From Candidatus Nomurabacteria bacterium GW2011_GWD2_36_14 (lineage in GTDB: Bacteria; Patescibacteriota; Minisyncoccia; Phycocordibacterales; UBA9973): a DNA stretch of 64,000 bases. How positions within the stretch are numbered: the stretch's first letter is position 1; every line of letters begins with the position of its first letter. Below, piece by piece: positions 1-64,000 of this stretch. The DNA lies in assembly GCA_000991405.1 (NCBI GenBank), contig LBRL01000001.1, positions 222,172-286,171 on the forward strand, read 5' to 3'. The translations under genes were made by a program, and so were the position numbers. Below the pieces are notes generated by a model. That model saw only the letters and a program-made list of their open reading frames with translations, did not search any database and was not told the origin of the DNA.

Positions 1-429
1 AAGCTCCAAGACTTCTTCGTGAACACGATCGGGATTGGCAGCTGGCTTGTCTATCTTGTTGATAACAACTATAGGTTTCAGACCTAATTCAAGTGACTTC
101 TTAAGTACAAATCGTGTCTGAGGCATAGGACCTTCTTGAGCATCAACAAGTAAAAGGACTGAGTCAATAGCACGCAAAACTCGCTCTACTTCGGATCCGA
201 AGTCAGCGTGGCCTGGGGTATCTACGATGTTTATCTTGGTACCTTTATAGTTTACGGAAGTATTCTTGGAATAAATAGTAATACCACGTTCAAGCTCAAG
301 AGCGTTGGAGTCCATAGTAACACCTTCTTCTACCATCCCGCACTGCTTCATAAGCTGGTCTGTAAGAGTTGTCTTGCCGTGGTCGACGTGAGCTATTATG
401 GCTATATTTCTGATTTCTGTTGTTTTCAT
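1..429 (-). CDS. typA: GTP-binding protein TypA/BipA, N-terminal part; the gene runs off the window start
   Basis: Manual minus-strand translation from ATG (complement of 427-429): [22 protein letters not shown]...VDTPGHADF...NKIDKP. This matches BipA G1/G3/G4 GTPase motifs. Confidence 0.85.
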
Positions 430-520
430 ACTAATTGTTCGTTTTTTTTGAAAAATAAAATCGCCTCTTGGCGAATGTATTTATATAGTATCATACTTTT
501 TTAAATTTGTAAAATAAAAA

Positions 521-551
521 GCTCTGTAAGAAGATTACAGAGCTTTTGACT
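521..551 (-). terminator. Intrinsic terminator hairpin after rseP
   Basis: Palindrome aaaagctctgtaa-gaagat-tacagagctttt with flanking A/T runs. Confidence 0.5.
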
Positions 552-557
552 AAAAAT

Positions 558-1649
558 TTATATTAATTTCACTATATCATGATAGGTTATGAAGACCATT
601 AGAAGCATCAGAATTCCAAAACCAACCATATTCACCACATTTGCAATTTCGGGTTTGATACGAGAACCCTTAATCTTCTCAATCAGCAAGAAGAGTAGAC
701 GCCCTCCATCTAAAGCTGGAAATGGTAGGAAGTTTATAACTGCCAAGTTTATAGATATAAGGGCTGTAAATGAAAGTAAATATACAAATCCAAACTTTGC
801 GGCATCGCCTACCACTCCGACTATACCTATAGGACCAGTCACAGCAGACATATCACCAGTACCAGCTAATGCACCTACTATAAGCTTATAGAAGCCAACC
901 GCTGTACCAATAGTCCAGTCAATTGTGAGCTTCAGACCTTCCCATACTGCTTTATGAATAGGAAGCTTGAGTGTGCCGATTATGTCCATGGCAATTCCTA
1001 TAGACGGAATACCTTCTTTATTATTTATTGGTGTAACAACAAGACTCTTACTTTCAGAACCTCTCATGTATTCAACTGTTACAGACTCATTGCCGTGTTT
1101 TTTTATAAAATATTTTACACTTTCTGCAGATGGAGTTTCTGTTCTATCTGTTTCAGTTTTTAGAACAAGTAACTTATCTCTAGTTTCAAGTCCTGCAATT
1201 TCTGCTGGGCTACCTTTTACTACACTTGTAACAGTAAGATACTGATTGTTTACAGTTACTCCCTGTGGCGCCATAGCTACAGACGAAGGCAGACCGGACA
1301 TATAGCCGATAGAAAGTAGAAACCATGCCACAAGGAAGTTCATAACAACTCCCGCTATTAAAACTCCTGCTTGGATATATCGAGGTTTACTTGTAAAGCT
1401 TCTTTTCTTATCTTCTTCGCTCACACTTTCGTCTACGCCATTTTCTCCGAAAATTTTCACATATCCTCCAAATGGTAATGCATTGAAATTGTAAGTTGTC
1501 TCCCCTACTTTCTTACCAAAAATTTTAGGAGGGAAGCCAAAAGAGAATTCATCTACCCTTATCCCCGATTTCTTGGCCACAATAAAATGCCCAAATTCAT
1601 GAGAGACAACCAGCACTAATAAAATAACAACAAAAATTATAATTGACAT
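558..1649 (-). CDS. rseP: RIP zinc metalloprotease RseP (site-2 protease, PDZ-containing)
   Basis: ORF with HEFGH (HExxH) in the first TM helix, a PDZ-like central region and a C-terminal LDGG motif. Start chosen at the internal Met (MSIIIFVV...). Confidence 0.85.
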   Translation of the reverse strand: MSIIIFVVILLVLVVSHEFGHFIVAKKSGIRVDEFSFGFPPKIFGKKVGETTYNFNALPFGGYVKIFGENGVDESVSEEDKKRSFTSKPRYIQAGVLIAGVVMNFLVAWFLLSIGYMSGLPSSVAMAPQGVTVNNQYLTVTSVVKGSPAEIAGLETRDKLLVLKTETDRTETPSAESVKYFIKKHGNESVTVEYMRGSESKSLVVTPINNKEGIPSIGIAMDIIGTLKLPIHKAVWEGLKLTIDWTIGTAVGFYKLIVGALAGTGDMSAVTGPIGIVGVVGDAAKFGFVYLLSFTALISINLAVINFLPFPALDGGRLLFLLIEKIKGSRIKPEIANVVNMVGFGILMLLMVFITYHDIVKLI

Positions 1650-1692
1650 GTGTGTATCATAGCATAAATTGATATTTAGATAAAACAAAACC

Positions 1693-1719
1693 AGCCCTAA
1701 GCATTGCTTAGGGCTGGAA
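1693..1719 (-). terminator. Terminator hairpin after the 1721-2512 gene
   Basis: ccagccctaagcattgcttagggctgg is a perfect stem. Confidence 0.5.
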
Positions 1720-1720
1720 A

Positions 1721-2512
1721 TTAAATTCTATTTTGTAAATTTTGTTCAGTATTTTTTATTATATAACCTTGCTTGGTTAAATTCTGATTATTATAATCAA
1801 CAATTTTCTTAATATAGTCAGCTGGATATCTTTCATACATTCCAATTACAAGTTCTTTTATCCATTCATGGTGTTTATTGTCATGACTATCAAAATTAAG
1901 GTTTTTTGATTTGTCACCAAATAATGTCTCGTTGAGTAGCATTGGGGGACAAAAAGTTTTTTCACTACCTTCATTTTTACCTAGTGGATGATTCTTTAAT
2001 TCATTATTATTAATAAAATCAAGATTATGGTCCCAATTAAATGTACTTTCTAAAATATCTTGAATTTTCTTTAAAACAGGGTTATCATAACAGGTTTTAT
2101 AATTATCTTCTCCACCATCTTTTATGAGCCATTTTTTACCAACTCCCCAAAAGGGATACCATATTCCTGCTTCCTTTTTCCCACCAGTCCCCTCACTACT
2201 TCTATAAAATGGAATATTTGATCCACCTACTTTGGTAAAAACAATTGGTCTATCATTGTTTACATACGACCAAGATTTATCTTTTATTGTTGAGATTAGA
2301 CCAATATCTCTCGCTTTTTGTAATTTTTCTTCAAATGGAACTTGATTTAATTCATCTATAATTATTTCAGATGGAACTCCTAAAAATCTAAAGAAATCCC
2401 CATCGTCTAGCCCCACAAAAGGCTCTTCGTGATTATTGTATAAATTATGAAGAAATTCTAATCTTTTTTCTGGAGAAAACTTAGGTGATTCTGGTTTACT
2501 TATTTTTTCCAT
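1721..2512 (-). CDS. Hypothetical cytoplasmic protein (263 aa)
   Basis: Long ORF with coding-like composition and no recognisable motif. Confidence 0.5.
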   Translation of the reverse strand: MEKISKPESPKFSPEKRLEFLHNLYNNHEEPFVGLDDGDFFRFLGVPSEIIIDELNQVPFEEKLQKARDIGLISTIKDKSWSYVNNDRPIVFTKVGGSNIPFYRSSEGTGGKKEAGIWYPFWGVGKKWLIKDGGEDNYKTCYDNPVLKKIQDILESTFNWDHNLDFINNNELKNHPLGKNEGSEKTFCPPMLLNETLFGDKSKNLNFDSHDNKHHEWIKELVIGMYERYPADYIKKIVDYNNQNLTKQGYIIKNTEQNLQNRI

Positions 2513-2565
2513 ATTTTTATTATATAAATATATGATTATTAAAACAACCTCCTATAATAACAACA

Positions 2566-2590
2566 ATCCAGTCATAAGCGTGGCTTATGA
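2566..2590 (-). terminator. Terminator hairpin after frr
   Basis: agtcataagcgtggcttatgact. Confidence 0.45.
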
Positions 2591-2608
2591 CTGTGTTGTA
2601 AGATATTT

Positions 2609-3142
2609 TTAATTCATAACTTCCACTTCTTTCTTGGCAAAGATGGATTCGAGATTTTGGTTGGATTCGTCGACACATTTTTGGATGTCGTCTTTGGCAC
2701 GTTTTTGATCGTCCTCTGGGAGGTCTCCTGTCTTCTCTATCTCGGCTTGTCTTTCCTGACGGACACTTATGCGAGCTTCTTCAAGCTTTTCTTTCAAGAT
2801 TTTTACAAGCTTGGTACGGTTCTCAGTTGTAAGCATTGGGAATATTGCTCGCACTCCATCACTATCGGATACTACAGAGAGGCCAAGATTAGCGGCACTG
2901 ATAGCACTCTCAATACCCTTTATCTGACTCTTGTCCCAAGGAGCAATACGTAAAGTCTTCGGATCTTCGATGGAGATACTGGCCACATTCTTGATAGGCA
3001 TGAACGAACCATAACTTTCTACGTTGATATTATCGAGAATCATAGGAGTTGCTCTTCCTGAGTGCACTCCCCCGTATTCTTTCGAAAGCCATTCTTCTAT
3101 CTTCTTTAACTCTATTTTAAAATTTGTTGTATTGTATGCCAT
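2609..3142 (-). CDS. frr: Ribosome recycling factor
   Basis: 177 aa. The conserved RRF core GVHSGRATP...NLGL... is present. Confidence 0.9.
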   Translation of the reverse strand: MAYNTTNFKIELKKIEEWLSKEYGGVHSGRATPMILDNINVESYGSFMPIKNVASISIEDPKTLRIAPWDKSQIKGIESAISAANLGLSVVSDSDGVRAIFPMLTTENRTKLVKILKEKLEEARISVRQERQAEIEKTGDLPEDDQKRAKDDIQKCVDESNQNLESIFAKKEVEVMN

Positions 3143-3258
3143 CCCGTTAGAAGCAGGTCGCGGTCGTTATTTTTATTAAAACAACATACCTGCTATTTAT
3201 TTAATTATAATTAATCAAAATCCCATTTTTACAGAAACCGTGACCGCGGCTTCTAACG
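3143..3258. repeat. GC-rich long-range inverted repeat (about 19 bp arms with a bulge, about 74 nt loop) between frr and holB
   Basis: cccgttagaagcaggtcgcggtc ... gaccgcggcttctaacggg. Confidence 0.5.
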
Positions 3259-3261
3259 GGA

Positions 3262-3960
3262 TTATACCACAAGTGCTATATGTTCTAAAATCATTTTCAC
3301 ACTTGCTCCCGGAACAGAAAGAAAATCTCGACAATTTTTTAATTCATTTAAGATAAATTTAAGATTTTCATTATCTACATCACCTTTCCATTTCTTATAA
3401 ATAATTCTTTCAAGTCCATTGATGAGTGATGTGGCCTCATGTCGCAAGCCTCCACTGTTTTCATTGTCTTTAAACTCTTTAATTATTTCTGCTACTTTTT
3501 CTATGCGTGTACTCTGTGTAGAATTTATAAACAGAAAGGCAATCTTATCATCTTCACTATTATTATCACCTCCATTAATCCTAACTAAGTGCGTCCTTGA
3601 TAATATGGTATCTAGAAGTAGAGAGGCATCAGGTACAATGATGAAAAAATGTGAACTAGGAGTCGGCTCCTCGATTATTTTAAGTAAACTTTGCTCCGCT
3701 TCACGATTGATAAACTTGGCTCCAATTATGCAAATCTTTTTCCTTCCATCGGTGGGCTTGTTCTGATACCATTCCTTTATATCGTGACTATCTTGTATGG
3801 CAAACGAGTCAAAGATAGAAAGCATGACATCCGGACTGTTTCTATTCACTTCTCCTCTTTCTTCTAGAAAGACACGCAACAAATACGCTATGTCATCTAT
3901 GTTACTTTCTATCACATAGCTATGATATAAATCCTTCGGAAATAAATTATTGAAATCCAT
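3262..3960 (-). CDS. holB: DNA polymerase III delta-prime-like clamp-loader subunit
   Basis: KICIIGAKFINREAEQSLLKIIEEPTPSSHFFII...LLDTILSRTH (sensor/SRC-like). Start moved to MDFNN so it does not overlap the upstream gene. Confidence 0.6.
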   Translation of the reverse strand: MDFNNLFPKDLYHSYVIESNIDDIAYLLRVFLEERGEVNRNSPDVMLSIFDSFAIQDSHDIKEWYQNKPTDGRKKICIIGAKFINREAEQSLLKIIEEPTPSSHFFIIVPDASLLLDTILSRTHLVRINGGDNNSEDDKIAFLFINSTQSTRIEKVAEIIKEFKDNENSGGLRHEATSLINGLERIIYKKWKGDVDNENLKFILNELKNCRDFLSVPGASVKMILEHIALVV

Positions 3961-3964
3961 ACAC

Positions 3965-4831
3965 TTATTGTACCTCAAATGGGAAGAATTCCGAAAGCTC
4001 TCCTGAATAATAGAATTCGTATGAAAGCCCACCAAAGGTATAGTCGCGGTTATTGATGGTAATAGTGGAGCCTCCAACTTCGGGATTTTCCTTTGGTATA
4101 GATCTTTTAAAACCTATATTAAATAGTGTAGCCAGCACTTCAGGTCTATCATTTATAGAAAACTCAGAATTTTCCCATTGTTGCATTATTTCTTTTAAGT
4201 ATATTGCTGTGTATAAATACGAATAGTAGTGATTGTGGCTATCTGTAAACCTTGCGAGCCTTTGTGAATCTATATTATTTGTATCACTATAATCTAGTAA
4301 ATTTACATAATCTTTACCGAGATAAAAAGGGCTATTTACATCTTTTAAGTTTGTCTCTATTTCTTTTGCTGTTTCTATTTTTATACCAGAAATACCATAA
4401 GAGAATTGACTATATGTTCCTAATATCTTTAATGGTTCAAAGAATTTCTTGAAAGACTCTCTATTGGAAGTGAAGAACCTAAGTTGTTCAGGCATTATAC
4501 TTGATACAATAAGCCGACTAGGTACATCTGTTATATCACTTACCTTGAGGATAATTTCTTTATCTTTCAAAACACCTTCTTTGAATGTCGCGAATTCATT
4601 TCCTTTCATCCATTCACTATTTATACTACTATAATAATCAGCAACACGTGACTCTTGATTTTTTATTTTATTAAAATAATTATTTCTAGAATCTATACTT
4701 CCCTTCACATCTGTCAGGTGTAAACGCATGGCAACGAAAACACCAGAGAAAATAATTCCCAGCCCTGCAAAGCAACACAGAAGAAAAATCAATATTATTC
4801 GTAATATCTTATTATTCCTTAAAATTTTCAT
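3965..4831 (-). CDS. Membrane-anchored protein (N-terminal TM, large extracytoplasmic domain), immediately downstream of mreB; possible MreC analog by position only
   Basis: 288 aa with an N-terminal hydrophobic helix. No sequence motif recognised. Confidence 0.4.
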   Translation of the reverse strand: MKILRNNKILRIILIFLLCCFAGLGIIFSGVFVAMRLHLTDVKGSIDSRNNYFNKIKNQESRVADYYSSINSEWMKGNEFATFKEGVLKDKEIILKVSDITDVPSRLIVSSIMPEQLRFFTSNRESFKKFFEPLKILGTYSQFSYGISGIKIETAKEIETNLKDVNSPFYLGKDYVNLLDYSDTNNIDSQRLARFTDSHNHYYSYLYTAIYLKEIMQQWENSEFSINDRPEVLATLFNIGFKRSIPKENPEVGGSTITINNRDYTFGGLSYEFYYSGELSEFFPFEVQ

Positions 4832-4832
4832 A

Positions 4833-5846
4833 TTATCTTTTACTTAAAATGGTTTTCTTATAGGTTTCTAAATGGTTCAATGCTTCACCTGTACCTTTAA
4901 CTACACACAGAAGTGGTTCGTCGGCAACGCGAGCCTTCACTCCAGTTCTCCTATATATAAGGTCTGCTAGATTTCGAAGCTGAGAGGATCCTCCTGTCAT
5001 AATGATACCATCATCTATGATATCTGCTGAAAGTTCTGGTGGTGTTAAGGAGAGAACTTCTTTGATAGAGGAGATCATCATTCTGAGTTCTTTGTCTATG
5101 GCTCGTACTATCTCGTTGGTAGATATCTGTGCGGTACGAGGAAGTCCTTGGATGAAGTCTCTACCTTTTATAGTAATAGTAAGTTCTTCTTCGAGTGGTA
5201 TAGCAGCACCTATCTTTATCTTGATCGCTTCAGCTGTTCGATCTCCAATAGCTAGATTGAAGGTCTTCTTGATATAATCGGCGATTGCTAGGTCTATCTT
5301 GTCGCCTGCACACTTTACAGAAGTCGAAGCGACGATACCTCCTAGGGCAATCACTGCTACGTCGGTCGTACCTCCTCCGATGTCCATGATCATATGACCC
5401 TTTGACTCATGTATAGGAATACCTGCACCAATAGCTGCCAAGATAGGTTCCTTCACTACATAGGCATTGGAAGCTCCAGCCTTCACAGCGGCTTCTACGA
5501 CAGCACGACGCTCAGTAGAGGTAATCCCAGCCGGAACCGAGACCATGACATCGGGCTTAAATAAATTGTATTTACCAAGAGTCTTCGTAATAAAGTAGCG
5601 AAGCATTGCTTCGGTCACTCTATAGTCTGCAATAACTCCATCCTTCATAGGTCTATAGACTATGATACTTTCAGGGGTCTTGCCTATCATTTCCTTGGCT
5701 TCAATACCAATAGCTAGGATTGTATTGTCCTGCTCAGAAACAGCCACAACAGAAGGCTCATTTAAGACAACGCCCTTCCCTGGTAGATACACTAAAGTGT
5801 TTGCTGTGCCTAGATCGATACCTAATTTTTTAGAAAATATAGCCAT
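4833..5846 (-). CDS. mreB: Rod shape-determining protein MreB
   Basis: LGIDLGTANT... is an actin-like ATPase motif. The full-length protein is 337 aa. Confidence 0.92.
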   Translation of the reverse strand: MAIFSKKLGIDLGTANTLVYLPGKGVVLNEPSVVAVSEQDNTILAIGIEAKEMIGKTPESIIVYRPMKDGVIADYRVTEAMLRYFITKTLGKYNLFKPDVMVSVPAGITSTERRAVVEAAVKAGASNAYVVKEPILAAIGAGIPIHESKGHMIMDIGGGTTDVAVIALGGIVASTSVKCAGDKIDLAIADYIKKTFNLAIGDRTAEAIKIKIGAAIPLEEELTITIKGRDFIQGLPRTAQISTNEIVRAIDKELRMMISSIKEVLSLTPPELSADIIDDGIIMTGGSSQLRNLADLIYRRTGVKARVADEPLLCVVKGTGEALNHLETYKKTILSKR

Positions 5847-5942
5847 ATAATGTTTATAACTACTTTACTATATCACAAAATATAGGAAAAAATAAATGGG
5901 GGAGGAAGTATTAAAATTGAGATTTTGTGCTACCATATAAGT

Positions 5943-7937
5943 ATGTATATAGTAACTGTTATTCCAATACAAAAAGGTTTTCAAGGAGAAAATCTAACTT
6001 ACTTCTCTCCTGTCGAAATTCTTCTAGGAAGTATAGTCTCCATCCCTCTCCGATCTAAAACGAGAGACGCTATCGTCATAAATGTAGAGAATGTACGTGA
6101 TTTGAAATTTGATTTGAAAAAAGCAGACTTTCAACTTAAGAAAATAATAAATATCAAAGGTCCTTCCCCTTTTTCTCCAGCCTTCTTCACAGCTTGCGAG
6201 AAAATGAAAGACTACACTGTCAGTAATACAGGCACAATCATCAAATCACTTCTACCCGCTTTATTTCTAGAAAATTTGAAAGATTTGAAACGAGCAAAAA
6301 AAATAGATGAAGAAGCTAAATCCAACAAAGTTGGATCGCCCGACACTAGAGTAGAAGTGTTTAGGGAAAATATCAAACAAGAGAAATTAATTTTCCAAGC
6401 TCTTATTCCTGACCGTATGAGCTGGTATCGAACTCTGATACGAGAAGCTTTCGCAAAGAAGGAGTCAGTGTTCATATGTGTACCAACCCTTTTTGACATA
6501 GAACAATTCACAATCGAACTTACAAAGGGTATTAGCCAGTACGTCTTCTCCTTCCATGGAGACTTGAGCAAGAAGACACTTATAAATACATATAACTCTT
6601 GCATGGAAGAAACTCATCCAATACTTATCATCGGTACTGGCATGTTCCTATCTATTCCTCGAGAAGATATCCGGACAATTATAATCGAACATGAAAATTC
6701 AGATTCATATAAACAATTTTCTCGTCCGTTTCTCGACATCCGCACTTTCGCAGAGATCCTTTCATCTGTAAATAAAGTTAAGTTAATCTTTGGCGATACA
6801 CTTCTTCGTCCTGATACACTCTATAGACACGATGAAGGAATCCTAGGAGAAGTCGCTTCACCTCTCTTCCGTCTTCCACAAGCTGAGAGGCAAATGGTAG
6901 TAGATATGCGAGAGCAAGTCGACGACAAAGGAGTAAAATCTTTCACTGTATTATCCGATACAACAAAGAAAATGATTGCTTATGCTCTAGAGCACCATGA
7001 ATCCGTCCTTCTCTTCACTGTCCGTAAGGGATTGGCGGGAGTTACTGTATGTCATGATTGTGGATATACTCTTCTCTGTCCTACATGTTCTACTCCTGTC
7101 GTACTTTATGGTTCCAAGCAGAGAAATGCTACAAAGATTGTAAACTCCCGTATCTTCATGTGCAATAAATGTGGGTACAAAGATACAACCGAAGTCAGAT
7201 GTGTAAATTGTCAAAGCTGGAATCTTACCCCTCTGGGTATAGGAACAGATAGAGTATATGAAGAAGTGAAAAGTTTGTACCCCAATGCTAAAATAATCCA
7301 AATAGATAAAGAGACTATCACTTCCAACAAGGAAGCTAGAGGGAAAATGGCTGAATTCTATAAAAATCCCGGAAGCATACTCATAGGTACTGAAATGGTC
7401 TTCTCTTATATCAATACCGAAGTCACCCACAGCGCTATAGTCTCACTTGATGGGCTTCTATCTATACCAAGCTTCAATATCACACAAAAGATTCTTCATA
7501 TAATGGAGAAGCTCCACGAGACGACGAAACGCAATCTCATAATTCAAACTCGCATTCCGGAGAATCCAATACTAGAACATATACTAAACGGCAACGTCTT
7601 ACCTCTTTATCGTGAAGACTTAAAAGAAAGGAAACAATTTGGATACCCACCATTCAAAAGACTTATCAAGATAACCTTTGGAGGTTCTGCCAGTGAGACA
7701 GAGAAGGCACGTGCACACATCGATTCATTACTTGGTGGATATGAGCCACAGATATTTAGCGCCTTCATAGGCAAAGTAAAAGGTCAGTACACTACAAACA
7801 CCGTCATTAAAATAGACCCAAATCTCTGGCCACTACCTATAGACGACAAAAGCATATCAAATACTCACCTTAGAGAAAGTCTACGTAGCCTTCCTCCTGC
7901 ATTTTCTATAAATGTAGACCCCGAAGATTTACTGTAG
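5943..7937 (+). CDS. priA: Primosomal protein N' (PriA) homolog with degenerate ATPase motifs
   Basis: The N-terminus is a 3'-DNA-binding-domain-like VTVIPIQKGF...YFSPV. A Cys-rich zinc-binding region follows (CHDCGY..CPTC....CNKCGY...CVNC). Walker A (GSGKT) is absent and DEEH is replaced by IEHEN. Confidence 0.6.
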   Translation: MYIVTVIPIQKGFQGENLTYFSPVEILLGSIVSIPLRSKTRDAIVINVENVRDLKFDLKKADFQLKKIINIKGPSPFSPAFFTACEKMKDYTVSNTGTIIKSLLPALFLENLKDLKRAKKIDEEAKSNKVGSPDTRVEVFRENIKQEKLIFQALIPDRMSWYRTLIREAFAKKESVFICVPTLFDIEQFTIELTKGISQYVFSFHGDLSKKTLINTYNSCMEETHPILIIGTGMFLSIPREDIRTIIIEHENSDSYKQFSRPFLDIRTFAEILSSVNKVKLIFGDTLLRPDTLYRHDEGILGEVASPLFRLPQAERQMVVDMREQVDDKGVKSFTVLSDTTKKMIAYALEHHESVLLFTVRKGLAGVTVCHDCGYTLLCPTCSTPVVLYGSKQRNATKIVNSRIFMCNKCGYKDTTEVRCVNCQSWNLTPLGIGTDRVYEEVKSLYPNAKIIQIDKETITSNKEARGKMAEFYKNPGSILIGTEMVFSYINTEVTHSAIVSLDGLLSIPSFNITQKILHIMEKLHETTKRNLIIQTRIPENPILEHILNGNVLPLYREDLKERKQFGYPPFKRLIKITFGGSASETEKARAHIDSLLGGYEPQIFSAFIGKVKGQYTTNTVIKIDPNLWPLPIDDKSISNTHLRESLRSLPPAFSINVDPEDLL

Positions 7938-7994
7938 ATAACTGAGTGTATGATGTTGCGTAGATGATAAATGTGTGATATATTTACGGCATAT

Positions 7995-8243
7995 ATGATT
8001 ACAGTAATTGAAGTAAAAAAGAATACCAACGAGAGCAATATGAATCTCATTCGCAGATTTAGCCGTAAGGTTTCAGAATCTGGAATTATTCAGAAAGTTA
8101 AAAGCAAGCGTTACAATGAACGTGCTCCATCTAAAGTAAAAGTAAAGATTGCTACCCTTAAGAAAATTAATCGTAGGAAGAATCTTCTAAAGTTACAAAA
8201 GCTTGGAAAGGCTCCATTACCTACAAAGCGGGGACATCGTTAG
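7995..8243 (+). CDS. rpsU: 30S ribosomal protein S21
   Basis: Small basic protein containing IEVKKNE...LIRRFSRKVSESGII...KRYNERAPSKV. Confidence 0.7.
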   Translation: MITVIEVKKNTNESNMNLIRRFSRKVSESGIIQKVKSKRYNERAPSKVKVKIATLKKINRRKNLLKLQKLGKAPLPTKRGHR

Positions 8244-8246
8244 TTT

Positions 8247-8663
8247 ATGCCTAAGGTAGAATCAACAACAATTATAAATTCCACAAAAGGCAAGCTTCCA
8301 CGCTTGCCTTTTGTTTATATCAAGAACGCCATCCTAGGTGAAAGATACGAGCTAGGAGTAAACTTTCTATCTTCACAAAAACAAAAGAAACTAAACCAAA
8401 CATATCGAGGTATTGATAAAACCACAAACATATTATCATTCCCTTTAACTCAAACATCTGGCGACATTACCTTTGATCTAGTAAAAGTTAGGAAGGATGC
8501 TCCTCTCTTTAACATGACATATGGAAAATTCCTTCAATATTTATTCATTCATGGGCTATTGCATTTGAAAGGATTGGATCATGGTGGTATAATGGAGAAG
8601 CAAGAAAAGAAATTTCTAAAGATGTTTTCGGCTAAACATACGGTCGCCCGAAAAATTAAATAA
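8247..8663 (+). CDS. ybeY: rRNA maturation endoribonuclease YbeY
   Basis: HGLLHLKGLDH metal-binding motif. Confidence 0.85.
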   Translation: MPKVESTTIINSTKGKLPRLPFVYIKNAILGERYELGVNFLSSQKQKKLNQTYRGIDKTTNILSFPLTQTSGDITFDLVKVRKDAPLFNMTYGKFLQYLFIHGLLHLKGLDHGGIMEKQEKKFLKMFSAKHTVARKIK

Positions 8664-8686
8664 TTTTTTTAGGGAATAATTTAATA

Positions 8687-9856
8687 ATGATTAAAAATAA
8701 CTTTAACGTTGGTATAGATATAGGTACACATACTATCAAGGTAGTAGTGACCGGCTTCAACAAGGAGACCAACTCCCCTTGTTTACTTGCGACAGGAACT
8801 TCTGATACAGCAGGCATGAGACTAGGATACATTACCAATACCGACCTAGTTGCAGAAAGTCTAAAGAAAGCGGTAAAGCAAGCAGAAGCTACCTTGGGAT
8901 CTAAGATCAAGAAGGCGACGGTATCTATTGGAGGAATAAGTCTAGGTGGAGTCTTCTCTACTGGTTCTGTCATTATATCTCGTGCTGATCAAGAAATAAC
9001 AGAGTTCGACGTATCTAAGGTTCTAGCAACCAGTGAAGAAAATCTAGAAATAATCAATAAGAAAATTATTCACATTATTCCTGTGGCTTACAAACTAGAC
9101 GGCAAAGACATACACGGCAGACCTCTAGGAATGCACGGCATAAAGCTCGAAGTAAAGACTTTGTTCATTACATGCTTAAAGCAAAACATCGATGACCTCA
9201 TAACCGTGCTTGGTCTTGCCAATATAGAAGTGGTAGACGTGATAGCGACACCTGTAGCACTTTCTACAATACTTCTAAACACCAGACAAAAGACAGCAGG
9301 ATGTGCTCTGGTAGATATAGGTGCTGAAAGTGTATCTATATCTGTCTTTGAGAACAACCTACTGGTTTCTCTGCAAGTGTTCTCTATAGGAAGTATGGAT
9401 ATTACAAAGGATATTGCCCTTGGTTTCAAGATAGGACTCGAAGAAGCCGAAAGTGTAAAACTCGGAAGTGTAATCGGAGGAGACTTCCCTAAGAAAAAAG
9501 TAGATGAGATTATAGAAGCAAGACTAGGAGACATATTTGAACTTGTGGAGAATCATTTGAAACGTATCAAGAGAAGCGAACTTCTTCCTGCTGGAGTTGT
9601 AATTACTGGTGGAGGTGCAAATATAGTCCGCATAGAAGAAATTGCCAAGAAGCAACTAAACTTGCCAGCCAAAGTAGGGCCAACTGATACAACTATCAAT
9701 AATAAATTCAAAATTAAAGATTCAACTTGGTATGGAGCATTTGGACTTGCATTAAATTCACCACAAGGGAATAATTCCGCTTCCAATTCTATTGGAGACA
9801 ATGTAAAACAAGTAAAAGGATTTTTCAAATCTATTTTATCTCAGCTTTTGCCATAA
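8687..9856 (+). CDS. ftsA: Cell division protein FtsA
   Basis: Actin-fold N-terminus VGIDIGTHTIKVVV. It is located immediately upstream of ftsZ. Confidence 0.85.
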   Translation: MIKNNFNVGIDIGTHTIKVVVTGFNKETNSPCLLATGTSDTAGMRLGYITNTDLVAESLKKAVKQAEATLGSKIKKATVSIGGISLGGVFSTGSVIISRADQEITEFDVSKVLATSEENLEIINKKIIHIIPVAYKLDGKDIHGRPLGMHGIKLEVKTLFITCLKQNIDDLITVLGLANIEVVDVIATPVALSTILLNTRQKTAGCALVDIGAESVSISVFENNLLVSLQVFSIGSMDITKDIALGFKIGLEEAESVKLGSVIGGDFPKKKVDEIIEARLGDIFELVENHLKRIKRSELLPAGVVITGGGANIVRIEEIAKKQLNLPAKVGPTDTTINNKFKIKDSTWYGAFGLALNSPQGNNSASNSIGDNVKQVKGFFKSILSQLLP

Positions 9857-10004
9857 TATAATCTATAATTATGAAACGAAATGGATATTGTGTCAAATAT
9901 TCCCTTTTTATATATTTCTGGTATCATGTATGAAGTAATTTATTATTAACGATACGACAACCTTGATCGTCACTTGTGACGCGACTTGGTTGCTACTATA
10001 TATT

Positions 10005-11192
10005 ATGCCTAAAATAAACCCAGACATAGAATCATTTGCGAGAATTAAAGTTATCGGTATTGGCGGATCAGGCAAGAATGCCTTAAACCATATGATAGCT
10101 TCCAAAGTTAAAGGTGTGGAATTCATAGTAATGAACACCGACGTGCAGGATCTACACAACTCTTTAGCCGAAAAGAAGGTTCATCTTGGTAAAAACTTAA
10201 CAAAAGGCCTAGGAGCTGGAATGAATCCAGATGTAGGTAAAAGAGCTGCTGAAGAAACAAAAGCAGAAATTCAAGATGTTATAAAGGGTGCTGACATGGT
10301 CTTCATAGCTTGTGGTATGGGAGGAGGTACCGGTACAGGTGCTGCCCCTATCGTTGCTCAAGCAGCCAAAGAACAAGGAATACTGACTGTCGCTGTGGTT
10401 ACCAAGCCATTCTCTTTCGAAGGAAATCAACGTATGAAGTTGGCTGAAGTAGGTCTATCTGAACTTGAAGGTGAAGTAGATGCTATTCTTGTGATTCCAA
10501 ATGATAGACTTATCGTTATCTCTGGAAAAGATGTGGGATTCAGACAAGCTTTCGCACTTTGTGATGAAGTACTCAAGCAAGCAGTTGAAGGTATCTCAGA
10601 ACTTATTACTACTCCGGGTATGATCAACGTGGACTTCGCCGACATCAAGGCTGTCATGTCTGATGCAGGATCAGCTCTCATGGGAGTTGGTATCGCCGCT
10701 GGAGAAGGACGTGCTGAGAAAGCTGCCCTTCAAGCTATCAACTCTCCTCTTCTTGATCTTTCAATTTCTGGGGCTAAGGGAGTTCTCTTTGCTATTTCAG
10801 GTGGAGATGATCTAACTATCCATGAAATCCAAGAAGCAGCCAAGGTTATAACAGAATCTATCGACAAGGAAGCAAAAGTTATCTTTGGAACTATCAGCGA
10901 TGAAAAGCTTAAGAAGGGCGAAATGAAAGTTACTGTTATCGCTACTGGATTCCCTACTGATATGCCAAAGCGTTCACTATTCCAAATCCACCAAAAGGCT
11001 ACTGAAGCTACATTGAACTCTTCCAGTAAAGAAGAAGTTATCCAAGCTGTGAATAAAGAAGTGGCCAAAGATTCTTCATCAGATTATTTTAAAAAGTCAG
11101 ACAAAACTGAAAAAGTAGAAGACGATCTATTTATCGATGATACAGAAGATTGGAGTACAGTACCTGCATTTTTGAGAAGAAATAAGAAATAA
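10005..11192 (+). CDS. ftsZ: Cell division GTPase FtsZ
   Basis: GIGGSGKNA...GGGTGTGAAP tubulin signature. Start set at MPKINP. Confidence 0.95.
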   Translation: MPKINPDIESFARIKVIGIGGSGKNALNHMIASKVKGVEFIVMNTDVQDLHNSLAEKKVHLGKNLTKGLGAGMNPDVGKRAAEETKAEIQDVIKGADMVFIACGMGGGTGTGAAPIVAQAAKEQGILTVAVVTKPFSFEGNQRMKLAEVGLSELEGEVDAILVIPNDRLIVISGKDVGFRQAFALCDEVLKQAVEGISELITTPGMINVDFADIKAVMSDAGSALMGVGIAAGEGRAEKAALQAINSPLLDLSISGAKGVLFAISGGDDLTIHEIQEAAKVITESIDKEAKVIFGTISDEKLKKGEMKVTVIATGFPTDMPKRSLFQIHQKATEATLNSSSKEEVIQAVNKEVAKDSSSDYFKKSDKTEKVEDDLFIDDTEDWSTVPAFLRRNKK

Positions 11193-11195
11193 TTT

Positions 11196-11222
11196 AAAAA
11201 ATCCCCATTTGGGGATTTTTTA
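11196..11222 (+). terminator. Intrinsic terminator after ftsZ
   Basis: aaaaaatccccatttggggatttttt. Confidence 0.7.
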
Positions 11223-11242
11223 AATTATGTTAAACTAGCAAC

Positions 11243-12169
11243 ATGTACGATTTAATTATATTAGGTGGAGGACCAGCAGGCGGAGGAGCCTCAGTGTACT
11301 CTGCTCGCAAACAACTTAAAACTGCCATTATTACAAACGAATGGGGTGGCCAGTCAATAGTATCTGAACTTATATACAACTGGATAGGAACACCAGAGAT
11401 CTCAGGAGCCGACCTGGCCTCAAATCTAAAGAAGCATACTCTTTACTATAAGGGACCTTATTTAGATATTATAGAAGGCGAGAAAATAGTGTCAGTTACT
11501 AAAGATAATAATATATTTACTATCAAATCTGAATCAGGTAAAGAATACACAACTAAAGCTGTCCTTGTAACAACAGGAAGCGGAAGACGTAAATTGGAGG
11601 CAGAAAATGCCGACAAGTACGAACACAAAGGTATAACCTACTGTGCTTCTTGTGATGGACCTATGTTTGATGGACAAGATGTGTTAGTAATAGGTGGAGG
11701 TAATGCAGCATTTGAATCAGCCGCTCAACTTCTGGCGTATTGCAAGAGTGTAACTCTAATTCACAGACGGGATGTTTTCAGAGCAGATGAAATAACGGTT
11801 AAAAAGCTTTTAGAAAATCCTAAATTTAAAGCTATAACAAATGCAGAAATAATTAGAGTCGATGGAGGACAGTTTGTGGAATCTCTAACATATAAGGATA
11901 AATTGTCAGGAGAAGAGCATACACTACAATCCAATGGTATCTTTGTAGAGATAGGCCAGACTCCAAATGTAGATTTTGTGAAAGATATAGTTAAGACAGA
12001 CGAAAGTGGGAAGATCATAGTTGACCCTATGTCCCAAGCCTCATCCCTAGAAGGTATCTGGGCTGCTGGCGACTGTACCAACGGACGCTATCACCAGAAC
12101 AACATCGCTGTCGGTGACGCAGTTAAAGCCCTCGAAGATATCTATATTTGGATACAGAAGAATAAGTAA
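11243..12169 (+). CDS. trxB: Thioredoxin-disulfide reductase
   Basis: GGGPAG FAD motif, CASCDG redox-active disulfide and an AAGDC C-terminal motif. Confidence 0.85.
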   Translation: MYDLIILGGGPAGGGASVYSARKQLKTAIITNEWGGQSIVSELIYNWIGTPEISGADLASNLKKHTLYYKGPYLDIIEGEKIVSVTKDNNIFTIKSESGKEYTTKAVLVTTGSGRRKLEAENADKYEHKGITYCASCDGPMFDGQDVLVIGGGNAAFESAAQLLAYCKSVTLIHRRDVFRADEITVKKLLENPKFKAITNAEIIRVDGGQFVESLTYKDKLSGEEHTLQSNGIFVEIGQTPNVDFVKDIVKTDESGKIIVDPMSQASSLEGIWAAGDCTNGRYHQNNIAVGDAVKALEDIYIWIQKNK

Positions 12170-12210
12170 ATGAATTTAAAAAGCTCCATAAAAAAATTCT
12201 CGGACTCACC

Positions 12211-12285
12211 ACACAATAAAATTCTGCTGAATTTTTTGCTCGCACTCGGCTCGACAGCCTGCGTGAGGGTTCGCTCGAGAACATT
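12211..12285 (+). repeat. GC-rich intergenic repeat family, copy 1 (orientation A)
   Basis: ...aattctgctgaattttttgctcgcactcggctcgacagcctgcgtgagg... Similar sequence occurs at 13146, 29132 (reverse complement) and 60933 (reverse complement). Confidence 0.7.
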
Positions 12286-12334
12286 TTTATTCCGCTTTTT
12301 AAATTACCCCATAGGCCTTGCCTGTGGGGTAATT

Positions 12335-13096
12335 TTATATATTTTCTTTTACGAGAATTTCTTCAAGAATTTCTAATTCTTGTTTAGAATTTGGTTGGAA
12401 ACCTTCCATTATGTTTGGCATCACAATAGCCTCTACCCTCTTCCCATCTTTTTGAGCTAATTCAACTAAATCGGTAAGGTAATATTCAGTTTGAGTATTT
12501 TCATTTTTTAATTTATTTATATTTTCCCAAAGCCAGCTAGCATCAAATGCATAGAAGGAGGGATTGACTTCTTTTATTTGCCTCTCCTCATTTGTAGCAT
12601 CTTTGTATTCAACAATTTTAAGAACTTGGCCATTTTTATCTCGAATTATTCTACCGAAATTATTAAGCCCAGCTCGCCAATCTTTAAAATCTGGTAAAAT
12701 TATAGTTCCAATAGCTACGACGGCCTTCTTCTCTTTTACAGTCTGAACTAAACTTTCTATTGTTTCTTTAGAAACTAAAGGCTGGTCAGAATATAAAACT
12801 ACAACTATTTTATGATCTGAATGAACCTTCTCTTTAGCCGACAAGACGGCATGACCAGTTCCAAGTTGCTCAGTTTGGTGTGCATAAATACGTTTATCGC
12901 CAAAAACTTCAAATATTCTTTCCTTCTTATACCCAACTACAATAACCGGATCAATAGGAAGATCAATTAATGATAATGTATCGAGTATCCTTTCTAAGAA
13001 TGATTTACCTTGGAGCATTGAGAGGGCTTTGGGATCATCGGACTCCATTCTCTTGCCCATCCCTGCTGCTAAAATAATGATTTGTGTATTTTGCAT
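12335..13096 (-). CDS. Sugar-phosphate nucleotidyltransferase (GlmU N-terminal-domain-like, no acetyltransferase domain)
   Basis: IILAAGMGKRM ... LGTGHAV are nucleotidyltransferase motifs. Confidence 0.65.
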   Translation of the reverse strand: MQNTQIIILAAGMGKRMESDDPKALSMLQGKSFLERILDTLSLIDLPIDPVIVVGYKKERIFEVFGDKRIYAHQTEQLGTGHAVLSAKEKVHSDHKIVVVLYSDQPLVSKETIESLVQTVKEKKAVVAIGTIILPDFKDWRAGLNNFGRIIRDKNGQVLKIVEYKDATNEERQIKEVNPSFYAFDASWLWENINKLKNENTQTEYYLTDLVELAQKDGKRVEAIVMPNIMEGFQPNSKQELEILEEILVKENI

Positions 13097-13145
13097 ATTT
13101 AAATGTGGTCACTTATAATTTTCTGGTGAAAATTTATGCGACCCC

Positions 13146-13173
13146 GCCTCGGCTCGACAGCCTCCGGCTCGCA
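13146..13173 (+). repeat. GC-rich intergenic repeat family, partial/rearranged copy 2, abutting a hairpin and tRNA-Val
   Basis: cctcggctcgacagcctccggctcgcac, followed by the hairpin cgcacaaagtat-tccc-atactttgtgcg. Confidence 0.55.
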
Positions 13174-13193
13174 CAAAGTATTCCCATACTTTG

Positions 13194-13266
13194 TGCGCGA
13201 TAGAGGATTCGAACCTCTGACATCGTCAACGTCAATGACGCGCTCTACCAACTGAGCTAACCGCGC
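13194..13266 (-). tRNA. tRNA-Val (anticodon GAC)
   Basis: Manual cloverleaf fold of the reverse complement: acceptor GCGCGGT/ATCGCGC, anticodon loop TTGACGT, T-arm AGAGGTTCGAATCCTCT. Confidence 0.85.
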
Positions 13267-13282
13267 AAAATTAAAACCTGAA

Positions 13283-13369
13283 GGATTGCTTGCGGAGGGT
13301 ACAGGATTTGAACCTGTGATCCAATTTCTCGGATTCCGCTTTTCGAAAGCGGTGCTTTCAACCTCTCAG
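13283..13369 (-). tRNA. tRNA-Ser (anticodon CGA) with long variable arm
   Basis: Acceptor GGAGGGT/ACCCTCC, anticodon loop TTCGAAA, long variable stem-loop, T-arm ACAGGTTCAAATCCTGT. Confidence 0.8.
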
Positions 13370-13432
13370 CCAACCCTCCAAATGAACTTTTCTGATTATA
13401 CAGAAAAACCCTCTTATTATCAAGATAATAAA

Positions 13433-14941
13433 TTAATCTATTAAACTCTCCCCTGTCATCTCTTTTGGTTTTTCTATTCCGTACAATTCTAGGATTGTTG
13501 GGGTTATATTGGCAAGTGTTCCTTCACCTTTTAACTTTTTAGCTTCATCCGTCAAGATAAACGGCACAAGATCACTAGTATGCGAAGTATGTCGCAAACC
13601 AGTGATAGGATCAATGTTCACTTCAGCATTTCCATGATCTGCAGTCACTAAAGCAATACCACCTTTCAACTTTAAAGCTTCTAAAATTCTTCCCAATTCT
13701 TTATCAACTTCTTCAACAGCAATTATAATGGCCTCTACCTCGGAGGTATGACCTACCATGTCCGCATTGGCAAAATTCACAAATATGAAATCTGTACCCT
13801 TTTCTATTTGTTCTATTGCCTTATCTGCAACTCCTTCTGCTGACATTTTCGGAGCTAGATCATAAGTCAGAACACCTTGAGGACTCGGTACTAGAATTTG
13901 CTCTTCTCCTTTATAAGGAACTTCTTCTCCACAGTTTAAGAAATAAGTTGCATGAGCAAATTTCTCAGTCTCGGCAATGTGGGCTTGGGTCATACCATTT
14001 TCACTAATTGTTTTACCCAAGGTTTCATTTATCTTTGTTGCTGGAAATGCAACCAAACATTTATACTCCTTTTTGTATTCTGTCATTGTTACAAGGCACA
14101 CATTTTCACTTTTATATTTTTCCATTATTCTCTCAGTAATCATTCTCATACGATCAGCCCTAAAGTTAAATAGGAAGAAGCCATCGTTCTTGTTTACAGA
14201 GTAACTTCCCCCTTCTTTATTCACACAAACGAAAGGCTCTAAATGCTCATCCATTTTACCTTCTTTGTATAAATTCTCCACATACAAATGTGGCTCAATA
14301 TTACATTCTGTTCCCTTGCCATCAAATATAACTTCCTCGGCCTTAGCCATTCTTTCCCATCTTTGATCCCGATCCATAGCATAAAGACGTCCAGATACAG
14401 AAGCTATCTCTCCTACTCCAAGCTTCTCAATAAATTCTTCTAGCTCTTTTATATAGCTAGATCCAGATTGAGGTGGAGTATCTCGTCCATCTGTTATGAC
14501 ATGAATGGCAATCTTTTTTATTCCAGCATTTTTAGCAATTTCTAGGAATCCAAATAAATGCGACATGTGGCTATGTACACCACCTGTAGATAATAGTCCC
14601 GCAATATGGAGAGTAGAGTCATGCTTCTTCACATGAGCAAAGAGTTCAACAAAAGCAGAATTATCCTTAAATTCACCAGATGAAATCAATTTGTTAATTC
14701 TAACTATATCCTGATATAGAATCCTACCAGCTCCAATCGTCATATGCCCCAGCTCACTATTACCCATTTGTCCGTCAGGTAGCCCAAACTTAAGGCCTGA
14801 GGCCTCTAAAAGAGTATGCGGATACTGAGCCCAAATACTGTCAAAATTCGGCTTGTGAGCTGTTGCAATGGCATTATCTTTCGTCTCCTTTCTGTATCCC
14901 CAGCCATCTAGTACAATTAAAGCAATTTGTTTTTTTATCAT
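13433..14941 (-). CDS. gpmI: 2,3-bisphosphoglycerate-independent phosphoglycerate mutase
   Basis: 502 aa. N-terminus LIVLDGWG and the metalloenzyme core. The start codon abuts tRNA-Glu. Confidence 0.9.
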   Translation of the reverse strand: MIKKQIALIVLDGWGYRKETKDNAIATAHKPNFDSIWAQYPHTLLEASGLKFGLPDGQMGNSELGHMTIGAGRILYQDIVRINKLISSGEFKDNSAFVELFAHVKKHDSTLHIAGLLSTGGVHSHMSHLFGFLEIAKNAGIKKIAIHVITDGRDTPPQSGSSYIKELEEFIEKLGVGEIASVSGRLYAMDRDQRWERMAKAEEVIFDGKGTECNIEPHLYVENLYKEGKMDEHLEPFVCVNKEGGSYSVNKNDGFFLFNFRADRMRMITERIMEKYKSENVCLVTMTEYKKEYKCLVAFPATKINETLGKTISENGMTQAHIAETEKFAHATYFLNCGEEVPYKGEEQILVPSPQGVLTYDLAPKMSAEGVADKAIEQIEKGTDFIFVNFANADMVGHTSEVEAIIIAVEEVDKELGRILEALKLKGGIALVTADHGNAEVNIDPITGLRHTSHTSDLVPFILTDEAKKLKGEGTLANITPTILELYGIEKPKEMTGESLID

Positions 14942-15015
14942 GGTGACCCTACCGGGAATCGAACCCGGATTACCGGCTTGAAAAGCCGATGTCCTAACCG
15001 TTAGACGATAAGGCC
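14941..15015 (-). tRNA. tRNA-Glu (anticodon UUC), CCA encoded
   Basis: Acceptor GGCCTTA/TAGGGTC with G-U pairs, D-arm GTCTAACGGTTAGGAC, anticodon loop TTTTCAA, T-arm CCGGGTTCGATTCCCGG. Confidence 0.8.
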
Positions 15016-15114
15016 AAAATAACGAAAATAGTATAGCATTTTATTAAAAATAAAACAAAAAGGAGGCTCTGCTAATTAAAGTAGACCTCCTTAGTTCATG
15101 ATTTCTTTATAAAA

Positions 15115-15501
15115 TTATTCTTTTGGTTTATAAAAGAAATCTTTTTTGATTTGAGTAACAACACACTTAGATGGGCCGAGTAGCTCTTCACCATGATAAT
15201 AATTCCCTATCCAAATACCCTCCTCTTCATTCTTAGTAAAAATATAATCAAGTTTTTCACCATAATGTTCTTTTGAAAAACTTAATTCATTATCACCAAT
15301 TTTGAAATTTGTAAGTGGAACGAATTTGTTGGTAACACAACCCCCTTGTTGTTCTTCATCAATAATTACCAAACCACTAAACATAGAGCAACTGACAATC
15401 TCTTTTGAAATGCCCGCAAGATCAACATGGAGTGATTTCCCCAAACTCCACAGATTGCTTCCACTAAGGTTAACACCTTGAATAAGATAAATTCTTTCCA
15501 T
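15115..15501 (-). CDS. Hypothetical protein (128 aa)
   Basis: ORF only. Confidence 0.4.
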   Translation of the reverse strand: MERIYLIQGVNLSGSNLWSLGKSLHVDLAGISKEIVSCSMFSGLVIIDEEQQGGCVTNKFVPLTNFKIGDNELSFSKEHYGEKLDYIFTKNEEEGIWIGNYYHGEELLGPSKCVVTQIKKDFFYKPKE

Positions 15502-15721
15502 CGCTTTAATATTAATTAATTATTAGAAAATAGTTATTAAGTTCTCTTAATTCCCATAAAGAAACTAAGAGAACCTAATAACGAGGTAGATATTAACAAT
15601 AATCAACAATTAAGAAATAAAAGAATTTTAATCTAGTATTTCTAATATATAATCACATTTTTGACAATATGTCAATATTATCAAGGGTACATTCAACATT
15701 GAAATATAACAATCTCTTGAA

Positions 15722-15745
15722 ATCCCCTTATATACCCCATCTTAT
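15722..15745. repeat. Intergenic punctuation repeat R3 (partial)
   Basis: aaatccccttatataccccatc. Confidence 0.5.
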
Positions 15746-16851
15746 TTATTTTCATCTTTTTTTGCTCCAAAAGATGGGAATCTATGTACATCGTAATCCT
15801 TTCTTATTTTTCGTAAATGCAATTTAATTGCCTTATTATAAGTGAAACTTTTATCAAGAAGCAATTTTGCACCTTTAACAATTTCTGGAATTTTCTTTTC
15901 TATAAGATCATCTGCAACACAAGCCACTCTTTTACCCTCTCTCAAGAGCCTGTCACATTCTTTGGTTCTATCATCAAGAGAGGGATATGAATTACATTTA
16001 GGAAGAACAGAATAAAATGGCACATCATTTAGGAAATACAATGGCCAACGACATGTAGCAATTTCTAACCATGGCGCATCAACAAGAAAAGCAAGAAATG
16101 CAAAACCAGTATGCGGTGAAAGAAAGATATCGCATTTTTTTATCAATGCTATCTGATTCCATAGACCAATATTGTATGCAGACTCTGCATTTTTAAGATG
16201 CTTGATTAAATAGTTTACATCATCCAAAGTAAAATCTTTTGTAAAAGTTCTATGATGATCACTTTTGGTAATACCCATAAAGTAAATTTTAAGATTTGGT
16301 ATTGCTTGTTCTAATGCCAAACAGATTTTAAGCCACATTTCAATAGAAGGACTTTGTCTTAATCCTTTAGCGCCACCAAGCATGATCGCAATTGTAGGAC
16401 CACGATGTTTAAATTTCTTTGCAAATGTTTTTGCTTTTGTCGGAATAGAAAGAGTAATTTTTGGATTGTGTACAACAGGTAGAATACTGCTATTCCTAGC
16501 AACAAATATTTTTTGTAACACTTCTTGAGTTTTTACTAATTCTACTCGGTCGTTTCCTTTTATTAGTCGACCCGCTCGATTATCACTACTAATATAATCC
16601 CAATTTTTCGGAATCTTTTGGAGACATTTTGCCTTTTCGCCGTCCTTGAAAACTTCCTCAGTTGAAATGGAATATGTTTTCTTAATCCATGAGCATGCGT
16701 CGGCAAGTTCTGTCGGAGTATTAGCATTGAGCAATAAATACACATCAAGATTTTTGTTTGCAAGCGAATAACCCTTGGCAAGTTTTAATGCTTCAACTGC
16801 GTGCCCGACTGGAGGATAATATACCCAGTTAAGTAGTAGTTTTTTCTTCAT
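15742..16851 (-). CDS. Glycosyltransferase family 9-like (heptosyltransferase fold)
   Basis: An N-terminal GT-B Rossmann region (LLNWVYYPPVGHAVEAL) and C-terminal SPHTGFAFLAFLVDAPWLEI resemble GT9 signature regions. Confidence 0.5.
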   Translation of the reverse strand: MKKKLLLNWVYYPPVGHAVEALKLAKGYSLANKNLDVYLLLNANTPTELADACSWIKKTYSISTEEVFKDGEKAKCLQKIPKNWDYISSDNRAGRLIKGNDRVELVKTQEVLQKIFVARNSSILPVVHNPKITLSIPTKAKTFAKKFKHRGPTIAIMLGGAKGLRQSPSIEMWLKICLALEQAIPNLKIYFMGITKSDHHRTFTKDFTLDDVNYLIKHLKNAESAYNIGLWNQIALIKKCDIFLSPHTGFAFLAFLVDAPWLEIATCRWPLYFLNDVPFYSVLPKCNSYPSLDDRTKECDRLLREGKRVACVADDLIEKKIPEIVKGAKLLLDKSFTYNKAIKLHLRKIRKDYDVHRFPSFGAKKDENK

Positions 16852-16886
16852 AAGATAATTATACCAAAACCTGAGTTAAATGTCTT

Positions 16887-16930
16887 AAATCCCCTTATCC
16901 TCCCCACAATCCGATTCCAATTTTATGACC
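16887..16930. repeat. Intergenic punctuation repeat R1 (44 bp)
   Basis: aaatccccttatcctccccacaatccgattccaattttatgacc. Confidence 0.7.
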
Positions 16931-16973
16931 TAAAGATATATTTAAATTTTGGAACATTTGCTATAATAAACTT

Positions 16974-17438
16974 ATGAATAAAAAATTTATTGTAGCAATG
17001 ATTAAAGTTGTTACTCTTTGTATTATTATATTTGCAGTCAGTGCTTTCTTTATATCTGATGCAAAGATTATTGGATGGGCAGTATTAGCATTAGGATTAT
17101 TCTGTCTAGTTTCTCTAGAATTTTTCAAAATTCCGATAAAAAATGTATGGCCTGATATAGTCTTTGGTTTAATTGATAATGGTATCTTAGCTATTTTAGC
17201 TGTTATTGGTGGTTCTATTGCAGGTGTAGCTGGAGCGATTATTGGAGGAGTTGTTGGTAACGCTATTACAGATGGAATTGCTGGAGTATTTGAAGGAGAT
17301 ATGGCAGAACGATTAAGAGAGAGTAATATATCTGAGTCAAGAACAATGCTTGGCTCGTCTGTAGGTAAAATGGCTGGATGTCTTTTGGGGGCTGGGGTAG
17401 TGCTAATAATAGCAAATTTAATTAACCCAACTTTGTAG
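16974..17438 (+). CDS. Membrane protein with glycine-zipper segment
   Basis: TM helices plus GGSIAGVAGAIIGGVVGNAITDGIAG. Confidence 0.5.
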   Translation: MNKKFIVAMIKVVTLCIIIFAVSAFFISDAKIIGWAVLALGLFCLVSLEFFKIPIKNVWPDIVFGLIDNGILAILAVIGGSIAGVAGAIIGGVVGNAITDGIAGVFEGDMAERLRESNISESRTMLGSSVGKMAGCLLGAGVVLIIANLINPTL

Positions 17439-17456
17439 TATTTATATTAAATTTCC

Positions 17457-17500
17457 AAAATCCCCTTATATTCCCCACAATTCGATTCCAATTTTAAGCC
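17457..17500. repeat. Intergenic punctuation repeat R2 (44 bp, about 90% identical to R1)
   Basis: aaaatccccttatattccccacaattcgattccaattttaagcc. Confidence 0.7.
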
Positions 17501-17566
17501 TTATCCCCAACACAAAAGCACCCTCGAATTTAAAGGCGCTTTTGTTATGTATAATTTCAATATAAA

Positions 17567-17899
17567 CTATTGGGGCTTGTTTGGATTGATCTTATCTATT
17601 GTATACTGGCCATTGTTTATATGTATTCTACTTTCTCCTAAAGTATTTAGGATTAAATTTAGAATTCCAAACACTGCAACCATTATAAACATTCCAAAAA
17701 TTCCCCAGAACATGTGCTTCTTGCTCGTCTTCTTGATCTCCTCATTGTCAGGAGATATCAAATACTGAAAGAGTCCGTACATGAAGTAAATTACAGCTAA
17801 AGCAAATAGGAACATTATAAGCGGACCTATAATAACCCTATTGATGCTATTCATAAGCGTAGTGACACTTGCCTCTGCAATTGGAAAGATTGAAATCAT
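17567..17899 (-). CDS. VirB2/TrbC-like pilin-type small membrane protein, paralog 1
   Basis: Two hydrophobic helices separated by a short charged loop (LISPDNEEIKKTSKK). Paralogous to the four downstream genes. Confidence 0.55.
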   Translation of the reverse strand: MISIFPIAEASVTTLMNSINRVIIGPLIMFLFALAVIYFMYGLFQYLISPDNEEIKKTSKKHMFWGIFGMFIMVAVFGILNLILNTLGESRIHINNGQYTIDKINPNKPQ

Positions 17900-17908
17900 A
17901 ATAATGTA

Positions 17909-18277
17909 TTAACAGTTTCTTCCCATGTTGTTTGCTGTTGTAGGGACACATGGAGCAACTCCAGTCATAGTCTGACTATCAACACCAAATGTTCTCTGTA
18001 CCAAACCTATAATTCCCCAGAAAGCTACGATAACGAAAAGACCGATAAGACCATTGATAATCTTTGCACGGCCATTCTTCTTAGCTTCTTCGTCTGAAGA
18101 ACTTATGAAAGTAATAACTCCCCAGATAAAGTACACAACAGCAAGAGTAACCAATGCTGGTACTATATAGTTCAACCATCCTATAACTTGCATAAGAATA
18201 GTATCAACTGTTGAAACTTGAGCGGAAGCTAATAATGGAGCAAAACCTGCGAAACCTAATGCGATGAATTTTTTCAT
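17909..18277 (-). CDS. VirB2/TrbC-like pilin-type protein, paralog 2 (Sec signal peptide)
   Basis: Signal peptide MKKFIALGFAGFAPLLASAQ followed by a helix - SSSDEEAKKNGRAK loop - helix. Confidence 0.55.
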   Translation of the reverse strand: MKKFIALGFAGFAPLLASAQVSTVDTILMQVIGWLNYIVPALVTLAVVYFIWGVITFISSSDEEAKKNGRAKIINGLIGLFVIVAFWGIIGLVQRTFGVDSQTMTGVAPCVPTTANNMGRNC

Positions 18278-18427
18278 ATGATTTAACGAAATCATGTCGC
18301 GCAACCGTCCTTTTAGCGCGACGCTTATTATTCTAATAATTTTACTAAATCCTACCGACTGTAGGAACTTAAAACGTACTTACAATACTATGTATATTAT
18401 ACCAAATAAGGCACAAAATATACAATA

Positions 18428-18748
18428 TTAATTACCAGGACCTGCCTTAATATCTGAAAAATTAGTCTTACTTCCTGCTGGCAAAAATGTATTTGAGAAA
18501 ATACTAACTAACGGCCAAATACTAACCATGACAAATAATGCTATGATCCCCCAAAGCATGAAGGTCTTCCCTTCCTTCTTCTTCTCTTCATTGTCTGGAT
18601 TCAAAAAGAATTTAAGAATTCCATAAATGAAAGCAACAATCGATAGGGCTATCAGTAAGGGAATAACAAAATCAAGCAAAGTACAAGTAAAAAAGTTTAT
18701 AAGACTTGTTAAACTAGTTATTCCTTGATCACATACAACTTTATCCAT
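18428..18748 (-). CDS. VirB2/TrbC-like pilin-type protein, paralog 3
   Basis: Helix - NPDNEEKKKEGK loop - helix. Confidence 0.55.
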   Translation of the reverse strand: MDKVVCDQGITSLTSLINFFTCTLLDFVIPLLIALSIVAFIYGILKFFLNPDNEEKKKEGKTFMLWGIIALFVMVSIWPLVSIFSNTFLPAGSKTNFSDIKAGPGN

Positions 18749-18757
18749 ATTTATATA

Positions 18758-19192
18758 TTATGTTGTGCTTTTAATATCTTCGACCGTTTTACCAATGGCA
18801 TTTGCTATGACAAACGCCCCCAATAATAATGCTCCACCAATCACTGTATACAACAAAGTTTTATGAGCAACTGTCAGTTCTTCAGAGTTACCTTGGGCTT
18901 TGACGTATAGGAATCCTGCATAAATGATAGCCAAGACAAGAAGTGGCACACCGACTATAAGGACAAGGTTTATAAACCATTCTATGAATTGGGGGAGATT
19001 ATCGATGCCTTGGATGGGGTTAGTAATACCGTCAATCTGCACTCCACAAGGCTTCTGATCCTTTCCTCCACAGTTTGGATCTGCGCTAACAAACATGAAC
19101 GGCATCACTAAAGCAAAGGCAATAATAAATACAAAACTATACTTTGATATTACTGAAATGATGCTATACTTTTTTCCTATTATTTTTTTCAT
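18758..19192 (-). CDS. VirB2/TrbC-like pilin-type protein, paralog 4 (signal peptide, Cys pair)
   Basis: Signal peptide, CGGKDQKPC, then a helix - AQGNSEELT loop - helix. Confidence 0.55.
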   Translation of the reverse strand: MKKIIGKKYSIISVISKYSFVFIIAFALVMPFMFVSADPNCGGKDQKPCGVQIDGITNPIQGIDNLPQFIEWFINLVLIVGVPLLVLAIIYAGFLYVKAQGNSEELTVAHKTLLYTVIGGALLLGAFVIANAIGKTVEDIKSTT

Positions 19193-19231
19193 TTAATTTA
19201 TTTAAAAAATTTATTTCGACAATATTAATAA

Positions 19232-20236
19232 TTACTTTTGATTCATAGGGGTCAGGAAGGTGTTGATAGTGGAATCGAGCTTGACGTTACTTACTATCGT
19301 ACTAATTATAAGCCATGCTGACAATGCTATAACATACCCAACAACAGCATTGAGGAGAATATGCTTCACCTTCTCTACTTGTCCAGACTTACCTCCTGCA
19401 GTTAAATACAAGTACCCAGTGTACATAAGTATGAGAGCCATGAGTGGAGTTGCTATAACAAACAAGAGAAACTTGATAGCGTTGTTTATAAGCTTCATAA
19501 AGAAGGTAAAGTCACAAGGAACTTTGTATTGACCTGTCACTTTATCTATATCTCCCGTGTTACACTTCGGAACTATGCCATTACTCTTCATATCTGTAAT
19601 GACAGGGTCTTCGGGAGTATTTGAAGGAGTGGGGGGGACTATTTTACTTAATTCAAAAACATTGAGAGCATTTTTCAAACTTCTCGTTGCATTATCTATA
19701 TCTGACTGTATATAATTTATATCAGCAGGTGCTCCAGCAACGTGTTTGGCATCTTTAATAGCATCACTTAATCTGGCTTTTGATCCTTGAGCATATTCCC
19801 CAGCAGAATACCCTTCGACAGCCTTATCATAAGCATTGTTGGCTTCTGATATCATGCCATTTAGTGCACTGAAATTTAGTGGTACCTTAGGTGTACTAAA
19901 TCCAATTTCGTATGATAGGTTATCGATCTTAACTTTGGCCTTATAGTTAACCCCAGCATCAAGCCCTGAGAAGGAAGCTTCTCCTCCACCCTTCTCATCG
20001 GTAATCAAATCAGCAGTAAGTTGCTTGTGATCTGTGGTATATCCTTTATCTGGAATTATATTAACTTTTGTAACTGTACTTGGAGGAATACCAGAAACTT
20101 TTATAGTAACAGAATTGGAGGTTAGATCTGAATAAGTCATTACTACTCCAGCACTATCCACTATATGAGAAAATGAAATAGCAGACAAAAGTACAAATAT
20201 AAATGCAAATATAAATCCTAGGAATTTTTTATTCAT
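19232..20236 (-). CDS. Secreted protein with a C-terminal VirB2/TrbC-like pilin domain fused to an N-terminal extracellular domain
   Basis: Signal peptide, a roughly 220-aa extracellular region, a Cys pair (KCNTGD...VPCDF), then a helix - AGGKSGQVEK loop - helix. Confidence 0.5.
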   Translation of the reverse strand: MNKKFLGFIFAFIFVLLSAISFSHIVDSAGVVMTYSDLTSNSVTIKVSGIPPSTVTKVNIIPDKGYTTDHKQLTADLITDEKGGGEASFSGLDAGVNYKAKVKIDNLSYEIGFSTPKVPLNFSALNGMISEANNAYDKAVEGYSAGEYAQGSKARLSDAIKDAKHVAGAPADINYIQSDIDNATRSLKNALNVFELSKIVPPTPSNTPEDPVITDMKSNGIVPKCNTGDIDKVTGQYKVPCDFTFFMKLINNAIKFLLFVIATPLMALILMYTGYLYLTAGGKSGQVEKVKHILLNAVVGYVIALSAWLIISTIVSNVKLDSTINTFLTPMNQK

Positions 20237-21539
20237 AAATATTCTTTAAAATAAGATCAAGCTGATTGTAAGCCTTACTTATAGAAGACGAGACCGAAAG
20301 CTTATTTGATAATGAATTCTCTATTAATTCTTTGAATATAGAATCCGTCTGATCCTTATTTGGATCTAGCCATGAGCGAGAAATGATTGCTGAGTCGAAA
20401 AACGTAGACAAATATGGATCTGCTGGCTTGTCTTTCAGTAGAGATCTCGAAGCTGTAGGTAGAGAGGTTCTAATACTTAATTCTTTCAGAAAGGCTGGGT
20501 CGGTCATCATAGCAGATACACTTTGTGCTGTGGCAACATTGGCAGACTTCTTACTTACAAATACAGAGTGAATATTGCCATAAGTACGCCTGATATTCAT
20601 ACCTTTTGTCTGAGGTACCTCTGCCACATTGAAGCTTAAGTTGGGATTTACTGATTCTATATTGAACAATTCACTTCCATAACCAATATAGAAGGCAAGT
20701 TTACCAGAAGTAAACATATCGAGAGAATTTGGCATTGAACGGTTCCATGAATAAGAAACATTTGATGGGTTTGAAAATTCTAAAAAGAAGTTCACTATTT
20801 GCTCCATAGGGTTCGAGCCATCACTTGCAGTGTCCTTGATAGTTGAGCGATAACCTTTATCTACAGGAACGGCAATAGGGTTGTTGCTCTGCAAGAGCAA
20901 CATAGACAGAATGTCTTTGGTATGGTTTACATTATCATACTGACCAAGGGCAATCATACTTTGAGAGATAGTGCCGTCTTTATTCTTCTTGATAAGCTTG
21001 GAGCTTAGATCAAATAATTCATCCCAAGTGGCAGGCGGGTAGACGATGTTTTCATTGGAAAGCATGTCTTTGTTGTAATATAAAACTAGTGGATCCACTA
21101 GTAGAGGGTACCCTAGGACCCCATTCTGTGTTAGATAAATACTGGCACCATCTATAAATGTATTATCGAAAGCTTTCTTGGGATAACTAGTGAAAGGAAT
21201 AGTGGAAGTGAAATTCACATTTCGAAGAACCATGTCTGAAGGAAGTATGAATAAATCTGGACCCTGATCCTTCGCAAAGGCTTCTATAAGGTTCTGCTCA
21301 TAATTTTCACTTTTCTGTTCAACATATGAGACCGAGAGTTCTGGATTGGATCCATTTATGCTTTTGAATAATTCTCCAACTTCTCTATCTGGAAGTATTC
21401 CCCAAATAATTACTTTTCCTGAAATGCCATTGACGCCGCTTGAGCCACCACCGATCTTGAGAATGCCAGAAAATATAAGAACTCCAAAAACAAAGAAGGC
21501 TAGAAATATGGCAACTAAAATTGTTTGAAAATTATTCAT
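20229..21539 (-). CDS. Membrane-anchored extracellular solute-binding protein (SBP_bac_1-like), orphan
   Basis: N-terminal TM helix. VIIWGILPDREVGELFKSINGSNPELSVSYVEQ...PDLFIL matches an ABC sugar-SBP N-lobe. Confidence 0.55.
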   Translation of the reverse strand: MNNFQTILVAIFLAFFVFGVLIFSGILKIGGGSSGVNGISGKVIIWGILPDREVGELFKSINGSNPELSVSYVEQKSENYEQNLIEAFAKDQGPDLFILPSDMVLRNVNFTSTIPFTSYPKKAFDNTFIDGASIYLTQNGVLGYPLLVDPLVLYYNKDMLSNENIVYPPATWDELFDLSSKLIKKNKDGTISQSMIALGQYDNVNHTKDILSMLLLQSNNPIAVPVDKGYRSTIKDTASDGSNPMEQIVNFFLEFSNPSNVSYSWNRSMPNSLDMFTSGKLAFYIGYGSELFNIESVNPNLSFNVAEVPQTKGMNIRRTYGNIHSVFVSKKSANVATAQSVSAMMTDPAFLKELSIRTSLPTASRSLLKDKPADPYLSTFFDSAIISRSWLDPNKDQTDSIFKELIENSLSNKLSVSSSISKAYNQLDLILKNIYE

Positions 21540-21540
21540 A

Positions 21541-22083
21541 TTATTCTCGTATGAAAATTATACCATAATGATGTTCATTTGTAGTAATTTTCTCGACAAA
21601 TTTGAAACCTCTTTTGGTAAATAAGTCAGTCGCTACATTTGGAAGTACTACATGCTCTTCGCTTGGACCCATACCACTAAATGAAGAGGCCCAATCTATA
21701 AATAAAACCTTGCCACCATTTTTCAGTATTCTACTTGCTTCATCTATCAGGCCTATTTTGTCCTCCGCTTGAAATAAAACATTGGCAACAATAACCGCAT
21801 CCATAGAGTGATCGGCAATCTTGGTACCATGAAGCTTCTCAATGTTACCCCAAATACATTCTACATTAGAAACTTTCCATTCTTTAATCTCGCTTTCAAG
21901 CTTCTTCACTAAACCTTTCTGGACTTCTACTGCGTAGACGTGCCCTGTATGACCAACGTGCCGACTTGAAGCCAAAGAATACGCTCCCGTACCTGCTCCA
22001 AAGTCTGCAACACGCATACCTTCCATTAATCCTAATTGAGCGACATTTTTTTCTGGATTTGAAAACATATATTTATTATACAC
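21541..22083 (-). CDS. Class I SAM-dependent methyltransferase
   Basis: VADFGAGTGAYS motif I and NGGKVLFIDW. Confidence 0.7.
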   Translation of the reverse strand: MYNKYMFSNPEKNVAQLGLMEGMRVADFGAGTGAYSLASSRHVGHTGHVYAVEVQKGLVKKLESEIKEWKVSNVECIWGNIEKLHGTKIADHSMDAVIVANVLFQAEDKIGLIDEASRILKNGGKVLFIDWASSFSGMGPSEEHVVLPNVATDLFTKRGFKFVEKITTNEHHYGIIFIRE

Positions 22084-22204
22084 CAGATAGATAATTTTTA
22101 AAACAAATATTTATCCGCCTAAATTTTTTATTTAATAATATTTATATACTAATTTATGTGTTTGTAAAAATTTGGGCGGATTTATTAAATTATTTTATAT
22201 ATTC

Positions 22205-24664
22205 TTACAAACAAGCAATAGATGCGATGGAGTCCCCTGCGTGAAGCTTCATGATGGTCACTCCTTGAGTCTGACGTCCAGAAGTAGGAATAGACTTCAA
22301 GTCGACACGTATAACTTGACCCTTCTGTGAGACTGCTATAATTTCATTCTCTTCTCCTACTATCTTAGCGACGATAAGCTTGCCCGTCTTGGGAGTAACT
22401 TTCGCAGTTTTAATTCCTGATCCTCCACGATTCTGAGTTTTGTATTCTTTGATGTTTGTCTTCTTACCTAAACCATTGGCAGACAAAGTAAGTAGAGCCA
22501 AGGCTGTCTCTCCCTTTGGAATTCTGTCTACTCCTATTACGAAGTCCCCTTTACCAAGCTTCATGGCACGAACACCACCGGCACTTCTGCCCATCTCACG
22601 TACATCACTTTCTTTAAATCGGATGGATTGACCCAAGGTCGTTGCAAGCATAACGTCGTCCCCTTTAGTAATAGCCAAGACCGCCTCAAGTTCGTCTTCC
22701 TTGTCTAGCTTGATAGCTATCAAGCCACTTCGGCGTACATCCTTGAAGCTCTCAGCTCCTACTTTCTTAGTAACACCCATCTTGGTAACCATCATCAAGT
22801 GTTCTACTGTCTTCTTGGTTTCTTTGTCTATCGGCAGTATGGAAGTCACCTTCTCGTCACCTTCAAGGGCCATGAAGTTCATAATAGACTTGCCTTTGGT
22901 AGCACGCTTGCCTTCTGGTATGTCGTACATCTTTATCTGGTAAGCCTTACCTCTATTTGTAAAGAATAGTAAGTCCGAGTGGGTATTGGCAGATACGAAC
23001 ATTGTCACGAAGTCTTCTTCCTTCGTTTCAATATCGACGACTCCTACTCCACCACGTTTCTGAATCTTGTACTCTCCTGGGTCGGTGCGCTTCACATAGC
23101 CACCTTTCGTATAAACCAAGACAGACTCTTTCTCAGGAATCAGGTCTTCTTCGTTGATAGCCTTGACTCCACCCTTTATAATGCGAGTACGTCTATCATC
23201 TGCATACTTTTCCTTTATGTCCGCTAGTTCTTCTCCAATGACTTTCAACATTTTCTTTGGACTTGCTAGTAATGCTTCAAGCTCTTTGATAAGCTCTTGC
23301 TTCTCTTTCAATTCTAATTCAATATTCTTCCTTTCAAGTCCAGCAAGCTTCTGAAGTTTCATTTCGAGAATGGCTGTTGCCTGCAAGTCAGAGAATTTGA
23401 ATTCTTTCATTAGGTTGATCTTGGCTGTCGCTGTATCTTTCGATCCACGGATTACAGTAATAACTCGATCAATATGATCAAGAGCCTTCTTGAGTCCTAG
23501 AAGTATATGTTCGCGGTCTTTAGCTTTCTTCAGATCAAATTCTGTACGACGACGAACTATCACAACTCTGTGATCTATGAATTCAGAAAGCAAACTCTTG
23601 AGTGAGAGAGTCTGTGGAGTGCCGTCGACAAGTGCCACAATGTTAAAGTTGAATGATTGCTCTAGTTGTGTATGCTTGTAAATGTAATTTAAAACTTTCT
23701 CTGGTATCACTCCAGACTTCAGATCAATAGCGATACGGATATCCTTTGTCGATTCATCACGAAGACCCTTGATACCTTCAAGCTTCTTCTCTTGTATCAG
23801 TGCTGCGATTGATTCAATCAGATTTGATTTATTTACACGGTAAGGAATAGAAGTAATAATAATCTGAAATGTTCCAGACTTTTGCTCTACTATCTCAGCT
23901 TCACCACGAGTAACTACTCCGCCACGTCCAGTAGAATAAGCATGTAGCAAGTCAGCCTGTCCATAAGCAATACCTCCCATAGGGAAGTCAGGACCTTTGA
24001 TGAATTGCATGAGGTCTTCTGTTGTGGCGTCTTTGTTGTCTATCAAGTGAAGAGTCGCATCCACCACTTCTCCTAAGTTGTGTGGAGGTATGTTGGTAGC
24101 CATACCAACTGCAATACCAAGTGTGCCATTTAGAAGTAAGCTAGGAACAGCTGTAGGGAGGACAGCTGGCTCCTTGCGAGTCTGGTCGTAGTTCGGATGA
24201 AAGTCTACTGTTTCTTTTTCTAAATCTAAAAGAAGAAGAGATGAGAGCTTGGACATCTTGGCTTCTGTATAACGCATAGCAGCTGCTCCGTCACCATCAA
24301 TAGAGCCAAAGTTACCTTGTCCATGAATTAGAGGATATCTATAAGAAAAGTCTTGAGCCATACCTACCATCGAATCATAGACAGCTACATCGCCATGAGG
24401 ATGATACTTTCCGAGCACATCTCCGACTACCGCCGCAGACTTACGAAAGCGTGCCGACGAAGTGAGCCCCATTTCATTCATAGCATAGAGGATTCTTCGG
24501 TGAACTGGCTTAAGCCCATCACGGACATCAGGTAAAGCACGATCAGTAATAACTGACATGGCATAGTCAATGAAAGACTCTTTCATTTCTTTACTTATGT
24601 CTACAGAGATTACATTCACGTGTTCTTTTTTTATTTCTTCTTTTTCTACTTTTTCTTTGGGCAT
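22205..24664 (-). CDS. gyrA: DNA gyrase subunit A
   Basis: [21 protein letters not shown]; 819 aa with C-terminal beta-pinwheel repeats. Confidence 0.95.
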
Positions 24665-24665
24665 A

Positions 24666-24995
24666 TTAGTTAGTATATTCTACTGGTATTAAATCTATTT
24701 GCTTTTGATTCTCTTCTACTACTGGCTCTTCCTTCTTAACTTCAGTAGCTTTCGGAGTGTTACCTACACTTGCTCCTATATTCTGGAAAGTGCTGGAAAG
24801 TGTATTAGAGAAAAGTTTAAATGGCTTAATGTCTTCATTGGCTTGAACTGCAACTTCTGGATTACCGAATCTAACACCTAAGCCATAAACCCAGATAAGA
24901 CCCACAATGGACATAGATACAATCATAGCCCCTGCAAATATTTGCTTGCGTTTACCTTCATCTTTTGCTTGTAATTTTTTTATATATTGTCGCAT
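24666..24995 (-). CDS. Hypothetical membrane protein
   Basis: ORF with one TM helix. Confidence 0.4.
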
Positions 24996-25007
24996 GTAAA
25001 TTTAAAA

Positions 25008-25634
25008 TTATGATGATAATACTACAATCTCACCTTCGCGACCGACGACGTCTTTCGCTTTAAGAGTGAGTTTATCTATGGCCTCTACTTTATCTTGACC
25101 TCCTTCTTTGAGGAATGCTTTCAGTGTCTTATCGTCGTAATCCATAGGTATGATAATCTTGGGCTCTAAAGAAACAGCAAGCTTGTAAGCTTCACTTGGA
25201 TCAAGTAAATCATGGTTGCCGATAGGAACAAACAATATATCAGGGCTACCTATATCTCCGCGAATTTCTGCGGAAATTTTGTTGTGAGACATACAGCCAA
25301 GGAAGCAAATTGATATATTGTCTATAGTAAAAGAATAAATAGTATTGATATATTTTTTCTCTTCTAGTGTTGATTCTGTCATTATTCCTTTTATAAAAAT
25401 GTCCTTGATCTCATAGTCTCCGGGACCCTTAACTGCAAATGGTACCGTCTCTCCATGTGAGACCATATCAAAGCCATTGTAGTCTGGATGGTTGGTAGTA
25501 GAAAGTGCAATATCTGAGCCAAAGCGTGAGCCCTTGGCATCTCCCTTAGAATCTTTGCTGATAGGATTAACCGCCACAACCAAGTCCCCTTGCTGAATTT
25601 TGAAAAACTGTTTACCGAAGTATGTGATAATCAT
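25008..25634 (-). CDS. MBL-fold metal-dependent hydrolase (UPF0173-like)
   Basis: The N-terminal ITYFGKQFF pattern and overall size resemble the beta-lactamase-fold hydrolase family. Confidence 0.5.
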   Translation of the reverse strand: MIITYFGKQFFKIQQGDLVVAVNPISKDSKGDAKGSRFGSDIALSTTNHPDYNGFDMVSHGETVPFAVKGPGDYEIKDIFIKGIMTESTLEEKKYINTIYSFTIDNISICFLGCMSHNKISAEIRGDIGSPDILFVPIGNHDLLDPSEAYKLAVSLEPKIIIPMDYDDKTLKAFLKEGGQDKVEAIDKLTLKAKDVVGREGEIVVLSS

Positions 25635-25720
25635 ATGTGTATTATATCAAATATAAATAAAAAAGAAAGACAAAAAACAGTCCAAAACGTAATATAAACA
25701 CCATATCCCCTCAAAATCCT

Positions 25721-25746
25721 CAGATAGGGGCTCAACCCCTATCTGG
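25721..25746. repeat. REP-like GC hairpin, copy A; the transposase stop codon lies in its loop
   Basis: cagataggggctcaacccctatctgg. Confidence 0.8.
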
Positions 25747-26436
25747 CAAACTCTCTATAACAACATTCAAATTTTCATCTTCAAGAAGAGATTTCTTTCC
25801 TCTTTCTTCTCTCACTATAGAAACTATTTCATCACAATGTTTTTTAAACTTATTTATTCCTCTAAAGATTTCTAAAATTCTTTTCCCTTCTTTTTTAGAT
25901 ATTATATTGAACTTATTATTTTCATACTCAAAATCTCCCGAGAAAACTAAATCACTTTTGTTTTCTGGAATATTATGAATTAAATAATTTTTATTTACAT
26001 AGCCTATCAATTTATTAAAATAATTATCATTAGCTATCAATTGAGATTTAAATCTACCTTGAAATAAAACTCCAGATCTAGTGTTTTTAATATTAAAATA
26101 TGAAGTATAACCACCAGATAACTTATGCATAAATTTAGAAATACCATTATCTGAAACTTGTTTTAAAATCAAATGAAAATGGTTGGGATTTAAACAATAC
26201 CCTACTACTTCCACTAGTGATTCCCCAGATAGGGGCTCAACCCCTATCTGGGGATTTGATTTTAATTTTCGCAAATTTGCTAGACTATTTATTTTATCTT
26301 CTCGATTAAATTCTTTTATGCTTTCGATAAAGCGATAAATATCATTTTTATCAGTAAAAATATCTCGTTTATCTACCCCGCGATTATAAATATGATACAT
26401 CTCTCCTGTTATTAGAGGTTGTCTTCTTATACTCAT
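25732..26436 (-). CDS. IS200/IS605-type HUH Y1 transposase (RAYT-like)
   Basis: MYHIYNRGVDKRDIF, HFHLIL (HUH), GVLFQGRFKS. Contains an in-frame REP hairpin insertion. Confidence 0.75.
   Translation of the reverse strand: MSIRRQPLITGEMYHIYNRGVDKRDIFTDKNDIYRFIESIKEFNREDKINSLANLRKLKSNPQIGVEPLSGESLVEVVGYCLNPNHFHLILKQVSDNGISKFMHKLSGGYTSYFNIKNTRSGVLFQGRFKSQLIANDNYFNKLIGYVNKNYLIHNIPENKSDLVFSGDFEYENNKFNIISKKEGKRILEIFRGINKFKKHCDEIVSIVREERGKKSLLEDENLNVVIESLPDRG
26223..26253. repeat. REP-like GC hairpin, copy B, inside the transposase ORF in frame (encodes PQIGVEPLSGE)
   Basis: ccccagataggggctcaacccctatctgggg. Confidence 0.8.
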
Positions 26437-26463
26437 ATTTTTACTATACTATATTTATAATCT

Positions 26464-26491
26464 TCCAGATAGGGGTTGAGCCCCTATCTAG
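26464..26491. repeat. REP-like GC hairpin, copy C (inverted orientation)
   Basis: ccagataggggttgagcccctatctagg. Confidence 0.8.
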
Positions 26492-26508
26492 GAGAATTAG
26501 ATAACTAT

Positions 26509-27138
26509 TTATTCAACTTTTGAGTATCTGTTTTCTATATAATTATTAAAATCAGGATTATATTTTTTTATCATTTCCATAATTTTTTCTTTATCTTCCT
26601 TGCTTTTATTTTTCAATAATAAAATTAATGTATTCTTCATAACATAATCTAGACTTCTGTCTGTATATCCCAATATTAAATCGAGTGCTTTTTCTTCGTT
26701 TTCTTCGTTACCTTCGAGTATATACAAGCTTGCCACTAAGTCTGGACGACTATCAGGAAGATTCAAGGCAAATACCAGCGCTTGTTCTATCTCCTTTTTG
26801 TTTTGATTTTTTTTATTATCTTCAATAACATCTTCTATAAAATTAGTATGGCTAAAATAAGTTTCTCCTTTTAATCCTTTTCTGGCCATCCACATCATAA
26901 ATGGATCATCCTTTATATTTTTCTTTTTTTCAGGCGTTATTGCATTTTCAGGTATCGGCTCACCAGATGATATTTTGTTTATATCATTAATTAATTCTGG
27001 TGGAGTAGTTTGTGGAGGAATTTCAGGCTTATTAATTTTAAATTCAGGGCCTTTCATACACATATTATATCTTTTATATATAAGTAAAGCAAAATATAAA
27101 CAGTGTATTCTGTCAAATTCCTTGATTAATATGCACAT
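26509..27138 (-). CDS. Hypothetical protein (start uncertain; internal Met candidates)
   Basis: ORF only. Confidence 0.4.
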   Translation of the reverse strand: MCILIKEFDRIHCLYFALLIYKRYNMCMKGPEFKINKPEIPPQTTPPELINDINKISSGEPIPENAITPEKKKNIKDDPFMMWMARKGLKGETYFSHTNFIEDVIEDNKKNQNKKEIEQALVFALNLPDSRPDLVASLYILEGNEENEEKALDLILGYTDRSLDYVMKNTLILLLKNKSKEDKEKIMEMIKKYNPDFNNYIENRYSKVE

Positions 27139-27256
27139 ATATAGTATAGTAGTTAAATTATCAGCCAGATTGGAATATAACCCTTATTACTAAAGGATAT
27201 TTAGTAAAAGAAATCCAAGCTGTGCCGCAATAGTGCGGTTTTTTTAGTACAAAAAT

Positions 27257-28390
27257 ATGAAAAAAGACGAAAATGATGTAGTTTCAAACATCGCAGAACA
27301 TGCAAAAATTGAACTCTCAAGTATTGGTAAAATGCTTGATAAAGCAGAAATTCCACCACAAGTGGATGCTCTAGTAGAAGGCCCTGTAATATCTATACAG
27401 AAGTCTTCAGTCTATATCGACCTAGCCCCTTTTGGGACAGGTATAATATATGGACGTGAATTTATAAATGCAAAAGATATTATCAAAAAGATAAATATTG
27501 GAGATGTTGTGAAGGCTAAAGTTGTCGATACGGACAATGAAGATGGTTACATCGAACTTTCTTTGAAGGAGGCCAAGCAAGCTCTTATATGGAGTGAAGC
27601 CGACAAAGCTATCAAGTCCAAAGTTGCTCTTGAACTTACAGTCAAGGAAGCAAACAAGGGAGGACTTATACTCGACTGGCAAGGTATCGCAGGATTCCTT
27701 CCAGCTTCTCAGCTTAAGAGTGAGCACTACCCTCGCGTAGAAGATTCCGATAAAGATAAAATTTTGAAAGCTTTGAAAATGCTCGTGGGTAAGCGTATCA
27801 GTGTAGTCATGATCTCAGCTCTTCCAAAAGAAGGCAAGCTTATCTTCTCTGAGAAAGACAACAATCCAGAAGAAAGAAAAGAAATTATTGGTAAGTATGG
27901 AGTAAACGACGAGATAGAGTGTACCGTCGCTGGAATTGTAGACTTCGGAGTCTTCCTAAAGGTAGAAGAAGGTCTAGAAGGTCTAGTGCACATATCTGAG
28001 ATTGACTGGGGCCTAGTAGAAGATCCACGTTCAATGTTCAAAGTTGGAGACAAGATAAGAGCTAAAATCATAGATATCAAAGATGGTAAAATATCTCTAT
28101 CTATCAAGGCTCTTAAGGAAAATCCATGGAATGAATTTGAAGGAACACTTAAGAAGGGAGACATCGTTTCTGGAGTCGTTATCAAGTTCAACAAGCATGG
28201 CGCTCTAGTATCTATCAAGCAAGGAGTGGCTGGACTTGTCCACAATTCAAGCTTTGGCTCTGAAGAGAAGCTCAAGAAGACTCTTGAACTAGGCAAGACT
28301 TACAACTTCCAAGTAACACTATTCGAACCAAAAGATCAGAGAATGACTTTAGTGCACCTAGATAGCGAAAAGAAAGTGGAAGAAAAGTAA
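27257..28390 (+). CDS. rpsA: 30S ribosomal protein S1 (short, four S1 domains)
   Basis: Repeated S1 OB-fold modules (GDVVKAKV..., GDKIRAKI..., GDIVSGVV...). Confidence 0.85.
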   Translation: MKKDENDVVSNIAEHAKIELSSIGKMLDKAEIPPQVDALVEGPVISIQKSSVYIDLAPFGTGIIYGREFINAKDIIKKINIGDVVKAKVVDTDNEDGYIELSLKEAKQALIWSEADKAIKSKVALELTVKEANKGGLILDWQGIAGFLPASQLKSEHYPRVEDSDKDKILKALKMLVGKRISVVMISALPKEGKLIFSEKDNNPEERKEIIGKYGVNDEIECTVAGIVDFGVFLKVEEGLEGLVHISEIDWGLVEDPRSMFKVGDKIRAKIIDIKDGKISLSIKALKENPWNEFEGTLKKGDIVSGVVIKFNKHGALVSIKQGVAGLVHNSSFGSEEKLKKTLELGKTYNFQVTLFEPKDQRMTLVHLDSEKKVEEK

Positions 28391-28406
28391 TTAAAAATTA
28401 TGAATT

Positions 28407-28437
28407 AAAAATGCGTTGGCTTTGCCAACGCATTTTT
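28407..28437. terminator. Bidirectional terminator between rpsA and pth
   Basis: aaaaatgcgttggctttgccaacgcattttt. Confidence 0.75.
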
Positions 28438-28470
28438 AATTTCTGTATTTAAATTATTAATTATTAATTC

Positions 28471-29058
28471 CTAATTATATAATGTCATCGCTTTATCTTT
28501 CCCTTCGGCAGAAATCATTACGATGATTTCTGCGACTTTTTTGGATAAATTTTTTATAGTTTTCAATTCGTCTTCTTTGAAAGATCCGAGAAGGAATTTA
28601 ATAACGGCTTCCTCTCCTTTTGGTTTTCGTAATTTACCCGCAGAAGTCACCACAGAAACACCAATACGAATGCGAACGAATTCTTTTGACTTTACTCTCT
28701 TGATCACAGATTCAAGCCCATTGTGCCCACCAGAGCTTCTATCGTAAGATATTTTCAAGCTCCCTAGAGGTAAGTCTATATCGTCATAAACAACTACTAA
28801 ATTCTTTAGCTTCTTTTTATCATCAATGATTCCACAAACTGCATTACCCGAATTGTTCATGAAGGTATTGGGCAAAAGAAATTCTACCTTCTCCTCATCA
28901 AGTTCCCCTTTGGAGCGAAGTGATTTTAATTTCATGTCATCCTTCCAATCTGGAAAGTTATTTGCTTTTGCAATTTTCTCTAGAATAATTCTCCCCGTAT
29001 TGTGACGAGTATTCTCATATTCTTTCCCTGGATTTCCGAGCCCTACTATTAGTACCAT
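28471..29058 (-). CDS. pth: Peptidyl-tRNA hydrolase
   Basis: LIVGLGNPG...YENTRHN. Confidence 0.9.
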   Translation of the reverse strand: MVLIVGLGNPGKEYENTRHNTGRIILEKIAKANNFPDWKDDMKLKSLRSKGELDEEKVEFLLPNTFMNNSGNAVCGIIDDKKKLKNLVVVYDDIDLPLGSLKISYDRSSGGHNGLESVIKRVKSKEFVRIRIGVSVVTSAGKLRKPKGEEAVIKFLLGSFKEDELKTIKNLSKKVAEIIVMISAEGKDKAMTLYN

Positions 29059-29131
29059 GTTTTTATATTACCATAATATAAGTTGTTCGTGAAATAAATT
29101 ACTTTTAAGATAAAATTACGAAAACAAAATA

Positions 29132-29205
29132 GTTCTTGAAAAATGCCTCACGCAGGTCGACGGACCGAGTGCGAGCAAAAAATTCAGCAGAATTTTATTG
29201 CGTGG
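29132..29205 (-). repeat. GC-rich intergenic repeat family, copy 3 (orientation B)
   Basis: agttcttgaaaaatgcctcacgcaggtcgacggaccgagtgcgagcaaaaaattcagcagaattttattgcgtgg. Confidence 0.7.
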
Positions 29206-29310
29206 ATTTTGAAAGAAGCTATTTTGTTGAAGTAATTTTATTCGTAATACTACCACACCACACAAAAACATATTCCGTCAAGATAGTTTGTGTGGTAAAA
29301 TGACAGACAT

Positions 29311-29901
29311 ATGGATAATAAAACAAACGATGGTGTTCCCGTTAATTCAAAATTTAAGAAATTTATAGCTGATGGTTGGGATCTTATCAAGTTCGCAGTT
29401 ATGGCGTTAGTCATAGTTATCCCTATCCGTCTTTGGATAGCTCAACCTTTCGTAGTCTCAGGCGAGTCTATGCACCCTACTTTCGAAGACGGCCAATACT
29501 TGATAGTCGATGAACTATCATATATCACTGGAAATGCAGAAAGAGGAGACGTTGTAATATTTCGTTACCCAAATGACACCAAAAGATTTTTCATAAAAAG
29601 AGTAATAGGACTCCCTAATGAAAAGATAATTGTTAAGGATGATAGTGTCACAATTATAAACAAAGAGCATCCCGATGGATTGAAACTTACAGAACCTTAC
29701 CTCAACGAAAAGATATTCGGACCAACAGGTGAATACACCACGAAAGACAATGAGTACTTCGTCATGGGCGACAATAGAAACAGAAGCTCAGATTCTAGAT
29801 TCTGGGGAGTACTACCACAGAAGCTAATGATAGGACGTGCTTACCTCCGACTTCTACCACTCAAAGAGATGTCATACTTACCAGGAGAATATAAACAATA
29901 A
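29311..29901 (+). CDS. lepB: Signal peptidase I
   Basis: GESMHPT (catalytic Ser box) and GDNRNRSSDSRFWG. Confidence 0.9.
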   Translation: MDNKTNDGVPVNSKFKKFIADGWDLIKFAVMALVIVIPIRLWIAQPFVVSGESMHPTFEDGQYLIVDELSYITGNAERGDVVIFRYPNDTKRFFIKRVIGLPNEKIIVKDDSVTIINKEHPDGLKLTEPYLNEKIFGPTGEYTTKDNEYFVMGDNRNRSSDSRFWGVLPQKLMIGRAYLRLLPLKEMSYLPGEYKQ

Positions 29902-29906
29902 TACAT

Positions 29907-31205
29907 ATGAGCCAAAATACAAATAAAAAGAACAAAGATCCCTTCCAGTCAATAAAAGGAATGCGAGATATTGCCGATGAGCAGTACTATCACTTTCAAG
30001 GCTTCTTTGAGAAAGCTCAAGAAATAGCTGTCTACTACGGATTCAAGCCTATAGAAACTCCTATAGTAGAGCAGGAAGGTGTCTTCACTTCCTCTATCGG
30101 AGAAGGCACGGATATTATCGACAAAGAAATGTATACTCTCAAGACTAAGGGTGGGGATCACCTAGCTCTACGTCCTGAACACACTGCAGGTCTTATGCGT
30201 AGCTATATAGAGCACGGAATGCAATCTCTTCCTCAACCTCTCCTTTTCTATACATATGGACCAAGCTTCAGACATGATAATCCTCAGAAGGGTCGCTATC
30301 GTCAATTCTACCAATTTGACATGGATGCACTTGGAAGCGAAAAGAGTATTCTCGACGCCCTAGTAATAAAGACTACATGGACAATCCTCGAAGAAGCCGG
30401 AGCCAAGAACTTGTCTGTCGATATCAATTCCATTGGCGACAAAGAATGCCGAGCAGGCTATATCAAGGAACTTGTATCTTATTACAAGAAGAATCTCAGT
30501 TCCCTTCCAGCTATTGATCGTGAGAGACTGAAAACCAACCCACTTCGCATCCTTGATTCTAAAGAAGAGAAGACTATCGAGCTCAACCAGAATGCTCCCG
30601 ACACTCTCTCTCATCTTTGCCCTGCATGTAAAAAGCACTTCAAAGAAGTTCTAGAATACTTGGAGAAAATGGAAATCCCATACAATATCAACAAGTGTCT
30701 AGTTCGTGGGCTTTCGTACTACACAAGGACAGTTGTGGAAATAATGATAGAAGATGAAGAAACTGGTAAGATGATTACTATTGCAGGTGGAGGACGCTAC
30801 GACTACCTAGGCAAACAGCTAGGCTCCAAGAAAGATGTCCCTGCTGTTGGCATAGCCATAGGAGTTGACCGAGTAGTAGAAGCTCCTTGGTTTTCAAAAC
30901 TTTGCCCACGTATTATAAAAAAGCCAAAGATATACTTCATTCAACTTGGATTTGATGCAAAACTTAAATCTTTAAATGTTATTGAAATACTACGCAAAGG
31001 GAAAGTGCCCATAGCTCAGTCAATTTCTAAAGACAACTTAGGTGCACAGCTAGCAGTAGCCGAGAAGCTTGGTATGCATTATGCTATTATCTTCGGACAG
31101 AAAGAAGCTATGGAGAATTCTGTAATCTTCCGAGATATGAGCAACAGATCTCAAGACACTGTGAAGCTTCCAAATCTACTTGAATATATAAAAAATCTTA
31201 AATAA
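29907..31205 (+). CDS. hisS: Histidine--tRNA ligase
   Basis: Class II aaRS motifs; GMRDI, FRHDNPQKGRYRQFYQ, GGGRYD. Confidence 0.9.
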   Translation: MSQNTNKKNKDPFQSIKGMRDIADEQYYHFQGFFEKAQEIAVYYGFKPIETPIVEQEGVFTSSIGEGTDIIDKEMYTLKTKGGDHLALRPEHTAGLMRSYIEHGMQSLPQPLLFYTYGPSFRHDNPQKGRYRQFYQFDMDALGSEKSILDALVIKTTWTILEEAGAKNLSVDINSIGDKECRAGYIKELVSYYKKNLSSLPAIDRERLKTNPLRILDSKEEKTIELNQNAPDTLSHLCPACKKHFKEVLEYLEKMEIPYNINKCLVRGLSYYTRTVVEIMIEDEETGKMITIAGGGRYDYLGKQLGSKKDVPAVGIAIGVDRVVEAPWFSKLCPRIIKKPKIYFIQLGFDAKLKSLNVIEILRKGKVPIAQSISKDNLGAQLAVAEKLGMHYAIIFGQKEAMENSVIFRDMSNRSQDTVKLPNLLEYIKNLK

Positions 31206-31211
31206 AATTAT

Positions 31212-31769
31212 ATGGTTGAAATCATTCAAAGTGAAAATCCGGTTTTGCGTAAAATTGCAAAGGAGGTGCCTGTTGCAAATATAACAAAGCCCAAAATACA
31301 AAAGATTCTAAATGATATGAAAGTAGCTCTGAATTCTCAGAATGATGGCGTGGCTATTGCTGCTCCACAGATCGGAGTCTCACTTCGAATCTTTGTCGTT
31401 TCAGGAAGAATCTTTGACGAAGATTTCATTCGAGGTAAGGGCTCAACAGAAAAGAATTTATATAAAAAGCCTCGCGAGAAAGATCTCGTCTTCATTAATC
31501 CAGTATTATCAAAAATCTCCAAGGATAGGAAGCTAATGTCTGAAGGATGTCTGTCTGTACGACCTATCTATGGCAAGGTTCGCCGTGCTACCCGCGCTAC
31601 AGTCGAAGCTTATGATGAGAATGGTAAGAAGTTCACTAAGAGTGGCAGTGGCCTCCTAGCACATATATTCCAGCATGAGACAGACCACTTGGATGGAATC
31701 TTGTTTACCGACAAAGCCAAAGACATGTATGAATCTTTCGACTTAGAAGAACCTAAGGAGAAACAATAA
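31212..31769 (+). CDS. def: Peptide deformylase
   Basis: EGCLS and QHETDHLDG motifs. Confidence 0.9.
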   Translation: MVEIIQSENPVLRKIAKEVPVANITKPKIQKILNDMKVALNSQNDGVAIAAPQIGVSLRIFVVSGRIFDEDFIRGKGSTEKNLYKKPREKDLVFINPVLSKISKDRKLMSEGCLSVRPIYGKVRRATRATVEAYDENGKKFTKSGSGLLAHIFQHETDHLDGILFTDKAKDMYESFDLEEPKEKQ

Positions 31770-31774
31770 TCTAA

Positions 31775-32629
31775 ATGACAACTAAAAATCTAAAATTTGT
31801 ATTCTTTGGTACGCCGATGGTTGCAAGTAAAACGCTTGAGATTATGAAAGAGAAAGGATACTTGCCGTCGCTTATCGTCACCTCTCCTCCTGCCCCATCT
31901 GGACGCGGGCTTCTAATGCACGAAACTCCTGTCGCTCTGTGGGCAAAGGAGAATGGCATAGAGTGTCTTACTCCAGAAAAAATTGATGATGAATTTACTT
32001 TGAAACTTTCAACTTTGAACTTTCAACTTTTTGTGGTTGTTGCTTATGGGAAGATACTACCAGAGACTCTGATAAAAGCCCCTCGTCTTGGTACTATCAA
32101 TATTCACTATTCCCTACTTCCAAAGTACAGAGGCGCTTCCCCTCTAGAAGCAACACTTCTAAATGGAGATGAAGTGACTGGTATTAGTATCCAGCAAATG
32201 GAATACAAGCTAGATAGTGGCAAGATAATAATACAAGAAGAATTAGAAATTGGAATAAACGACACCAAGGAAGAACTCCGCGAAGAGCTCATAAACCTTG
32301 GAGCAAATTGCTTATGCGATATTCTACCAGAGATAGAGTCAGAAAATATTGTCCCCAAACTACAAGATGAATCACAAGTAACCTTCTGTAAGAAAATTAA
32401 GAAAGAAGACGGCGAAATAGATATAAATGGTAACCCAAGAGAGAATTGGAACAAGTATAGGGCTTTCTACGGATGGCCGGGGGTATTCTTCTTTGCTGAA
32501 AGGCATGGAAAGAAGTTGAGAATTAAAATAAAATGGGCATCTTATCAGAACAACTCGTTTGTCATCAAACGAGTTGTTCCTGAAGGAAAGAAGGAAATGA
32601 GCTACGAAGAATTCCTAAAGTGGAATTAA
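31775..32629 (+). CDS. fmt: Methionyl-tRNA formyltransferase
   Basis: FFGTP N-terminus, NIHYSLLPKYRGASP. Confidence 0.9.
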   Translation: MTTKNLKFVFFGTPMVASKTLEIMKEKGYLPSLIVTSPPAPSGRGLLMHETPVALWAKENGIECLTPEKIDDEFTLKLSTLNFQLFVVVAYGKILPETLIKAPRLGTINIHYSLLPKYRGASPLEATLLNGDEVTGISIQQMEYKLDSGKIIIQEELEIGINDTKEELREELINLGANCLCDILPEIESENIVPKLQDESQVTFCKKIKKEDGEIDINGNPRENWNKYRAFYGWPGVFFFAERHGKKLRIKIKWASYQNNSFVIKRVVPEGKKEMSYEEFLKWN

Positions 32630-33012
32630 TATTTTGAAGTGAAAGGATTTCTTCTTGAAACTCCTTTGATCATTTTCTTGACACTGATAGCACCTCTTTT
32701 GTACAGAGTCTCCTTTTTGTTCTTATTACTTTTAATCTTTCTTACGAGTTCATCTTTCGCATCATCAATAGACTTATACAAGTCACTCTTCTCGGAAGTA
32801 GTGAAGAACTTCTCCCCATCTATCGTCACATCAAATTCTGCCTTAAAATAATTCCCCTGCTTGTGATGATTCGTGGTTTTACCAACTTCTACATAAACAA
32901 TCATTTCCTCTCCACTTGGAGCAAACTTACTGATTGAGTCTATCTTCTTATTCACGTAGTCAGTAACAGTAGTAGTTAGCTCTATATTCGTTCCCTTTAT
33001 ATTTGTAGTCAT
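32626..33012 (-). CDS. hpf: Ribosome hibernation promoting factor (RaiA/HPF family)
   Basis: NIELTTTVTDYVNKKI...YVEV...KAEFDV pattern. Confidence 0.8.
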   Translation of the reverse strand: MTTNIKGTNIELTTTVTDYVNKKIDSISKFAPSGEEMIVYVEVGKTTNHHKQGNYFKAEFDVTIDGEKFFTTSEKSDLYKSIDDAKDELVRKIKSNKNKKETLYKRGAISVKKMIKGVSRRNPFTSKY

Positions 33013-33063
33013 ATGATATAAATTAGATTATTGATAATACTTATATTATACACTATAAAGGTA

Positions 33064-33291
33064 TTAATCAGGAATATTGATACTAAGTATTTTACTAGGG
33101 CTTTGGTGCCCACTTATAATACGTACAGACTTCACATTTATCGCATAGATAGAAGCTATTATCTCGCGTACACGGGTATTGGCCAAGTTCCTTTCGGCTG
33201 GAACTTTCACAGATATGCTATAAGCATTATCGGACTTCTGGGTTACAATTTCCTTTTTTGCACTAGCTACAACTTTTACTTTGATATACAT
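33064..33291 (-). CDS. DUF167/YggU-family protein
   Basis: KVKVVASAKKE...SISVKVPAERNLAN...INVKSVRIISGHQSPSKIL. Confidence 0.65.
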   Translation of the reverse strand: MYIKVKVVASAKKEIVTQKSDNAYSISVKVPAERNLANTRVREIIASIYAINVKSVRIISGHQSPSKILSINIPD

Positions 33292-33294
33292 ATT

Positions 33295-34791
33295 TTATCC
33301 AAAAACTAGAATCCCAATTAATCCTATAATTGAGAGATAGATGAGGCAAGGAACGATGACTCCCTTTAGCACCTTTGTCTCAGAATTCTTCAGACCTGTG
33401 ACAGCTTCTGCCGTTAGGATATCTGCCAAGGCTATCATGTTGCCAGCTGCTGCTCCGACAACTCCCAGAGACAGAATAGCACTAGAATATAAATTCAACT
33501 TGAGAGATGCGACGTGGAATAGATTGCCAAACATAATGTTCGACACTGTTACACTTCCTGTCATGAAAGCTCCAAAAGCTCCGACAAACGGAGTAAAGAA
33601 TGGAAGCCAAGTTGTCGAAAAGGAATTGGTAATAAGAGTAATAGCCGAATATATTCCCGAGCTATTGTTCCCTCCATTTATCATAAGCTGAACCATGGCC
33701 AGCATAGAGAATACAACCAAGAATGGGTTGAGTGCCCCACTAAAACCTTTCTTCACTGAACTATAAATTATATTCCACTTTTCTTTCCATATTAGAATCA
33801 CCAATAATCCCGAAATGATAAAAATAAATCCCGGATTAAACACATTGAAAGTATGATTAAAGCCCAGAGATAAAGGTACGCCTATCTTGCCCAACGTAAT
33901 CTTCCCCAGTATCAACAAGACGATGAAAATAATATATGGCAAGAATGCTTTAAATGCTGACACGGATGACTCACTGACTCGGTCTTCTATTAAGGACAAC
34001 TTTTCTTTGGGGACAAGAAAACCTACCTTGATAGAAATTATTATTATGGATAAGCCAACGATCGAACCTATAATAGATGGGAATTCTTGACCCAAGGAAA
34101 CAGCCAAGAGAGAAGGTATGACGAAGGCTAGTCCTGACCAGACAGCAAATGGTAATGCATCCCAAAATTCTTTCTTTCTATTTACTCTTCCAGATGTTAT
34201 AACCCAGAGCATAAAGACTGGGACTATGAATCCGACAGTGTTGAGTAATGCGGAGATGAGGGGTACACCTGCTACATTTAAACCCACGAAGCCCATCTTG
34301 ATAGGAGTGCCCGCTGCTCCGAAAACTCCCGGTATACTATTGCCCAATAGACCTACAACCAAAGCTCTAACAGGTGACAATCCTAACCCTATCAGTATCG
34401 GCACAGCGATAGCAGCCGGAGTTCCAAACCCTGCCGTCCCCTCTATAAAGCACTCCAAGAACCAAGCAATGATTATGATCTGAATTCTATAATCTTCTGA
34501 TATGACTCCTAGGTAGTGTGATATATTCTTGATAATCTTTAAATCTTTTAAAGTTTCCAGAAAGAAAATCGCTCCAAATATTATAATGAAGATATCAATA
34601 GCCACGAAGAATCCCTTCCCATAAGATATATAAAGGAATGATGGAAATATCTTCCAATACACGACAGAGAGGATGGTATATATAGCCAATGTTGATACTG
34701 ATGCAACGAGAACAGACGTCTTCTTCACAAGTAGCAGAAATATGAAAACAATGAATGGAAAGATGGCAAAGATTAGTGGTAAGTGGCTCAT
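33295..34791 (-). CDS. Multi-pass transporter, L-lactate permease (LctP) family-like
   Basis: About 13 predicted TM helices; the N-terminal region resembles LctP. Confidence 0.5.
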   Translation of the reverse strand: MSHLPLIFAIFPFIVFIFLLLVKKTSVLVASVSTLAIYTILSVVYWKIFPSFLYISYGKGFFVAIDIFIIIFGAIFFLETLKDLKIIKNISHYLGVISEDYRIQIIIIAWFLECFIEGTAGFGTPAAIAVPILIGLGLSPVRALVVGLLGNSIPGVFGAAGTPIKMGFVGLNVAGVPLISALLNTVGFIVPVFMLWVITSGRVNRKKEFWDALPFAVWSGLAFVIPSLLAVSLGQEFPSIIGSIVGLSIIIISIKVGFLVPKEKLSLIEDRVSESSVSAFKAFLPYIIFIVLLILGKITLGKIGVPLSLGFNHTFNVFNPGFIFIISGLLVILIWKEKWNIIYSSVKKGFSGALNPFLVVFSMLAMVQLMINGGNNSSGIYSAITLITNSFSTTWLPFFTPFVGAFGAFMTGSVTVSNIMFGNLFHVASLKLNLYSSAILSLGVVGAAAGNMIALADILTAEAVTGLKNSETKVLKGVIVPCLIYLSIIGLIGILVFG

Positions 34792-34793
34792 AA

Positions 34794-35168
34794 TTATATC
34801 TCTTCTATGTCTTCTTTTATTTCTTTTAAATCTCTCTTTATTTCACCTAATGAGACTTCTTCTTTCTTAATTTCTGATTCGGTCTTCTCGTCAATCCTCT
34901 TCTCTCTCTTAATTCCTGAAATGATAATACTGTCTCCTACGAAAAAGGAAACGAAAAGTCCAGCGGACATAGAAATGAAAACTCCCAAGAATAGCGAGAC
35001 GAATCCAGACATTTGCATACTGTCTGCGATCATCCAAACTCCCCTCCAGATAAGTACCACTCCTATACTTCCGATAAATGCGTACAAGACTGGCCAATGA
35101 CTAAGTCTGTGTCGTATCATTGTCTTAATATGGTGCATGTAAGCAATCAACTTTTTTATTATTTTCAT
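34794..35168 (-). CDS. Hypothetical membrane protein with C-terminal coiled-coil/charged tail
   Basis: ORF with 2 TM helices. Confidence 0.4.
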   Translation of the reverse strand: MKIIKKLIAYMHHIKTMIRHRLSHWPVLYAFIGSIGVVLIWRGVWMIADSMQMSGFVSLFLGVFISMSAGLFVSFFVGDSIIISGIKREKRIDEKTESEIKKEEVSLGEIKRDLKEIKEDIEEI

Positions 35169-35205
35169 ATATTACTAATAATAACATAAATAATTTTAAA
35201 TACTA

Positions 35206-35244
35206 AAACAAAAGCGCCACCCGAAGGGTGGCGCTTTTGTTTTA
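35206..35244. terminator. Bidirectional intrinsic terminator
   Basis: aaaacaaaagcgccacccgaagggtggcgcttttgtttt. Confidence 0.8.
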
Positions 35245-35253
35245 GTAATGCTA

Positions 35254-35466
35254 TTAAACGCGTTCTACGTTTACTGCACTTGTTTTCTTCTCGCCGTTTC
35301 TTTCGTTCTCTTCTATTGTAAATGTGACAGTGTCACCTTCACGAAGATCTTCGAATGAAACACCGACAACTTTATCCTTGTGGAAAAAGACGTCACTGGA
35401 TTGACCTTCTACTGTAATGAATCCAAATGGCTTATCGGTAACGATTTTCTTGATAGTTCCTTTCAT
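35254..35466 (-). CDS. Cold-shock domain protein
   Basis: KPFGFI RNP-1-like motif and ...DVFFH. 70 aa. Confidence 0.8.
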   Translation of the reverse strand: MKGTIKKIVTDKPFGFITVEGQSSDVFFHKDKVVGVSFEDLREGDTVTFTIEENERNGEKKTSAVNVERV

Positions 35467-35589
35467 GTTATATGAGTTTGATTAAATGAATAATGTACAA
35501 AATAGAAATTACTAAATCGACTTATTTCAGATAATAGCTTTTGTGTCCTAATAGTAACACTAATCCATATATCAATCAATGGAGACTAC

Positions 35590-35726
35590 TTAGCTCTCTT
35601 GTGAACTGACTTCTTCTTGTCTTTCTTGCTTGCAAGCATTGCACTCTTGACTGCTAGACGTTTAGCTGTCTTGTGAGACCTTGGTGATTTCTTGTGTGGA
35701 CTAAGTCCTGTTTCTCTTTTTGCCAT
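35590..35726 (-). CDS. Small basic protein (45 aa) not in the ORF track; possibly ribosome-associated
   Basis: Manual translation MAKRETGLSPHKKSPRSHKTAKRLAVKSAMLASKKDKKKSVHKRAK. Very Lys/Arg-rich. Confidence 0.4.
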
Positions 35727-35830
35727 ATATATTGTTTATTACTAATAAGTACCCCTATTATACTTCAAATTACGAATTTTTGCTATACGTATTTTATTGC
35801 TATTGCTGTAACTACATTTACTGATACAAT

Positions 35831-36220
35831 ATGAGTATGAGAAAAATTTCATTTAAATCAAAAAATATAAAAATTATTGTTTTAATCTTGCTATGCTTTG
35901 CTTCCTTTGTAGTCTTTGTGTCTACCTTCAATCAATTATATAGAGAGGGTGACCTAAAAGTTGATTATGATTTCAAAACCAAGCAAAAGCACTTCCCTCG
36001 GACTATAGACATAAAGACGGTCAGCGCATGGATGACCTTCGACTATATAAATGTAATTTTCAAAATAGACCCAAACTACTTGAAGGAAACTCTTTCTATC
36101 AATGATCCTCGGTATCCCAATATCCGTATAGGTCATTATGTAAAACGTAATCAACTAAACGAAGCAACATTCTTTAGTGGATTAGAACAAGCCATTAGTA
36201 ATTATAATAACAATAAGTAA
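35831..36220 (+). CDS. Hypothetical N-terminally anchored membrane protein
   Basis: ORF with an N-terminal TM helix. Confidence 0.4.
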   Translation: MSMRKISFKSKNIKIIVLILLCFASFVVFVSTFNQLYREGDLKVDYDFKTKQKHFPRTIDIKTVSAWMTFDYINVIFKIDPNYLKETLSINDPRYPNIRIGHYVKRNQLNEATFFSGLEQAISNYNNNK

Positions 36221-36221
36221 T

Positions 36222-36827
36222 ATGGACTTCTTAGTTCAGGCTATAATACCCTACGTATTGCTCTATAAATATAGTGCTTTGTTTGTTATTACATTCCTAG
36301 CTTCTCTGATCGTACCTATACCCGCAGGGACACTATTGGTCGCTTCTTCTGCCTTCGCCAGCCAAGGATACTTCAACATGACAACCCTTATAATCACAGT
36401 TATCATTGCAAACATTATAGGCGACAATTTGTCGTACTGGCTAGCCAGACTTTATGGCAGAGTAATACTTTCGAAAGTAGCATTCTTCCGAAAGATACTA
36501 GCTTCCAAGAATTTCATTCTAGTAGAGAGAAGTATCGACCGGCACACTGGCCCATTTATCATAATTAGTCGCTTTGAAGTTATTTCAAATCTCACTGCCA
36601 ATATTATTTGTGGTATGAGTAAAGTTTCTTATAAAAAGTTCGTAACCTATGAGATTATAGGAACCTTTGCCAATGTGTCCTTCTATGCCACGCTTGGATA
36701 CTTCTTTGGTGATAGTTGGCAGGCGGTGAACAAGCTAATCGGCGACTTCAGTATTATCTTCTTCCTTCTAATTATTCTAGGAGTATCACTTTTCTGGAAA
36801 AAGATAACGGTAAGATTGAGTCGTTAA
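36222..36827 (+). CDS. DedA/VTT-family membrane protein
   Basis: LLVASSAFASQG...IIGDNLSYWLARLYGR. Confidence 0.7.
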   Translation: MDFLVQAIIPYVLLYKYSALFVITFLASLIVPIPAGTLLVASSAFASQGYFNMTTLIITVIIANIIGDNLSYWLARLYGRVILSKVAFFRKILASKNFILVERSIDRHTGPFIIISRFEVISNLTANIICGMSKVSYKKFVTYEIIGTFANVSFYATLGYFFGDSWQAVNKLIGDFSIIFFLLIILGVSLFWKKITVRLSR

Positions 36828-36842
36828 ATAAATCAAACACAA

Positions 36843-37802
36843 TTACTCCCACTCAAATCCCCTTCCAAAGTGTCCCCAAGTGCAAGTATCGCGAAATTTG
36901 ACTTGGTCTAATTTCAAGTACTCATGTATACCTCTTGGAGTGAGATCGTAGCCAGATATTTCCGACTCTTGCCCATCTATGACAGCTACCGCCATGACGG
37001 GCTCTTCTTGCCCTATAGCATAAGCGAGCTTTGTATAGACTTCTTTAGCATTATTCTTCTTCAGTAGTTCTACTGCTATCTTGCGAGCCATATAAGCTCC
37101 AGAGCGGTCAACCTTCGTATCATCCTTCCCCGAGAAGGAGCCTCCGCCTATCGTTATTTCTGGACCATAATTATCTACTATTAGCTTTCTTCCCGAGAGG
37201 CCTGTGTCTGCGTCAAATCCTCCCAAGGTCCATTCGCCTGCTGGATTTATAAGATATTTATCAGACTCAATAATACTTTTTACAAGTTCTAGTAATTTAT
37301 CGTTTTTTGTATTTTGAAAGCTAGCGACAACTGTAGTGACCACTCCATCCTTCACTGTTACTTGCGTCTTGCCATCATACGGATAAACTTCAAATATCTT
37401 TTGGCACAAATTCCGAGCAAGGTGGTACTCAAGTGGTAGGTATGAGTCCGTCTCACCTGTAGCATATCCTTTCATAATTCCCTGATCGCCAGCTCCACCA
37501 GTGTCTACACCTTGGGCTATTTGCGGACTTTGTAAAACAATATTTGAAATAATTTTAAAATCTTTACCAACTATATCTTTCACAACTTGCTCTATGTCTG
37601 GGTTTGCTTTTGAAGTTACCTCACCATTTATAGTTACAAGTCCATGCCCACCCATTACTTCTATTGCACAACGACTACTCTTGTCGCCATCTAGATATGC
37701 GTCTAATATACTGTCTGCAATAAAATCACATATTTTATCTGGATGCATTGGACTCACAAACTCTGCTGTCTTTATACTCATGCTTGATTCTTGGCCGAAC
37801 AT
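36843..37802 (-). CDS. metK: S-adenosylmethionine synthetase
   Basis: HPDKICDFIADSILDA..., GGGSFSGKDDTKVDRSGAYMAR. Confidence 0.85.
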   Translation of the reverse strand: MFGQESSMSIKTAEFVSPMHPDKICDFIADSILDAYLDGDKSSRCAIEVMGGHGLVTINGEVTSKANPDIEQVVKDIVGKDFKIISNIVLQSPQIAQGVDTGGAGDQGIMKGYATGETDSYLPLEYHLARNLCQKIFEVYPYDGKTQVTVKDGVVTTVVASFQNTKNDKLLELVKSIIESDKYLINPAGEWTLGGFDADTGLSGRKLIVDNYGPEITIGGGSFSGKDDTKVDRSGAYMARKIAVELLKKNNAKEVYTKLAYAIGQEEPVMAVAVIDGQESEISGYDLTPRGIHEYLKLDQVKFRDTCTWGHFGRGFEWE

Positions 37803-37869
37803 TTTTAATAAAATGTTTTAGGCTTAAATTAAAAAATTCTCTATTAAGAGAAAAGATATAGATGACTAG

Positions 37870-37992
37870 TCTTATCTTTCCACCGCGCCTTGCCGTAGCT
37901 TTATGCGTAGGCAGGTTTGTTGGCTGGATTTAGCACCTTGCTTTAGTAGGTTGCTGATGGGTCATTGAGCCAGTTGCTCTCGCCATACTCCT
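37870..37992 (-). promoter_or_regulatory. SAM-I (S-box) riboswitch in the metK leader
   Basis: Reverse complement reads UUAUCAGGAG..GGCGAGAGCAACUGGCUCAAUGACCCAUCAGCAACC...AAGGUGCUAAAUCCAGCC...GGAAAGAUAAGA. P1 pairs UUAUC/GAUAAG. Downstream there is a UUCUCU-UAAU-AGAGAA-U6 terminator-like hairpin. Confidence 0.8.
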
Positions 37993-38108
37993 GATAATTA
38001 ACTATTTAGTTGTAGATAGATTATAGCATAATATTAAAAATTATCTATTTCAGGGTCATTTTACTTTTCTCCCCTTTTTTGTTAATATACGGAAGTGAGT
38101 TTAAACAT

Positions 38109-38183
38109 TCCGTGGTAGCTCAGCGGTAGAGCGATCGCCTGTTAAGCGATTGGTCGTAGGTTCGATCCCTACCCACGGAGCCA
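38109..38183 (+). tRNA. tRNA-Asn (anticodon GUU), CCA encoded
   Basis: Acceptor TCCGTGG/CCACGGA, D-arm GCTCAGCGGTAGAGC, anticodon loop CTGTTAA, T-arm GTAGGTTCGATCCCTAC. Confidence 0.9.
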
Positions 38184-39737
38184 GACAGGACAAAGGGACT
38201 CAAAAGAGTCCTTTTGTCGTTTATTAGTAACTGTTTTATTTAGTTCGAAAATCTTTTGAGCATCTATTTTTTCTTGAACTCTCTTAGATAGGACCTCAAC
38301 AGGTTTCTTTAGTAACGGTATGACTTTTTCGTCTTTTAACATCAAGTTCGAAAAAATATGAGATAAAAGTAATCTTCGTTCTTCAGGACTTCTTTTTTCA
38401 TATATTTCTCTTGCTCTAAAAGCAAGATCTAATATATTTAACCAAATTTCAAAATATTTTGTTTCTACATTTTTTATTCTTGATATTTGTTCTTGTATCT
38501 CTGATTGTTCTTGATTTATTTCTTTTTGTTTTTTCTCCCAACCTTCAGTACTAATTTTTTGATCAAGTCTATCATTGTAGAGTATATCTAGTCGACTCTG
38601 TAGTTGAATATAACGAGCATTAAGAGTGTTTAGAGTGTTCTCTTTGTATTCTATCTCTTGAGCATGATTTGTTTTAATTTTGGCTTTTATAGCCTCAGCT
38701 TCTTTTTCTGTAATATTCTCAAAAAACTTGAAAACTCCGAAAAGCTGTTCCTCAATTTTCTTCTCTGGAGTATATGGTTTTTGAGTGCAGTCTTTATAAT
38801 GGTTACAATGATAATACACAATTCCTTTCTTTATCTCCGCTGTAATAGTACAGTTACATTCTCCACATTTCATCATCTTTCTAAATTGGAAACTATGTTT
38901 GCTGTAGGTAGGAGCTAGATGACCCCTTCTCACACTCTGGGCTTTATCAAATAGTTCTTTTGTGATTATAGGCTCATGCTTTCCTCCTGAGTGAAGTATA
39001 CTATTCCATCTCATAGCTCCGTAATAGAATGGTTCATTTAGAAGGTCTTCTATTCTATTTTTGGCTGGTTTATTACCTGCACGAGTTCTAAATCCTTCAG
39101 TATAAAGTTTTTGCCTCAATGCTTCCATCGAATAGTTACCACTGGCATACATTTCGAAAGCCTTTTTAATAAATGGAGCTACTTCTTCATCAATTACATG
39201 AATTTTGTGCCCTTTATCTCCAATTGTTTTGTACCCAATAGGAGGCTTAGTTGGAAGCCACCCCTGAGCTAATTTTTCCACTTGACCTTTCTTAACTTCC
39301 TCAGAAAGATTAGATATAAACTTTTTAGCTAACACAATTTCAATATCCCAACGAAACTTTTCATCAGATTTGGCATTCTTATGAAGAATAAGATTTTGTT
39401 TTACGAAGTGTATCTTTCTTTCTAAATCTTCATCTATCCAGTCATTAGCAAATACAGCTTCTTTTAAGTTACGAGTTAAACGATCCACCTTTTCAACTAT
39501 TAGATTCTTAATGTCATTTTTCTCTATAAATGACATCATTTCTGCGAATACTTTTCTCTGTTTTGCTCCACTAGCACTCTCGGCCACAGCAAATACTTTT
39601 ACATTTGTAATTCCTTTTCTATTGGCATATTCAGAGAGTAATTTCTCCTGTGAAGGAAGAGAATAACCTGTTTCTTCTTGTTCTTTTGAAGAAACTCGGC
39701 AATATAGCACAGAATTATTTATATTAGAGGTTTTCAT
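38169..39737 (-). CDS. Large serine recombinase (integrase); the last 5 codons overlap the tRNA-Asn 3' end
   Basis: N-terminal catalytic YCRVSSKEQ; C-terminal Cys-rich zinc-ribbon and coiled-coil typical of large serine recombinases. Confidence 0.8.
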   Translation of the reverse strand: MKTSNINNSVLYCRVSSKEQEETGYSLPSQEKLLSEYANRKGITNVKVFAVAESASGAKQRKVFAEMMSFIEKNDIKNLIVEKVDRLTRNLKEAVFANDWIDEDLERKIHFVKQNLILHKNAKSDEKFRWDIEIVLAKKFISNLSEEVKKGQVEKLAQGWLPTKPPIGYKTIGDKGHKIHVIDEEVAPFIKKAFEMYASGNYSMEALRQKLYTEGFRTRAGNKPAKNRIEDLLNEPFYYGAMRWNSILHSGGKHEPIITKELFDKAQSVRRGHLAPTYSKHSFQFRKMMKCGECNCTITAEIKKGIVYYHCNHYKDCTQKPYTPEKKIEEQLFGVFKFFENITEKEAEAIKAKIKTNHAQEIEYKENTLNTLNARYIQLQSRLDILYNDRLDQKISTEGWEKKQKEINQEQSEIQEQISRIKNVETKYFEIWLNILDLAFRAREIYEKRSPEERRLLLSHIFSNLMLKDEKVIPLLKKPVEVLSKRVQEKIDAQKIFELNKTVTNKRQKDSFESLCPVWLRG

Positions 39738-39825
39738 AATTGTATTTTAACTTATTTTTATAATTTATTATAATCTTTTTATTTAGTCTTATTAGTATGA
39801 CCTTAAGTCATGTATAAATTTACTG

Positions 39826-40188
39826 TTAGTCATATGGACCCTGTGACTTTAAGTCACTTGGTTTAGTAGCCCAATCCTTTGAATGCGTAAGATAGTACTG
39901 ATTACTGACCCATTGTCCTCTACTTTTTGTTTTGGTTATTTTTATAAATCCATATTTTTCTAAGATAGGGAGATGTCTAATAACTGTTCTTGGGTTTATG
40001 TGCAATTCTTCTGATATTAGTACCTCTGATGGGAATGCAATTCTAGTCTTGCTGTTTGAGTGTCTTTTTAGGCAAAGATAGATAGAAGTCCCTATGGGTC
40101 CTATAAGTTTTGCATATTGGTCTATAAATACATTACCCATCTTAAACCAACCTCCATTTTTTGTTTTTATATATTTCAGCTCATTCAT
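39826..40188 (-). CDS. Winged-HTH protein resembling the RepA_N / replisome-organizer N-terminal domain
   Basis: FIDQYAKLIGPIGTSIYLCLKRHSN...ISEELHINPRTVIRHLPILEKYGFIKI. Confidence 0.5.
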   Translation of the reverse strand: MNELKYIKTKNGGWFKMGNVFIDQYAKLIGPIGTSIYLCLKRHSNSKTRIAFPSEVLISEELHINPRTVIRHLPILEKYGFIKITKTKSRGQWVSNQYYLTHSKDWATKPSDLKSQGPYD

Positions 40189-40195
40189 AAATTTA

Positions 40196-40468
40196 TTAAA
40201 TATTAGAATCTAGAGTTGATTCCCTAGGAGCTGACACTAGGGAATCAACTTTAAGTTCCAATTTTTCTTTTTGTTTATCTTCATAATCAAACTTTGCAAG
40301 CAAGTCAAAAAAAGATGAAAGTTCATTCAACTCTTGAATATTTAATTCTTCTTCTGTTGAGCTATCTAATCTCATTGTTAAAATACTGACGACATATTTT
40401 TTCAATCGTCTTAGATAAGGTAAAATTCTTTTTCTGAGATAACTCAGAAAGTTTCTCGTGTAGATCAA
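40196..40468 (-). CDS. Hypothetical protein (90 aa)
   Basis: ORF only. Confidence 0.35.
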   Translation of the reverse strand: MIYTRNFLSYLRKRILPYLRRLKKYVVSILTMRLDSSTEEELNIQELNELSSFFDLLAKFDYEDKQKEKLELKVDSLVSAPRESTLDSNI

Positions 40469-40647
40469 CCACTATACGAATTTGCTTCGTAATTCTTCTT
40501 CTTTTTGCGTGACAAATTATCTTTACCATTTAATAATTATCTCATCACTTATTACTGGTGGTAACTTTCTTTTACCTTCACTCTATATTCACGCAATGTA
40601 AAAAAATAACCCTATTTAATAAGGTTATTTTTACTTGTGGATAAGTA

Positions 40648-41313
40648 CTACTTAATAATTGAGATGGAAAAAATGTATTTATTAAAACAATAGCCAGAAC
40701 CAGCAGGAATAATTAAATTATTTTCTTGCTCAAATTTATCTTCAAAAGATTTGTTTATATTTTTAATAGCAGTAGAAACACTTCGTTCTTCTGAATATCC
40801 AGCTTCTTCTGTTAGTTTAGACATCGTTTTTGGTGATCCTTTTGACAACAATTTTAATATTTCTAGTTTTTTATCACTAACTTTTATTGAATTTTTTGAG
40901 TCTTCCTTAAGAAAAATCAGACCTCGTAAGTCTATACAAACTTTTTGTTTATTATCTTTTTTTGTATACTTTTGTAAAGTAATTGGATTATCTTCTATTT
41001 GATTTTTAAGTAATTCAATTTTTTCTTTTGCTATGCTGGGGGCAATTCTTCTAATTAGTAAATCATCACCTATATTCTCTTCAGAAAAATATTGCTGTTT
41101 ATCTATTAGGATCAGTTTTTCAAGTACTTTCGATAAATTATTTAAGTCTTGCATAGTAACACCATAAGCATTCAATGAATAAAGGGGTATTCTAGTATTA
41201 GAAGAAAAACCAGGAAAACCTTTTTGGTAATTTTCAATAAGGTTTACAACTTGTAACATTTTATCACAGTCTTCTTTTGTTAGTTTAGGTGTATTGATAA
41301 TATATTCTTCCAT
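40648..41313 (-). CDS. DNA-binding protein with C-terminal OmpR/PhoB-type winged helix, no receiver domain
   Basis: VSDKKLEILKLLSKGSPKTMSKLTEEAGYSEERSVSTAIKNINKSF. Confidence 0.45.
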   Translation of the reverse strand: MEEYIINTPKLTKEDCDKMLQVVNLIENYQKGFPGFSSNTRIPLYSLNAYGVTMQDLNNLSKVLEKLILIDKQQYFSEENIGDDLLIRRIAPSIAKEKIELLKNQIEDNPITLQKYTKKDNKQKVCIDLRGLIFLKEDSKNSIKVSDKKLEILKLLSKGSPKTMSKLTEEAGYSEERSVSTAIKNINKSFEDKFEQENNLIIPAGSGYCFNKYIFSISIIK

Positions 41314-41861
41314 ATTAAAGATAATCTCATTTTTTTAGGTTTTTGTCGACAATTTTTTATTTAATTGAGTCAAAGAAATGCGACCTTTTGCGACCCATTA
41401 TATTTATCGATATTTTATAAGACTCTTTAATCTAATAATTTCTTATTGGAATTAAATATACTTCCACAAAATATCTTGTAAATAAATGACATTCTGATCA
41501 TACCCATACTAAAATACCGAGTTTTGCCTAGTCCTAAAATGCCACCTTTTGCCACCCACTCTTCCCGCCTTTTCCCACCCCTTTTCACCTCTAATACATC
41601 AGACTTTTTCAGACTTTTTATAAAAGAATCTATTTATTGTATTTGTCGACAAAAAGAGCTATTATAAAAATACAACGCCTAAACCAGAAATGGCATGGCT
41701 ACATAGGAAACCCACGCAAATAGTAATGGCCTCACAGTCATCACCATTTGCGTGGGTCCATATTCGAAAGAGTATGGGGTGTTCTCGAAAGAGGATATCA
41801 GATGGTCTGTGGGGCCTTTACTGTCTTCATAACCATATTATAAATTAAAAACCCACGCAAA
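41314..41861. promoter_or_regulatory. AT-rich noncoding region with palindromes and direct repeats (candidate operator/iteron-origin region of the element)
   Basis: TTGTCGACAA palindrome twice (about 41341 and 41643). AAACCCACGCAAA twice, forming a 12-bp inverted repeat at 41710-41762. A CCACC(T)TTT pyrimidine-repeat tract. Confidence 0.5.
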
Positions 41862-42848
41862 ATGAAAAAAATACAAATAATTTGTTTAATTGTTTTTTGT
41901 TTTCTTTCTTTTAGTATCGCCCGTGCAGAAACTTTGATTATAAAATCAGTGGATAAAAGAATAGAAGATATTGAAAAATCTCGAGAGAAACTTCAAAAAG
42001 ATATTGAAAATAATTATAAACAAGTTCAAGCTGAATTAAAAAGTTTAAGTGCAAGAATAGACACTAATATAAAAAGTGAATTTTATTGTGTATTACCAAC
42101 TCAAACTTGCACGGAATCTATCTATCAAGGTATTAGAGGAACTGCCATATCGAGTGGTCTTATTCCAGATGCTGGTCAACTTGCTCAATGCAGAGCTAAG
42201 ATTGATGAATATAATACAAAATTACAGGAATATAATAAATGTTTTCAAGATTGGCAAAATAAAAAGATTGGAGATTCGGCTCAAAAAGAATACGATTATC
42301 AATTGCAAGTATATGAATTAAAATCACAATTAGCCTGTATGGATAAAGAAGGACACTATTCGTCTTTCAATAAAATAACTAAACAATGTGAGTGTGTAGA
42401 AGGTTCAACATTCGTCAACGGAAAATGCATAAATCGTATAGATAATCTACTTATGTGCGTAAAAACTTTTGGTCCATTATCTCATTATGATTACGACAAA
42501 GCTGGTTGTGTATGTGATGAGGGTAGTAAATTAGATCTCGAAAAAGATCTATGTGTTGCTGAAACAGAAAAAGTAGTACCTCCCCCAGTAAAAGAAAAAT
42601 CTCCCTATAAGAATAAATTTCAGGAAATTTTACAACAAAAGGAAACTGAACAACCCTTAAAACCCTCTCAAGGGCTTAAAGAAAGTCCCAAGAGCATAAT
42701 TACTGTTGTAGAGGAGAAAGTACCTTCACAGGCTGAAATTACCCCAAATACTTCGCATGATATACAACCTCCAGCTATTACAGGTCCATCAAATGTAACA
42801 TTCTGGCAAAAAATTAAAAAAAACTTCTTGAAAATTAAGTTTTGGTAA
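41862..42848 (+). CDS. Secreted Cys-rich protein with N-terminal coiled-coil (signal peptide)
   Basis: Signal peptide MKKIQIICLIVFCFLSFSIARA and multiple C..C pairs. Confidence 0.5.
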   Translation: MKKIQIICLIVFCFLSFSIARAETLIIKSVDKRIEDIEKSREKLQKDIENNYKQVQAELKSLSARIDTNIKSEFYCVLPTQTCTESIYQGIRGTAISSGLIPDAGQLAQCRAKIDEYNTKLQEYNKCFQDWQNKKIGDSAQKEYDYQLQVYELKSQLACMDKEGHYSSFNKITKQCECVEGSTFVNGKCINRIDNLLMCVKTFGPLSHYDYDKAGCVCDEGSKLDLEKDLCVAETEKVVPPPVKEKSPYKNKFQEILQQKETEQPLKPSQGLKESPKSIITVVEEKVPSQAEITPNTSHDIQPPAITGPSNVTFWQKIKKNFLKIKFW

Positions 42849-42858
42849 AAATACTTTT

Positions 42859-43122
42859 ATGAAAATTAACCTATTATTTTGGATATTTATACTAATAGCT
42901 TTCATTGGAACATTTTTATATTATCTAGGAGAAACAAGGAAGAATAATATCGGTGAGGTCATTAAGTTTTCTGGAGGAATTATTACATTTGGTATTCTAA
43001 TATCCTCATTCTTTTTATTAGAATGGAAGGCGTCATTCTTGCTTATTATTGGCGAATTCACAATAATCAGTTTTTTATCAACTTTACTTGTTGAATCTAT
43101 GACAAAGAGACGTATAAATTAA
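42859..43122 (+). CDS. Small membrane protein (3 TM)
   Basis: ORF with hydrophobic helices. Confidence 0.4.
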   Translation: MKINLLFWIFILIAFIGTFLYYLGETRKNNIGEVIKFSGGIITFGILISSFFLLEWKASFLLIIGEFTIISFLSTLLVESMTKRRIN

Positions 43123-43127
43123 ATATT

Positions 43128-43541
43128 ATGGAAAAATTAAAGGGGCTGATAATTAGTGTATTACAAGAAGAACAAACTAATCATATGAATAAACAAAAAA
43201 GAATCAAGGAGTTGGTATTGGCTATCGTTTTAACAATTTTACCAATTTTTATATTTATAATAATGCCTGCATTAGAAGATAAATACTTTGACTTGTTTTC
43301 TGGGCGTTTGATGTACCTAAGTCAAGATTATTATTTTTCTTTTTCCCCACTTTTTATCTTTGATTTGCCTTACTTTTTTACCCCAATAATATCAGCTTTG
43401 GCAGTATGGTTTTGTCTTAAAATTAGAAAAAGTATAGAAAATAGAAGTTCATTTTTTAACTACCTTAATCTCGTCTTAATTGTTTTGAATAGTGTTTTTT
43501 CCTTATATTCCTTATGGTTTTTATTGTTATTTTATAAATAA
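43128..43541 (+). CDS. Membrane protein (4 TM)
   Basis: ORF with hydrophobic helices. Confidence 0.4.
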   Translation: MEKLKGLIISVLQEEQTNHMNKQKRIKELVLAIVLTILPIFIFIIMPALEDKYFDLFSGRLMYLSQDYYFSFSPLFIFDLPYFFTPIISALAVWFCLKIRKSIENRSSFFNYLNLVLIVLNSVFSLYSLWFLLLFYK

Positions 43542-43597
43542 AAATCTAAAATCGTAGTATTATTTGATAATTTATTATTTTCGTATACAATATACAT

Positions 43598-44572
43598 ATG
43601 GCAAAAGAAGAAAAGCAGATTATCGAGAATAATTCAAAAAATGGTGTAAATGAAAAGATACCAAATAATGAAGATTCTGCTCAAAATAAGAAAGTCGAAG
43701 AAGAAATATCTCCTCTTAAAAAATTATTAAAGAAGAGTGATGTTTTGCTTATGTTATACCCAAAAGACATAAATGGAAATTTTTCAGCCAGCATTGATCC
43801 TGAAGATGAAATTTCTATTTATAAACTTTTGAAGGAAAAGAAGGAGAAGAAAAAAGAACTTTTAATTTTATTAGATACAAGTGGTGGTAATGTATATTCG
43901 GCGGTTAAAATAATGGATACATTAAGAACCCAATATAATCAAATAAATATTGCAATACCGCAGGAAGCTAAAAGTTCTGGAACTATGATGTGTTGTGGTG
44001 CTAATAATTTAATAATGAGTTCTATCTCTGAACTTGGACCATTAGATAAGCCAATGATTCATCCTAATGATGAGACAGCAAGAATCTCTGCTTTAGATAT
44101 TATTAAATCTATCGATGGCATGTTGGATACTGCACAACAAAGAGAAAAAGATTTTGCCAAAGAGGTAAATAATGATTTTGGAATACCTATTAAACAAAGT
44201 TTGCAATTAGCAAGTGAATCAATCTCTAAACTAATATCACCTATGTTGTGTAGAGAAGATGTAAAAATCTATAATCAAGCCCAAAGATTACTTGTTATAG
44301 CCCAGAAATACGCCACTGAACTATTAGACGCACATATGTTAAAATATATTGATCGTAAAAAACTTAAAGAGAGAATTATTGATATGACTACTAGGCAGTT
44401 GATATGGGCATATCCTGACCATAGTTTTGCTATTAGACGAGATGAATTGAGAGAATGGTTTTTTATTGTAAAAAATTCTGAAGATGTTGATTATTGGGAC
44501 GAACTTTGGGATAAATTTTATCAAAATATAGGTTATAAAAATAGTAAATTGATTAAATTTTTAGATAATTAA
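43598..44572 (+). CDS. ClpP/crotonase-fold serine peptidase, SDH (serine dehydrogenase proteinase)/S49-like
   Basis: ILLDTSGGNVYSAVKIMDTLR...IPQEAKSSGTMMCCGANNLIMSSISELGPLDKP matches the lhTpGG...A.SaGT.ia.aAdei.M....lGpiDP pattern. Confidence 0.55.
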   Translation: MAKEEKQIIENNSKNGVNEKIPNNEDSAQNKKVEEEISPLKKLLKKSDVLLMLYPKDINGNFSASIDPEDEISIYKLLKEKKEKKKELLILLDTSGGNVYSAVKIMDTLRTQYNQINIAIPQEAKSSGTMMCCGANNLIMSSISELGPLDKPMIHPNDETARISALDIIKSIDGMLDTAQQREKDFAKEVNNDFGIPIKQSLQLASESISKLISPMLCREDVKIYNQAQRLLVIAQKYATELLDAHMLKYIDRKKLKERIIDMTTRQLIWAYPDHSFAIRRDELREWFFIVKNSEDVDYWDELWDKFYQNIGYKNSKLIKFLDN

Positions 44573-44583
44573 GATATAATTTT

Positions 44584-44790
44584 ATGAACATTGCAATATT
44601 AACAAAATTTAATATGGATGAAAAAGATACACTACCCTTAGATAGCGGTAATAACGATGAATTTCCTATGAGTGTTAGCGAAAAATTAGTAAGAAATGAA
44701 GTGAGAAAATTGACTGAAAATTCTAAAGAAATAAAAAAACTAAAGGAACAAATTGAGAAAAAGAATAACAAAAATAAGAGTGATTTATAA
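44584..44790 (+). CDS. Small hypothetical protein
   Basis: ORF only. Confidence 0.3.
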   Translation: MNIAILTKFNMDEKDTLPLDSGNNDEFPMSVSEKLVRNEVRKLTENSKEIKKLKEQIEKKNNKNKSDL

Positions 44791-44847
44791 TATTCTAATT
44801 TAATAGGTCGATAAGTTTAATATATTTAAGTAATTTTAATAAAAAAT

Positions 44848-45045
44848 ATGTCAGGTAAAAATAGGATAATTATAAAAAAATCAACAAATAAACAAAAATA
44901 TGTTGTATTAAAATCAGCTAATAATAAGACTATAGCAAATACGGAAACATATAAAAGTAATCAGAGTGTAGATAAAGCAGTTAAAGCTCTAAAAAAGATT
45001 GTTAAAAATGCTATCATTGTAGATCAGACTAAAAAAGAGAAGTAG
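44848..45045 (+). CDS. YegP/DUF1508-family protein
   Basis: IIIKKSTNKQKYVVLKSANNKTIANTETYKSNQSVDKAVKALKK. Confidence 0.6.
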   Translation: MSGKNRIIIKKSTNKQKYVVLKSANNKTIANTETYKSNQSVDKAVKALKKIVKNAIIVDQTKKEK

Positions 45046-45149
45046 AATTATTAAACTAATAGTGATCTTATTTCAGCTAATGCGATATTTGGGAAAGGAT
45101 ATTCTTTGGCCCAATCAATAGTTATAAAATCGTCCGTTAGGGCGAGCCA

Positions 45150-45554
45150 ATGAAAGAGGCAGTTATAAGTTTGATAAGTGTCATAGTGGGAGCCATTATA
45201 GGTCTAATGGGTACTTTTTTATCTTCATACTTTCAGAATAAGATTTGGAAGAAAGAAAAACAGATTGAACATTTAAAAGCTAAAAAAGAAAATCTAGAAA
45301 ATAAATACGAGAAATATATCAAAGAGTTATATCTTTCTATGGAAAAGAATGGCAATTTTGATGCTGAACTGTTTCTAGAGGGTCTATACTCTTTCCCGAA
45401 AAATGTCAAAGACTCAATTTATAAACTAACTAAATTAAAAACAGGTAAAGAAAATCTGGAGGAACTTAAGCAAGCTAATTGGTGTATAATCGAAGAAATG
45501 AAAAAATCATTAGTTGAAATTGATATCGAAATAAAAAAGAAAATTGATGATTAA
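45150..45554 (+). CDS. Membrane-anchored coiled-coil protein
   Basis: N-terminal TM helix followed by a coiled-coil. Confidence 0.4.
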   Translation: MKEAVISLISVIVGAIIGLMGTFLSSYFQNKIWKKEKQIEHLKAKKENLENKYEKYIKELYLSMEKNGNFDAELFLEGLYSFPKNVKDSIYKLTKLKTGKENLEELKQANWCIIEEMKKSLVEIDIEIKKKIDD

Positions 45555-45677
45555 CTTGTGCAAATCATAATCCGAGAATCTTCGCATGTTAGGAGTAGCA
45601 AGGATGGTCCTTGCTACTCTGTTACTATTCTTCTTTATACCTAAATGATTTTTTATATTATGTTATAATATACTCAT

Positions 45678-45875
45678 ATGAAATATTTTAAAAAAGCACT
45701 GTTTATTTGTTTTATAGTCTCACTTATTTTCTCTTTGTTTTGGACAATCGGAAAGTTTTTTAATTCTGATATGCCTATGCTTGATAGACAAACTTATTCT
45801 ATAATGTCTGGATTAAAATACCTTACAGCCATTGCTTTATATATAGCTTGGAGAGTTACACCAGACCATAAGTAA
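45678..45875 (+). CDS. Small 2-TM membrane protein
   Basis: ORF with hydrophobic helices. Confidence 0.35.
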   Translation: MKYFKKALFICFIVSLIFSLFWTIGKFFNSDMPMLDRQTYSIMSGLKYLTAIALYIAWRVTPDHK

Positions 45876-45980
45876 GTATTAGTTAGTTGTTGTGAATTAT
45901 CAAGGATGGTCTTTGATAGTTTCAGCAAGCAAATGAATTTTAAAAAATAAAACTCGACAAAGTCTGAAACAATGCCGAGT

Positions 45981-46367
45981 TTATTTTGCAAAAATTTTTT
46001 TTGTAATTAGATAACTCACGATCGACAATATGACAGTGATAAATATTTGTGCAATTAAATATTTTAAGTTTATATATTCAACTAGTAAATATAAAAATAT
46101 ACTATTTGCACAAAGCAGTACTCCTGACATAATAAAATACCGGAGAATCTGTTTGGGAATTTCTTTTTTGTCTTTATTATCAAAAGTCCAATACTTCTGA
46201 AACAAAAAACTGGATGTATAAGATAAGATAGAACCAATTGCCGCAGATATCGGATACCAAATTTCAACGAACTCAGTTAAACAATAAAGCGTTAGATAAT
46301 ATAATCCTACACATATAATTCCACTTATACCAAATTTTGCAATCTTTGGGATTTTTTTAGTTTTCAA
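45981..46367 (-). CDS. GtrA-family membrane protein
   Basis: 4 TM helices. FQKYWTF resembles the GtrA FxxNRxWTF motif. Confidence 0.55.
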   Translation of the reverse strand: MKTKKIPKIAKFGISGIICVGLYYLTLYCLTEFVEIWYPISAAIGSILSYTSSFLFQKYWTFDNKDKKEIPKQILRYFIMSGVLLCANSIFLYLLVEYINLKYLIAQIFITVILSIVSYLITKKIFAK

Positions 46368-46525
46368 TATAGCCTCCTTTTTTCTTCATACTAATTGATA
46401 ATTCCCCAAAAAGCAATTTTTAATCGCGTTTCTCTTTTAAAAAGTTCCAACTTCATTCTAAATTTGAAACCTCAATTTTAACCCTATAATTCAAAACCCC
46501 TACCCTTTTATCAAATTCTAACCTA

Positions 46526-46936
46526 TTGACTTTACAAGTTGAAAAATGTAATGTGAAAGAAAAATTGTCTAACTCTAAAATAAAATATGTTATGAAAAGT
46601 ATTCTTGTAATTACCATTCTAGACAGAAATGAAGATCTAATTGAGCAATTCATGGCCGTAGGCATAGAAACACACATCTCAGTATTTTTCTATAGACCGG
46701 AGAATGAAAGAAATCTATTAGATCGTATTAAAAAAAGTCGTCCAGCTATGATAATAATGGACGGCAGGATACATCCATTAACACTGGAAAATATCTACGA
46801 CAGTATTTTCAATACTCTTGGTGTATATGACATGGATTCTAATATCTATGCCATTAAAAAAGAAGTTCATCTACCAGGAGTAATTAATACAAAAATAGAA
46901 AATTTTGTAAAAATATGGGAAGAGTCGCGAAAGTGA
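46526..46936 (+). CDS. Hypothetical protein
   Basis: ORF, followed by a hairpin that shares GAGTAGCAAGGA with the hairpin at 45590. Confidence 0.35.
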   Translation: MTLQVEKCNVKEKLSNSKIKYVMKSILVITILDRNEDLIEQFMAVGIETHISVFFYRPENERNLLDRIKKSRPAMIIMDGRIHPLTLENIYDSIFNTLGVYDMDSNIYAIKKEVHLPGVINTKIENFVKIWEESRK

Positions 46937-47087
46937 CTCTTTTTGTTTTTATCTTACCTAAAGAGTAGCAAGGACGATTCTCGTTACTCTTTCTTTCCAC
47001 CCTAGTATCTATATTTTTCAAAAGGTATACACTTAAGACAAATCTACACAAATTCTAAATTTAATTTAACCTACTAAATTTATTATT

Positions 47088-47321
47088 ATGAAAAATGTAA
47101 CAATTTGTCTCTCTTGTGCAGATGTGTGCAAGAATGGAGTTTTTGTTAAAAGCGAAAAAGAAATAGCTAAATTATGGTTGCTGACATTTCGTAAACCTAA
47201 AGCAGATATAGATATAGTTATCTATGTTTGCCCAGAATGTTACAGATCCTTTCCAAGGGAATATTTGGAAGCGATAAAAATGAAATATTATGAGAAACAG
47301 CTAGAACAAACTTCAGGATGA
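47088..47321 (+). CDS. Small zinc-ribbon protein
   Basis: CLSC...CPEC Cys pairs. Confidence 0.4.
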   Translation: MKNVTICLSCADVCKNGVFVKSEKEIAKLWLLTFRKPKADIDIVIYVCPECYRSFPREYLEAIKMKYYEKQLEQTSG

Positions 47322-47801
47322 AGTTTGTTCTTTCATTTAATTTAACCAATTTACTTGGGTAAATTTAAAGGGCAACTTTTGTTGCCCTAGGGGTTTATAC
47401 TTTTTTTAATAATTTTAATGAAATTTTTTCAATTAATTCAATTCTTGGACTAGGATCAAGTTGTGAGACATTAAAGCCTTCGGGTAAATCACCAGAATAA
47501 ATTTCCTGATAAAATTTAAGAATTTTTTGAGAAACAATAGGATACATTCTAATAATTTCATCGGAGAATTTTTCAATTCCTAAATTGGTGACAATAGGTT
47601 TTCTGTCATTTTCTGTATAAGCAAAATATGTCTTTTCCCCATTTAAACCCTTACTAAAAATAATGATTCCTTCACTAGTTTCAGTTGTTCCTATAAATTT
47701 AGTTTTTTAAAAAGTGAATATTTGGTTTAATTATAATCTTTTATTTTATAACTAGCAATACAAGAGTTTACGACTCCTCTTTTGATTGCTATACTAATAC
47801 T

Positions 47802-48011
47802 ATGCAAAAAACAGCTACAAAAATCTTCATTTATTCATCAATCGTTTTCGGAATTATCGGAATACTGGTTGTTGTGACTGGTTCTGGACCAGATGCTCCA
47901 GATTCAAATATTAGTAAAATATTGATTAGACTTCTATTTGCAACGGTATTTGTCATCTTGCCTTCATTCGCATTAAGTATTGCTAGCAAATACTTGAACG
48001 ATAAATCTTAA
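47802..48011 (+). CDS. Small 2-TM membrane protein
   Basis: ORF only. Confidence 0.35.
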   Translation: MQKTATKIFIYSSIVFGIIGILVVVTGSGPDAPDSNISKILIRLLFATVFVILPSFALSIASKYLNDKS

Positions 48012-48094
48012 GCTTCGTGTTTGTTTCCAAAAAGGTTTCTACTTAATCCAAAATCGGAATAAGTGAATTCTACTTTTTTTGCTATAATACAATA

Positions 48095-48541
48095 ATGAAA
48101 CATATTAACTTAAAAGGTTCTTGGATTATTAAGGCGCCTATTGATCAAGTTTTCAAAATAGTTACGGACTTTGAAAATATACCAAAGAATTTCCCAACTG
48201 TTGCAGAGTCATTGGTTATTACCAAGAAAGATGGCAATAAATTGGAAATTGATGCCCAAGTAAAGTCTTTCGGCACAGTGTTCCCCGTCAAAATGAAAAC
48301 AGAAATTATTCCTGAGAAAGGGTATGTTTCTGATAATGAGAATTCGAAATTGGGTATATCTGGTCATGAAGAATTTATGATGGAAGAGACAGAAGAAGGC
48401 ACGAGGATTAATTATACCTATGGAGTTGATATTCACAATAGATGGCTAAGAATAATAGCCAGACCACTTCTAAGTTGGTACTCAATGAAATTCTGGGAAA
48501 AGGCTTTTATTGATAGATTAAAAAAGATTTGTGAAAACTAG
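48095..48541 (+). CDS. SRPBCC (Bet v1/START-like, polyketide-cyclase-type) domain protein
   Basis: The IKAPIDQVFKIVTDFENIPKNFP pattern and its size. Confidence 0.5.
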   Translation: MKHINLKGSWIIKAPIDQVFKIVTDFENIPKNFPTVAESLVITKKDGNKLEIDAQVKSFGTVFPVKMKTEIIPEKGYVSDNENSKLGISGHEEFMMEETEEGTRINYTYGVDIHNRWLRIIARPLLSWYSMKFWEKAFIDRLKKICEN

Positions 48542-48581
48542 CAGGCTTAGTATAAGCTTGAACCTGTGATACAATTATATT

Positions 48582-49430
48582 ATGAAAAAAATACTAACTT
48601 ATATATCTATATTTATCGTTATTATAATCGTGATTTTCGTCTTTATTTCAAGGAATAAAAGGTTAAACATAGTTATACAAAATCCTCCAGCAAGAGAAGC
48701 TATTGCCATGTGCTATCAATATTCAAAAGAGACTTCGCGTGGTTTCTATGATCAGGCTTGGCTGAAAATGAGTATTTTGGGAGATAAGGTAACCGGTGAA
48801 TACCGAAACCTTCCAGCCGAGAAAGATAGCAAGGTTGGAAAATTTGCAGGGAATGTTGGACCAATGGATCCTAAGATTAGCGGACGTATTGCAGATGTTT
48901 GGTGGGATTCTTTGGCTGAAGGTATGAATGTAAGGGAACAATTAAATATTGAATTTGGTGAAGGATCTGCTGTCGCTTTGTTTGGTGAGATGATAGATAG
49001 AGGAGATGGAGTATATGTATATAAAGATGTAACTAAGCTTACTTCTGGATTCCAGATGTCACAAACAGATTGCAGTGCACTAGATGACAAAATTATTGTT
49101 GAAAAATATATTCGTGACAATGTTAAAACCATTGTGCCAGAAAAGCCTGTTTTAGGCGGTTCATGGTATATAACTTCTGTAAACATAAATCCTTCTACAA
49201 AAACTGGAAAGATGACATATGAAGATGGTCATATACAGGGCAATAAAAGTTTTAGTTATATTAGAAACAATAATGAAGTCAAAATTAACTTAATGGAGAG
49301 TATACCACCAGAATCTAAAGCTCCAGTAATTAAAGGACCAGTTGCCTGTACTATGGATGCCAAACAATGCCCCGATGGTTCTTATGTAGGACGCACTGGC
49401 CCCAATTGTGAATTCGTCTGCCCACGATAA
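48582..49430 (+). CDS. N-terminally anchored secreted protein with C-terminal Cys cluster
   Basis: ORF with an N-terminal TM helix; C-terminal CTMDAKQCPDGS...CEFVC. Confidence 0.4.
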   Translation: MKKILTYISIFIVIIIVIFVFISRNKRLNIVIQNPPAREAIAMCYQYSKETSRGFYDQAWLKMSILGDKVTGEYRNLPAEKDSKVGKFAGNVGPMDPKISGRIADVWWDSLAEGMNVREQLNIEFGEGSAVALFGEMIDRGDGVYVYKDVTKLTSGFQMSQTDCSALDDKIIVEKYIRDNVKTIVPEKPVLGGSWYITSVNINPSTKTGKMTYEDGHIQGNKSFSYIRNNNEVKINLMESIPPESKAPVIKGPVACTMDAKQCPDGSYVGRTGPNCEFVCPR

Positions 49431-49491
49431 TATGTATTTAAATAATAAAAAGCACCTCGCGAGAGGTGCTTTTTATATATTCAGATTAGTA

Positions 49492-50256
49492 TTAGTGTGC
49501 TACTGCCCCATGAGGATCCTTACTGAAAGTTTTACTGACCATACGAGCAATAATGATTATTGCTAAGATTAGAAGGATGAACAAGAACCACTGAAAGACT
49601 GAACTTGGCATAAAGCTTCCTGAACCTTTAACTGACAATGCTGTAACTCCGTTGGTATCATAAACTACAGGCTGTGTGTTGTATGCTCCATAAGCATTGG
49701 CTAGCATTACACCTTGACTCTTACTATTGGCATCATAGTTCACAAACTGACCTGTGTTGCCTTGTACTCCAGTATTCTTGCCATATGAGGAAGTAACCGC
49801 ACTTGCTCCAAGGACAGAAGCTCCTTGAGTATTACCGACATTGGATCCAGAATTTACATATTGAACTTGCTGTTGAGGTGAAGCAACATACTGAGTAGTA
49901 GTTGTACTAGGTGCTGTTACGTACTTTACAGTAGGAACTTCTACATACTTAACAGTTGGGACTTCTACGTACTTGATTTGAGTCTGAGGCTGTGCTTGTA
50001 CGTAAGTATAAGGTTGCTGTATGGCATAGTTATTTTGCTGTTGTGGTACTGTATATGAGTATTGCTGTTCTGTGTAATTATAATATTGATTAGAACCACC
50101 AACTCCAGTATAACCACGATTATATGTAGGATAAGAATATCCAACATTGTATCCCATAGGGATAGTCTCAAAGTCAGCAGATGCAAAATTGACTCCAAGG
50201 ACAATAAAAGCAAAAGCTCCGAGTGCTATTAAATTTTTTAATGTTTTATTTTTCAT
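49492..50256 (-). CDS. Secreted low-complexity Q/Y/T/V-rich protein with C-terminal TM anchor
   Basis: Signal peptide, repeats (YVEVPTVKYVEVPTVKYV) and a C-terminal hydrophobic anchor. Confidence 0.45.
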   Translation of the reverse strand: MKNKTLKNLIALGAFAFIVLGVNFASADFETIPMGYNVGYSYPTYNRGYTGVGGSNQYYNYTEQQYSYTVPQQQNNYAIQQPYTYVQAQPQTQIKYVEVPTVKYVEVPTVKYVTAPSTTTTQYVASPQQQVQYVNSGSNVGNTQGASVLGASAVTSSYGKNTGVQGNTGQFVNYDANSKSQGVMLANAYGAYNTQPVVYDTNGVTALSVKGSGSFMPSSVFQWFLFILLILAIIIIARMVSKTFSKDPHGAVAH

Positions 50257-50453
50257 ATGAGTATTATATCATATAAGTATGCCTTTTGTCAATACCCCTT
50301 CACCTTTAATATACGTTGATAAATATAGGTATTTTGCTATCATATATTTACTGAATATTAAAATTTAGAGAAATTTAGCTATTTTGCCCCTTACAGGGCT
50401 GCAATTTATACAAACGGTTTACCTCTTAATAAATCGGGAGTATAATCAAAAAC

Positions 50454-53045
50454 ATGACAAAAACTAGAAAAATTAGCAAGAAATCAGTACGTTTAGAGCC
50501 ACATATATACCCTACTCATTACCATCTACATCTTCATCCAGATCTTTTATCATTTACATTTTCTGGAAATGAAATAATAAAAATAAATACCGATAAAGAC
50601 ATAAAAAACATAACTCTTCATAGTAAAGACTTGGACATAGAGACAGTAAGTATTAAGAGTAATAAAAAAGAACAGTTTGCTTATAAAATTACTTATGATA
50701 CTAAAAAGGAAACAGCCACATTCTACTTCAAAAATGTAATACCAAAAGGCAAAGGAGAACTATCTATTGTTTTCTCTGGAATCATTAGCGACTCTCTGCG
50801 AGGATTTTATAAAAGTAGATACGTAGTCGATGGAGTAGAGAAGCACATAGCAACGACACAATTTGAAACTACAGACGCACGTCGAGCCTTCCCCTGCTTT
50901 GACGAACCTGCGCACAAGGCGGTGTTCGAAGTATCACTTGTAATACCTGAAAGTCATACTGCCATATCGAACACATTACCTATAAATATTGCTCCACATA
51001 GTACAGGCTACAAAATAGTATCATTTGCTCCCTCGCCTATTATGTCCACATACTTGCTTGCATTTATTATTGGCGAATTTGAATTTATAGAAAGTAAAAC
51101 AAAAGAAGGTGTCCAAGTCCGTGTATTCACTACTAAAGGCAAGATACACCAAGCTCGTTTCGCACTAGAAGTAGCTATAAAGTCTCTGGAATTCTTCAAT
51201 AAATATTTTGACATACCGTATCCACTACCCATACTAGACCTTATCGCTATCCCCGACTTCGAATCTGCTGCAATGGAGAACTGGGGAGCAATTACTTTCC
51301 GAGAGACTGCACTTCTGGTAAGTGACGAAAACACGTCTCTTGTAAATAGACAGTGGGTTGCTACGGCTATTTCTCACGAAATCGCTCACCAATGGTTTGG
51401 GAACTTAGTCACAATGCACTGGTGGACAGACCTTTGGCTCAATGAAGGATTCGCAGCTTATATGGAAAAGTTTTGTGTTGATCACCTTTTCCCACAGTGG
51501 AATACATGGCCAATATTCTTCTCAGGTGGTAGATATAAAAATGCAGTTGAAATAGATTCACTAGAGAACTCACACCCAATAGAAGTTGATGTAAACCATC
51601 CAGATGAAATTAATGAGACTTTCGATATGGTTTCTTATGAGAAGGGTTGCACCTTGATACGAATGCTTTCAATGTACTTGGGTGAAGATAAATTTAGAGA
51701 TGGGCTTAGATATTATCTTAAAAAGCATAGTTACAAAAATACACAAACTATAAATTTATGGGAGGCTTTTGAGAAAGTAAGCAAGAAACCTGTAAAGAAA
51801 ATGATGAGCTCTTGGACAAAGCAAGCCGGCTTCCCTCTTGTCTCTATTTCGAGCCACAAATCGGACTTATGGCTAACCCAAGAAAGATTTTTCTCTAGTA
51901 GAGTCACTAGAAGAAAATTTGAGAGAGTAGAAAAGAGTTCCAAGTGGCAGATTCCTCTTTCTTGTGAATTAATAAATAAAGATAAAGTAACAGAAGAAAA
52001 ACTTCTAATAAATAAAACAAAAACAAAAATCAAAGGCAACGCTTTCGGCCTAATAAATCTAAATGAATCTTCCTTTCTAAAAGTTAATTATGACCATAAA
52101 ACACTTGAATACTTGAAGACAAAAATTAAAGAAAAGAAAATTGCCCCTATAGATAGATTAGGAATTATCAAAAATTTATTCTCACTAGCAGAAGGAGGGT
52201 ATATAAAAGCGAGTGAAGTTCTAGAATTTTCTCAAAATTATAAAGATGAGACAGAGTACATGATATGGCTAGAAATAGCTAGTGGGGTAAGAAAAATATA
52301 TAACGTATTGATAGAAAAAGGAGAAGAAACTTTAAAATATAAAAAGTATGCATTGTCACTATTCTCACCACTTGCGGATAAATTTGGGTTTGAAAAAATG
52401 GAAAATGAAAGTCACGGGAATACATTGCTTCGAAGTTTGGCAATATCTCAAGCGGGATTTTATGGAGATAAATATATTATCAAAGAAGCAAAGAAAGTAT
52501 TCGACAATAGAAATATAAAGCCGATAGATCCAGACCTAAAGACGGCAATCTATGGTGTAGTTATATCTAATGGAGGTTTAAAAGAGTGGAAAACCTTTGA
52601 ATATTTATATACGAACACAGACAGTGCGGAGGAGCGGGACACTATAGGTAGATCACTAGGGTCTTTCAATAATTATAAAGTGGTAGAGAAAGCCCTGCGG
52701 TTCTCAATGTCAAAACATGTTCGAAGCCAAGATACCCCATTTATATTAGCGTCAATTTGGAGAAATAAAGAGGGGCAAGATTTAGCTTGGAATTTTGTCA
52801 AAGACAACTGGGAAGTTATACTTAAAAGATACGGTGGAAGTAATTTCCTAACTAAATTCTTACCATTCTTGGGTTATCATACAAAAAAAGAAGATTTGAT
52901 AGATGCTAAGAAATTCTTTAGTAAAAATGTAGCCCCTGGAGGTGAGAAAACCCTAAAGCAATCCTACGAACAATTAGAGTCCAACATTGCCTGGATTAAA
53001 GACGACAAGAAAGATATTCAAAACTGGCTAGATAAGAATTACTAA
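50454..53045 (+). CDS. pepN: Aminopeptidase N (M1 family)
   Basis: GAMEN motif; HEIAHQWFGNLVT...LWLNEGFA (HExxH+E). Confidence 0.92.
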   Translation: MTKTRKISKKSVRLEPHIYPTHYHLHLHPDLLSFTFSGNEIIKINTDKDIKNITLHSKDLDIETVSIKSNKKEQFAYKITYDTKKETATFYFKNVIPKGKGELSIVFSGIISDSLRGFYKSRYVVDGVEKHIATTQFETTDARRAFPCFDEPAHKAVFEVSLVIPESHTAISNTLPINIAPHSTGYKIVSFAPSPIMSTYLLAFIIGEFEFIESKTKEGVQVRVFTTKGKIHQARFALEVAIKSLEFFNKYFDIPYPLPILDLIAIPDFESAAMENWGAITFRETALLVSDENTSLVNRQWVATAISHEIAHQWFGNLVTMHWWTDLWLNEGFAAYMEKFCVDHLFPQWNTWPIFFSGGRYKNAVEIDSLENSHPIEVDVNHPDEINETFDMVSYEKGCTLIRMLSMYLGEDKFRDGLRYYLKKHSYKNTQTINLWEAFEKVSKKPVKKMMSSWTKQAGFPLVSISSHKSDLWLTQERFFSSRVTRRKFERVEKSSKWQIPLSCELINKDKVTEEKLLINKTKTKIKGNAFGLINLNESSFLKVNYDHKTLEYLKTKIKEKKIAPIDRLGIIKNLFSLAEGGYIKASEVLEFSQNYKDETEYMIWLEIASGVRKIYNVLIEKGEETLKYKKYALSLFSPLADKFGFEKMENESHGNTLLRSLAISQAGFYGDKYIIKEAKKVFDNRNIKPIDPDLKTAIYGVVISNGGLKEWKTFEYLYTNTDSAEERDTIGRSLGSFNNYKVVEKALRFSMSKHVRSQDTPFILASIWRNKEGQDLAWNFVKDNWEVILKRYGGSNFLTKFLPFLGYHTKKEDLIDAKKFFSKNVAPGGEKTLKQSYEQLESNIAWIKDDKKDIQNWLDKNY

Positions 53046-53114
53046 ATATTTTGTAAAAAGTTCACATAAAAACTAAATTACAATTAAGAAACGGCCGTTT
53101 CTTAATTGTAATTT

Positions 53115-53801
53115 TTAATGTATGAAAGTTTTGCGGTGGATGGGGGTAAGGCCTGACTTCTTGATAGCTTCATAGTGGGCTTTAGTACCATAACCTGCGT
53201 GATGCTCGAAGCCATACTCGGGATATTCTTTTGCATATTTGGTCATAACTTTATCACGAGTAACCTTCGCCACAATGGATGCGAGTGAAATAACAGGATG
53301 AAGTTCGTCCCCTCTTATAATTGTCTCTTGATTAACGTATTGGGCAGGAGCATGAAGCCCACCATCGAGAAAAATCTGAAACGAAGCAGAATCTTCCAAA
53401 TTTTTATCCGCGTCGGAGCCCTTTAGGGTAAAGCGGGAAAAATTTGGAAGATTCTGTGAAGCGACTTTATAAAGAGACTCATTTAATGCTTTCTGAATGC
53501 ATTTCGCAATTCCAAATTTATCAATATTTTCAGAAGAAACAAAAGATACAGAGTAGTCGCAAAAGCCTTCGGCTTTTTGCTTCTTCAAATATTCAAACCA
53601 CTCTTCCCTTTGCTTTTTACTAAGCTTTTTCGAATCTTTTAATTTCGATAATTTTTTTTCTGCATAGGTCTGACCTATGCAAGTTTCAATAAACTTTTCA
53701 TCTTTTATAAGAAATGCACAGACAGCCACCGGCCCTGCCAAGGGACCTCTACCAACCTCATCTATACCGATTATGTATTTTATGGTGTCTTTATTTGCCA
53801 T
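53115..53801 (-). CDS. rnhB: Ribonuclease HII
   Basis: IGIDEVGRGPLAGPVAV. Confidence 0.9.
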   Translation of the reverse strand: MANKDTIKYIIGIDEVGRGPLAGPVAVCAFLIKDEKFIETCIGQTYAEKKLSKLKDSKKLSKKQREEWFEYLKKQKAEGFCDYSVSFVSSENIDKFGIAKCIQKALNESLYKVASQNLPNFSRFTLKGSDADKNLEDSASFQIFLDGGLHAPAQYVNQETIIRGDELHPVISLASIVAKVTRDKVMTKYAKEYPEYGFEHHAGYGTKAHYEAIKKSGLTPIHRKTFIH

Positions 53802-53837
53802 ATAGAACAATAATACCTTATTTGCTATACTAAGGAA

Positions 53838-56800
53838 ATGGAAAAAGCGGAATTGAATTCACGATTTATACATCTTCATACCCACTCACATTACTCCCTA
53901 CTAGACGGACTTTCTAAGATTCCCGACATGATTAAAACAGCCAAGAAGAACGGTATGAACGCTCTAGCTATCACAGACCATGGCAACCTGTATGGAGCCA
54001 TAGAACTCTATAAAGAGGCTCATAAGGCTGGTATAAAGCCAATAATAGGTGTTGAGGCATATATAGCGGAGAGAGGACGAGCCGACAAGGAACCCGGAGT
54101 AGACAACAAGAGATACCACCTAACTCTCCTTGCTCGTAATCTGCAAGGATACAAAAACCTGATGCGACTTGTATCCATAGCCAATATGGAAGGCTACTAC
54201 TATAAACCTCGCATGGACAAAGAAATCTTGCGTTTGTATAGCGAAGGCATCATATGTCTTTCGGGTTGTATGGGCAGTCAGCTCTCTCAAGCAATCCTCG
54301 CTGGTAACGATGAAAAAGCTGAAAATTTAATAAAAGAACACCAAGAAATTTTCGGTAAGGAATATTATTTCTTAGAAGTACACTCTCACCCACACGTTGA
54401 AAATGACAAGAAGCTAAGAGATGGAATTGTGGCCTTAGGGAAAAAGTTTGGTATTCCTGTCGTCGCTGGACAAGACTCTCACTACCTGTGTGAAGATGAC
54501 CACGATGCTCACCATACTCTCCTAGCAGTGAACACTGGAGTGATGGACGGCAAGGAAGGCACAGGGCTCGAATTCTCTGCCGACGACTTTTCCCTTATTG
54601 ACGAGAAGACAGCTTTAAAATATTTCAAGGATATCCCCGAAGCAGTATCGAACACCAAGATAGTAGCCGACTTGTGCGAAAGCTACGACATAGGACTAGG
54701 CAAAGCTTACTTCCCTGATTTCCCTATTCCAGATGGCCTTACTGCCGATGAAGTACTTCGAGAGCTTGCATACAAAGGGTTTGAAAGTAGAAAGCTCGAG
54801 AAAACGCCCACCTATATAGATAGATTGGAATACGAACTTAAAATAATTAAACAGAAGGGCTACCCTGCCTACTTCTTGGTTGTTTCTGACTTGCTTCAAT
54901 TCTCAAGAGACAACGACATTTATACGAACATCAGAGGATCCGTCGCTGGTTCCCTCACAACTTATCTAACAGGTATTACCAAGGTTGATCCTATAGCCTA
55001 CAAGTTACCATTCGAAAGATTCCTAAACCCAGAGCGTCCATCACTCCCCGATATAGATATGGACTTTGCTGATAATCGCCGCGACGAAGTCATAGCCTAT
55101 GCAAAAAGAAAATACGGAGAAGACAAGGTCGCACAGATAGGTACATTTGGTACGATGATGGCGAAGGGTTCTGTGCGTGACGTGGCTCGCGCCCTAGGCT
55201 ATCCATACAATATTGGAGATAGAATCTCAAGTATGATTCCTCTCGGTTCACAGGGTATGCCGATGACTATAGATCATGCAATGAAGATAGTTCCTGAACT
55301 TAAGAAAGCTTACAAAGAAGAACCCGATACGAAAAAGATTATAGACTTGGCGAAGAAAATGGAAGGATGCGTGCGACACATTTCCGTTCATGCGGCAGGC
55401 GTCGTCATGGCACCTCGACCACTTTATGAATTCACCCCTATACAGTACGACCCTAAGGGTGGGCACATTATTACTCAGTACGATATGTACAGTATAGAAG
55501 ATGCAGGGCTTCCTAAATTCGACTTCCTAGGAATCCGAAATTTGGCCATCTTGGCTGAAGCTGTAAGATTAGTTAAAATAATTCATAAAATTGATATCAA
55601 GATAGATGAGATTGATATAAATGATAAGAAGACTTTTGAAATTCTTTCCCGAGGAGAAACTATGGGGCTTTTCCAATTGAACGGCTCGGGAATGACAAGG
55701 TATTTGAAGGAACTACGACCAACTACCATACACGATATCAATGCAATGGTGGCCTTATATCGTCCTGGTCCGATGGAAATGATACCTGAGTATATTAAAC
55801 GTAAACATAATCCAAAATTAATAACATTCATAGACCCCAGACTTAAGGATATCCTAAGTATGTCTTATGGAATCATTACTTATCAGGACGATGTCTTGAT
55901 GACAGCTATTGGCTTGGCTGGGTATTCTTGGCTGGAAGCTGATAAGCTTCGTAAGGCCATGGGAAAGAAGATTCCAGAAGTTATGCAAGCAGAAAAAGAA
56001 AAGTTACTAGCTGGCTTTATAAAAAATGGCTTGAATGAAAAAAAGGCCCAAGAAATTTGGACCCTCATTGAACCATTCGCTGCCTATGGATTCGGAAAGG
56101 CACACGCCGCAAGTTATGGACTCGTAGCATACCAGACTGCCTATATGAAAGCCAACTACCCCGTAGAGTACATGACAGCAATCATGACTTCTGAATCGGG
56201 AGATATCGAAAAGGTAGCAGAAATAATCCATGAATGTGAAAAGATGAATATCAAAGTTCTCCCTCCAAATATAAATGAAAGTTACGGAGGCTTCACAGTT
56301 ATAAAAGGAAGTAATCATGCTACAGATAGAACTATCCGCTTTGGATTCTATAATATTAAAAACTTAGGAGTAGATATAGCTGACTCAATCATTGAAGAAC
56401 GCAAAAAGAATGGCAAGTTCAAATCCTTGGCTGACTTCTTTGAAAGAATCAATCACAAAAACTTGAACAAAAAGTCAGTAGAGGCCTTGGCCAAGTGTGG
56501 AGCTATGGACGACCTTGTCGTACACCGCAACATGATTATGGGTAACTTAGAGAAGCTTCTAGCCTTCAACAAAGAATCCCGTGGGTCTGGCTCTCAGGAA
56601 TCTCTCTTTGGCTCGATAGGTGGCATAGAGGTGAAGCTATCTCTCGATGACCAGCTCGAAGCAACACTTATGGAGAAGCTAACATGGGAGAAAGACTTGC
56701 TGGGTCTATATATTTCAGGACATCCACTAGATAATTACAAAGATAAAATTGAGAAATTTGGAACTCTTATAAAGAAAGTCCAAGAAGAACTGAAGGTCAA

Positions 56801-57044
56801 TACACCTGTAACGATAGCCTCTATCATAGATGATATTCGAATAGTCACAACCAAGAAGAACGACCGCATGGCCTTTATAAAGATTTCAGATTACACAGGA
56901 AGTATAGATGCTGTCGTATTCTCTAAGCTCTATGAGACCAATAAGGATATCTTGATCAAAGATACTATCATTGCCCTCCAAGGGAAAGTAACCGAAAGAA
57001 ATGGTGAGAAGAGTATTATGATTGAGAACTTCAAGAAGATTTAG
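53838..57044 (+). CDS. dnaE: DNA polymerase III alpha subunit
   Basis: PHP domain HLHTHSHYSLLDG; polymerase core; OB domain at the C-terminus. 1068 aa. Confidence 0.95.
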   Translation: MEKAELNSRFIHLHTHSHYSLLDGLSKIPDMIKTAKKNGMNALAITDHGNLYGAIELYKEAHKAGIKPIIGVEAYIAERGRADKEPGVDNKRYHLTLLARNLQGYKNLMRLVSIANMEGYYYKPRMDKEILRLYSEGIICLSGCMGSQLSQAILAGNDEKAENLIKEHQEIFGKEYYFLEVHSHPHVENDKKLRDGIVALGKKFGIPVVAGQDSHYLCEDDHDAHHTLLAVNTGVMDGKEGTGLEFSADDFSLIDEKTALKYFKDIPEAVSNTKIVADLCESYDIGLGKAYFPDFPIPDGLTADEVLRELAYKGFESRKLEKTPTYIDRLEYELKIIKQKGYPAYFLVVSDLLQFSRDNDIYTNIRGSVAGSLTTYLTGITKVDPIAYKLPFERFLNPERPSLPDIDMDFADNRRDEVIAYAKRKYGEDKVAQIGTFGTMMAKGSVRDVARALGYPYNIGDRISSMIPLGSQGMPMTIDHAMKIVPELKKAYKEEPDTKKIIDLAKKMEGCVRHISVHAAGVVMAPRPLYEFTPIQYDPKGGHIITQYDMYSIEDAGLPKFDFLGIRNLAILAEAVRLVKIIHKIDIKIDEIDINDKKTFEILSRGETMGLFQLNGSGMTRYLKELRPTTIHDINAMVALYRPGPMEMIPEYIKRKHNPKLITFIDPRLKDILSMSYGIITYQDDVLMTAIGLAGYSWLEADKLRKAMGKKIPEVMQAEKEKLLAGFIKNGLNEKKAQEIWTLIEPFAAYGFGKAHAASYGLVAYQTAYMKANYPVEYMTAIMTSESGDIEKVAEIIHECEKMNIKVLPPNINESYGGFTVIKGSNHATDRTIRFGFYNIKNLGVDIADSIIEERKKNGKFKSLADFFERINHKNLNKKSVEALAKCGAMDDLVVHRNMIMGNLEKLLAFNKESRGSGSQESLFGSIGGIEVKLSLDDQLEATLMEKLTWEKDLLGLYISGHPLDNYKDKIEKFGTLIKKVQEELKVNTPVTIASIIDDIRIVTTKKNDRMAFIKISDYTGSIDAVVFSKLYETNKDILIKDTIIALQGKVTERNGEKSIMIENFKKI

Positions 57045-57108
57045 GGTTAGGTTCTAAAAAATACAAAAGGCTCCGACGTACGTCGGAGCCTTTTGTATTT
57101 TTGTTAAA

Positions 57109-57687
57109 TTATTTTATAGGGTCACTAGCATCTATCATTTTCATTATTCTTTCTACCTCTTTAGGATAGTTAGGGATAACTGAGTTGTATTTGCGCAGAA
57201 TCTGAAGAGTTGTCTTATTTGTATAATGATGAGCTGTACCTTCACTGTTACCACCTAGACTTGCTGAGACCTTTTCGATTGATTCATCGATAGACTTGAA
57301 GCCTATCTTACATGAACCCCAACCAAATGGATTATTCTGTGCTTTTGGATTCTTGCACATATTTCTCCCAAATGTAGTCTCACGTCCAGCGATAGCGATG
57401 AGTAAACGCCAGTCGATATTATTCTTGTCTGCTTCCTCCACGAATTTGGCCCCATATCCGGCTAGCACTGATCCGCGTGAAGTAAGAAATGTATCTATAG
57501 CATCAGCTTTCTTTTTGAAGTCAGCCTTTTCTTGCGTTGTTATCGCAGAATCAGTAACTTCAACCTTATTTGCGATACTTGGGGTCGTGTCTGTAATGCC
57601 CTGTATTCCTGAGAGTGGCATAGCCACGGCTAACATAGGAATGGCAACAATCGACTGCAAGTAACGTATAATTTTTTGTTTGCTCAT
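57109..57687 (-). CDS. Secreted hypothetical protein, possibly a cell-wall hydrolase-like domain
   Basis: Signal peptide. The NIDWRLLIAIAGRETTFG region has weak similarity to glucosaminidase/transglycosylase folds. Confidence 0.35.
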   Translation of the reverse strand: MSKQKIIRYLQSIVAIPMLAVAMPLSGIQGITDTTPSIANKVEVTDSAITTQEKADFKKKADAIDTFLTSRGSVLAGYGAKFVEEADKNNIDWRLLIAIAGRETTFGRNMCKNPKAQNNPFGWGSCKIGFKSIDESIEKVSASLGGNSEGTAHHYTNKTTLQILRKYNSVIPNYPKEVERIMKMIDASDPIK

Positions 57688-57878
57688 AGTTAACGACGTT
57701 CATGCCGTCAGACGCCCCTAAGGGTTCTACTTTGAATCTATCTTTTTACAAAGATTAGGTCTAAAGTAAAAAGCTCCTTATATATAATCGATAATGACGA
57801 TATACTTGGAACTACCCATATAGTAGCACAAAGGTTTATAAAAGTCAATAGTTATACCATAATTTTTACTACCGTCAA

Positions 57879-58045
57879 ATACAAAATATCCTTATTTTAT
57901 AAGGATATTTTGTATACTATGCATTGACAACCTTGTATTTACTGTGTCAAAATAAGCCCTAAATACAAGGATTTCTTGCTATTTTTGACAACAATCCCCT
58001 TCTGTATCATAAAAACCTTGATTTATAAGGATATTTGCTATTTAT
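57879..58045. promoter_or_regulatory. Cluster of palindromes and direct repeats downstream of secA, upstream of the 57687 gene
   Basis: Perfect 16-bp inverted repeat tacaaaatatccttat-ttt-ataaggatattttgta. The related half-sites acaaggatttcttgctattttt and ataaggatatttgctattt. The stem ccttgtattt/aaatacaagg. Confidence 0.5.
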
Positions 58046-60509
58046 CTTTTCCGTGACAGACTTTGTACTTCTTGCCAGAGCCACAAGGGCAGGGGTCGTT
58101 GCGACCGATTTTAGGAGAGTCTCTTCTTTCTGGAGTATTTCCTTCGTCACTAGAACTTAAGACTAAGGCTGGTCTTTCTTCTATGACTTGCTCATCAGAC
58201 CTTTCAGTATCTACATTCATAGTAGAAATAAGAGAGGAAACTTGCTCTTTGAAGACTATCTCCATCTCTTTGAAGAGTCGCAGGCCCTCCTTCTTGTATT
58301 CTATAAGTGGCTCTCTCTGACCATAAGCACGCAAATTCACCGAAGAGCGAGTATACTCCATGGTCTCTAGGTGTTCTACCCAAAGGTTGTCGGTAATGTA
58401 AAGGATTATCCTTCGAACTGTCTCCATGAATACAGCCTCCCCTACCTTCTCTTGCTTCTCTTTGATAGTCTCCAGTAGCTTCGGATAGTCCACAACTAGC
58501 TCATCTAGGAATTCCTGAATCTTTTTATAATCCCCTTCGAGCATTGCACGACGTCTGCCGTAGATAACATTTCTCTGGTGATTCATGACGTTGTCGTATT
58601 CAAGAGTATGCTTACGTGAGTCGAAGTGAAAGCCTTCTATCTTGGCTTGAGCACTTTCGATGGCATTCGATATGAATCTATTCTCCACAGGCTGATCCTC
58701 TGGTATGCCAAGCTTGCCCATCATACTCTTCAGTCTGTCTGATCCGAAGATGCGCATAAGATCATCTTCAAGTGAGACATAGAATTGTGTGACTCCCGGA
58801 TCCCCCTGACGGCCTGAACGCCCTCGTAGCTGGTTGTCGATACGGCGAGCTTCGTGACGCTCGGTACCTAAGACGAACAATCCCCCCAAGGATTTCACTT
58901 CTTCATAAGCCTCTTGGCTAAATGGTACTCCACCAAGCTTGATATCAACTCCACGCCCAGCCATATTGGTAGCTACAGTCACTGCCCCTAGCTTGCCCGC
59001 ATTGGCAATAATCTCGCCTTCTCTTTCATGATTCTTGGCATTCAAAATTGTATGTGGAACTCCGGCTTGTGTCAGATATGCAGAGAGGAGTTCGTTCTTC
59101 TCTATAGAAACTGTTCCAATTAAAACTGGCTGACCCTTCGCATGCAAATCTTTAACTTTTTGTGCTACTGCCAAGAGCTTACTCTTCTCTGTCTGATAGA
59201 TGAGATCGTTCAAGTCTTTTCTATTAATCTCTCTATGGGTAGGTACGACGATGACATTGAGACCATAAACTTTGAAAAATTCTTCTCTGGAAGTTTCGGC
59301 TGTTCCTGTCATACCTGAAAGCTTTTTATAAAAACGGAAATAATTCTGAAATGTGATAGATGCTACCGCTCTAGTCTCCTTCTCAATTTTCACACCTTCT
59401 TTAGCTTCTATGGCTTGGTGGAGTCCTTCGCTCCAGCGACGGCCTGGTTGCATACGGCCAGTAAATGCATCGACAATGATCACTTCACCATCTTTGACGA
59501 CATAGTCTTTGTTGTTCTCATATAGAGCTCGGGCTTTCACTGCGGTTTCTAAGTGGTGCACGTATTTGATACCCTTCTCGGTATATATGTCCTTCATGCC
59601 GAGCAAGTCTTCTGCCTTTGTAATACCTGCGTCAGTGAGTGAAATAGCCCGAAGCTTCTCATCGACGGTATAATCCTCTTCTAATTTAAGGTTCTTGGCT
59701 ATATCGGCAAAGGTATAATACAAGTCTTCAGAATCCTCGGCAGAAGAAGATATGATAAGTGGGGTTCTAGATTCATCGATAAGGATAGAGTCTACTTCGT
59801 CGACAATAGCAAAGTGATGTCCTCTTTGGACGATGTCTCCAATACTGTTGGCTAAGTTGTCTCGAAGGAAGTCGAAACCAAATTCATTGTTCGTACCGTA
59901 AGTAATGTCACAAGCATAAGCCTCGCGACGAGAGCAAGGACGAAGGAACTCATACTGAACCTTAAATGAACTCAACTCTCCCTCGTTCTCACTCACTTCA
60001 TCCTTATGTGTTGGATCATACATGTAAGATTTATTCTCAGAATTTACCACAGCAACACTGACGCCAAGAGTAGCGAAGACCGGTCCCATCCAAACTGCAT
60101 CACGACGAGAAAGATAATCGTTGACTGTAACAATGTGAACTCCGAGACCTGTAATTGAATTTAAATACGCAGGAAGGGTTGCCATGTTGGTCTTACCTTC
60201 ACCTGTCCTCATTTCTGCTATGTCGCCATTGTTGAGTGCAATACCTCCGATCATCTGAACATCATACGGACGAATATTGAAAGTGCGGACAGATGCCTCA
60301 CGAACAAGTGCGAAGGCTTCTGGTAATATGTCCTCTAGGGTATCACCCTTGGATAGTCTGTCTTTAAATTCCTGTGTTTTAGACACAAAAGAAGAATCTG
60401 TCAATTCTTTCATTGCAGGTTCTAATTCGTTGATTTTATTGACTATAGACTTCCACTTCTTTACTTGTCTGTCATTTTCGTTTCCTAATATTGATTCAAA
60501 TATACTCAT
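58038..60509 (-). CDS. secA: Preprotein translocase ATPase SecA
   Basis: DEAD motor motifs and a C-terminal zinc finger [15 protein letters not shown]. 823 aa. Confidence 0.95.
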
Positions 60510-60533
60510 ATATTTTGTATTTTAGCACAAAAA

Positions 60534-60560
60534 GAAAATCCCCGATAGAGAGGGGATTTT
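60534..60560 (-). terminator. Hairpin between the small K-rich ORF and secA
   Basis: aaaatccccgatagagaggggatttt. Confidence 0.5.
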
Positions 60561-60583
60561 CTTAAAACCAATTGGGGGTAGAA

Positions 60584-60679
60584 TTACTTCTTTCCCTTCT
60601 TTGCTTTTTTAGCTACTTTTTTAACTGCCTTTTTAGCTACTTTTTTAACTGCTTTCTTAGCCTTCTTTTTTGCTGCCAT
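60584..60679 (-). CDS. Lys/Ala-rich 31-aa peptide with an internal 24-bp tandem duplication
   Basis: Manual translation MAAKKKAKKAVKKVAKKAVKKVAKKAKKGKK. Confidence 0.4.
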   Translation of the reverse strand: MAAKKKAKKAVKKVAKKAVKKVAKKAKKGKK

Positions 60680-60829
60680 ATATTTAAAAAATTTATTATT
60701 TTTAAAAGATGTGTGACTTCACGACCTTACAAAATTTTATAAAATAATTTTTGTAAAAAAAATTAATCACACTCACACATATATTATCTAACATAAAAGA
60801 AATAACCGCAATACTTTTTCGATAAAATG

Positions 60830-60838
60830 TGTGGATAA
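60830..60838 (-). promoter_or_regulatory. Consensus DnaA box (TTATCCACA) within an extremely AT-rich ~200-bp tract
   Basis: tgtggataa on the plus strand. Confidence 0.35.
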
Positions 60839-60932
60839 CTTTTTTTCTTTTTTTAAAAAAATTTATTTTTAAATTTAATTAATTAAAAAAATATAATAAA
60901 AAATTAATTAGCCCGTATAGATTTTTTATAAT

Positions 60933-61004
60933 AGTTCTTAAGAAATGCCTTGCGCAGGCTGTCGAGCTGAGCAGAGCAAATTTTCAACAGAAAATTATGT
61001 GTGC
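60933..61004 (-). repeat. GC-rich intergenic repeat family, copy 4 (orientation B)
   Basis: agttcttaagaaatgccttgcgcaggctgtcgagctgagcagagcaaattttcaacagaaaattatgtgtgc. Confidence 0.65.
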
Positions 61005-61098
61005 ATTTCGAGAGAAGCTATTAAAAAAATCTAGAACTCTAATATATAGATAGATATGAAAAACACCATGCTTTGGACAAGGTGTTTTTCATATATTT

Positions 61099-61412
61099 GG
61101 TTTGTATCTATAAGCCGGGTTCTGTTCCCTATTGCTAGAGTAATAGATATTTATCTAGGATGTAAATTACTCCACACCTCAAGCGATTCAAATTCTGGCA
61201 TAAAGCCAGAAAGTACGATCTTGCACACGCGTAAGTATTTTGCCGTTTCACCCGAACACTAATTTTCATTAATGTTCGATTCGTCTCTGTTCGCAACTCT
61301 ACCCTTACGGGCGACGGGCGTTACCCGCTACGTTTAATCAAGCAAAAGCTTGAATATGTGCCCGGACTTTCCTCACCCTAATAAATTAAGGCGCATCTAT
61401 CCAATACAAACC
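61099..61412 (-). ncRNA. rnpB: RNase P RNA (compact, about 314 nt)
   Basis: P4 strands GAGGAAAGUCCGGGCAC (reverse complement of 61358-61378) and ACAGAACCCGGCUUA (reverse complement of 61111-61125). P1 pairs GGUUUGUAU/AUACAAACC. A TTGTCA-17-TACAAT promoter lies upstream on the minus strand. Confidence 0.8.
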
Positions 61413-61477
61413 TGATTATATTGTATCAGATGTTATAGGGCTTGACAATACCAATTTATTTTGCTATACTGTCCTTA

Positions 61478-61572
61478 GTGAGATTAAGTTCCAACGTTCA
61501 GTACAAATTTATTTTACTGTAACAATTGCATAGCAAAACCCCATCGAGCAATCGGTGGGGTTTTGTATTTTG
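61478..61572 (+). ncRNA. Candidate small RNA, divergent from rnpB
   Basis: Near-consensus promoter TTGACA-17bp-TATACT (61442-61470). A strong terminator ACCCCAUCGAGCAAUCGGUGGGGU plus a U-run follows (61535-61572). No ORF. Confidence 0.35.
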
Positions 61573-61679
61573 TACCAAAATGTTATGATATAGAGGTGGC
61601 AGTCGTTGTGTGTTTAAGTCAGCGGCTGCACTCACATATGCAATTGTGTTGGAGGTTAGCACCCGCTGACTTTAGCACA

Positions 61680-61727
61680 TAACAGAAAATCATCTCAAGA
61701 CTTGAGATGATTTTCTGTTATGTATTA
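61680..61727 (-). terminator. Long perfect hairpin, the terminator of the 61728-62975 gene
   Basis: acataacagaaaatcatctcaag-ac-ttgagatgattttctgttatgt. Confidence 0.65.
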
Positions 61728-62975
61728 TTACTTCTTCGTAGATTTCTTTTCAGTAATTTCTGGCTTTGGATCTATGCTTAAGTCACTTTCAGGTTTTGAA
61801 TTTCCAAAAAGTGCCGACATTAATTCTTTTCCTTCAATGCTTCCTTCCGGAACTTCTACAACAGCAGGCTGGTCTAAACTAGAGTAGAGCATTGTCATTG
61901 ATATCTTGAGAGCTTCAATATCTTTACTTTCTTTATCTACGATATCTCCACTCACTACTAGCTTGTGAGGAATATGGTCGAATATTCCAATCCAGATTTC
62001 TCCGTGAAAATTATTTAAAGATTCTATAATTTTGGCATAGTCGGAATCTGTTACCAAGGATAATTCTTTGCCATTTTCTGTATTCCTTAGATAGATAAGC
62101 ACCTCTTTCAAGTATGAAGCCACTCCTTCTTTGTCTAAGTCAAAGTTAAAATGATAAGACAAAGATCCATCCACTATTGCTGGTAAATGTTTTTTTGTCA
62201 TCTTGATAAGGCTAGCTCTACTCGTAATATCGTAGATCTTTTGCTTCTGTTCTGGGGTTAAATTATTCACTATTTTTGAGCCAAATCCAGAGGAAGATAT
62301 TAGTGGATTGTTGCTTATGTCACCTAGGCTAGACTTTCGAGGGAAAACGATCCACTGATTCTCAAGTGGCTTTAATGAGATACTTCCTAGATTGGGAGCT
62401 TTGAGTAACTTCACGTAGAGTGAGCCATTAACAATGCGAGAATCCATGGAAGCTTCCTCGCCATCCAATTTCAAAACGAAAGAAGTATCTGACTTTAAAT
62501 TATTCTTATCTATAAGATCAAATGAACCTTTCATGGCCAAATCAATAACTTTAAACCCTTGGTCTGTATTAGTCTCCACTCCTACATGTGATGATTCAGC
62601 AACAATATGCATATCAATAGTAGAAGCTTTAGAATTCCTTGAGGTGTCTAATGATTCTCCAAGTAATTTCGAAGGGAATATAAAATAGCCAGATCCATAC
62701 GCAAGAGCTACGCCACTTATGATAAATATTAAGATAATGATTGGCAATAGAAGGCTAGAAACCTTCTTCTTGGACTGAAGAAATATAACCTTGGGTGTTT
62801 TGTTTATTACTGGTGCAACTGTAGCTACATTTGGCTTGTTCTCAATAATATTGAAAACATCTATTATATCTCCCGCACTCCAACCTTCTGCTTCTAGCTT
62901 AGTAGCAATAGTCTTCCTATCTAGCCCAGAGGCAAGCTCATTTTTCACAAATTGTATAAGTTCTGGTGTTGTCAT
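61728..62975 (-). CDS. Hypothetical single-pass membrane protein with large extracytoplasmic domain (415 aa)
   Basis: ORF with a TM helix at about aa 75-95. Confidence 0.45.
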   Translation of the reverse strand: MTTPELIQFVKNELASGLDRKTIATKLEAEGWSAGDIIDVFNIIENKPNVATVAPVINKTPKVIFLQSKKKVSSLLLPIIILIFIISGVALAYGSGYFIFPSKLLGESLDTSRNSKASTIDMHIVAESSHVGVETNTDQGFKVIDLAMKGSFDLIDKNNLKSDTSFVLKLDGEEASMDSRIVNGSLYVKLLKAPNLGSISLKPLENQWIVFPRKSSLGDISNNPLISSSGFGSKIVNNLTPEQKQKIYDITSRASLIKMTKKHLPAIVDGSLSYHFNFDLDKEGVASYLKEVLIYLRNTENGKELSLVTDSDYAKIIESLNNFHGEIWIGIFDHIPHKLVVSGDIVDKESKDIEALKISMTMLYSSLDQPAVVEVPEGSIEGKELMSALFGNSKPESDLSIDPKPEITEKKSTKK

Positions 62976-63024
62976 AAAATTAATTTAATATAATAAATAT
63001 ACTATCTATTATAACATTAAAACA

Positions 63025-63060
63025 AAAAACATCTCAATAGCTTGAGATGTTTTTTGTTTT
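63025..63060. terminator. Bidirectional terminator-like hairpin in the 16S trailer, upstream of the 62975 gene
   Basis: aaaacatctcaatagcttgagatgtttttt. It shares CATCTCAAnnnTTGAGATG with the hairpin at 61700. Confidence 0.55.
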
Positions 63061-63299
63061 GTATTTATATAGTTTGTACCCCCACACCCATATTTTTATA
63101 ACTGTTTACAGCGAAGATTTTAATCTTCAATAAAAATATAAGTGTGGGGGTGTATCAATAATCCATTTAAGTAAAGCACTCTTTCTTTTGTTCCGTCCTA
63201 CAGGTCTTTCCCTTGTTGTCAGATTTCTTTTAGGACTTAAAATCAATGTCCATTGTGTAGTCAATTGAGCTACACAATATCGACTCAATAAGATCGTCT

Positions 63300-64000
63300 C
63301 ACTTCATAAATGAAGGTAAGAGATCGATTTCAAATTGAATTATTCCACGAACAGCTTCCGCTACCCGTGCCTTGTTACGACTTATTCCCTGTCACCGAGC
63401 TTACTGTAGGCCCTCCTTCTGGAGAGATTTCGAGTATTCCCGGCTCCCTTGAATTGACGGGCGGTGAGTACAAGACTTGAGAACGTATTCACCGCGGTAT
63501 GTCTGACCCGCGATTACTAGTAATTCCAACTTCATGGGGTCGAGTTGCAGCCCCCAATCCGAACTGGCGCAATTTTTATAGGATTCGCTCAGGGTTACCC
63601 CGTCGCTGCCCGTTGTAATTGCGATTGTATTATGTGTGTAGCCCAAGGTATCAAGGGACATGCTGACCTGGCGTCATCCTCCCCTTCCTCCCCGACCGAA
63701 ACGTACAAATAGTTATAAAGTTTTATAAAGTGTAAAGTTATAAAGTGAATGCAAAATGCATTTTACTTTATGAACTTTATGAACTTTTAACTTTCAACTT
63801 TTATCCGCTTGGGTCGGGGCAGTCTCGTGTGACACTTATAACACACGACGAGGGTTGCGTTCGTTACCCCACTTAAGGGAACAATTCAAACCACGAACTG
63901 ACGACGGCCATGCATCACCTGTCAACTAGTCTTGCGAGGGCCCTGGTTTCTCAGGGCTTTCACGTTGATTTCTAACCTTGGTAAGGTTCTTCGTTTATCG
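63300..64000 (-). rRNA. rrs: 16S rRNA gene, 3' two-fifths (continues past window end); 3' end approximate
   Basis: Reverse complement contains AAGUCGUAACAAGG, UGUACACACCGCCCGUCA and GGAGGAAGG...GAUGACGUCA (universal 1390-1500 and 1175-1200 regions). An AT-rich insertion of about 110 nt lies at 63715-63830. Confidence 0.9.

Follow-up and report, generated by a model that had tools for sequence, protein, structure and literature searches.

In Escherichia coli, the K230R substitution in PriA (priA300) abolishes the ATPase, helicase and translocase activities, while PriA-PriB primosome assembly and restart stay intact (PMC5778457). Since K230R keeps PriA-PriB restart going without ATPase, the scaffold role of PriA is separable from its motor. 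In Deinococcus radiodurans PriA, arginine stands in place of the Walker A lysine and motifs I and II are off consensus (PMC4504706); the protein has no ATPase and no unwinding activity, and it binds single-stranded DNA, forks and DnaB (PMC4504706; Lopper, Boone & Morrow 2015). The survey that accompanied the Deinococcus-Thermus PriA covered 100 genera in 18 phyla and predates the CPR genomes (PMC4504706). Full-text searching found no report of an ATPase-dead PriA in CPR/Patescibacteria. The sole paper found that names both PriA and Patescibacteria deals with a different phylum.

Here we analysed a stretch of 64,000 nucleotides (64 kb, the window) from Candidatus Nomurabacteria (Paceibacteria, Patescibacteria/CPR). 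One open reading frame of the window is, as we consider likely, the chromosomal PriA orthologue of this organism, now a pseudohelicase. PriA pseudohelicases had so far been known only from Deinococcus-Thermus, and the lineage described here adds a second natural instance that is far larger. An earlier note on this DNA had already taken the protein for a PriA homologue with lost Walker motifs, and it overlooked the characterised precedent, the D. radiodurans PriA pseudohelicase. The features of the gene are shown in Table 1.

Table 1 The priA-like gene of the window, with its domains and former helicase motifs.
Feature	Position (nt)	Strand	Basis
priA-like CDS, 664 aa + stop codon	5943..7937	+	ORF list
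3' DNA-binding domain, aa 1-105	5943..6257	+	Pfam PF17764; beta-rich in AF2 model
Linker, short and poorly conserved, aa 106-146, replaces winged-helix domain	6258..6380	+	alignment, AF2 model
RecA-like lobe 1, aa 147-330, without nucleotide-binding motifs	6381..6932	+	alignment to PriA structures, AF2
Former motif I / Walker A: QALIPDRM, aa 152-159	6396..6419	+	opposite E. coli GVTGSGKT 224-231
Former motif II / Walker B: EHEN opposite DEEH	6687..6698	+	alignment with E. coli PriA
Former motif III: GDTLL opposite GSATP	6792..6806	+	alignment
RecA-like lobe 2, aa 331-570, with zinc-finger insert; motifs IV and V kept	6933..7652	+	alignment to PriA structures
Cysteine-rich region, two Cys4 zinc sites, aa 370-423	7050..7211	+	sequence; aligned with E. 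coli CRR
Former motif VI: MEKLHETTKR, 5-residue deletion takes out GRAGR (arginine fingers)	7503..7532	+	alignment
C-terminal domain, aa 571-664	7653..7934	+	NF004066 alignment; AF2 model

The open reading frame opens with ATG, and an in-frame TTG lies further upstream at 5925; since homologues share the N-terminal MYIVTV, translation probably begins at 5943. Membership of the PriA family, as claimed before, was borne out by fold, domain order and profile matches. Alignment with TIGR00595 (NCBIfam), a check that the earlier note had proposed together with structure prediction of the RecA-like domains, gave a PriA match of 198.5 bits, below the equivalog cutoff of 230.35, and NF004066 (NCBIfam) scored 226 bits, below its cutoff of 813. 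The best PDB matches were PriA without exception. The AF2 model (pLDDT 89.4, pTM 0.87) has the PriA fold, with two RecA-like lobes forming an SF2 core of PriA-specific topology. In the Foldseek search with this model, PriA chains occupied ranks 1-9 (TMq 0.58-0.78, E 1e-40 to 3e-26), led by fork-bound E. coli PriA (8fak_H, TM 0.78), and the next family, Mfd, reached a TM of only 0.35. The model also appeared to fit the fork-bound PriA structure better than the apo structure, which is weak evidence. Identity to canonical PriAs was 21-26%, and BLAST alignments to them begin at residue 162, immediately past the former P-loop. By neighbour-joining, the protein and its relatives split from seven canonical PriAs in 100/100 bootstraps.

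The 3' DNA-binding domain, the Cys4-Cys4 zinc insert and the C-terminal domain had each been read as present, and all three were recovered. PF17764 matched aa 25-105 with E 4.3e-7 and a score of 30.1 bits that exceeds its cutoff of 22.7, and residues P8, Y20 and G29 of the 3' DNA-binding domain (3'BD) do not vary across the family. Opposite this Y20, the 3'BD of E. coli PriA has D17 of its TFDY stretch, so that recognition of the 3' end may work differently. The eight zinc-site cysteines are C370, C373, C379, C382, C407, C410, C420 and C423 (CHDCGY..CPTC..CNKCGY..CVNC), and the full set is found in 454 of 463 relatives. For the C-terminal domain, the alignment reaches position 786 of 788 in the NF004066 profile, and E. 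coli residues 633-732; the AF2 model of this part is beta-rich and confident, and PF18074 was precomputed on the C-terminal domain of a few homologues. Lobe 1 was modelled as alternating beta/alpha with pLDDT above 90. The winged-helix domain, which is present in E. coli PriA and whose universality in the PriA family is not established, is absent: E. coli residues ~111-195 are without counterpart, and the 41-residue linker found in their place (pLDDT 50-63) shows the lowest conservation of any segment in the family.

We compared the helicase motifs with those of canonical PriAs, for which a tblastn search of the plasmid collection supplied controls. The seven used here come from Pseudomonadota, Bacillota, Cyanobacteriota, Bacteroidota and Fusobacteriota. 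All seven controls show G[VI]T[GS]SGKT, DEEH, SATP and GRAGR, and the window protein and its relatives show none of these. At Walker A, R158 takes the position of E. coli K230, and all three P-loop glycines are replaced; the position of the Mg-coordinating threonine is hydrophobic in the family. In the AF2 model a helix begins at residue 155 within the former P-loop, the loop being shrunk to two residues. The same site is strongly conserved among the relatives, with R158 in 463/463, an acidic residue 157 in 450/463 and Q152 in 453/463. The substitutions at Walker A and B described in the earlier note are thus real in the alignment; its register at Walker A was off by one residue (QALIPDRM, not ALIPDRMSW).

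A shifted but intact P-loop, which that note had named as grounds for refutation, was excluded by a regular-expression scan of the whole 664-aa protein, in which neither [AG]xxxxGK[ST] nor G[KR][ST] occurs, and pattern scans of the 150 representatives likewise contained no shifted P-loop. Three chance matches to [AG]xxxxGK[ST] turned up in the pattern scans, all at non-homologous positions. SecA, encoded in the same 64-kb window, retains GEGKT.

At motif II, the stretch IIIEHENSDSYKQ aligns with VIDEEHDSSYKQ of E. coli PriA. The family pattern here is [ED]-[KHR]-E-[SN], with position 249 acidic in 463/463 relatives, K/H/R at 250 in 398/463 and E251 in 459/463, so the position of the catalytic glutamate is usually occupied by Lys, His or Arg. 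Beyond motifs I and II, to which the earlier note had confined itself, motifs III and VI, the KG of motif V and the winged-helix domain are also lost; the motif VI region is the least conserved among the former motifs. The motifs that contact DNA (Ia, IV and V) have been retained. P181 was found in 148/151 representatives and T232 in 150/151; motif IV is retained as R361-K-G363 (R361 in 146/151, G363 in 149/151), and in motif V G482-T-E484 is retained (GTE in 124/151). The prediction that the protein is unable to hydrolyse ATP is backed by the absence of all nucleotide-contacting motifs. Because the same states recur in 463/463 relatives, the motif loss is not a matter of chance or sequencing error.

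Whether related genomes share the degenerate motifs, another check proposed earlier, was answered by these 463 relatives, examined down to ~35% identity and carrying Nomurabacteria, Paceibacteria and Parcubacteria names: every one of them has the invariant arginine at the Walker A lysine position and no P-loop. Among representatives of clusters at 50% identity, the best 150 (35-63% identity to the query) showed this motif state without exception. Four representatives still read [DE]EEH at motif II, and a profile search seeded by these four gave, among the matches listed, only Paceibacteria-type proteins with the Walker A arginine. In the GTDB species-genome collection, relatives were confirmed by one family peptide pattern in 433 stretches; the 80 that were kept bear Nomurabacteria, Paceibacteria and Parcubacteria-type names, apart from some named Saccharibacteria and one named Burkholderiales. 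The query matches ~11,900 50%-identity clusters, up to 1,956 of which outscore the level expected for canonical PriAs. The identical protein occurs in 67 blocks of the assembly collection, and all 24 of the 24 contigs read carry it.

The reading frame is intact in every relative examined, and dozens of positions are invariant among sequences just ~35% identical. pN was 0.09-0.12 against a saturated pS of 0.7-0.8, the RecA lobes being no different from the rest; their conservation matches that of the 3'BD and the zinc-finger region. Loss of the ATP motifs is therefore ancient, common to a very large clade and kept by purifying selection. The motif state thus characterises the whole lineage of Paceibacteria-type CPR bacteria rather than a single genome, a second point that the earlier note had missed.

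The gene sits in a stable housekeeping neighbourhood across its relatives. Its upstream side carries MreB in 59/66 loci. On the downstream side, S21, YbeY and FtsA each occur in 39-40 of 67 loci, FtsZ occurs in 34, and def-fmt is the immediate neighbour in 7/67 loci and also in locus L001. The canonical priA of Monoglobus is also adjoined by def-fmt, and this matching priA-def-fmt order supports orthology with canonical priA. When the family HMM was run against all six-frame ORFs, no second PriA-like ORF, the other ground for refutation named in the earlier note, was detected in the 64-kb window, nor did the same HMM detect one in 83 related loci (~20 kb, at most ~22 kb each). The identical protein sits on scaffolds of 0.2-0.8 Mb, and the genomes are probably ~1 Mb or smaller. 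Pfam and NCBIfam scans of ~50 window ORFs revealed no DnaB, loader, PriB, DnaT or SSB, and within the window none of DnaB, loader, DnaD, PriB and SSB stands beside the priA-like gene. A weak, sub-threshold DnaD_N match lies at 39826-40188, inside a mobile element. The relatives are annotated as "primosomal protein N' (superfamily II helicase)" or "hypothetical protein", and both current labels are inaccurate.

With all the elements for binding and hydrolysing ATP lost (P-loop, DExH box, motif III and motif VI fingers), the protein is predicted to be inactive as an ATPase and helicase, and we infer from its sequence that it can neither hydrolyse ATP nor unwind DNA. The best reading, by analogy with priA300 and D. 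radiodurans PriA, is that it would serve as an ATP-independent scaffold for fork recognition and helicase recruitment. The earlier suggestion of a structural or loader-only restart factor agrees with this, as the lost ATP motifs go together with conserved DNA-contact motifs, zinc fingers, 3'BD and C-terminal domain. The protein would recognise abandoned forks and D-loops by structure-specific binding, and its DNA binding would probably depend on the conserved 3'BD and on motifs Ia, IV and the GT of V, the single-stranded-DNA grip of the SF2 core. Recruitment of DnaB may follow, a step proposed by analogy; any unwinding needed might be avoided or fall to a different helicase. The old nucleotide pocket has not drifted freely: it now carries charged residues conserved in the family, [ED]-R (157-158) and [ED]-[KHR]-E (249-251), and these probably form a network of salt bridges that fixes the arrangement of the two lobes. 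A bolder proposal, which we regard as rather doubtful, is that much of the CPR restarts replication with a PriA that has long been motorless and perhaps accounts for a large share of PriA diversity; the pocket would then be a charge network that mimics bound nucleotide and locks the lobes in the fork-bound, partner-ready state, making the protein a constitutively 'on' adaptor. It would follow from this proposal that giving up the motor could be advantageous in cells lacking RecG or PriC-type pathways, since the helicase activity of PriA harms E. coli without RecG (PMC5778457).

It is unlikely, in our judgement, that the protein, as the only PriA descendant of the cell, has been repurposed and no longer takes part in replication restart, its DNA-binding and zinc modules serving instead in, for example, fork protection, recombination control, the handling of competence DNA or a structural role on the chromosome. 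Such a change of function would suit the loss of the winged-helix domain, the altered residue at the E. coli D17 position and the charged signature of the old pocket, as well as the absence of linked primosome partners in the window and the company of FtsA, FtsZ and MreB in ~60% of loci. However, every module needed for restart by the D. radiodurans and K230R proteins is retained, some members of the clade still have the canonical priA-def-fmt linkage, and small CPR genomes presumably still require DnaB reloading. We find it quite improbable that the gene is a paralogue beside a canonical, active PriA elsewhere in the genome, with PriA helicase activity never given up. The data span the 64-kb window and loci of at most ~22 kb, which suits a distant second copy, but neither the window nor the 83 related loci hold one, and the gene occupies a conserved housekeeping position, in some lineages the priA-def-fmt position itself. 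Retention of a paralogue would presumably also be unusual in genomes of this probable size, and the sources that give a name use primosomal protein N'.

A rebuilt catalytic centre made of Arg158 and Glu251, with non-canonical binding or hydrolysis of nucleotide, would explain why R158, the acidic residue 249 and E251 are essentially invariant, beyond what neutral decay leaves, and a second, weaker nucleotide site has been reported in E. coli PriA, its location not known (PMC5778457). This explanation is nevertheless highly improbable, since none of the three glycines remains and the model turns the loop into a helix, the Mg-coordinating threonine and the catalytic glutamate are replaced by a hydrophobic residue and usually by Lys, His or Arg, respectively, and both motif VI arginines are deleted; K230R by itself abolishes the ATPase of E. 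coli PriA (PMC5778457). Scores below the NCBIfam equivalog cutoffs, and the "hypothetical protein" written by several submitters, could be taken for a gene without function, either decaying or an artefact of annotation or assembly. That is scarcely credible for a frame intact in every relative, with pN ~0.1 against saturated pS, dozens of invariant positions at ~35% identity and an identical protein in 67 assembly blocks, and a decaying pseudogene was rejected on these selection and conservation data.

Under the preferred reading, a scaffold for fork recognition and helicase recruitment, a lineage without the motor but with the scaffold is natural evidence that fork recognition and partner recruitment are the indispensable part of PriA, unwinding being accessory. 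A minimal PriA of ~650 aa, lacking both the winged helix and the ATPase motifs, would also lend itself to structural and biochemical studies of helicase reloading. Two questions follow: what loads DnaB in CPR bacteria, and whether any helicase, and which one, clears the lagging-strand arm.

Like the Deinococcus-Thermus pseudohelicase as published, the window protein has arginine for the Walker A lysine, a motif II that departs from the consensus and a zinc-finger region that is preserved. A scan of the genome contig collection with the gene-specific 19 nt of a published primer for D. radiodurans priA gave no match, and no Deinococcus or Thermus was among the tblastn matches listed from the plasmid collection (queries E. 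coli PriA and the window protein). The window protein differs in coming from another phylum, Patescibacteria, in a decay that extends to motifs III and VI (GRAGR deleted) and to all three P-loop glycines, and in being short (~650 aa) and without a winged-helix domain. E. coli priA300 carries a substitution to Arg at the same residue (K230 = R158); it is, however, a laboratory point mutant that is otherwise canonical, whereas the window protein is a natural multi-motif loss. The priA300 protein acts with PriB, DnaT and DnaC and fails in the PriA-PriC pathway. Compared with canonical PriA (TIGR00595 / PRK05580; 4NL4, 6DGD, 8FAK), the window protein lacks the winged-helix domain and the ATP motifs and falls below the equivalog cutoffs, but it has the same order of 3'BD, lobe 1, lobe 2 with the Cys4-Cys4 insert, and C-terminal domain, and some of its relatives share the priA-def-fmt neighbourhood.

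The window protein was assigned to PriA by its sequence homology and its predicted fold. The sole Pfam match was the PriA 3' DNA-binding domain (3'BD; 30.1 bits vs a cutoff of 22.7), NCBIfam returned PriA models only, each below its equivalog cutoff (TIGR00595, 198.5 vs 230.35), and the only significant PDB matches were E. coli and K. pneumoniae PriA (E of 1e-28 with the single sequence, 5e-54 with a family profile). An AlphaFold2 model from 107 diverse relatives was confident (pLDDT 89.4, pTM 0.87), and in a Foldseek search with it ranks 1-9 were all PriA chains, the best being 8fak_H, fork-bound E. coli PriA (TMq 0.78, TMt 0.81); the next family, Mfd, reached a TM of 0.35. These matches agreed with the earlier note, which had called the protein a PriA homologue. 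The model lay nearer to fork-bound PriA (TM 0.78) than to apo or winged-helix-deleted structures (0.66), a hint from prediction. When the protein was compared by BLAST with canonical PriAs (21-26% identity), the alignments began, whatever the phylum, at residue 162, immediately C-terminal of the former P-loop, and a neighbour-joining tree set the family apart from seven canonical PriAs in 100/100 bootstraps.

These seven controls, from E. coli, Bacillota (two), Cyanobacteriota, Bacteroidota, Fusobacteriota and Alphaproteobacteria, were aligned with the window protein and 16 divergent relatives. G[VI]T[GS]SGKT, DEEH, SATP and GRAGR were found in all 7/7 controls, and the corresponding stretches of the window protein are listed in the table. 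In motif I the three glycines were gone, E. coli K230 was replaced by R158 and E. coli T231 by Met. The winged-helix domain (E. coli ~111-195) was absent, with a poorly conserved 41-residue linker of low model confidence in its place. The motif Ia Pro, motif IV R-[RK]-G and motif V G-T-[QE] were retained, together with all eight cysteine zinc ligands and the C-terminal domain (CTD). The substitutions quoted in the earlier note were thus real, with its Walker A register off by one residue (QALIPDRM stands opposite GVTGSGKT); the loss of Walker A and B that it described was understated, since motifs III and VI and the winged helix were also lost. The DNA-binding, zinc-finger and C-terminal regions that it had listed were found as the 3'BD match, the eight cysteines and an aligned CTD. 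No shifted intact P-loop or P-loop-like sequence was found in a scan of the whole protein. A compositional or assembly artefact as the cause of motif loss was rejected, because SecA in the same window retains GEGKT.

Features of the window and motifs of its PriA homologue (aa numbers count along the window protein)
Feature	Position	Strand	Remark
RseP, Frr, HolB-like clamp-loader subunit, MreB	before priA-like gene	-	window gene content
priA-like CDS	5943-7937	+	ORF of 664 aa
Motif I (Walker A)	aa 152-159		canonical GVTGSGKT; here QALIPDRM
Motif II (Walker B)	aa 249-252		canonical DEEH; here EHEN
Motif III	aa 284-288		canonical GSATP; here GDTLL
Motif V			canonical GTQ...KG; here GTE kept, KG gone
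Motif VI			canonical GRAGR; here MEKLHETTKR, 5-residue deletion
S21, YbeY, FtsA, FtsZ, TrxB	after priA-like gene	+	window gene content
GyrA, S1, HisS, Def-Fmt, DnaE, SecA	farther along window		window gene content
tRNA-Asn	38109-38183	+	adjoins serine recombinase gene
Large serine recombinase	38169-39737	-	Resolvase, Recombinase, Zn_ribbon_recom domains
Small HTH protein	39826-40188		weak DnaD_N match
ClpP/SDH-like protease	43598-44572		in GC 28-30% stretch

The degenerate motifs were shared by related genomes. Among 1.84 billion cluster representatives searched, 1,956 matched at E <= 1e-30, and the P-loop was missing in all of the best 150 of these (35-63% identical to the window protein); motif II still read [DE]EEH in only 4 of the 150, and those four had lost motif I too. 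Searches of a 5.8-billion-protein collection brought the total set to 463 full-length relatives, carrying the names Nomurabacteria, Paceibacteria/Paceibacterota, Pacebacteria, Taylorbacteria, Parcubacteria, Minisyncoccia and Patescibacteria. Position 158 was Arg and position 249 acidic in 463/463, position 157 was Asp/Glu in 450, position 250 Lys/His/Arg in 398 and position 251 Glu in 459, and 454 had the full set of eight cysteines. The GTDB species-genome collection held 433 stretches with relatives confirmed by one family peptide pattern. The two RecA-like lobes were as conserved as the 3'BD, zinc-finger region and CTD, and against the closest genomes every domain showed 0.09-0.12 non-synonymous differences per site, with synonymous differences saturated at 0.7-0.8. 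As judged from sequence, the motor-less PriA is a selected state across the lineage. Some loci, L063 among them, come from MAGs titled 'uncultured Candidatus Saccharibacteria' with a 60-69%-identical copy of the Nomurabacteria-type gene, and one contig titled 'Burkholderiales bacterium' holds a 42%-identical copy; the source records are here probably mislabelled in taxonomy or contaminated through binning.

The window (low GC, ~36%) is a chromosomal segment of a bacterium of the candidate phyla radiation (CPR, Patescibacteria). The identical protein is recorded in Candidatus Nomurabacteria bacterium GW2011_GWE2_36_115 and on scaffolds up to 800 kb, and the nearest GTDB species genome among the matches listed, another Nomurabacteria MAG, shows 84% identity. 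MreB lay upstream of the gene in 59/66 loci; S21, YbeY and FtsA lay downstream in 39-40/67 and FtsZ in 34/67. No second PriA-like ORF was found within the 64-kb window or any of 83 related loci, which, with the stable housekeeping position, argues for a single-copy positional orthologue in that set. Directly downstream, def and fmt were found in 7/67 loci, those of more distant relatives, and in L001, the locus of a 40%-identical relative; this priA-def-fmt order is that around the canonical priA of Monoglobus (coaBC-priA-def). In the window def-fmt (31212-32629) lies 23 kb from priA, and in L001 it is at 11904-13299. It seems that an ancestral block of priA, def and fmt was split up within Nomurabacteria.

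Other features were observed in the window. The HolB-like (DNA_pol3_delta2) ORF at 3262-4077 overlaps by ~110 nt an ORF at 3965-4831, whose 288-aa product, with an N-terminal membrane helix and no family match, is conserved between holB and mreB in close relatives; public gene calls give a HolB of 232 aa and the same 288-aa protein. Three small ORFs at 17909-20236 match PF18895 (T4SS_pilin) beside a MalE-like solute-binding protein, and in a 68%-identical relative a similar pilin cluster occurs in the syntenic region (L002, 20954-21953). A 234-aa ORF with an IS200-like Y1 transposase domain (25732-26436) stands out in a genome this small and streamlined, and a short S-adenosylmethionine synthetase (36843-37802, 319 aa) has N-terminal and central domains that partly match Pfam models. 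After the serine recombinase, GC falls to 28-30% and many ORFs lack family matches; region 38109-48000 resembles a mobile element or prophage that has integrated at tRNA-Asn.

In E. coli PriA, the single change K230R eliminates the ATPase, helicase and translocase activities, and cells with this allele (priA300) are nearly wild type, the PriA-PriB pathway needing only a scaffold (PMC5778457). For D. radiodurans PriA, with Lys-to-Arg at Walker A, neither ATPase activity nor unwinding could be measured; the protein binds ssDNA (Kd ~215 nM) and forks (~108 nM), and complexes with DnaB (PMC4504706). In CPR PriA, the alignments indicate that the ATP-contacting parts are all lost and that the DNA-contacting and potential partner-contacting parts are all kept. 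The earlier note's prediction of a structural or loader-only protein unable to hydrolyse ATP is accordingly likely to be correct. By analogy, CPR PriA most likely serves, independently of ATP, as a platform for recognising forks and D-loops and recruiting the replicative helicase. In place of drifting sequence, the former nucleotide pocket shows a charged signature that is new and strongly conserved, and in the model a helix extends into the former P-loop; because of both, a salt-bridge network fixing the lobes' relative position is suggested, as a hint from prediction.

The PriA pseudohelicase as a kind, and its key substitution, are already known. A 2015 survey of 100 genera in 18 phyla singled out Deinococcus-Thermus (PMC4504706), and a 2017 review still listed Deinococcus as the sole exception (PMC5778457). 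In full-text literature searches no paper on the PriA of CPR bacteria was found, and in public records the relatives carry either the name "primosomal protein N'" or the name "hypothetical protein". The novelty lies in the lineage, Patescibacteria, with hundreds of species and very deep divergence, and in how complete the loss is, taking in motifs I, II, III and VI and the winged helix. For replication specialists this is worthwhile, not startling, because genetics and the Deinococcus work had already shown that PriA can function without its motor. Given the phylogenetic distance between the phyla, the Deinococcus and CPR losses seem likely to be independent. The Walker A Lys-to-Arg change is common to both proteins, and CPR PriA has gone beyond D. 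radiodurans PriA in the direction of motor loss.

What the first reader, a model, noticed from the sequence alone, without database searches (positions are those of the whole stretch)
12211..12285. GC-rich ~70-bp intergenic repeat family with apparently compensatory substitutions (copies at 12.2, 13.1, 29.1, 60.9 kb)
- The four copies are at 12211-12285 (one orientation), 29132-29205 and 60933-61004 (opposite orientation), and 13146-13173 (partial/rearranged).
- They share ...AATTCTGCTGAATTTTTTGCTCGCACTCGG-[GGYY CGNC RRCC]-CCTGCGYRAGGCATTT..TTCTTRAGAACT.
- The central mini-hairpin varies as GGTC..GACC / GGCT..AGCC / AGCT..AGCC. Flanking trinucleotides vary as CAC..GTG versus TGC..GCA, which preserves pairing.
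- The copies are intergenic: between trxB and a convergent gene, abutting tRNA-Val, in the pth/lepB divergent region, and between the secA upstream ORF and rnpB.
- They are strongly GC-enriched relative to the genome.
- Candidates are a structured small RNA family, a REP-like element recognised by the nearby RAYT, or transcription or replication punctuation.
Basis: seen in the sequence. Interest (0 to 1): 0.65.

Follow-up and report, generated by a model that had tools for sequence, protein, structure and literature searches.

The report
Palindromic intergenic DNA repeat of Parcubacteria
The four GC-rich "repeats" are copies of a previously undescribed 115-135 bp hairpin-shaped DNA repeat found across many Parcubacteria (candidate phyla radiation); it has a strongly conserved two-hairpin head on long, site-specific inverted-repeat arms, and it behaves like a fast-moving selfish or recombining element rather than a small-RNA gene.

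Summary
The window holds four copies, and the "partial" one at 13.1 kb is a full, divergent copy.

**Architecture.** Each copy has 25-37 bp arms. The arms differ in sequence between copies but always pair. They close a conserved 57-63 nt head made of two hairpins, P2 and P3, at a three-way junction.

**Distribution.** The head occurs in at least 49 loci of about 40 Parcubacteria/Paceibacteria genomes and in more than 112 metagenome contigs. It is absent from Rfam, IMG/VR, phage and plasmid collections, and from the searchable literature.

**Pairing.** Covariation is abundant: P3b has about 10 Watson-Crick variants. G·U pairs are no commoner than A·C mismatches (about 1% each), against 5.5% G·U in tRNA stems of the same contigs.

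**Genomic behaviour.**
- Copies lie in every type of spacer with only a weak orientation preference.
- Density reaches 6 copies per 8 kb.
- Copies form adjacent inverted pairs.
- Near-identical strains and close relatives differ by presence/absence, inversion or replacement at the same site.
- The 6-10 bp just outside the conserved unit are inverted repeats unique to each site, not direct ones.

**Best reading (0.6).** A REP/REPIN/ERIC/MITE-like DNA element read as a DNA hairpin and lodged at palindromic, terminator-like spacers. The mobilising enzyme is unknown.

A link to the nearby Y1 (RAYT-like) gene is not supported. A dedicated sRNA is not excluded (about 0.17).

The parts
12173..12209 (+). 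Copy A, 5' arm (type-A arm: AATTTAAAAAGC-TCC-ATAAAAA..TTCTCGGACTCAC)
   Evidence: It pairs with 12269-12305 (I20). The same arm sequence occurs in L002, L009, L012, L037, L042, L044, L046 and L053.
12210..12268 (+). Copy A, conserved head: junction CAC, P2 hairpin (CAA-T-AAAATTC TGCT GAATTTT-TTG) and P3 hairpin (CTCGCAC-TC-GGCT CGAC AGCC-TGC-GTGAGG)
   Evidence: The pattern matches at 12222-12268. The CM R1 hit at 12197-12280 scores 71.8 bits.
12269..12305 (+). Copy A, 3' arm
   Evidence: It is complementary to 12173-12209.
13097..13181 (+). Copy D, a divergent full copy (head about 13110-13172). It abuts the NTP-transferase (glmU-like) start codon at 13096 and the hairpin at 13171-13196 that overlaps the tRNA-Val 3' end.
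   Evidence: R1 scores 41.2 bits, E=3e-8. The whole 96-nt block is absent in the relative L053 (95% amino-acid identity), where tRNA-Val ends 1 nt before the ATG.
29110..29145 (-). Copy B, 3' arm
   Evidence: It pairs with 29205-29241 (I1; I19).
29146..29204 (-). Copy B, conserved head (same long-type head as copy A, with B/C-type arms)
   Evidence: The pattern matches at 29146-29192. R1 scores 77.3 bits.
29205..29241 (-). Copy B, 5' arm (..ATAGCTTCTTTCAAAATC)
60918..60947 (-). Copy C, 3' arm (GCATTTCTTAAGAACTAT..)
   Evidence: I10.
60948..61003 (-). Copy C, conserved head (short type: CAC-ACATAATTTTC TGTT GAAAATTTG-CTCTGC-TC-AGCT CGAC AGCC-TGC-GCAAGG)
   Evidence: The pattern matches at 60948-60992. 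R1 scores 93.4 bits.
61004..61033 (-). Copy C, 5' arm (TAGATTTTTTTAATAGCTTCTCTCGAAATG)
   Evidence: I10. In strain variant L059, with 100% identical flanks, this whole segment is replaced by a different element in the opposite orientation.

Best explanation
This is a family of 115-135 bp palindromic intergenic DNA repeats specific to the Parcubacteria group (GTDB Paceibacteria) of the candidate phyla radiation.

**What it is**
- Each copy is one long hairpin-forming unit with two inverted-repeat arms.
- The inner 15-35 nt of the arms fall into a few subfamily types. The outermost 6-20 bp are unique to each site.
- The arms close a strongly conserved 57-63 nt head. The head is a single-stranded CAC junction followed by an A/T-rich hairpin P2, which carries a conserved bulged T and a UGCU-type loop. 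Next comes a G/C-rich hairpin P3 with a conserved internal loop and a CGNC loop.

**How it most likely works**
- The structure is read at the DNA level, as single-stranded DNA or an extruded cruciform, by an enzyme that is still unidentified.
- The element behaves as a non-autonomous mobile or recombining element of the REP/REPIN/ERIC/MITE kind. It is gained, lost, inverted and swapped at spacers next to gene ends.
- It most likely lands at the centre of short palindromic, terminator-like sequences. Transposition or gene conversion between copies then homogenises the heads within a genome.

**Shown versus inferred**
- Shown: the repeat family, its architecture, Watson-Crick-only covariation, its breadth, its turnover and its lack of strict orientation.
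- Inferred: the DNA-level reading, targeting of palindrome centres, and the existence of a trans-acting enzyme.
For: **1. Family and breadth**
- The window holds 4 copies.
- There are 49 loci in about 40 species-representative genomes labelled Nomura-, Zambryski-, Yonath-, Azambacteria, Paceibacteria and RAAC4_OD1_1. These are distinct NCBI candidate phyla of the Parcubacteria group.
- The model found 62 hits in those loci. It found 109 more in 100 of the 112 metagenome contigs retrieved.

**2. Structure**
- P1 has 25-37 bp in nearly every copy, with unrelated sequences.
- Fold z-scores are -4 to -7.6 with RNA or DNA parameters, on either strand.
- 94% of cells are paired, against 80% in shuffles, and 15 of 23 pairs show double changes.
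- RNAalifold independently recovers P2 and P3.
- P3b occurs as UUC:GAA, CGC:GCG, UGC:GCA, UCC:GGA, CAC:GUG, CUC:GAG, UAC:GUA and others.

**3. DNA-like pairing**
- Head helices show 1266 Watson-Crick, 11 G·T and 16 A·C pairs.
- Arms show 1674 Watson-Crick, 12 G·T and 37 A·C pairs.
- tRNA stems in the same contigs hold 5.5% G·U.

**4. No dedicated transcription signals**
- No shared promoter or terminator motif was found.
- The arms start 0-15 nt from stop codons.

**5. Orientation and context**
- In tandem spacers, 32 copies are co-oriented with the genes and 22 are opposed.
- 23 copies are in convergent spacers and 12 in divergent ones.
- Background spacers are 15% convergent.
- L036 has six copies in 8 kb, in both orientations, within one gene string.
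- Adjacent inverted pairs occur in L002, L036 and L037.

**6. Turnover**
- Upstream of tRNA-Cys the site is empty in L005, holds a (-) copy in L014/L040 and a (+) copy in L024.
- The dnaK-dnaJ spacer holds a (+) copy in L013, a (-) copy in L033 and L035, and a head-less hairpin in L008. L008 is 97% identical to L033 in DnaK at the amino-acid level.
- In the relative with 95% amino-acid identity (L053), site D is absent. Site A there carries the same arms, but the element is inverted and has a different head.
- The strain variant L059 has 100% identical flanks but a different, oppositely oriented element at site C.

**7. Unit boundaries**
- Four related L036 copies share sequence exactly from ATAG to CTAT.
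- The 6-10 bp outside that unit are site-specific inverted repeats.

**8. Within-genome homogenisation and modularity**
- All five copies from MAG CAZQAW01 share the head variant CACGACAU on different arms.
- Window copies A and B share 36 identical head bases on different arm types.
Against: - No transposase, target-site duplication or autonomous partner was found.
- No clean filled-versus-empty pair was found in which the empty site equals the joined flanks. Insertion into pre-existing palindromes is therefore an inference.
- Near-invariance of the unpaired junction and loops across very divergent genomes (36-65% GC contexts) is unusual for selfish repeats. It would also fit a functional RNA or a host protein-binding site.
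- The element shows a weak bias toward co-orientation with the upstream gene. Summed over, 68 copies are co-oriented and 42 are not.
- Sampling used exact patterns that fixed parts of the head, so conservation of those positions is partly imposed.
- The metagenome pattern by mistake excluded the commonest short head type.
- No expression data could be consulted.
Confidence: 0.6

Rival explanations
1. The element is a structured RNA. It could be a small RNA family or a cis-acting mRNA element, such as a 3'-end stabiliser, an RNase III or other processing site, or a protein-recruiting terminator module. The three-way-junction head would act as RNA after read-through transcription from neighbouring genes.
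For: - Covariation is strong in P1, P2 and P3.
- The unpaired junction and loops are highly conserved.
- Predicted RNA folds are very stable.
- Copies sit next to gene 3' ends, tRNA genes and rnpB.
- There is a mild bias toward co-orientation with the upstream gene, 68 versus 42.
Against: - G·U pairs are as rare as A·C mismatches (about 1%), against 5.5% G·U in tRNA stems of the same contigs.
- About 40% of copies would be transcribed antisense.
- Both orientations occur inside one co-directional gene string.
- There is no shared promoter or terminator.
- Copy number ranges from a few per genome to 6 per 8 kb.
- Close relatives differ by presence/absence and inversion at the same site.
- No Rfam family matches, even at E up to 10.
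Confidence: 0.17
2. The element is a REP/REPIN in the strict sense. It would be mobilised by the Y1 (RAYT-like) transposase encoded at 25732-26436, which would recognise the head hairpins with the bulged T.
For: - A Y1_Tnp ORF is present in the window.
- HUH/Y1 enzymes act on ssDNA hairpins and create no target duplication, which matches the missing duplication.
- P2 has a conserved extrahelical T. By general knowledge, this recalls the IS608 subterminal hairpins.
- The variant strain L059 carries a second Y1 gene about 3 kb from the swapped element.
Against: - The Y1 gene is flanked by its own, unrelated palindromes (AGATAG-stem-loop-stem-CTATCT). These form a separate family that is also seen in L004, L089 and L145.
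- No element copy flanks the Y1 gene.
- Only one of the other 173 fetched loci (1.16 Mb), L059, encodes a homolog.
- The ATAG box of one subfamily is not general: 24 of 103 copies have it, against 19 for a control motif.
- Orientation is mixed locally (L036), unlike the replication-strand bias expected for IS200/IS605-type insertion.
Confidence: 0.1
3. The element is a host-domesticated DNA site rather than a mobile one. The head would be a binding site for a Parcubacteria-specific protein, sitting on palindromic bidirectional terminators. Candidate roles are termination, nucleoid organisation, priming or recombination. It would spread and be exchanged only by homologous recombination after natural transformation.
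For: - The head is conserved across candidate phyla.
- The arms resemble the many head-less perfect palindromes of 19-33 bp in the window's spacers.
- The L057/L059 difference looks like a recombination tract, with SNPs at its edge.
- Convergent spacers are enriched: 26% of elements against 15% of background spacers.
Against: - Copy density varies enormously between genomes.
- Copies occur adjacent to or nested in each other.
- Copies also sit in divergent promoter regions, between tRNA genes and between dnaK and dnaJ.
- Close relatives do without particular copies.
Confidence: 0.13

Closest known systems
REP / BIME / REPIN elements with RAYT (Y1, HUH) transposases of Proteobacteria
   Same: - They are extragenic imperfect palindromes near gene ends.
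- They occur in both orientations and in clusters of inverted neighbours.
- They make no target-site duplication.
- Hairpin pairing is kept by compensatory changes.
- Copy number varies between genomes.
- A Y1-family gene exists in the same genome.
   Different: - In REPINs the conserved part is the stem (the REP) and the loop is free. Here the apex is conserved and the stem is free.
- There is no GTAG-type 5' box.
- The element does not flank the Y1 gene, which has its own palindromes.
- The head is conserved across candidate phyla, not species-specific.
ERIC / IRU (enterobacterial repetitive intergenic consensus, about 127 bp)
   Same: - It is a long imperfect palindrome of similar size, restricted to spacers, in either orientation.
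- It is present or absent at the same locus in related species.
- Its sequence is conserved over wide taxonomic distance.
- No transposase is known for it.
   Different: - There is no sequence similarity (comparison from memory; ERIC is not in the tools' libraries).
- ERIC is conserved along its whole length and has no three-way-junction head on variable arms.
- ERIC's constraint is thought to act on RNA. Here the pairing statistics look DNA-like.
Bacterial MITEs (Correia/NEMIS, RUP, BOX, bcr1)
   Same: They are small non-autonomous repeats with inverted ends that fold into stable hairpins. They insert near genes, occur in bursts (6 per 8 kb in L036) and insert next to or into each other.
   Different: - MITE terminal inverted repeats are conserved and are flanked by direct target duplications. 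Here the outermost arms are site-specific and the flanks are inverted repeats, not direct ones.
- No autonomous IS with the same ends was seen.
IS1397/ISKpn1 and IS110-family elements that insert into palindromic repeats; HUH enzymes that cut hairpin loops
   Same: They target the loop or centre of pre-existing palindromes. This is the behaviour inferred here from the site-specific inverted flanks.
   Different: Those are full insertion sequences that encode their enzyme. Here only a unit of about 60-100 nt is seen, and targeting is inferred rather than shown.
Integron attC sites
   Same: They are structured as folded single-stranded DNA. Their sequence is variable but their shape is conserved, and they lie at gene 3' ends.
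   Different: - attC conserves the outer R/L boxes and varies the centre, which is the opposite of this element.
- attC sites occur in one orientation in cassette arrays next to intI.
- None of this is seen here, where the neighbours are housekeeping genes in both orientations.

Membership tests
REP/REPIN-RAYT system | The repeats flank the cognate RAYT gene | tested here: not met
   The Y1_Tnp ORF at 25732-26436 is flanked by AGATAGGGGCTCAACCCCTATCT palindromes, not by this element. The nearest copy is about 2.7 kb away.
REP/REPIN-RAYT system | A conserved 5' tetranucleotide (GTAG-like) next to a short conserved hairpin; in REPINs the conserved sequence forms the stem | tested here: not met
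   There is no general box: ATAG occurs in 24 of 103 5' arms, against 19 for the control motif GATA. The conserved part is the apex, and the stems vary.
REP/REPIN-RAYT system | Co-occurrence of the repeat family with a RAYT in the same genomes | not testable with these tools
   Only stretches of at most about 20 kb around matches could be read. Only 1 of the other 173 loci (1.16 Mb in all) encodes a homolog.
MITE | Conserved terminal inverted repeats shared by all copies | tested here: inconclusive
   Inner arms are conserved within subfamilies, for example ATAGCTCTTC.../...AAGACTAT and the type-A arms. They differ between subfamilies. In some genomes the arms share only short motifs.
MITE | Direct target-site duplication | tested here: not met
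   Flanks just outside the unit are inverted complements, for example TTTGGA|unit|TCCAAA and CTTCTTCAA|unit|TTGAAGAAG. They are not direct repeats.
MITE | A related autonomous element that encodes the transposase | tested here: not met
   Nearly all of the roughly 170 head copies found have a local partner arm, and none flanks an ORF. Only the fetched loci were searched.
Structured non-coding RNA family | Covariation that preserves base pairs | tested here: met
Structured non-coding RNA family | G·U wobble tolerated and much commoner than A·C on the functional strand | tested here: not met
   The head shows 11 G·T versus 16 A·C, and the arms 12 versus 37. The tRNA control shows 5.5% G·U.
Structured non-coding RNA family | Consistent strand relative to a promoter, terminator or host gene | tested here: not met
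   In tandem spacers 32 copies are co-oriented and 22 opposed. Both orientations occur in one gene string. There are no shared signals.
Structured non-coding RNA family | Transcription as a discrete RNA | not testable with these tools
   No expression data were available.
Any Rfam family | Score at or above the family's gathering threshold | tested here: not met
   No hit at the copies at gathering thresholds. In two scans at E up to 10, covering copies A and C, the only matches were spurious miRNA/lncRNA families far below their gathering thresholds.
Integron attC | Conserved outer R''/R' boxes, one orientation, cassette array next to intI | tested here: not met
   Outer arms vary and the centre is conserved. 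Orientations are mixed. Neighbours are housekeeping genes.

The most novel reading that the evidence does not exclude
The conserved three-way-junction head could be the recognition module of a new kind of structure-specific mobile DNA. It would be a unit of about 60-100 nt that homes to the tips of palindromic (terminator) hairpins in single-stranded or cruciform DNA. The enzyme moving it would be undescribed, or a host factor confined to Parcubacteria. Such a unit would shape intergenic architecture and transcription ends in some of the smallest known bacterial genomes.
Probability: 0.25. Interest if true: 0.8.

Novelty: new variant of a known kind. Interest (0 to 1): 0.55.

Why it matters
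Candidate-phyla-radiation bacteria have tiny, streamlined genomes with median spacers of 30-70 nt. They are thought to carry little repetitive or selfish DNA. This element adds about 130 bp wherever it sits.

Its head is kept almost unchanged across several candidate phyla, while its arms and its presence at a given site turn over between strains. Three consequences follow:
- It is a ready marker for strain-level variation and recombination in uncultivated Parcubacteria.
- It points to an unknown enzyme that recognises a DNA three-way junction.
- It offers a test case for how palindromic terminators are colonised.

It is also a caution for RNA-motif discovery. Covariation plus GC enrichment in an AT-rich genome looked like an sRNA, but the G·U versus A·C balance argues for a DNA structure.

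Tried and rejected
- **Rfam.** I scanned the whole window at gathering thresholds, and copies A and C at E up to 10. Nothing credible matched.
- **Known ribozymes and RNAs.** By inspection, hammerhead, twister, 6S, SRP, Y-RNA and tRNA-like readings fail. The junction sequences and architecture do not fit, and no Rfam hit supports them.
- **Coding potential.** The ORFs across copies A and B (NKILLNFLLALG..) are by-products of shared DNA. Copy C has a stop and frame shifts.
- **Virus, plasmid and phage origin.** There were 0 hits in IMG/VR, PLSDB and INPHARED.
- **Literature.** Four searches for Patescibacteria or Parcubacteria with RNA motif, MITE or REP returned nothing relevant.
- **RAYT association.** The window's Y1 protein had its only homolog in 1.16 Mb of element-bearing loci in L059, a strain variant of the source genome. 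The ATAG box idea failed its control.
- **Promoter and terminator scan.** No shared signals were found. A -10-like CATAAT/TATAAT in the junction/P2 region has no consistent -35.
- **Arm copied from the end of the neighbouring gene.** In the clearest case (L084, map) only a non-conserved 4-codon tail lies in the arm. The ORF therefore reads into the element rather than the reverse.
- **Search for an empty allele of sites A, B and C among strains of the source organism.** Sites A and B were filled in all contigs shown. Site C held a replaced allele, not an empty one.
- **An error of mine.** The metagenome pattern used N{12,15} between P2 and CTCGG. This excludes the commonest head, which has 11 nt there. 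That scan therefore sampled mainly divergent subfamilies.
- **A discarded count.** My first spacer-type count lost many elements to spurious ORFs. I used it only for the background spacer frequencies.

Full report

Yes. Copies A and B match over 83 nt at 82% (I1). A degenerate 47-nt pattern hits exactly those three sites and none of 100 dinucleotide shuffles.

Two corrections are needed:
- The elements are longer than reported. In each copy the non-homologous flanks pair with each other into a long outer stem. The units span 12173-12305 (+), 29110-29241 (-) and 60918-61033 (-). Fold z-scores are -4 to -7.6 on either strand, with RNA or DNA parameters.
- The "partial" copy is a complete, divergent fourth copy at 13097-13181 (+). 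It scores 41 bits, E=3e-8, and keeps both head hairpins with other sequences.

**2. Anatomy**

- The arms (P1) are 25-37 bp.
- They close a head of 57-63 nt. The head is an unpaired CAC(R) junction followed by hairpin P2 and then directly by hairpin P3.
- P2 has 9-10 A/T-rich pairs, a conserved bulged T on the 5' side and a UGCU-type loop.
- P3 has an outer part with a conserved U·G next to C·A, a 3-bp helix P3b, a conserved UC/UGC internal loop, a 4-bp helix P3c and a CGNC loop.
- On 52 sequences my hand-drawn structure gives 94% paired cells, against 80% in shuffles and at most 60% when partners are slid. 15 of 23 pairs show double changes.
- RNAalifold finds P2 and P3 on its own.
- In 95 unique heads, P3b occurs as UUC:GAA, CGC:GCG, UGC:GCA, UCC:GGA, CAC:GUG, CUC:GAG, UAC:GUA and more. 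The lower part of P2 occurs as CAA:UUG, GCG:CGC, GCA:UGC, GAA:UUC, CCA:UGG and others, always with the bulged T.
- Some relatives carry a second P2-like hairpin.

**3. Where else is it?**

- The window comes from a groundwater Nomurabacteria-like organism. The same contig is ENA ANAN16-1 scaffold_3, 800,830 bp.
- An exact-pattern scan of one genome per species found 49 loci in about 40 MAGs. They are labelled Nomura-, Zambryski-, Yonath-, Azambacteria, Paceibacteria/-ota, Minisyncoccia and RAAC4_OD1_1. In NCBI taxonomy these are separate candidate phyla of the Parcubacteria group. Some TPA assemblies are labelled Saccharibacteria, which I could not verify.
- A covariance model (R1) found 62 copies in those loci, including 6 in the 8 kb of L036.
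These held 109 further, more divergent copies.
- Nothing matched in Rfam, IMG/VR, plasmids or phages. Four literature searches found nothing relevant.

**4. RNA or DNA?**

Four lines of evidence argue against a dedicated RNA.

Pairing statistics:
- Head helices hold 1266 Watson-Crick pairs, 11 G·T and 16 A·C.
- Arms hold 1674 Watson-Crick, 12 G·T and 37 A·C, partly inflated by shared ancestry.
- tRNA stems on the same contigs hold 5.5% G·U (99 of 1789).
- A functional RNA should tolerate G·U far better than A·C on its own strand. Here neither strand shows that. Complementarity appears to be required as such, as in a DNA hairpin or cruciform, or as produced by templated correction of quasi-palindromes.

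Orientation:
- In tandem spacers, copies co-oriented versus opposed to the genes number 11:13 in the genome set and 21:9 in the metagenome set. Together that is 32:22.
- Counting only the upstream gene gives 68:42. A weak bias therefore exists, but about 40% of copies would be read antisense.
- In L036 the six copies alternate in orientation inside one string of minus-strand genes.

Transcription signals:
- No shared promoter or U-tract terminator is present.
- The arms usually begin 0-15 nt from the neighbouring stop or start codons, leaving no room for outside signals.

Copy number:
- Density ranges from a few copies per genome to one per spacer.

**5. Turnover**

- *Upstream of tRNA-Cys.* L005/L034 have a 28-nt spacer without the element. 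L014/L040 have it on one strand, with different outer arms. L024 has it on the other strand.
- *dnaK-dnaJ spacer.* L013 has a (+) copy. L033 and L035 have (-) copies. L008 shares 97% DnaK identity with L033, yet has only a 25-bp head-less hairpin with unrelated arms.
- *Closest relative of the window organism* (L053, GCA_003542455.1, 95% identity in the NTP-transferase). Site D is absent there, and tRNA-Val ends 1 nt before the ATG. Site A carries the same type-A arms (1 difference in about 65 nt). However, the whole element is inverted relative to trxB and the NTP-transferase gene. Its head also differs at about 15 positions, all compensated.
- *A relative at 71% identity* (L054). It has a plain bidirectional terminator at site A.
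- *A second strain from the same study* (L059). It is 100% identical over more than 400 nt on each side, including rnpB. It carries a different, oppositely oriented element at site C. A few SNPs at the edge of the roughly 210-nt replaced tract suggest import by recombination.
- *L037 versus L046.* The type-A copy is inverted relative to the genes, and L037 has a second element wrapped around or next to it.

**6. What moves, and where does it land?**

- Within L036, four related copies share sequence exactly from ATAG to CTAT (about 97 nt). Similarity stops there. The next 6-10 bp on the two sides are complementary to each other and different at every site.
- The same holds for the B/C-type and type-A copies in other genomes.
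- These flanks are inverted repeats, not direct ones. For example, CTTCTTCAA|unit|TTGAAGAAG. They are therefore not target-site duplications.
- Head types and arm types are mixed. The long head GCUCGCAC..GUGAGG sits on type-A arms in copy A and on B/C arms in copy B. Type-A arms carry short heads in L012, L031 and L053.
- All five copies of MAG CAZQAW01 share the private head variant CACGACAU on arms that share only short motifs.
- The window's spacers also contain many head-less perfect palindromes of 19-33 bp with 0-4 nt loops. Examples are 11189-11228, 35201-35247, 53075-53114, 57057-57102 and 61677-61723.
- The simplest reading has two parts. First, the unit lands at the centre of such palindromes, whose tips are single-stranded when extruded. 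Second, heads are homogenised within a genome by transposition or gene conversion.
- This is an inference. I did not find an empty allele identical to the joined flanks.
- Elements are about 1.8-fold enriched in convergent spacers: 26% against 15% of background spacers. They also occur in divergent spacers (copy B), between tRNA genes and between dnaK and dnaJ.

**7. The nearby RAYT**

- The ORF at 25732-26436 does match Pfam Y1_Tnp (29 bits, cutoff 23).
- It is bracketed, and interrupted in frame, by its own palindrome AGATAGGGGCTCAACCCCTATCT.
- The same design with other stems occurs in L004, L089 and L145. That is a separate REP-like family.
- The only homolog of this protein among the other 173 fetched loci (1.16 Mb) is a 37%-identical gene in L059. 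L059 is a strain variant of the source genome, and the gene lies just after its secA.
- The ATAG box of one subfamily is not general.
- The bulged T in P2 and the lack of target duplication fit an HUH-type enzyme only by analogy with IS608, which I recall from general knowledge.

**8. Verdict**

- The finding is real and, as far as these tools show, undescribed.
- It is best filed as a new variant of the intergenic palindromic repeats (REP/REPIN, ERIC, MITE). Its inverted logic is unusual: a conserved three-way-junction apex on free arms.
- It is not a member of REP/RAYT, classical MITEs, attC or any Rfam family, because defining features were tested and not met.
- A dedicated structured RNA is not excluded (about 0.17), but the G·U/A·C balance, the orientation data and the turnover disfavour it.
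- Interest is moderate to high (0.55). The head's conservation across candidate phyla in streamlined genomes implies a specific, unknown reader. The mechanism remains inferred.

Noticed in passing
window 25722-25744, 26227-26249, 26467-26489 and ORF 25732-26436 (-): A Y1_Tnp (IS200-like/RAYT-like) ORF of 234 aa is bracketed by AGATAGGGGCTCAACCCCTATCT palindromes, with a third copy inside the reading frame. The same AGATAG-stem-loop-stem-CTATCT design with other stems occurs in L004:5452, L089:3568, L145:5681 and L034:5133. This looks like a separate REP-like family with covarying stems.
   Followed up: partly
L059:5707-6096 (strain variant of the window organism): A 37%-identical second Y1-like gene sits directly after secA in the variant strain. 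The window-like strain has a glucosaminidase-like gene further downstream instead. This is strain-level gain or loss of Y1 genes.
   Followed up: no
window 41676-41799 (+) and 37869-38000 (-): Rfam hits above gathering score: LOOT RNA (60.8 bits) and a SAM riboswitch (48.9 bits). The LOOT hit lies in a 28-30% GC stretch at 40-48 kb.
   Followed up: no
window 11189-11228, 28388-28456, 35201-35247, 40198-40266, 53075-53114, 57057-57102, 61677-61723, 63010-63069: Spacers contain many long perfect or near-perfect palindromes (19-33 bp arms, 0-9 nt loops) without the conserved head. They are probably bidirectional terminators, though unusually long and perfect for that role.
   Followed up: partly
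window 16876-16932 and 17447-17503: Two 57-nt direct repeats (84% identical) flank a 154-aa ORF (16974-17438) that has no clear family. A T4SS-pilin-like ORF lies next to it at 17567-17899.
   Followed up: no
window 45593-45620, 45895-45922, 46963-46990: Three copies of a 28-nt hairpin repeat (GAGTAGCAAGG..CCTTGCTACTC) lie in the low-GC region among small ORFs of unknown function.
   Followed up: no
window 60584-60679 (-): A 31-aa Lys/Ala-rich ORF (MAAKKKAKKAVKKV...) is built on a 12-nt tandem repeat just upstream of secA. Gene callers annotate it in at least 80 public contigs.
   Followed up: no
L008:5723-5800: The dnaK-dnaJ spacer of L008 has a 25-bp head-less hairpin whose apex reads GAAATGC-ATTAATT-GCTTTC. 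This resembles the inner arms of the B/C-type element (GAAATGC-head-GCATTTC). It may be a remnant after loss of the head.
   Followed up: partly
window 13171-13196: The hairpin GCACAAAGTAT-TCCC-ATACTTTGTGC overlaps the last 4 nt of tRNA-Val. It competes with the short P1 of copy D for the CACAAAG segment. The whole block is missing in the 95%-identical relative.
   Followed up: partly

Follow-up and report, generated by a model that had tools for sequence, protein, structure and literature searches.

Why does the same short sequence stand between consecutive genes in an accessory locus of a Nomurabacteria genome? The question arises in the 64 kb window analysed here (the whole stretch of DNA), in which, as a sequence-only reading had reported, three repeats are present, two long copies (R1 and R2) and a 20-nt partial copy (R3). 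Their positions agree with that reading. R3 starts 3 nt past the stop of a 369-aa gene. This gene and a 154-aa gene have divergent starts, with R1 between them, and R2 is located between the stop of the 154-aa gene and the terminator of the last gene of a pilin cluster. The features of the locus are as follows, in the order of the minus strand, with E denoting the element described below.

17567..17899, minus strand: last gene of the T4SS_pilin cluster (Pfam PF18895; orthologues by tblastn)
17514..17543, minus strand: terminator-like hairpin of the last pilin gene, AAAAGCGCC...GGTGCTTTT (read from the sequence; failed a stricter terminator scan)
17454..17517, minus strand: E copy 1, R2 (57-nt R1/R2 similarity at 17447-17503; nhmmer 34.9 bits, E 1.6e-9, profile positions 20-63; pattern match; alignment)
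16974..17438, plus strand: cassette 1, 154-aa membrane protein (the 'glycine zipper' gene), antisense to the repeats (ORF; weak TMEM65 match only)
16883..16946, minus strand: E copy 2, R1 (57-nt R1/R2 similarity at 16876-16932; nhmmer 32.4 bits, E 9.4e-9, profile positions 22-64)
16858..16886, minus strand: promoter-like site of the GT gene, AAGACA, 17-nt spacer, TG-TATAAT (promoter scan, 10/12 matches plus TG extension)
15742..16851, minus strand: cassette 2, 369-aa protein distantly related to GT9 heptosyltransferases (no Pfam match; PF01075 in distant homologues)
15716..15759, minus strand: E copy 3, R3 (20-nt partial copy at 15720-15739; nhmmer 11.9 bits, E 0.024, taken alone)
15115..15501, minus strand: cassette 3, 128-aa ORF (no Pfam match)
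14941..15015, minus strand: tRNA-Glu (UUC) (ARAGORN and Rfam; comparison with other loci)

Repeats of the window

A pattern search with a degenerate 39-mer gave two exact matches on the plus strand (16887-16925 and 17458-17496), where none was expected in 100 shuffles. The similarity of R1 to R2 is ungapped over 57 nt, with 84% identity at an offset of 571 bp, and 36 of the 39 core positions are identical. No copy besides R1, R2 and R3 was found in the 64 kb window. The 12-mer common to all three was found three times against 0.87 expected, a count of at least three being reached in 5 of 100 shuffles, and is alone only marginally non-random; R3 is, however, colinear with a full element and its downstream leader in a relative (the 4533 copy of L059, ATTTCAATGTTGAAT) and is therefore regarded as a real degenerate copy. 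The earlier statement that the repeats are not hairpins was borne out, with RNA folding z-scores of 0.0 to 0.5 on both strands.

Judged by sequence similarity, R1-R3 are degenerate members of a conserved ~58-bp element, E, read on the minus strand in the window, with the consensus tGTGACCCwAGkGGGnnnrAATTGGAAyCnGATTGTAGrGAATATAAGGGGATTT; this natural unit takes the place of the 44 bp first proposed. Copy 1 (R2) is the first site of the array, following the terminator of the last pilin gene, and is canonical in its 3′ two-thirds (AAAATTGGAATCGAATTGTGGGGAATATAAGGGGATTT) and non-canonical in its 5′ part (GTGTTGGGGATAAGGCTT). Copy 2 (R1) is canonical from AAAATTGG on, lacks the GTGACCC core and has its 3′ end directly adjoining the -35 box of the GT promoter; the close relative L057 carries a full copy at the equivalent position (5908-5968). 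Copy 3 (R3) is degenerate and has an internal deletion, so that its canonical part is GGGGTATATAAGGGGATTT only, and the end of the GT ORF overlaps its upstream half. In the profile search the three copies score 12-35 bits against 40-67 bits for canonical ones, and the suggestion of a duplication remnant is to that extent correct for this window.

The gene labels of the sequence-only reading stand only in part. The 'GT9' protein itself has no Pfam match, and PF01075 is carried by distant homologues only; the sole basis for 'glycine zipper' is a sub-threshold TMEM65 match. Cassette 1 has a promoter of its own, read by inspection (TGCTATAAT, 16959-16967), which ends 7 nt before the ATG. The promoter-like site of the GT gene also ends 7 nt before the ATG, as in leaderless transcripts, and is conserved in L057. 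A homologue of cassette 2 (87% identical) sits in another locus that has no E, and tblastn found no homologue of cassette 3 in the other loci. The pilin-gene hairpin forms the upstream boundary of the array, and the window shares the last pilin gene, as a conserved upstream flank, with L057, L051/L082, L058, L069 and L073. The genes of 154, 369 and 128 aa are probably horizontally acquired cassettes and not members of the pilin operon.

A conserved element in related loci

A profile built from 27 copies of E retrieved 75 copies, of which 67 are non-redundant, spread over 24 non-redundant loci of Nomurabacteria and Parcubacteria. Adjacent copies share their strand in each of the 43 pairs, at spacings of 466-3195 bp (median 731). 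The sequence-only reading had named hundreds of dispersed REP-like copies as the outcome that would count against it; with the E profile, no copy was found in 180 kb outside the arrays of the same loci. No Rfam 15 family matched the repeats, whether at the gathering threshold or with E <= 1, and the IMG/VR, phage and plasmid collections contained no meaningful match to E. The 20-mer core AAATCCCCTTATNNNCCCCA gave 47 single matches in genome contigs, in unrelated taxa and at about the chance expectation, a search that missed the source genome. Searches of the literature on integrons, attC and Patescibacteria/CPR cassettes, repeats and hypervariable islands gave nothing relevant.

Within any one genome, the E copies are homogenised in their 5′ half, a pattern suggestive of gene conversion. 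Copies also stay highly similar between genomes whose cassette DNA is only ~69% identical, and the invariant blocks AAATTGGAA and TAAGGGGATTT are kept in lineages with iPGM proteins of only ~70% identity. The AAATTGGAA block is followed by a 3′ arm of about three TAGGGAAT-like direct repeats, ~10 bp apart, with TAAGGGGATTT among them. To the left of the GTGACCC core, the flank is not conserved among copies. Folding of E as DNA or RNA gave only a 5′ hairpin of 3-6 bp (z-scores ~0.3), which shows no covariation and is equalled in 139-233 of 500 shuffles, and RNAalifold on 38 copies returned 0 pairs. Conservation of sequence without structure fits a site that would be bound by protein as a duplex.

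The borders of E are sharp: antisense cassettes have their -35 box at a distance of 0-3 nt from GTGACCC in about 10 copies. Many copies are followed 10-30 nt downstream by a TTGACA-type promoter. Copies truncated at the 5′ end start near the dyad or AAATTGG, which is no more than suggestive as to the crossover position.

Cassette content and turnover

Each interval between two E copies contains 1-3 unrelated genes, in either orientation, with their own promoter and terminator. By a hand count from the locus map, 31 cassette ORFs are sense and 32 antisense to E, and antisense cassettes have a convergent terminator after E. Almost no cassette family is common to different arrays, and the functions are unrelated: Maf, His_Phos_1, DJ-1/PfpI, Zn-ADH, an FkbM methyltransferase and a serine hydrolase, together with HD_3, PAS_3, PG_binding_1, an ArsP/ArsR set and an IS30-like transposase. 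Such mixed functions and free orientation do not support the earlier suggestion of a binding site for a regulator of a surface-protein locus.

The content between copies varies among relatives, even near-identical strains, as the sequence-only reading had proposed to check. The two flanks shared by L066 and L073 are 100% (1277 bp) and 98.3% (172 bp) identical, yet between the same two E copies these loci hold four and two unrelated cassettes, respectively, the content being wholly different. In L057, the E copies flank a different gene (139 aa) from that of the window. The F5 cassette has E at both ends and different neighbours in L061 and L078, and the F12 family is found in both orientations relative to E. 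Cassette content differs between strains with breakpoints at E, which cannot be placed within the element because the copies inside a genome are nearly identical. Neither a circular cassette nor an empty site was observed. Variable content and co-oriented, single-locus arrays favour the cassette-type recombination site among the candidates originally listed.

tRNA-Glu and serine-recombinase islands

At its start E has GTGACCCTA, reverse-complementary to the tRNA-Glu 3′ end, TAGGGTCAC. The match is exact over 9-14 nt (TAGGGTCAC or CCCnnTAGGGTCAC), the similarity beyond it is weak, and the remaining ~28 nt are unlike the tRNA. The reverse complement of E aligns colinearly with the last 30 nt of tRNA-Glu (p = 0.001-0.02), and no alignment was obtained to other tRNAs or in the other orientation. 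The best-conserved columns of the family are the parts unlike tRNA. In nine loci (L058, L061/L063, L064, L065, L066, L072, L078, L082 and L083) the 3′ end of tRNA-Glu points at the adjoining array or single E; in these related loci the array or E lies immediately 3′ of the tRNA and is co-oriented with it, an arrangement that is not seen in the window, where tRNA-Glu is inverted and has its 5′ end toward the array.

The core GTGACCYTA is found at the start of E, at both ends of a second repeat, 'X', and at the distal end of recombinase islands. In 5/5 contexts a large serine recombinase overlaps tRNA-Glu at its 3′ end; these enzymes are orthologous, and the junctions of their islands have quasi-symmetric half-sites around the core (CCCATTGG, GTGACCCTA and ATGAT, in this order). 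The serine recombinase of Parcubacteria RAAC4_OD1_1 has a small Resolvase-domain protein of 120 aa as its neighbour. None of the 24 loci has a recombinase within its E cassettes or immediately next to them; among the ~40 proteins scanned from flanks and cassettes, the exceptions were one IS30-like cassette and the serine-recombinase islands at tRNA-Glu. Such islands are also found in L084 and L085, which have no E array. The window has a serine-recombinase island of its own at tRNA-Asn, which has left no long direct repeat, and a 58-bp repeat is therefore not a normal product of large serine recombinases.

Interpretation of the element

Taken together, E is probably an attachment-type (att-like) recombination site that bounds small, non-autonomous gene cassettes. 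Cassettes, each a self-contained transcription unit free in its orientation, would accumulate in tandem on the 3′ side of tRNA-Glu in Nomurabacteria-like Patescibacteria. A site-specific recombinase would cut and rejoin E, with strand exchange within its first ~9-14 nt (GTGACCC-N4-GGG), the copy of the tRNA-Glu 3′ end, and the next ~40 nt (the AAATTGGAA block and the direct repeats) would serve as a one-sided protein-binding arm. The large serine recombinase that targets tRNA-Glu in relatives is a candidate for the enzyme. The array of the window looks inactive or decaying, since it has three cassettes, its sites are degenerate or without core, and its tRNA-Glu is flipped.

Several observations count against an att site. 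No recombinase adjoins the cassettes, and the unconserved sequence to the left of the core is where a serine integrase would require its second half-site. The tRNA-Asn island is without a long repeat and the islands of L084 and L085 are without E arrays. The tRNA-Glu of the window points away from the array, and the core is missing from R1 and R2. The F12 family occurs both ways round, circular cassettes and empty sites were not seen, and the likeness to tRNA is weak past 9-14 nt.

Some of the same observations could be accounted for if E were a portable homology anchor, such that after natural transformation RecA-type recombination between the ~58-bp repeats swaps, deletes or adds cassettes, and the arrays persist because the repeats continue to supply homology. 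Natural competence is generally assumed for Patescibacteria, the search for a linked recombinase found none, homogenisation affects the 5′ half of E, and the complete difference in cassettes between strains with 98-100% identical flanks is the pattern of replacement by flanking homology. This reading is unlikely in that it leaves unexplained the invariance of AAATTGGAA and TAAGGGGATTT across lineages, the strict co-orientation and the 9-bp core common to the tRNA-Glu end and the recombinase-island junctions. Co-orientation whatever the direction of the genes also makes somewhat less likely still a cis-regulatory module, that is, an operator, upstream activator or alternative-sigma promoter (TTGGAA, 15-nt spacer, TATAAG, then GGGA) co-regulating the genes of the accessory locus. 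Here the abutment of the 3′ end of E on the -35 box of the GT promoter in the window and L057, the TTGACA-type promoters after many copies and the ~10-bp spacing of the 3′-arm repeats, as in response-regulator sites, would be expected; the downstream gene is nevertheless antisense in 32 cases and sense in 31, with a convergent terminator after E when antisense, the cassette functions are unrelated, and the -10-like hexamer has a final G (position -7) in place of the T required by sigma-70, with a spacer of 15 nt.

Passive scars without present function, in the form of local duplications and displaced 3′ ends of tRNA-Glu that larger islands left behind when they integrated in the past, would agree with the degenerate window copies (R1 and R2 without core, R3 a 20-nt stub), with the match of the end of E to the tRNA 3′ end and with the integration of recombinase islands at tRNA-Glu. 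They are improbable: neutral scars should show the opposite of what is seen, namely best conservation in the tRNA-like and not the other columns, and should not remain highly similar between genomes with ~69% identical cassette DNA. A selfish dispersed repeat (REP/BIME- or MITE-like, perhaps mobilised by a RAYT-like Y1 transposase), a small structured RNA or a solitary CRISPR-like repeat is very improbable. E is short and intergenic, the window contains a single-copy PF01797 gene (RAYT-like Y1 transposase, 25732-26436; 29.1 bits against a cut-off of 23), and the 5′ part of E, GTGACCC-N4-GGGAC...ATTGGAAC, superficially resembles a CRISPR repeat to the eye. These readings are largely refuted by the lack of a palindrome and of conserved structure (0 pairs in RNAalifold, no covariation, z ~0.3), by co-orientation at a single locus, by the position of the Y1 gene, which has no E beside it and no homologue in the other loci, and by the database searches (no Rfam family, nothing meaningful in the IMG/VR, phage and plasmid collections).

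Other candidates were rejected as well. A dif/Xer site at the replication terminus is inconsistent with the array, which shows no GC-skew switch and no dif-like dyad. Sigma-54, FliA-type and IHF consensus sequences misfit the E blocks in spacings and key bases when read against the sequence, and a sigma-70 promoter or operator does not correspond to E, with its hexamers and spacer off consensus and no fixed gene orientation (31 sense, 32 antisense).

Comparison with known systems

REP/BIME elements with their RAYTs are, like E, short intergenic repeats, and a RAYT-like gene is present in the window. They are, however, palindromic, dispersed, often in inverted pairs and flank the RAYT, whereas E is non-palindromic, always co-oriented and not located by the RAYT-like gene. 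The identification of E as a REP element was rejected on these grounds (no palindrome, none in 180 kb outside the arrays, none near 25732-26436), as was a link to the RAYT, since the Y1 gene of the window is without homologues in the other loci and without an E copy nearby. A structured RNA was likewise rejected, there being no conserved fold, covariation or Rfam match.

The attP and attB sites of large serine recombinases are closer, in that the island junctions share the GTGACCYTA core with E. Such sites consist of two quasi-symmetric half-sites with a central crossover dinucleotide, whereas E is conserved on one side only, and its arm is unlike either arm of the recombinase-island site.

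Tandem accretion at tRNA genes is known from tRNA-linked genomic islands, the CIMEs of streptococcal ICEs and the tycheposon islands of Prochlorococcus. As in these, E arrays lie on the 3′ side of a tRNA, direct repeats that apparently copy the tRNA 3′ end bound the modules, and modules without an integrase are found beside integrase-bearing islands at the same tRNA. By contrast, the E modules are cassette-sized (median ~0.7 kb), only 9-14 nt of the 58-bp E are tRNA-like, the rest being a separately conserved arm, and the sole integrase seen at tRNA-Glu is a large serine recombinase, a type of enzyme that does not normally leave long repeats.

Integrons and CALINs share with E co-oriented short sites between small cassettes of highly variable accessory content. 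Site sequences are homogenised within a genome in sedentary chromosomal integrons, and CALINs, as clusters of attC without an integrase, have no integrase adjoining the array; both hold for E. The differences lie in the site and its setting. An attC site is an imperfect inverted repeat (R''-L'' pairing with L'-R') whose single strand forms a hairpin conserved in structure, whereas E is conserved in sequence and forms no such hairpin, and the attC core GTTRRRY/RYYYAAC is absent from the E consensus and column table. Integron cassettes are mostly promoterless and co-oriented, whereas E cassettes have their own promoters and an orientation of ~50:50 (31:32). The primary site of an integron is attI and that of E arrays apparently the 3′ end of a tRNA gene. 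The IntI tyrosine recombinase, which in a complete integron stands beside the array together with attI and the promoter Pc, has no counterpart, with no Phage_integrase-type gene in or beside any E array. E as an attC site was therefore rejected (no attC hairpin, no core motifs, no IntI-type gene), and E arrays are integron-like in their working while falling outside the definition of an integron.

It is possible, and is put forward tentatively, that Nomurabacteria and related Parcubacteria have a previously undescribed cassette-capture platform, integron-like but mechanistically different, in which a linear, non-hairpin 58-bp site with a crossover core mimicking tRNA-Glu, the tRNA as primary insertion point and a trans-acting recombinase, possibly of the tRNA-Glu-specific large serine recombinase family, would reshuffle cassettes with promoters of their own within very small genomes. 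If E is active, these host-dependent bacteria of ultra-small size would maintain a dedicated hot spot at which accessory genes are exchanged, among them those for arsenic resistance, hydrolases and surface-modifying enzymes. This would explain strain-level variation in gene content in genomes of 0.7-0.8 Mb, and in metagenomes of the Candidate Phyla Radiation the E profile would be a simple sequence marker with which to find accessory genes that vary. With a site architecture that differs from that of integrons, an active E would represent a second, independent solution to cassette capture.

Repeat copies in the window

The degenerate 39-mer proposed by the sequence-only reading has two exact matches in the 64-kb window, where none is expected by chance, and the repeat was judged to be real. 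The three copies, designated R1 and R2 (long) and R3 (partial), lie relative to the open reading frames as that reading had placed them, with R3 after the stop of the 369-aa gene, R1 between the start of this gene and the 154-aa gene, and R2 between the 154-aa gene and the pilin genes:

15720-15739: R3, 20 nt only
16876-16932: R1, with a 39-mer match on the + strand at 16887-16925
17447-17503: R2, with a 39-mer match on the + strand at 17458-17496

The ungapped similarity of R1 and R2 extends over 57 nt (84% identity), the two copies being 571 bp apart. The earlier description of the repeats as not being hairpins also holds, as neither strand has secondary structure (z-scores 0.0-0.5). All three are degenerate copies of a ~58-bp consensus element, here called E, which is read on the window minus strand. 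They score 35 (R2), 32 (R1) and 12 bits (R3) against the E profile, compared with 40-67 bits for canonical copies. The GTGACCC start is missing from both R1 and R2, while R3 is an internally deleted stub, and the final codons of the 369-aa ORF run across its upstream half. R3 and the 128-aa ORF are separated by a long AT-rich hairpin with 20 pairs and a T-tract after it (15534-15581, minus strand); transcription of the 369-aa gene may actually terminate here, in which case R3 would lie inside the 3' untranslated region of that gene. In locus L010, from a Patescibacteria genome, positions 3196-3223 contain a chance-level 20-mer match and share a further 8 nt upstream (caatctct) with the R3 context; the similarity does not continue into the remainder of E.

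The window array consists of three gene cassettes, of which those for the 369-aa and 128-aa proteins run sense to E and that for the 154-aa protein runs antisense. The 369-aa protein had been labelled GT9, but it gave no Pfam hit itself, PF01075 being carried only by distant homologues, and for the 154-aa protein, labelled 'glycine zipper', the one match is to TMEM65 and is sub-threshold. Five neighbouring genes belong to the T4SS_pilin family (PF18895) and are followed by a gene for a solute-binding protein. The 369-aa protein has a 100%-identical counterpart in Candidatus Nomurabacteria bacterium RIFOXYC2_FULL_36_8, and the proteins encoded in the window are present on a groundwater (Rifle) scaffold. 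In each of the two divergent cassette genes an extended -10 box (TGnTATAAT) ends 7 nt ahead of the ATG (16858-16867, minus strand; 16959-16967, plus strand), a placement which suggests leaderless mRNAs.

The E family

The four best copies supplied a pattern that had 27 exact matches, in 22 loci, among JGI metagenome contigs and none in IMG/VR. A profile built from the pattern-matched copies then identified 75 copies (67 non-redundant) in 24 non-redundant loci. The consensus is tGTGACCCwAGkGGGnnnrAATTGGAAyCnGATTGTAGrGAATATAAGGGGATTT, often with AGGGAATTA after it. The 5' third falls into genome-specific types (AAGTGGGACAA, CTAGGGGGTTC and AAACGGGACGG), which demonstrates homogenisation within genomes. 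The arm comprises AAATTGGAA followed by three TAGGGAAT-like repeats ~10 bp apart.

E copies within an array are co-oriented, and the arrays are restricted to a single locus 3' of tRNA-Glu. All 43 adjacent pairs are on the same strand, with a spacing of 466-3195 bp (median 731 bp), and the arrays sum to 43 kb; no copy was detected (E-value < 1e-3) in the 180 kb of the same loci outside the arrays. Searches of phage, plasmid and IMG/VR sequences likewise found none. Widespread in Parcubacteria, the family is apparently undescribed; a full-text literature search found no account of it.

Cassettes between E copies

E forms the sharp boundaries of interchangeable, self-expressed gene cassettes. Each E-E interval holds 1-3 ORFs and each cassette is a compact transcription unit. 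By our count from the map, the ORF that comes first downstream of E is in the sense direction in 31 intervals and in the antisense direction in 32. A TTGACA-type promoter, 10-30 nt past E, opens the sense cassettes, and antisense cassettes have a terminator after E and a -35 box separated by 0-3 nt from GTGACCC in the next E. Cassette content is nearly all different from array to array, and the functions are unrelated and accessory in character. Products include Maf, histidine phosphatases, DJ-1/PfpI, Zn alcohol dehydrogenase, FkbM methyltransferase, a serine hydrolase, HD domain, PAS and peptidoglycan-binding domain proteins, an AAA_13 ATPase, a PLP enzyme and an IS30-like transposase. In Parcubacteria RAAC4_OD1_1 (L083, 1687-3555) one cassette between two E copies encodes an ArsP permease, Thioredoxin_3 and an ArsR-type HTH_5 regulator.

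Turnover of cassettes is indicated by loci L066 and L073, which are 100% identical over 1277 bp from the first bases of one E and, on the other flank, 98.3% identical over 172 bp ending ~15 nt past another E. Between those two copies lie four cassettes (3.2 kb) in one locus and, in the other, two (1.4 kb) that are unrelated to them. Likewise, the 168-aa cassette F5 has E on both sides and differing neighbours in L061 and L078, with 69% nucleotide identity.

Close relatives were compared in the orientation of the 369-aa gene, that is, the window minus strand. L057 encodes a 91%-identical protein and has three repeat copies: one just upstream of the gene's promoter (the R1 position), one just past its stop (the R3 position) and a third further upstream, the two upstream copies flanking a 139-aa gene absent from the window. 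In L051/L082 the homologue is 88% identical, with one degenerate copy upstream of the gene. An 87%-identical homologue in L053 (6001-7146) lies inside the mraW-PBP-murE cell-division (dcw) cluster, adjoining a Polbeta nucleotidyltransferase pair and a GIY-YIG gene; E was not found there, which implies that the 369-aa gene also moves between loci by other routes.

Array position and the link to tRNA-Glu

In the window, L057, L051/L082, L058, L069, L073, L065 and L066, the array is bordered by the last pilin gene on one side and the iPGM region on the other; in L061/L063 and L083 it is inverted relative to these flanks. In nine loci tRNA-Glu adjoins the array or a single E copy, with the tRNA 3' end towards E. 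E opens with GTGACCCTA, 9 nt that reproduce in exact reverse complement the end of tRNA-Glu (its last 9 nt through the first C of CCA), and the reverse complement of E is colinear with tRNA-Glu positions 44-73 with one 4-nt insertion (p = 0.001-0.02, 1000 shuffles). No such alignment was obtained with tRNA-Val, tRNA-Ser or tRNA-Asn, nor in the other orientation.

All junction types at the locus share these terminal 9 nt of tRNA-Glu. A GTGACCYTA core starts four kinds of junction, namely tRNA-Glu, E, both inverted ends of a second repeat, X, and the distal end of large-serine-recombinase islands (GTGACCTTAATGATACC). X is 130-170 nt long and was located at:

L058: 3270-3400
L066: 1385-1520 and 4160-4330
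L082: 11150-11350
L083: ~3297-3461

At its two ends the 3' end of tRNA-Glu recurs in inverted orientation (GTGACCCTAccgggaa ... ttcccgg[hairpin]TTAGGGTCAC), and an internal 34 nt, GGGACCGCGAGTACGCTTATCGAACCTTACAGGT, is 100% identical in L058, L066 and L082; X has no Rfam match. In L082 (17800-17875) the intact tRNA-Glu is adjoined by what is left of the 5' part of a tRNA-Glu-like gene, degenerate in sequence and possibly a displaced fragment.

In the window, tRNA-Glu (14941-15015, minus strand) is inverted relative to the nine related loci, and its CCA end is overlapped by the iPGM ATG (14939-15015 with the tRNA), which implies co-transcription. The cassette system here looks decayed, with three cassettes, two core-less sites, one stub and a flipped tRNA-Glu. 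Speculatively, GTGACCCTA cores in inverted orientation, for example those in X, could have mediated an inversion that flipped it.

Recombinases

A large serine recombinase of 513-516 aa (Resolvase, Recombinase and Zn-ribbon domains) overlaps the tRNA-Glu 3' end by ~41 nt in each of the five contexts examined (L066, L082, L083, L084 and L085), and no other recombinase was found in or beside E arrays. We regard this enzyme as a candidate for the trans mobilisation of E cassettes, although the fit is imperfect. The island ends have quasi-symmetric half-sites around the GTGACCC core, as expected of such enzymes, whereas conservation of E is limited to one side of the core; moreover, L084 and L085 have recombinase islands without E arrays, and the serine-recombinase island at tRNA-Asn in the window leaves no long repeat. 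Immediately upstream of the tRNA-Glu enzyme is an ORF of 120-123 aa (L066, 10295-10657; L083, 9527-9898; L085, 9472-9837), for which precomputed Pfam data give a Resolvase catalytic domain and no other in the L083 and L085 copies, the equivalence of the L066 ORF being assumed from position.

Other features of the window were:

25732-26436 (-): single-copy IS200-like Y1 (RAYT-like) gene, PF01797 29.1 bits (cut-off 23), with no E nearby and no homologue in related loci
36843-37802: S-adenosylmethionine synthetase gene
37869-38000 (-): SAM riboswitch (RF00162, 48.9 bits) upstream of that gene
38109-38183: tRNA-Asn, its 3' end overlapped by the serine recombinase gene
38169-39737 (-): 522-aa large serine recombinase
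38109-49430: low-GC (0.28-0.31) block of small ORFs (HTH_36, SDH_protease, DUF1508) headed by this recombinase
41676-41799 (+): LOOT RNA (RF03000, 60.8 bits; gathering threshold 46.4), within the putative tRNA-Asn element

The low-GC block probably represents a mobile element, or a prophage, that has integrated at tRNA-Asn; a long direct repeat of the tRNA-Asn end was looked for there and not found.

The nature of E

Of the roles offered by the sequence-only reading (a cassette-type recombination site, a binding site for a common regulator or a remnant of duplication), the first is the best supported. We infer that E is an attachment-type site: exchange would take place at its tRNA-like core, GTGACCC-N4-GGG, and the invariant arm would bind the recombinase or an accessory protein. 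Successive integrations beside tRNA-Glu, together with exchange between E copies, could have built and reshuffled the array. The main rival is homologous recombination, with E serving as portable homology. A regulatory role and the reading of E copies as pure scars are weaker rivals. An ordinary sigma-70 promoter was rejected (15-nt spacer, G at -7, no orientation link to genes).

Several known classes of element were also discounted. E is not palindromic, is not dispersed in the 180 kb scanned outside arrays and has copies that are always co-oriented, which sets it apart from REP-like elements; a dif site was rejected, as the skew does not change over at the array, and no Rfam family matches over the repeats. 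By the defining tests of attC membership E falls outside that class: it has no conserved hairpin (RNAalifold predicts 0 pairs, and a small 5' stem lacks covariation) and no GTTRRRY core, cassette orientation is random and there is no IntI gene. In the way that it works, the attachment-type site proposed here resembles either an integron array or the tandem accretion of islands at a tRNA gene.
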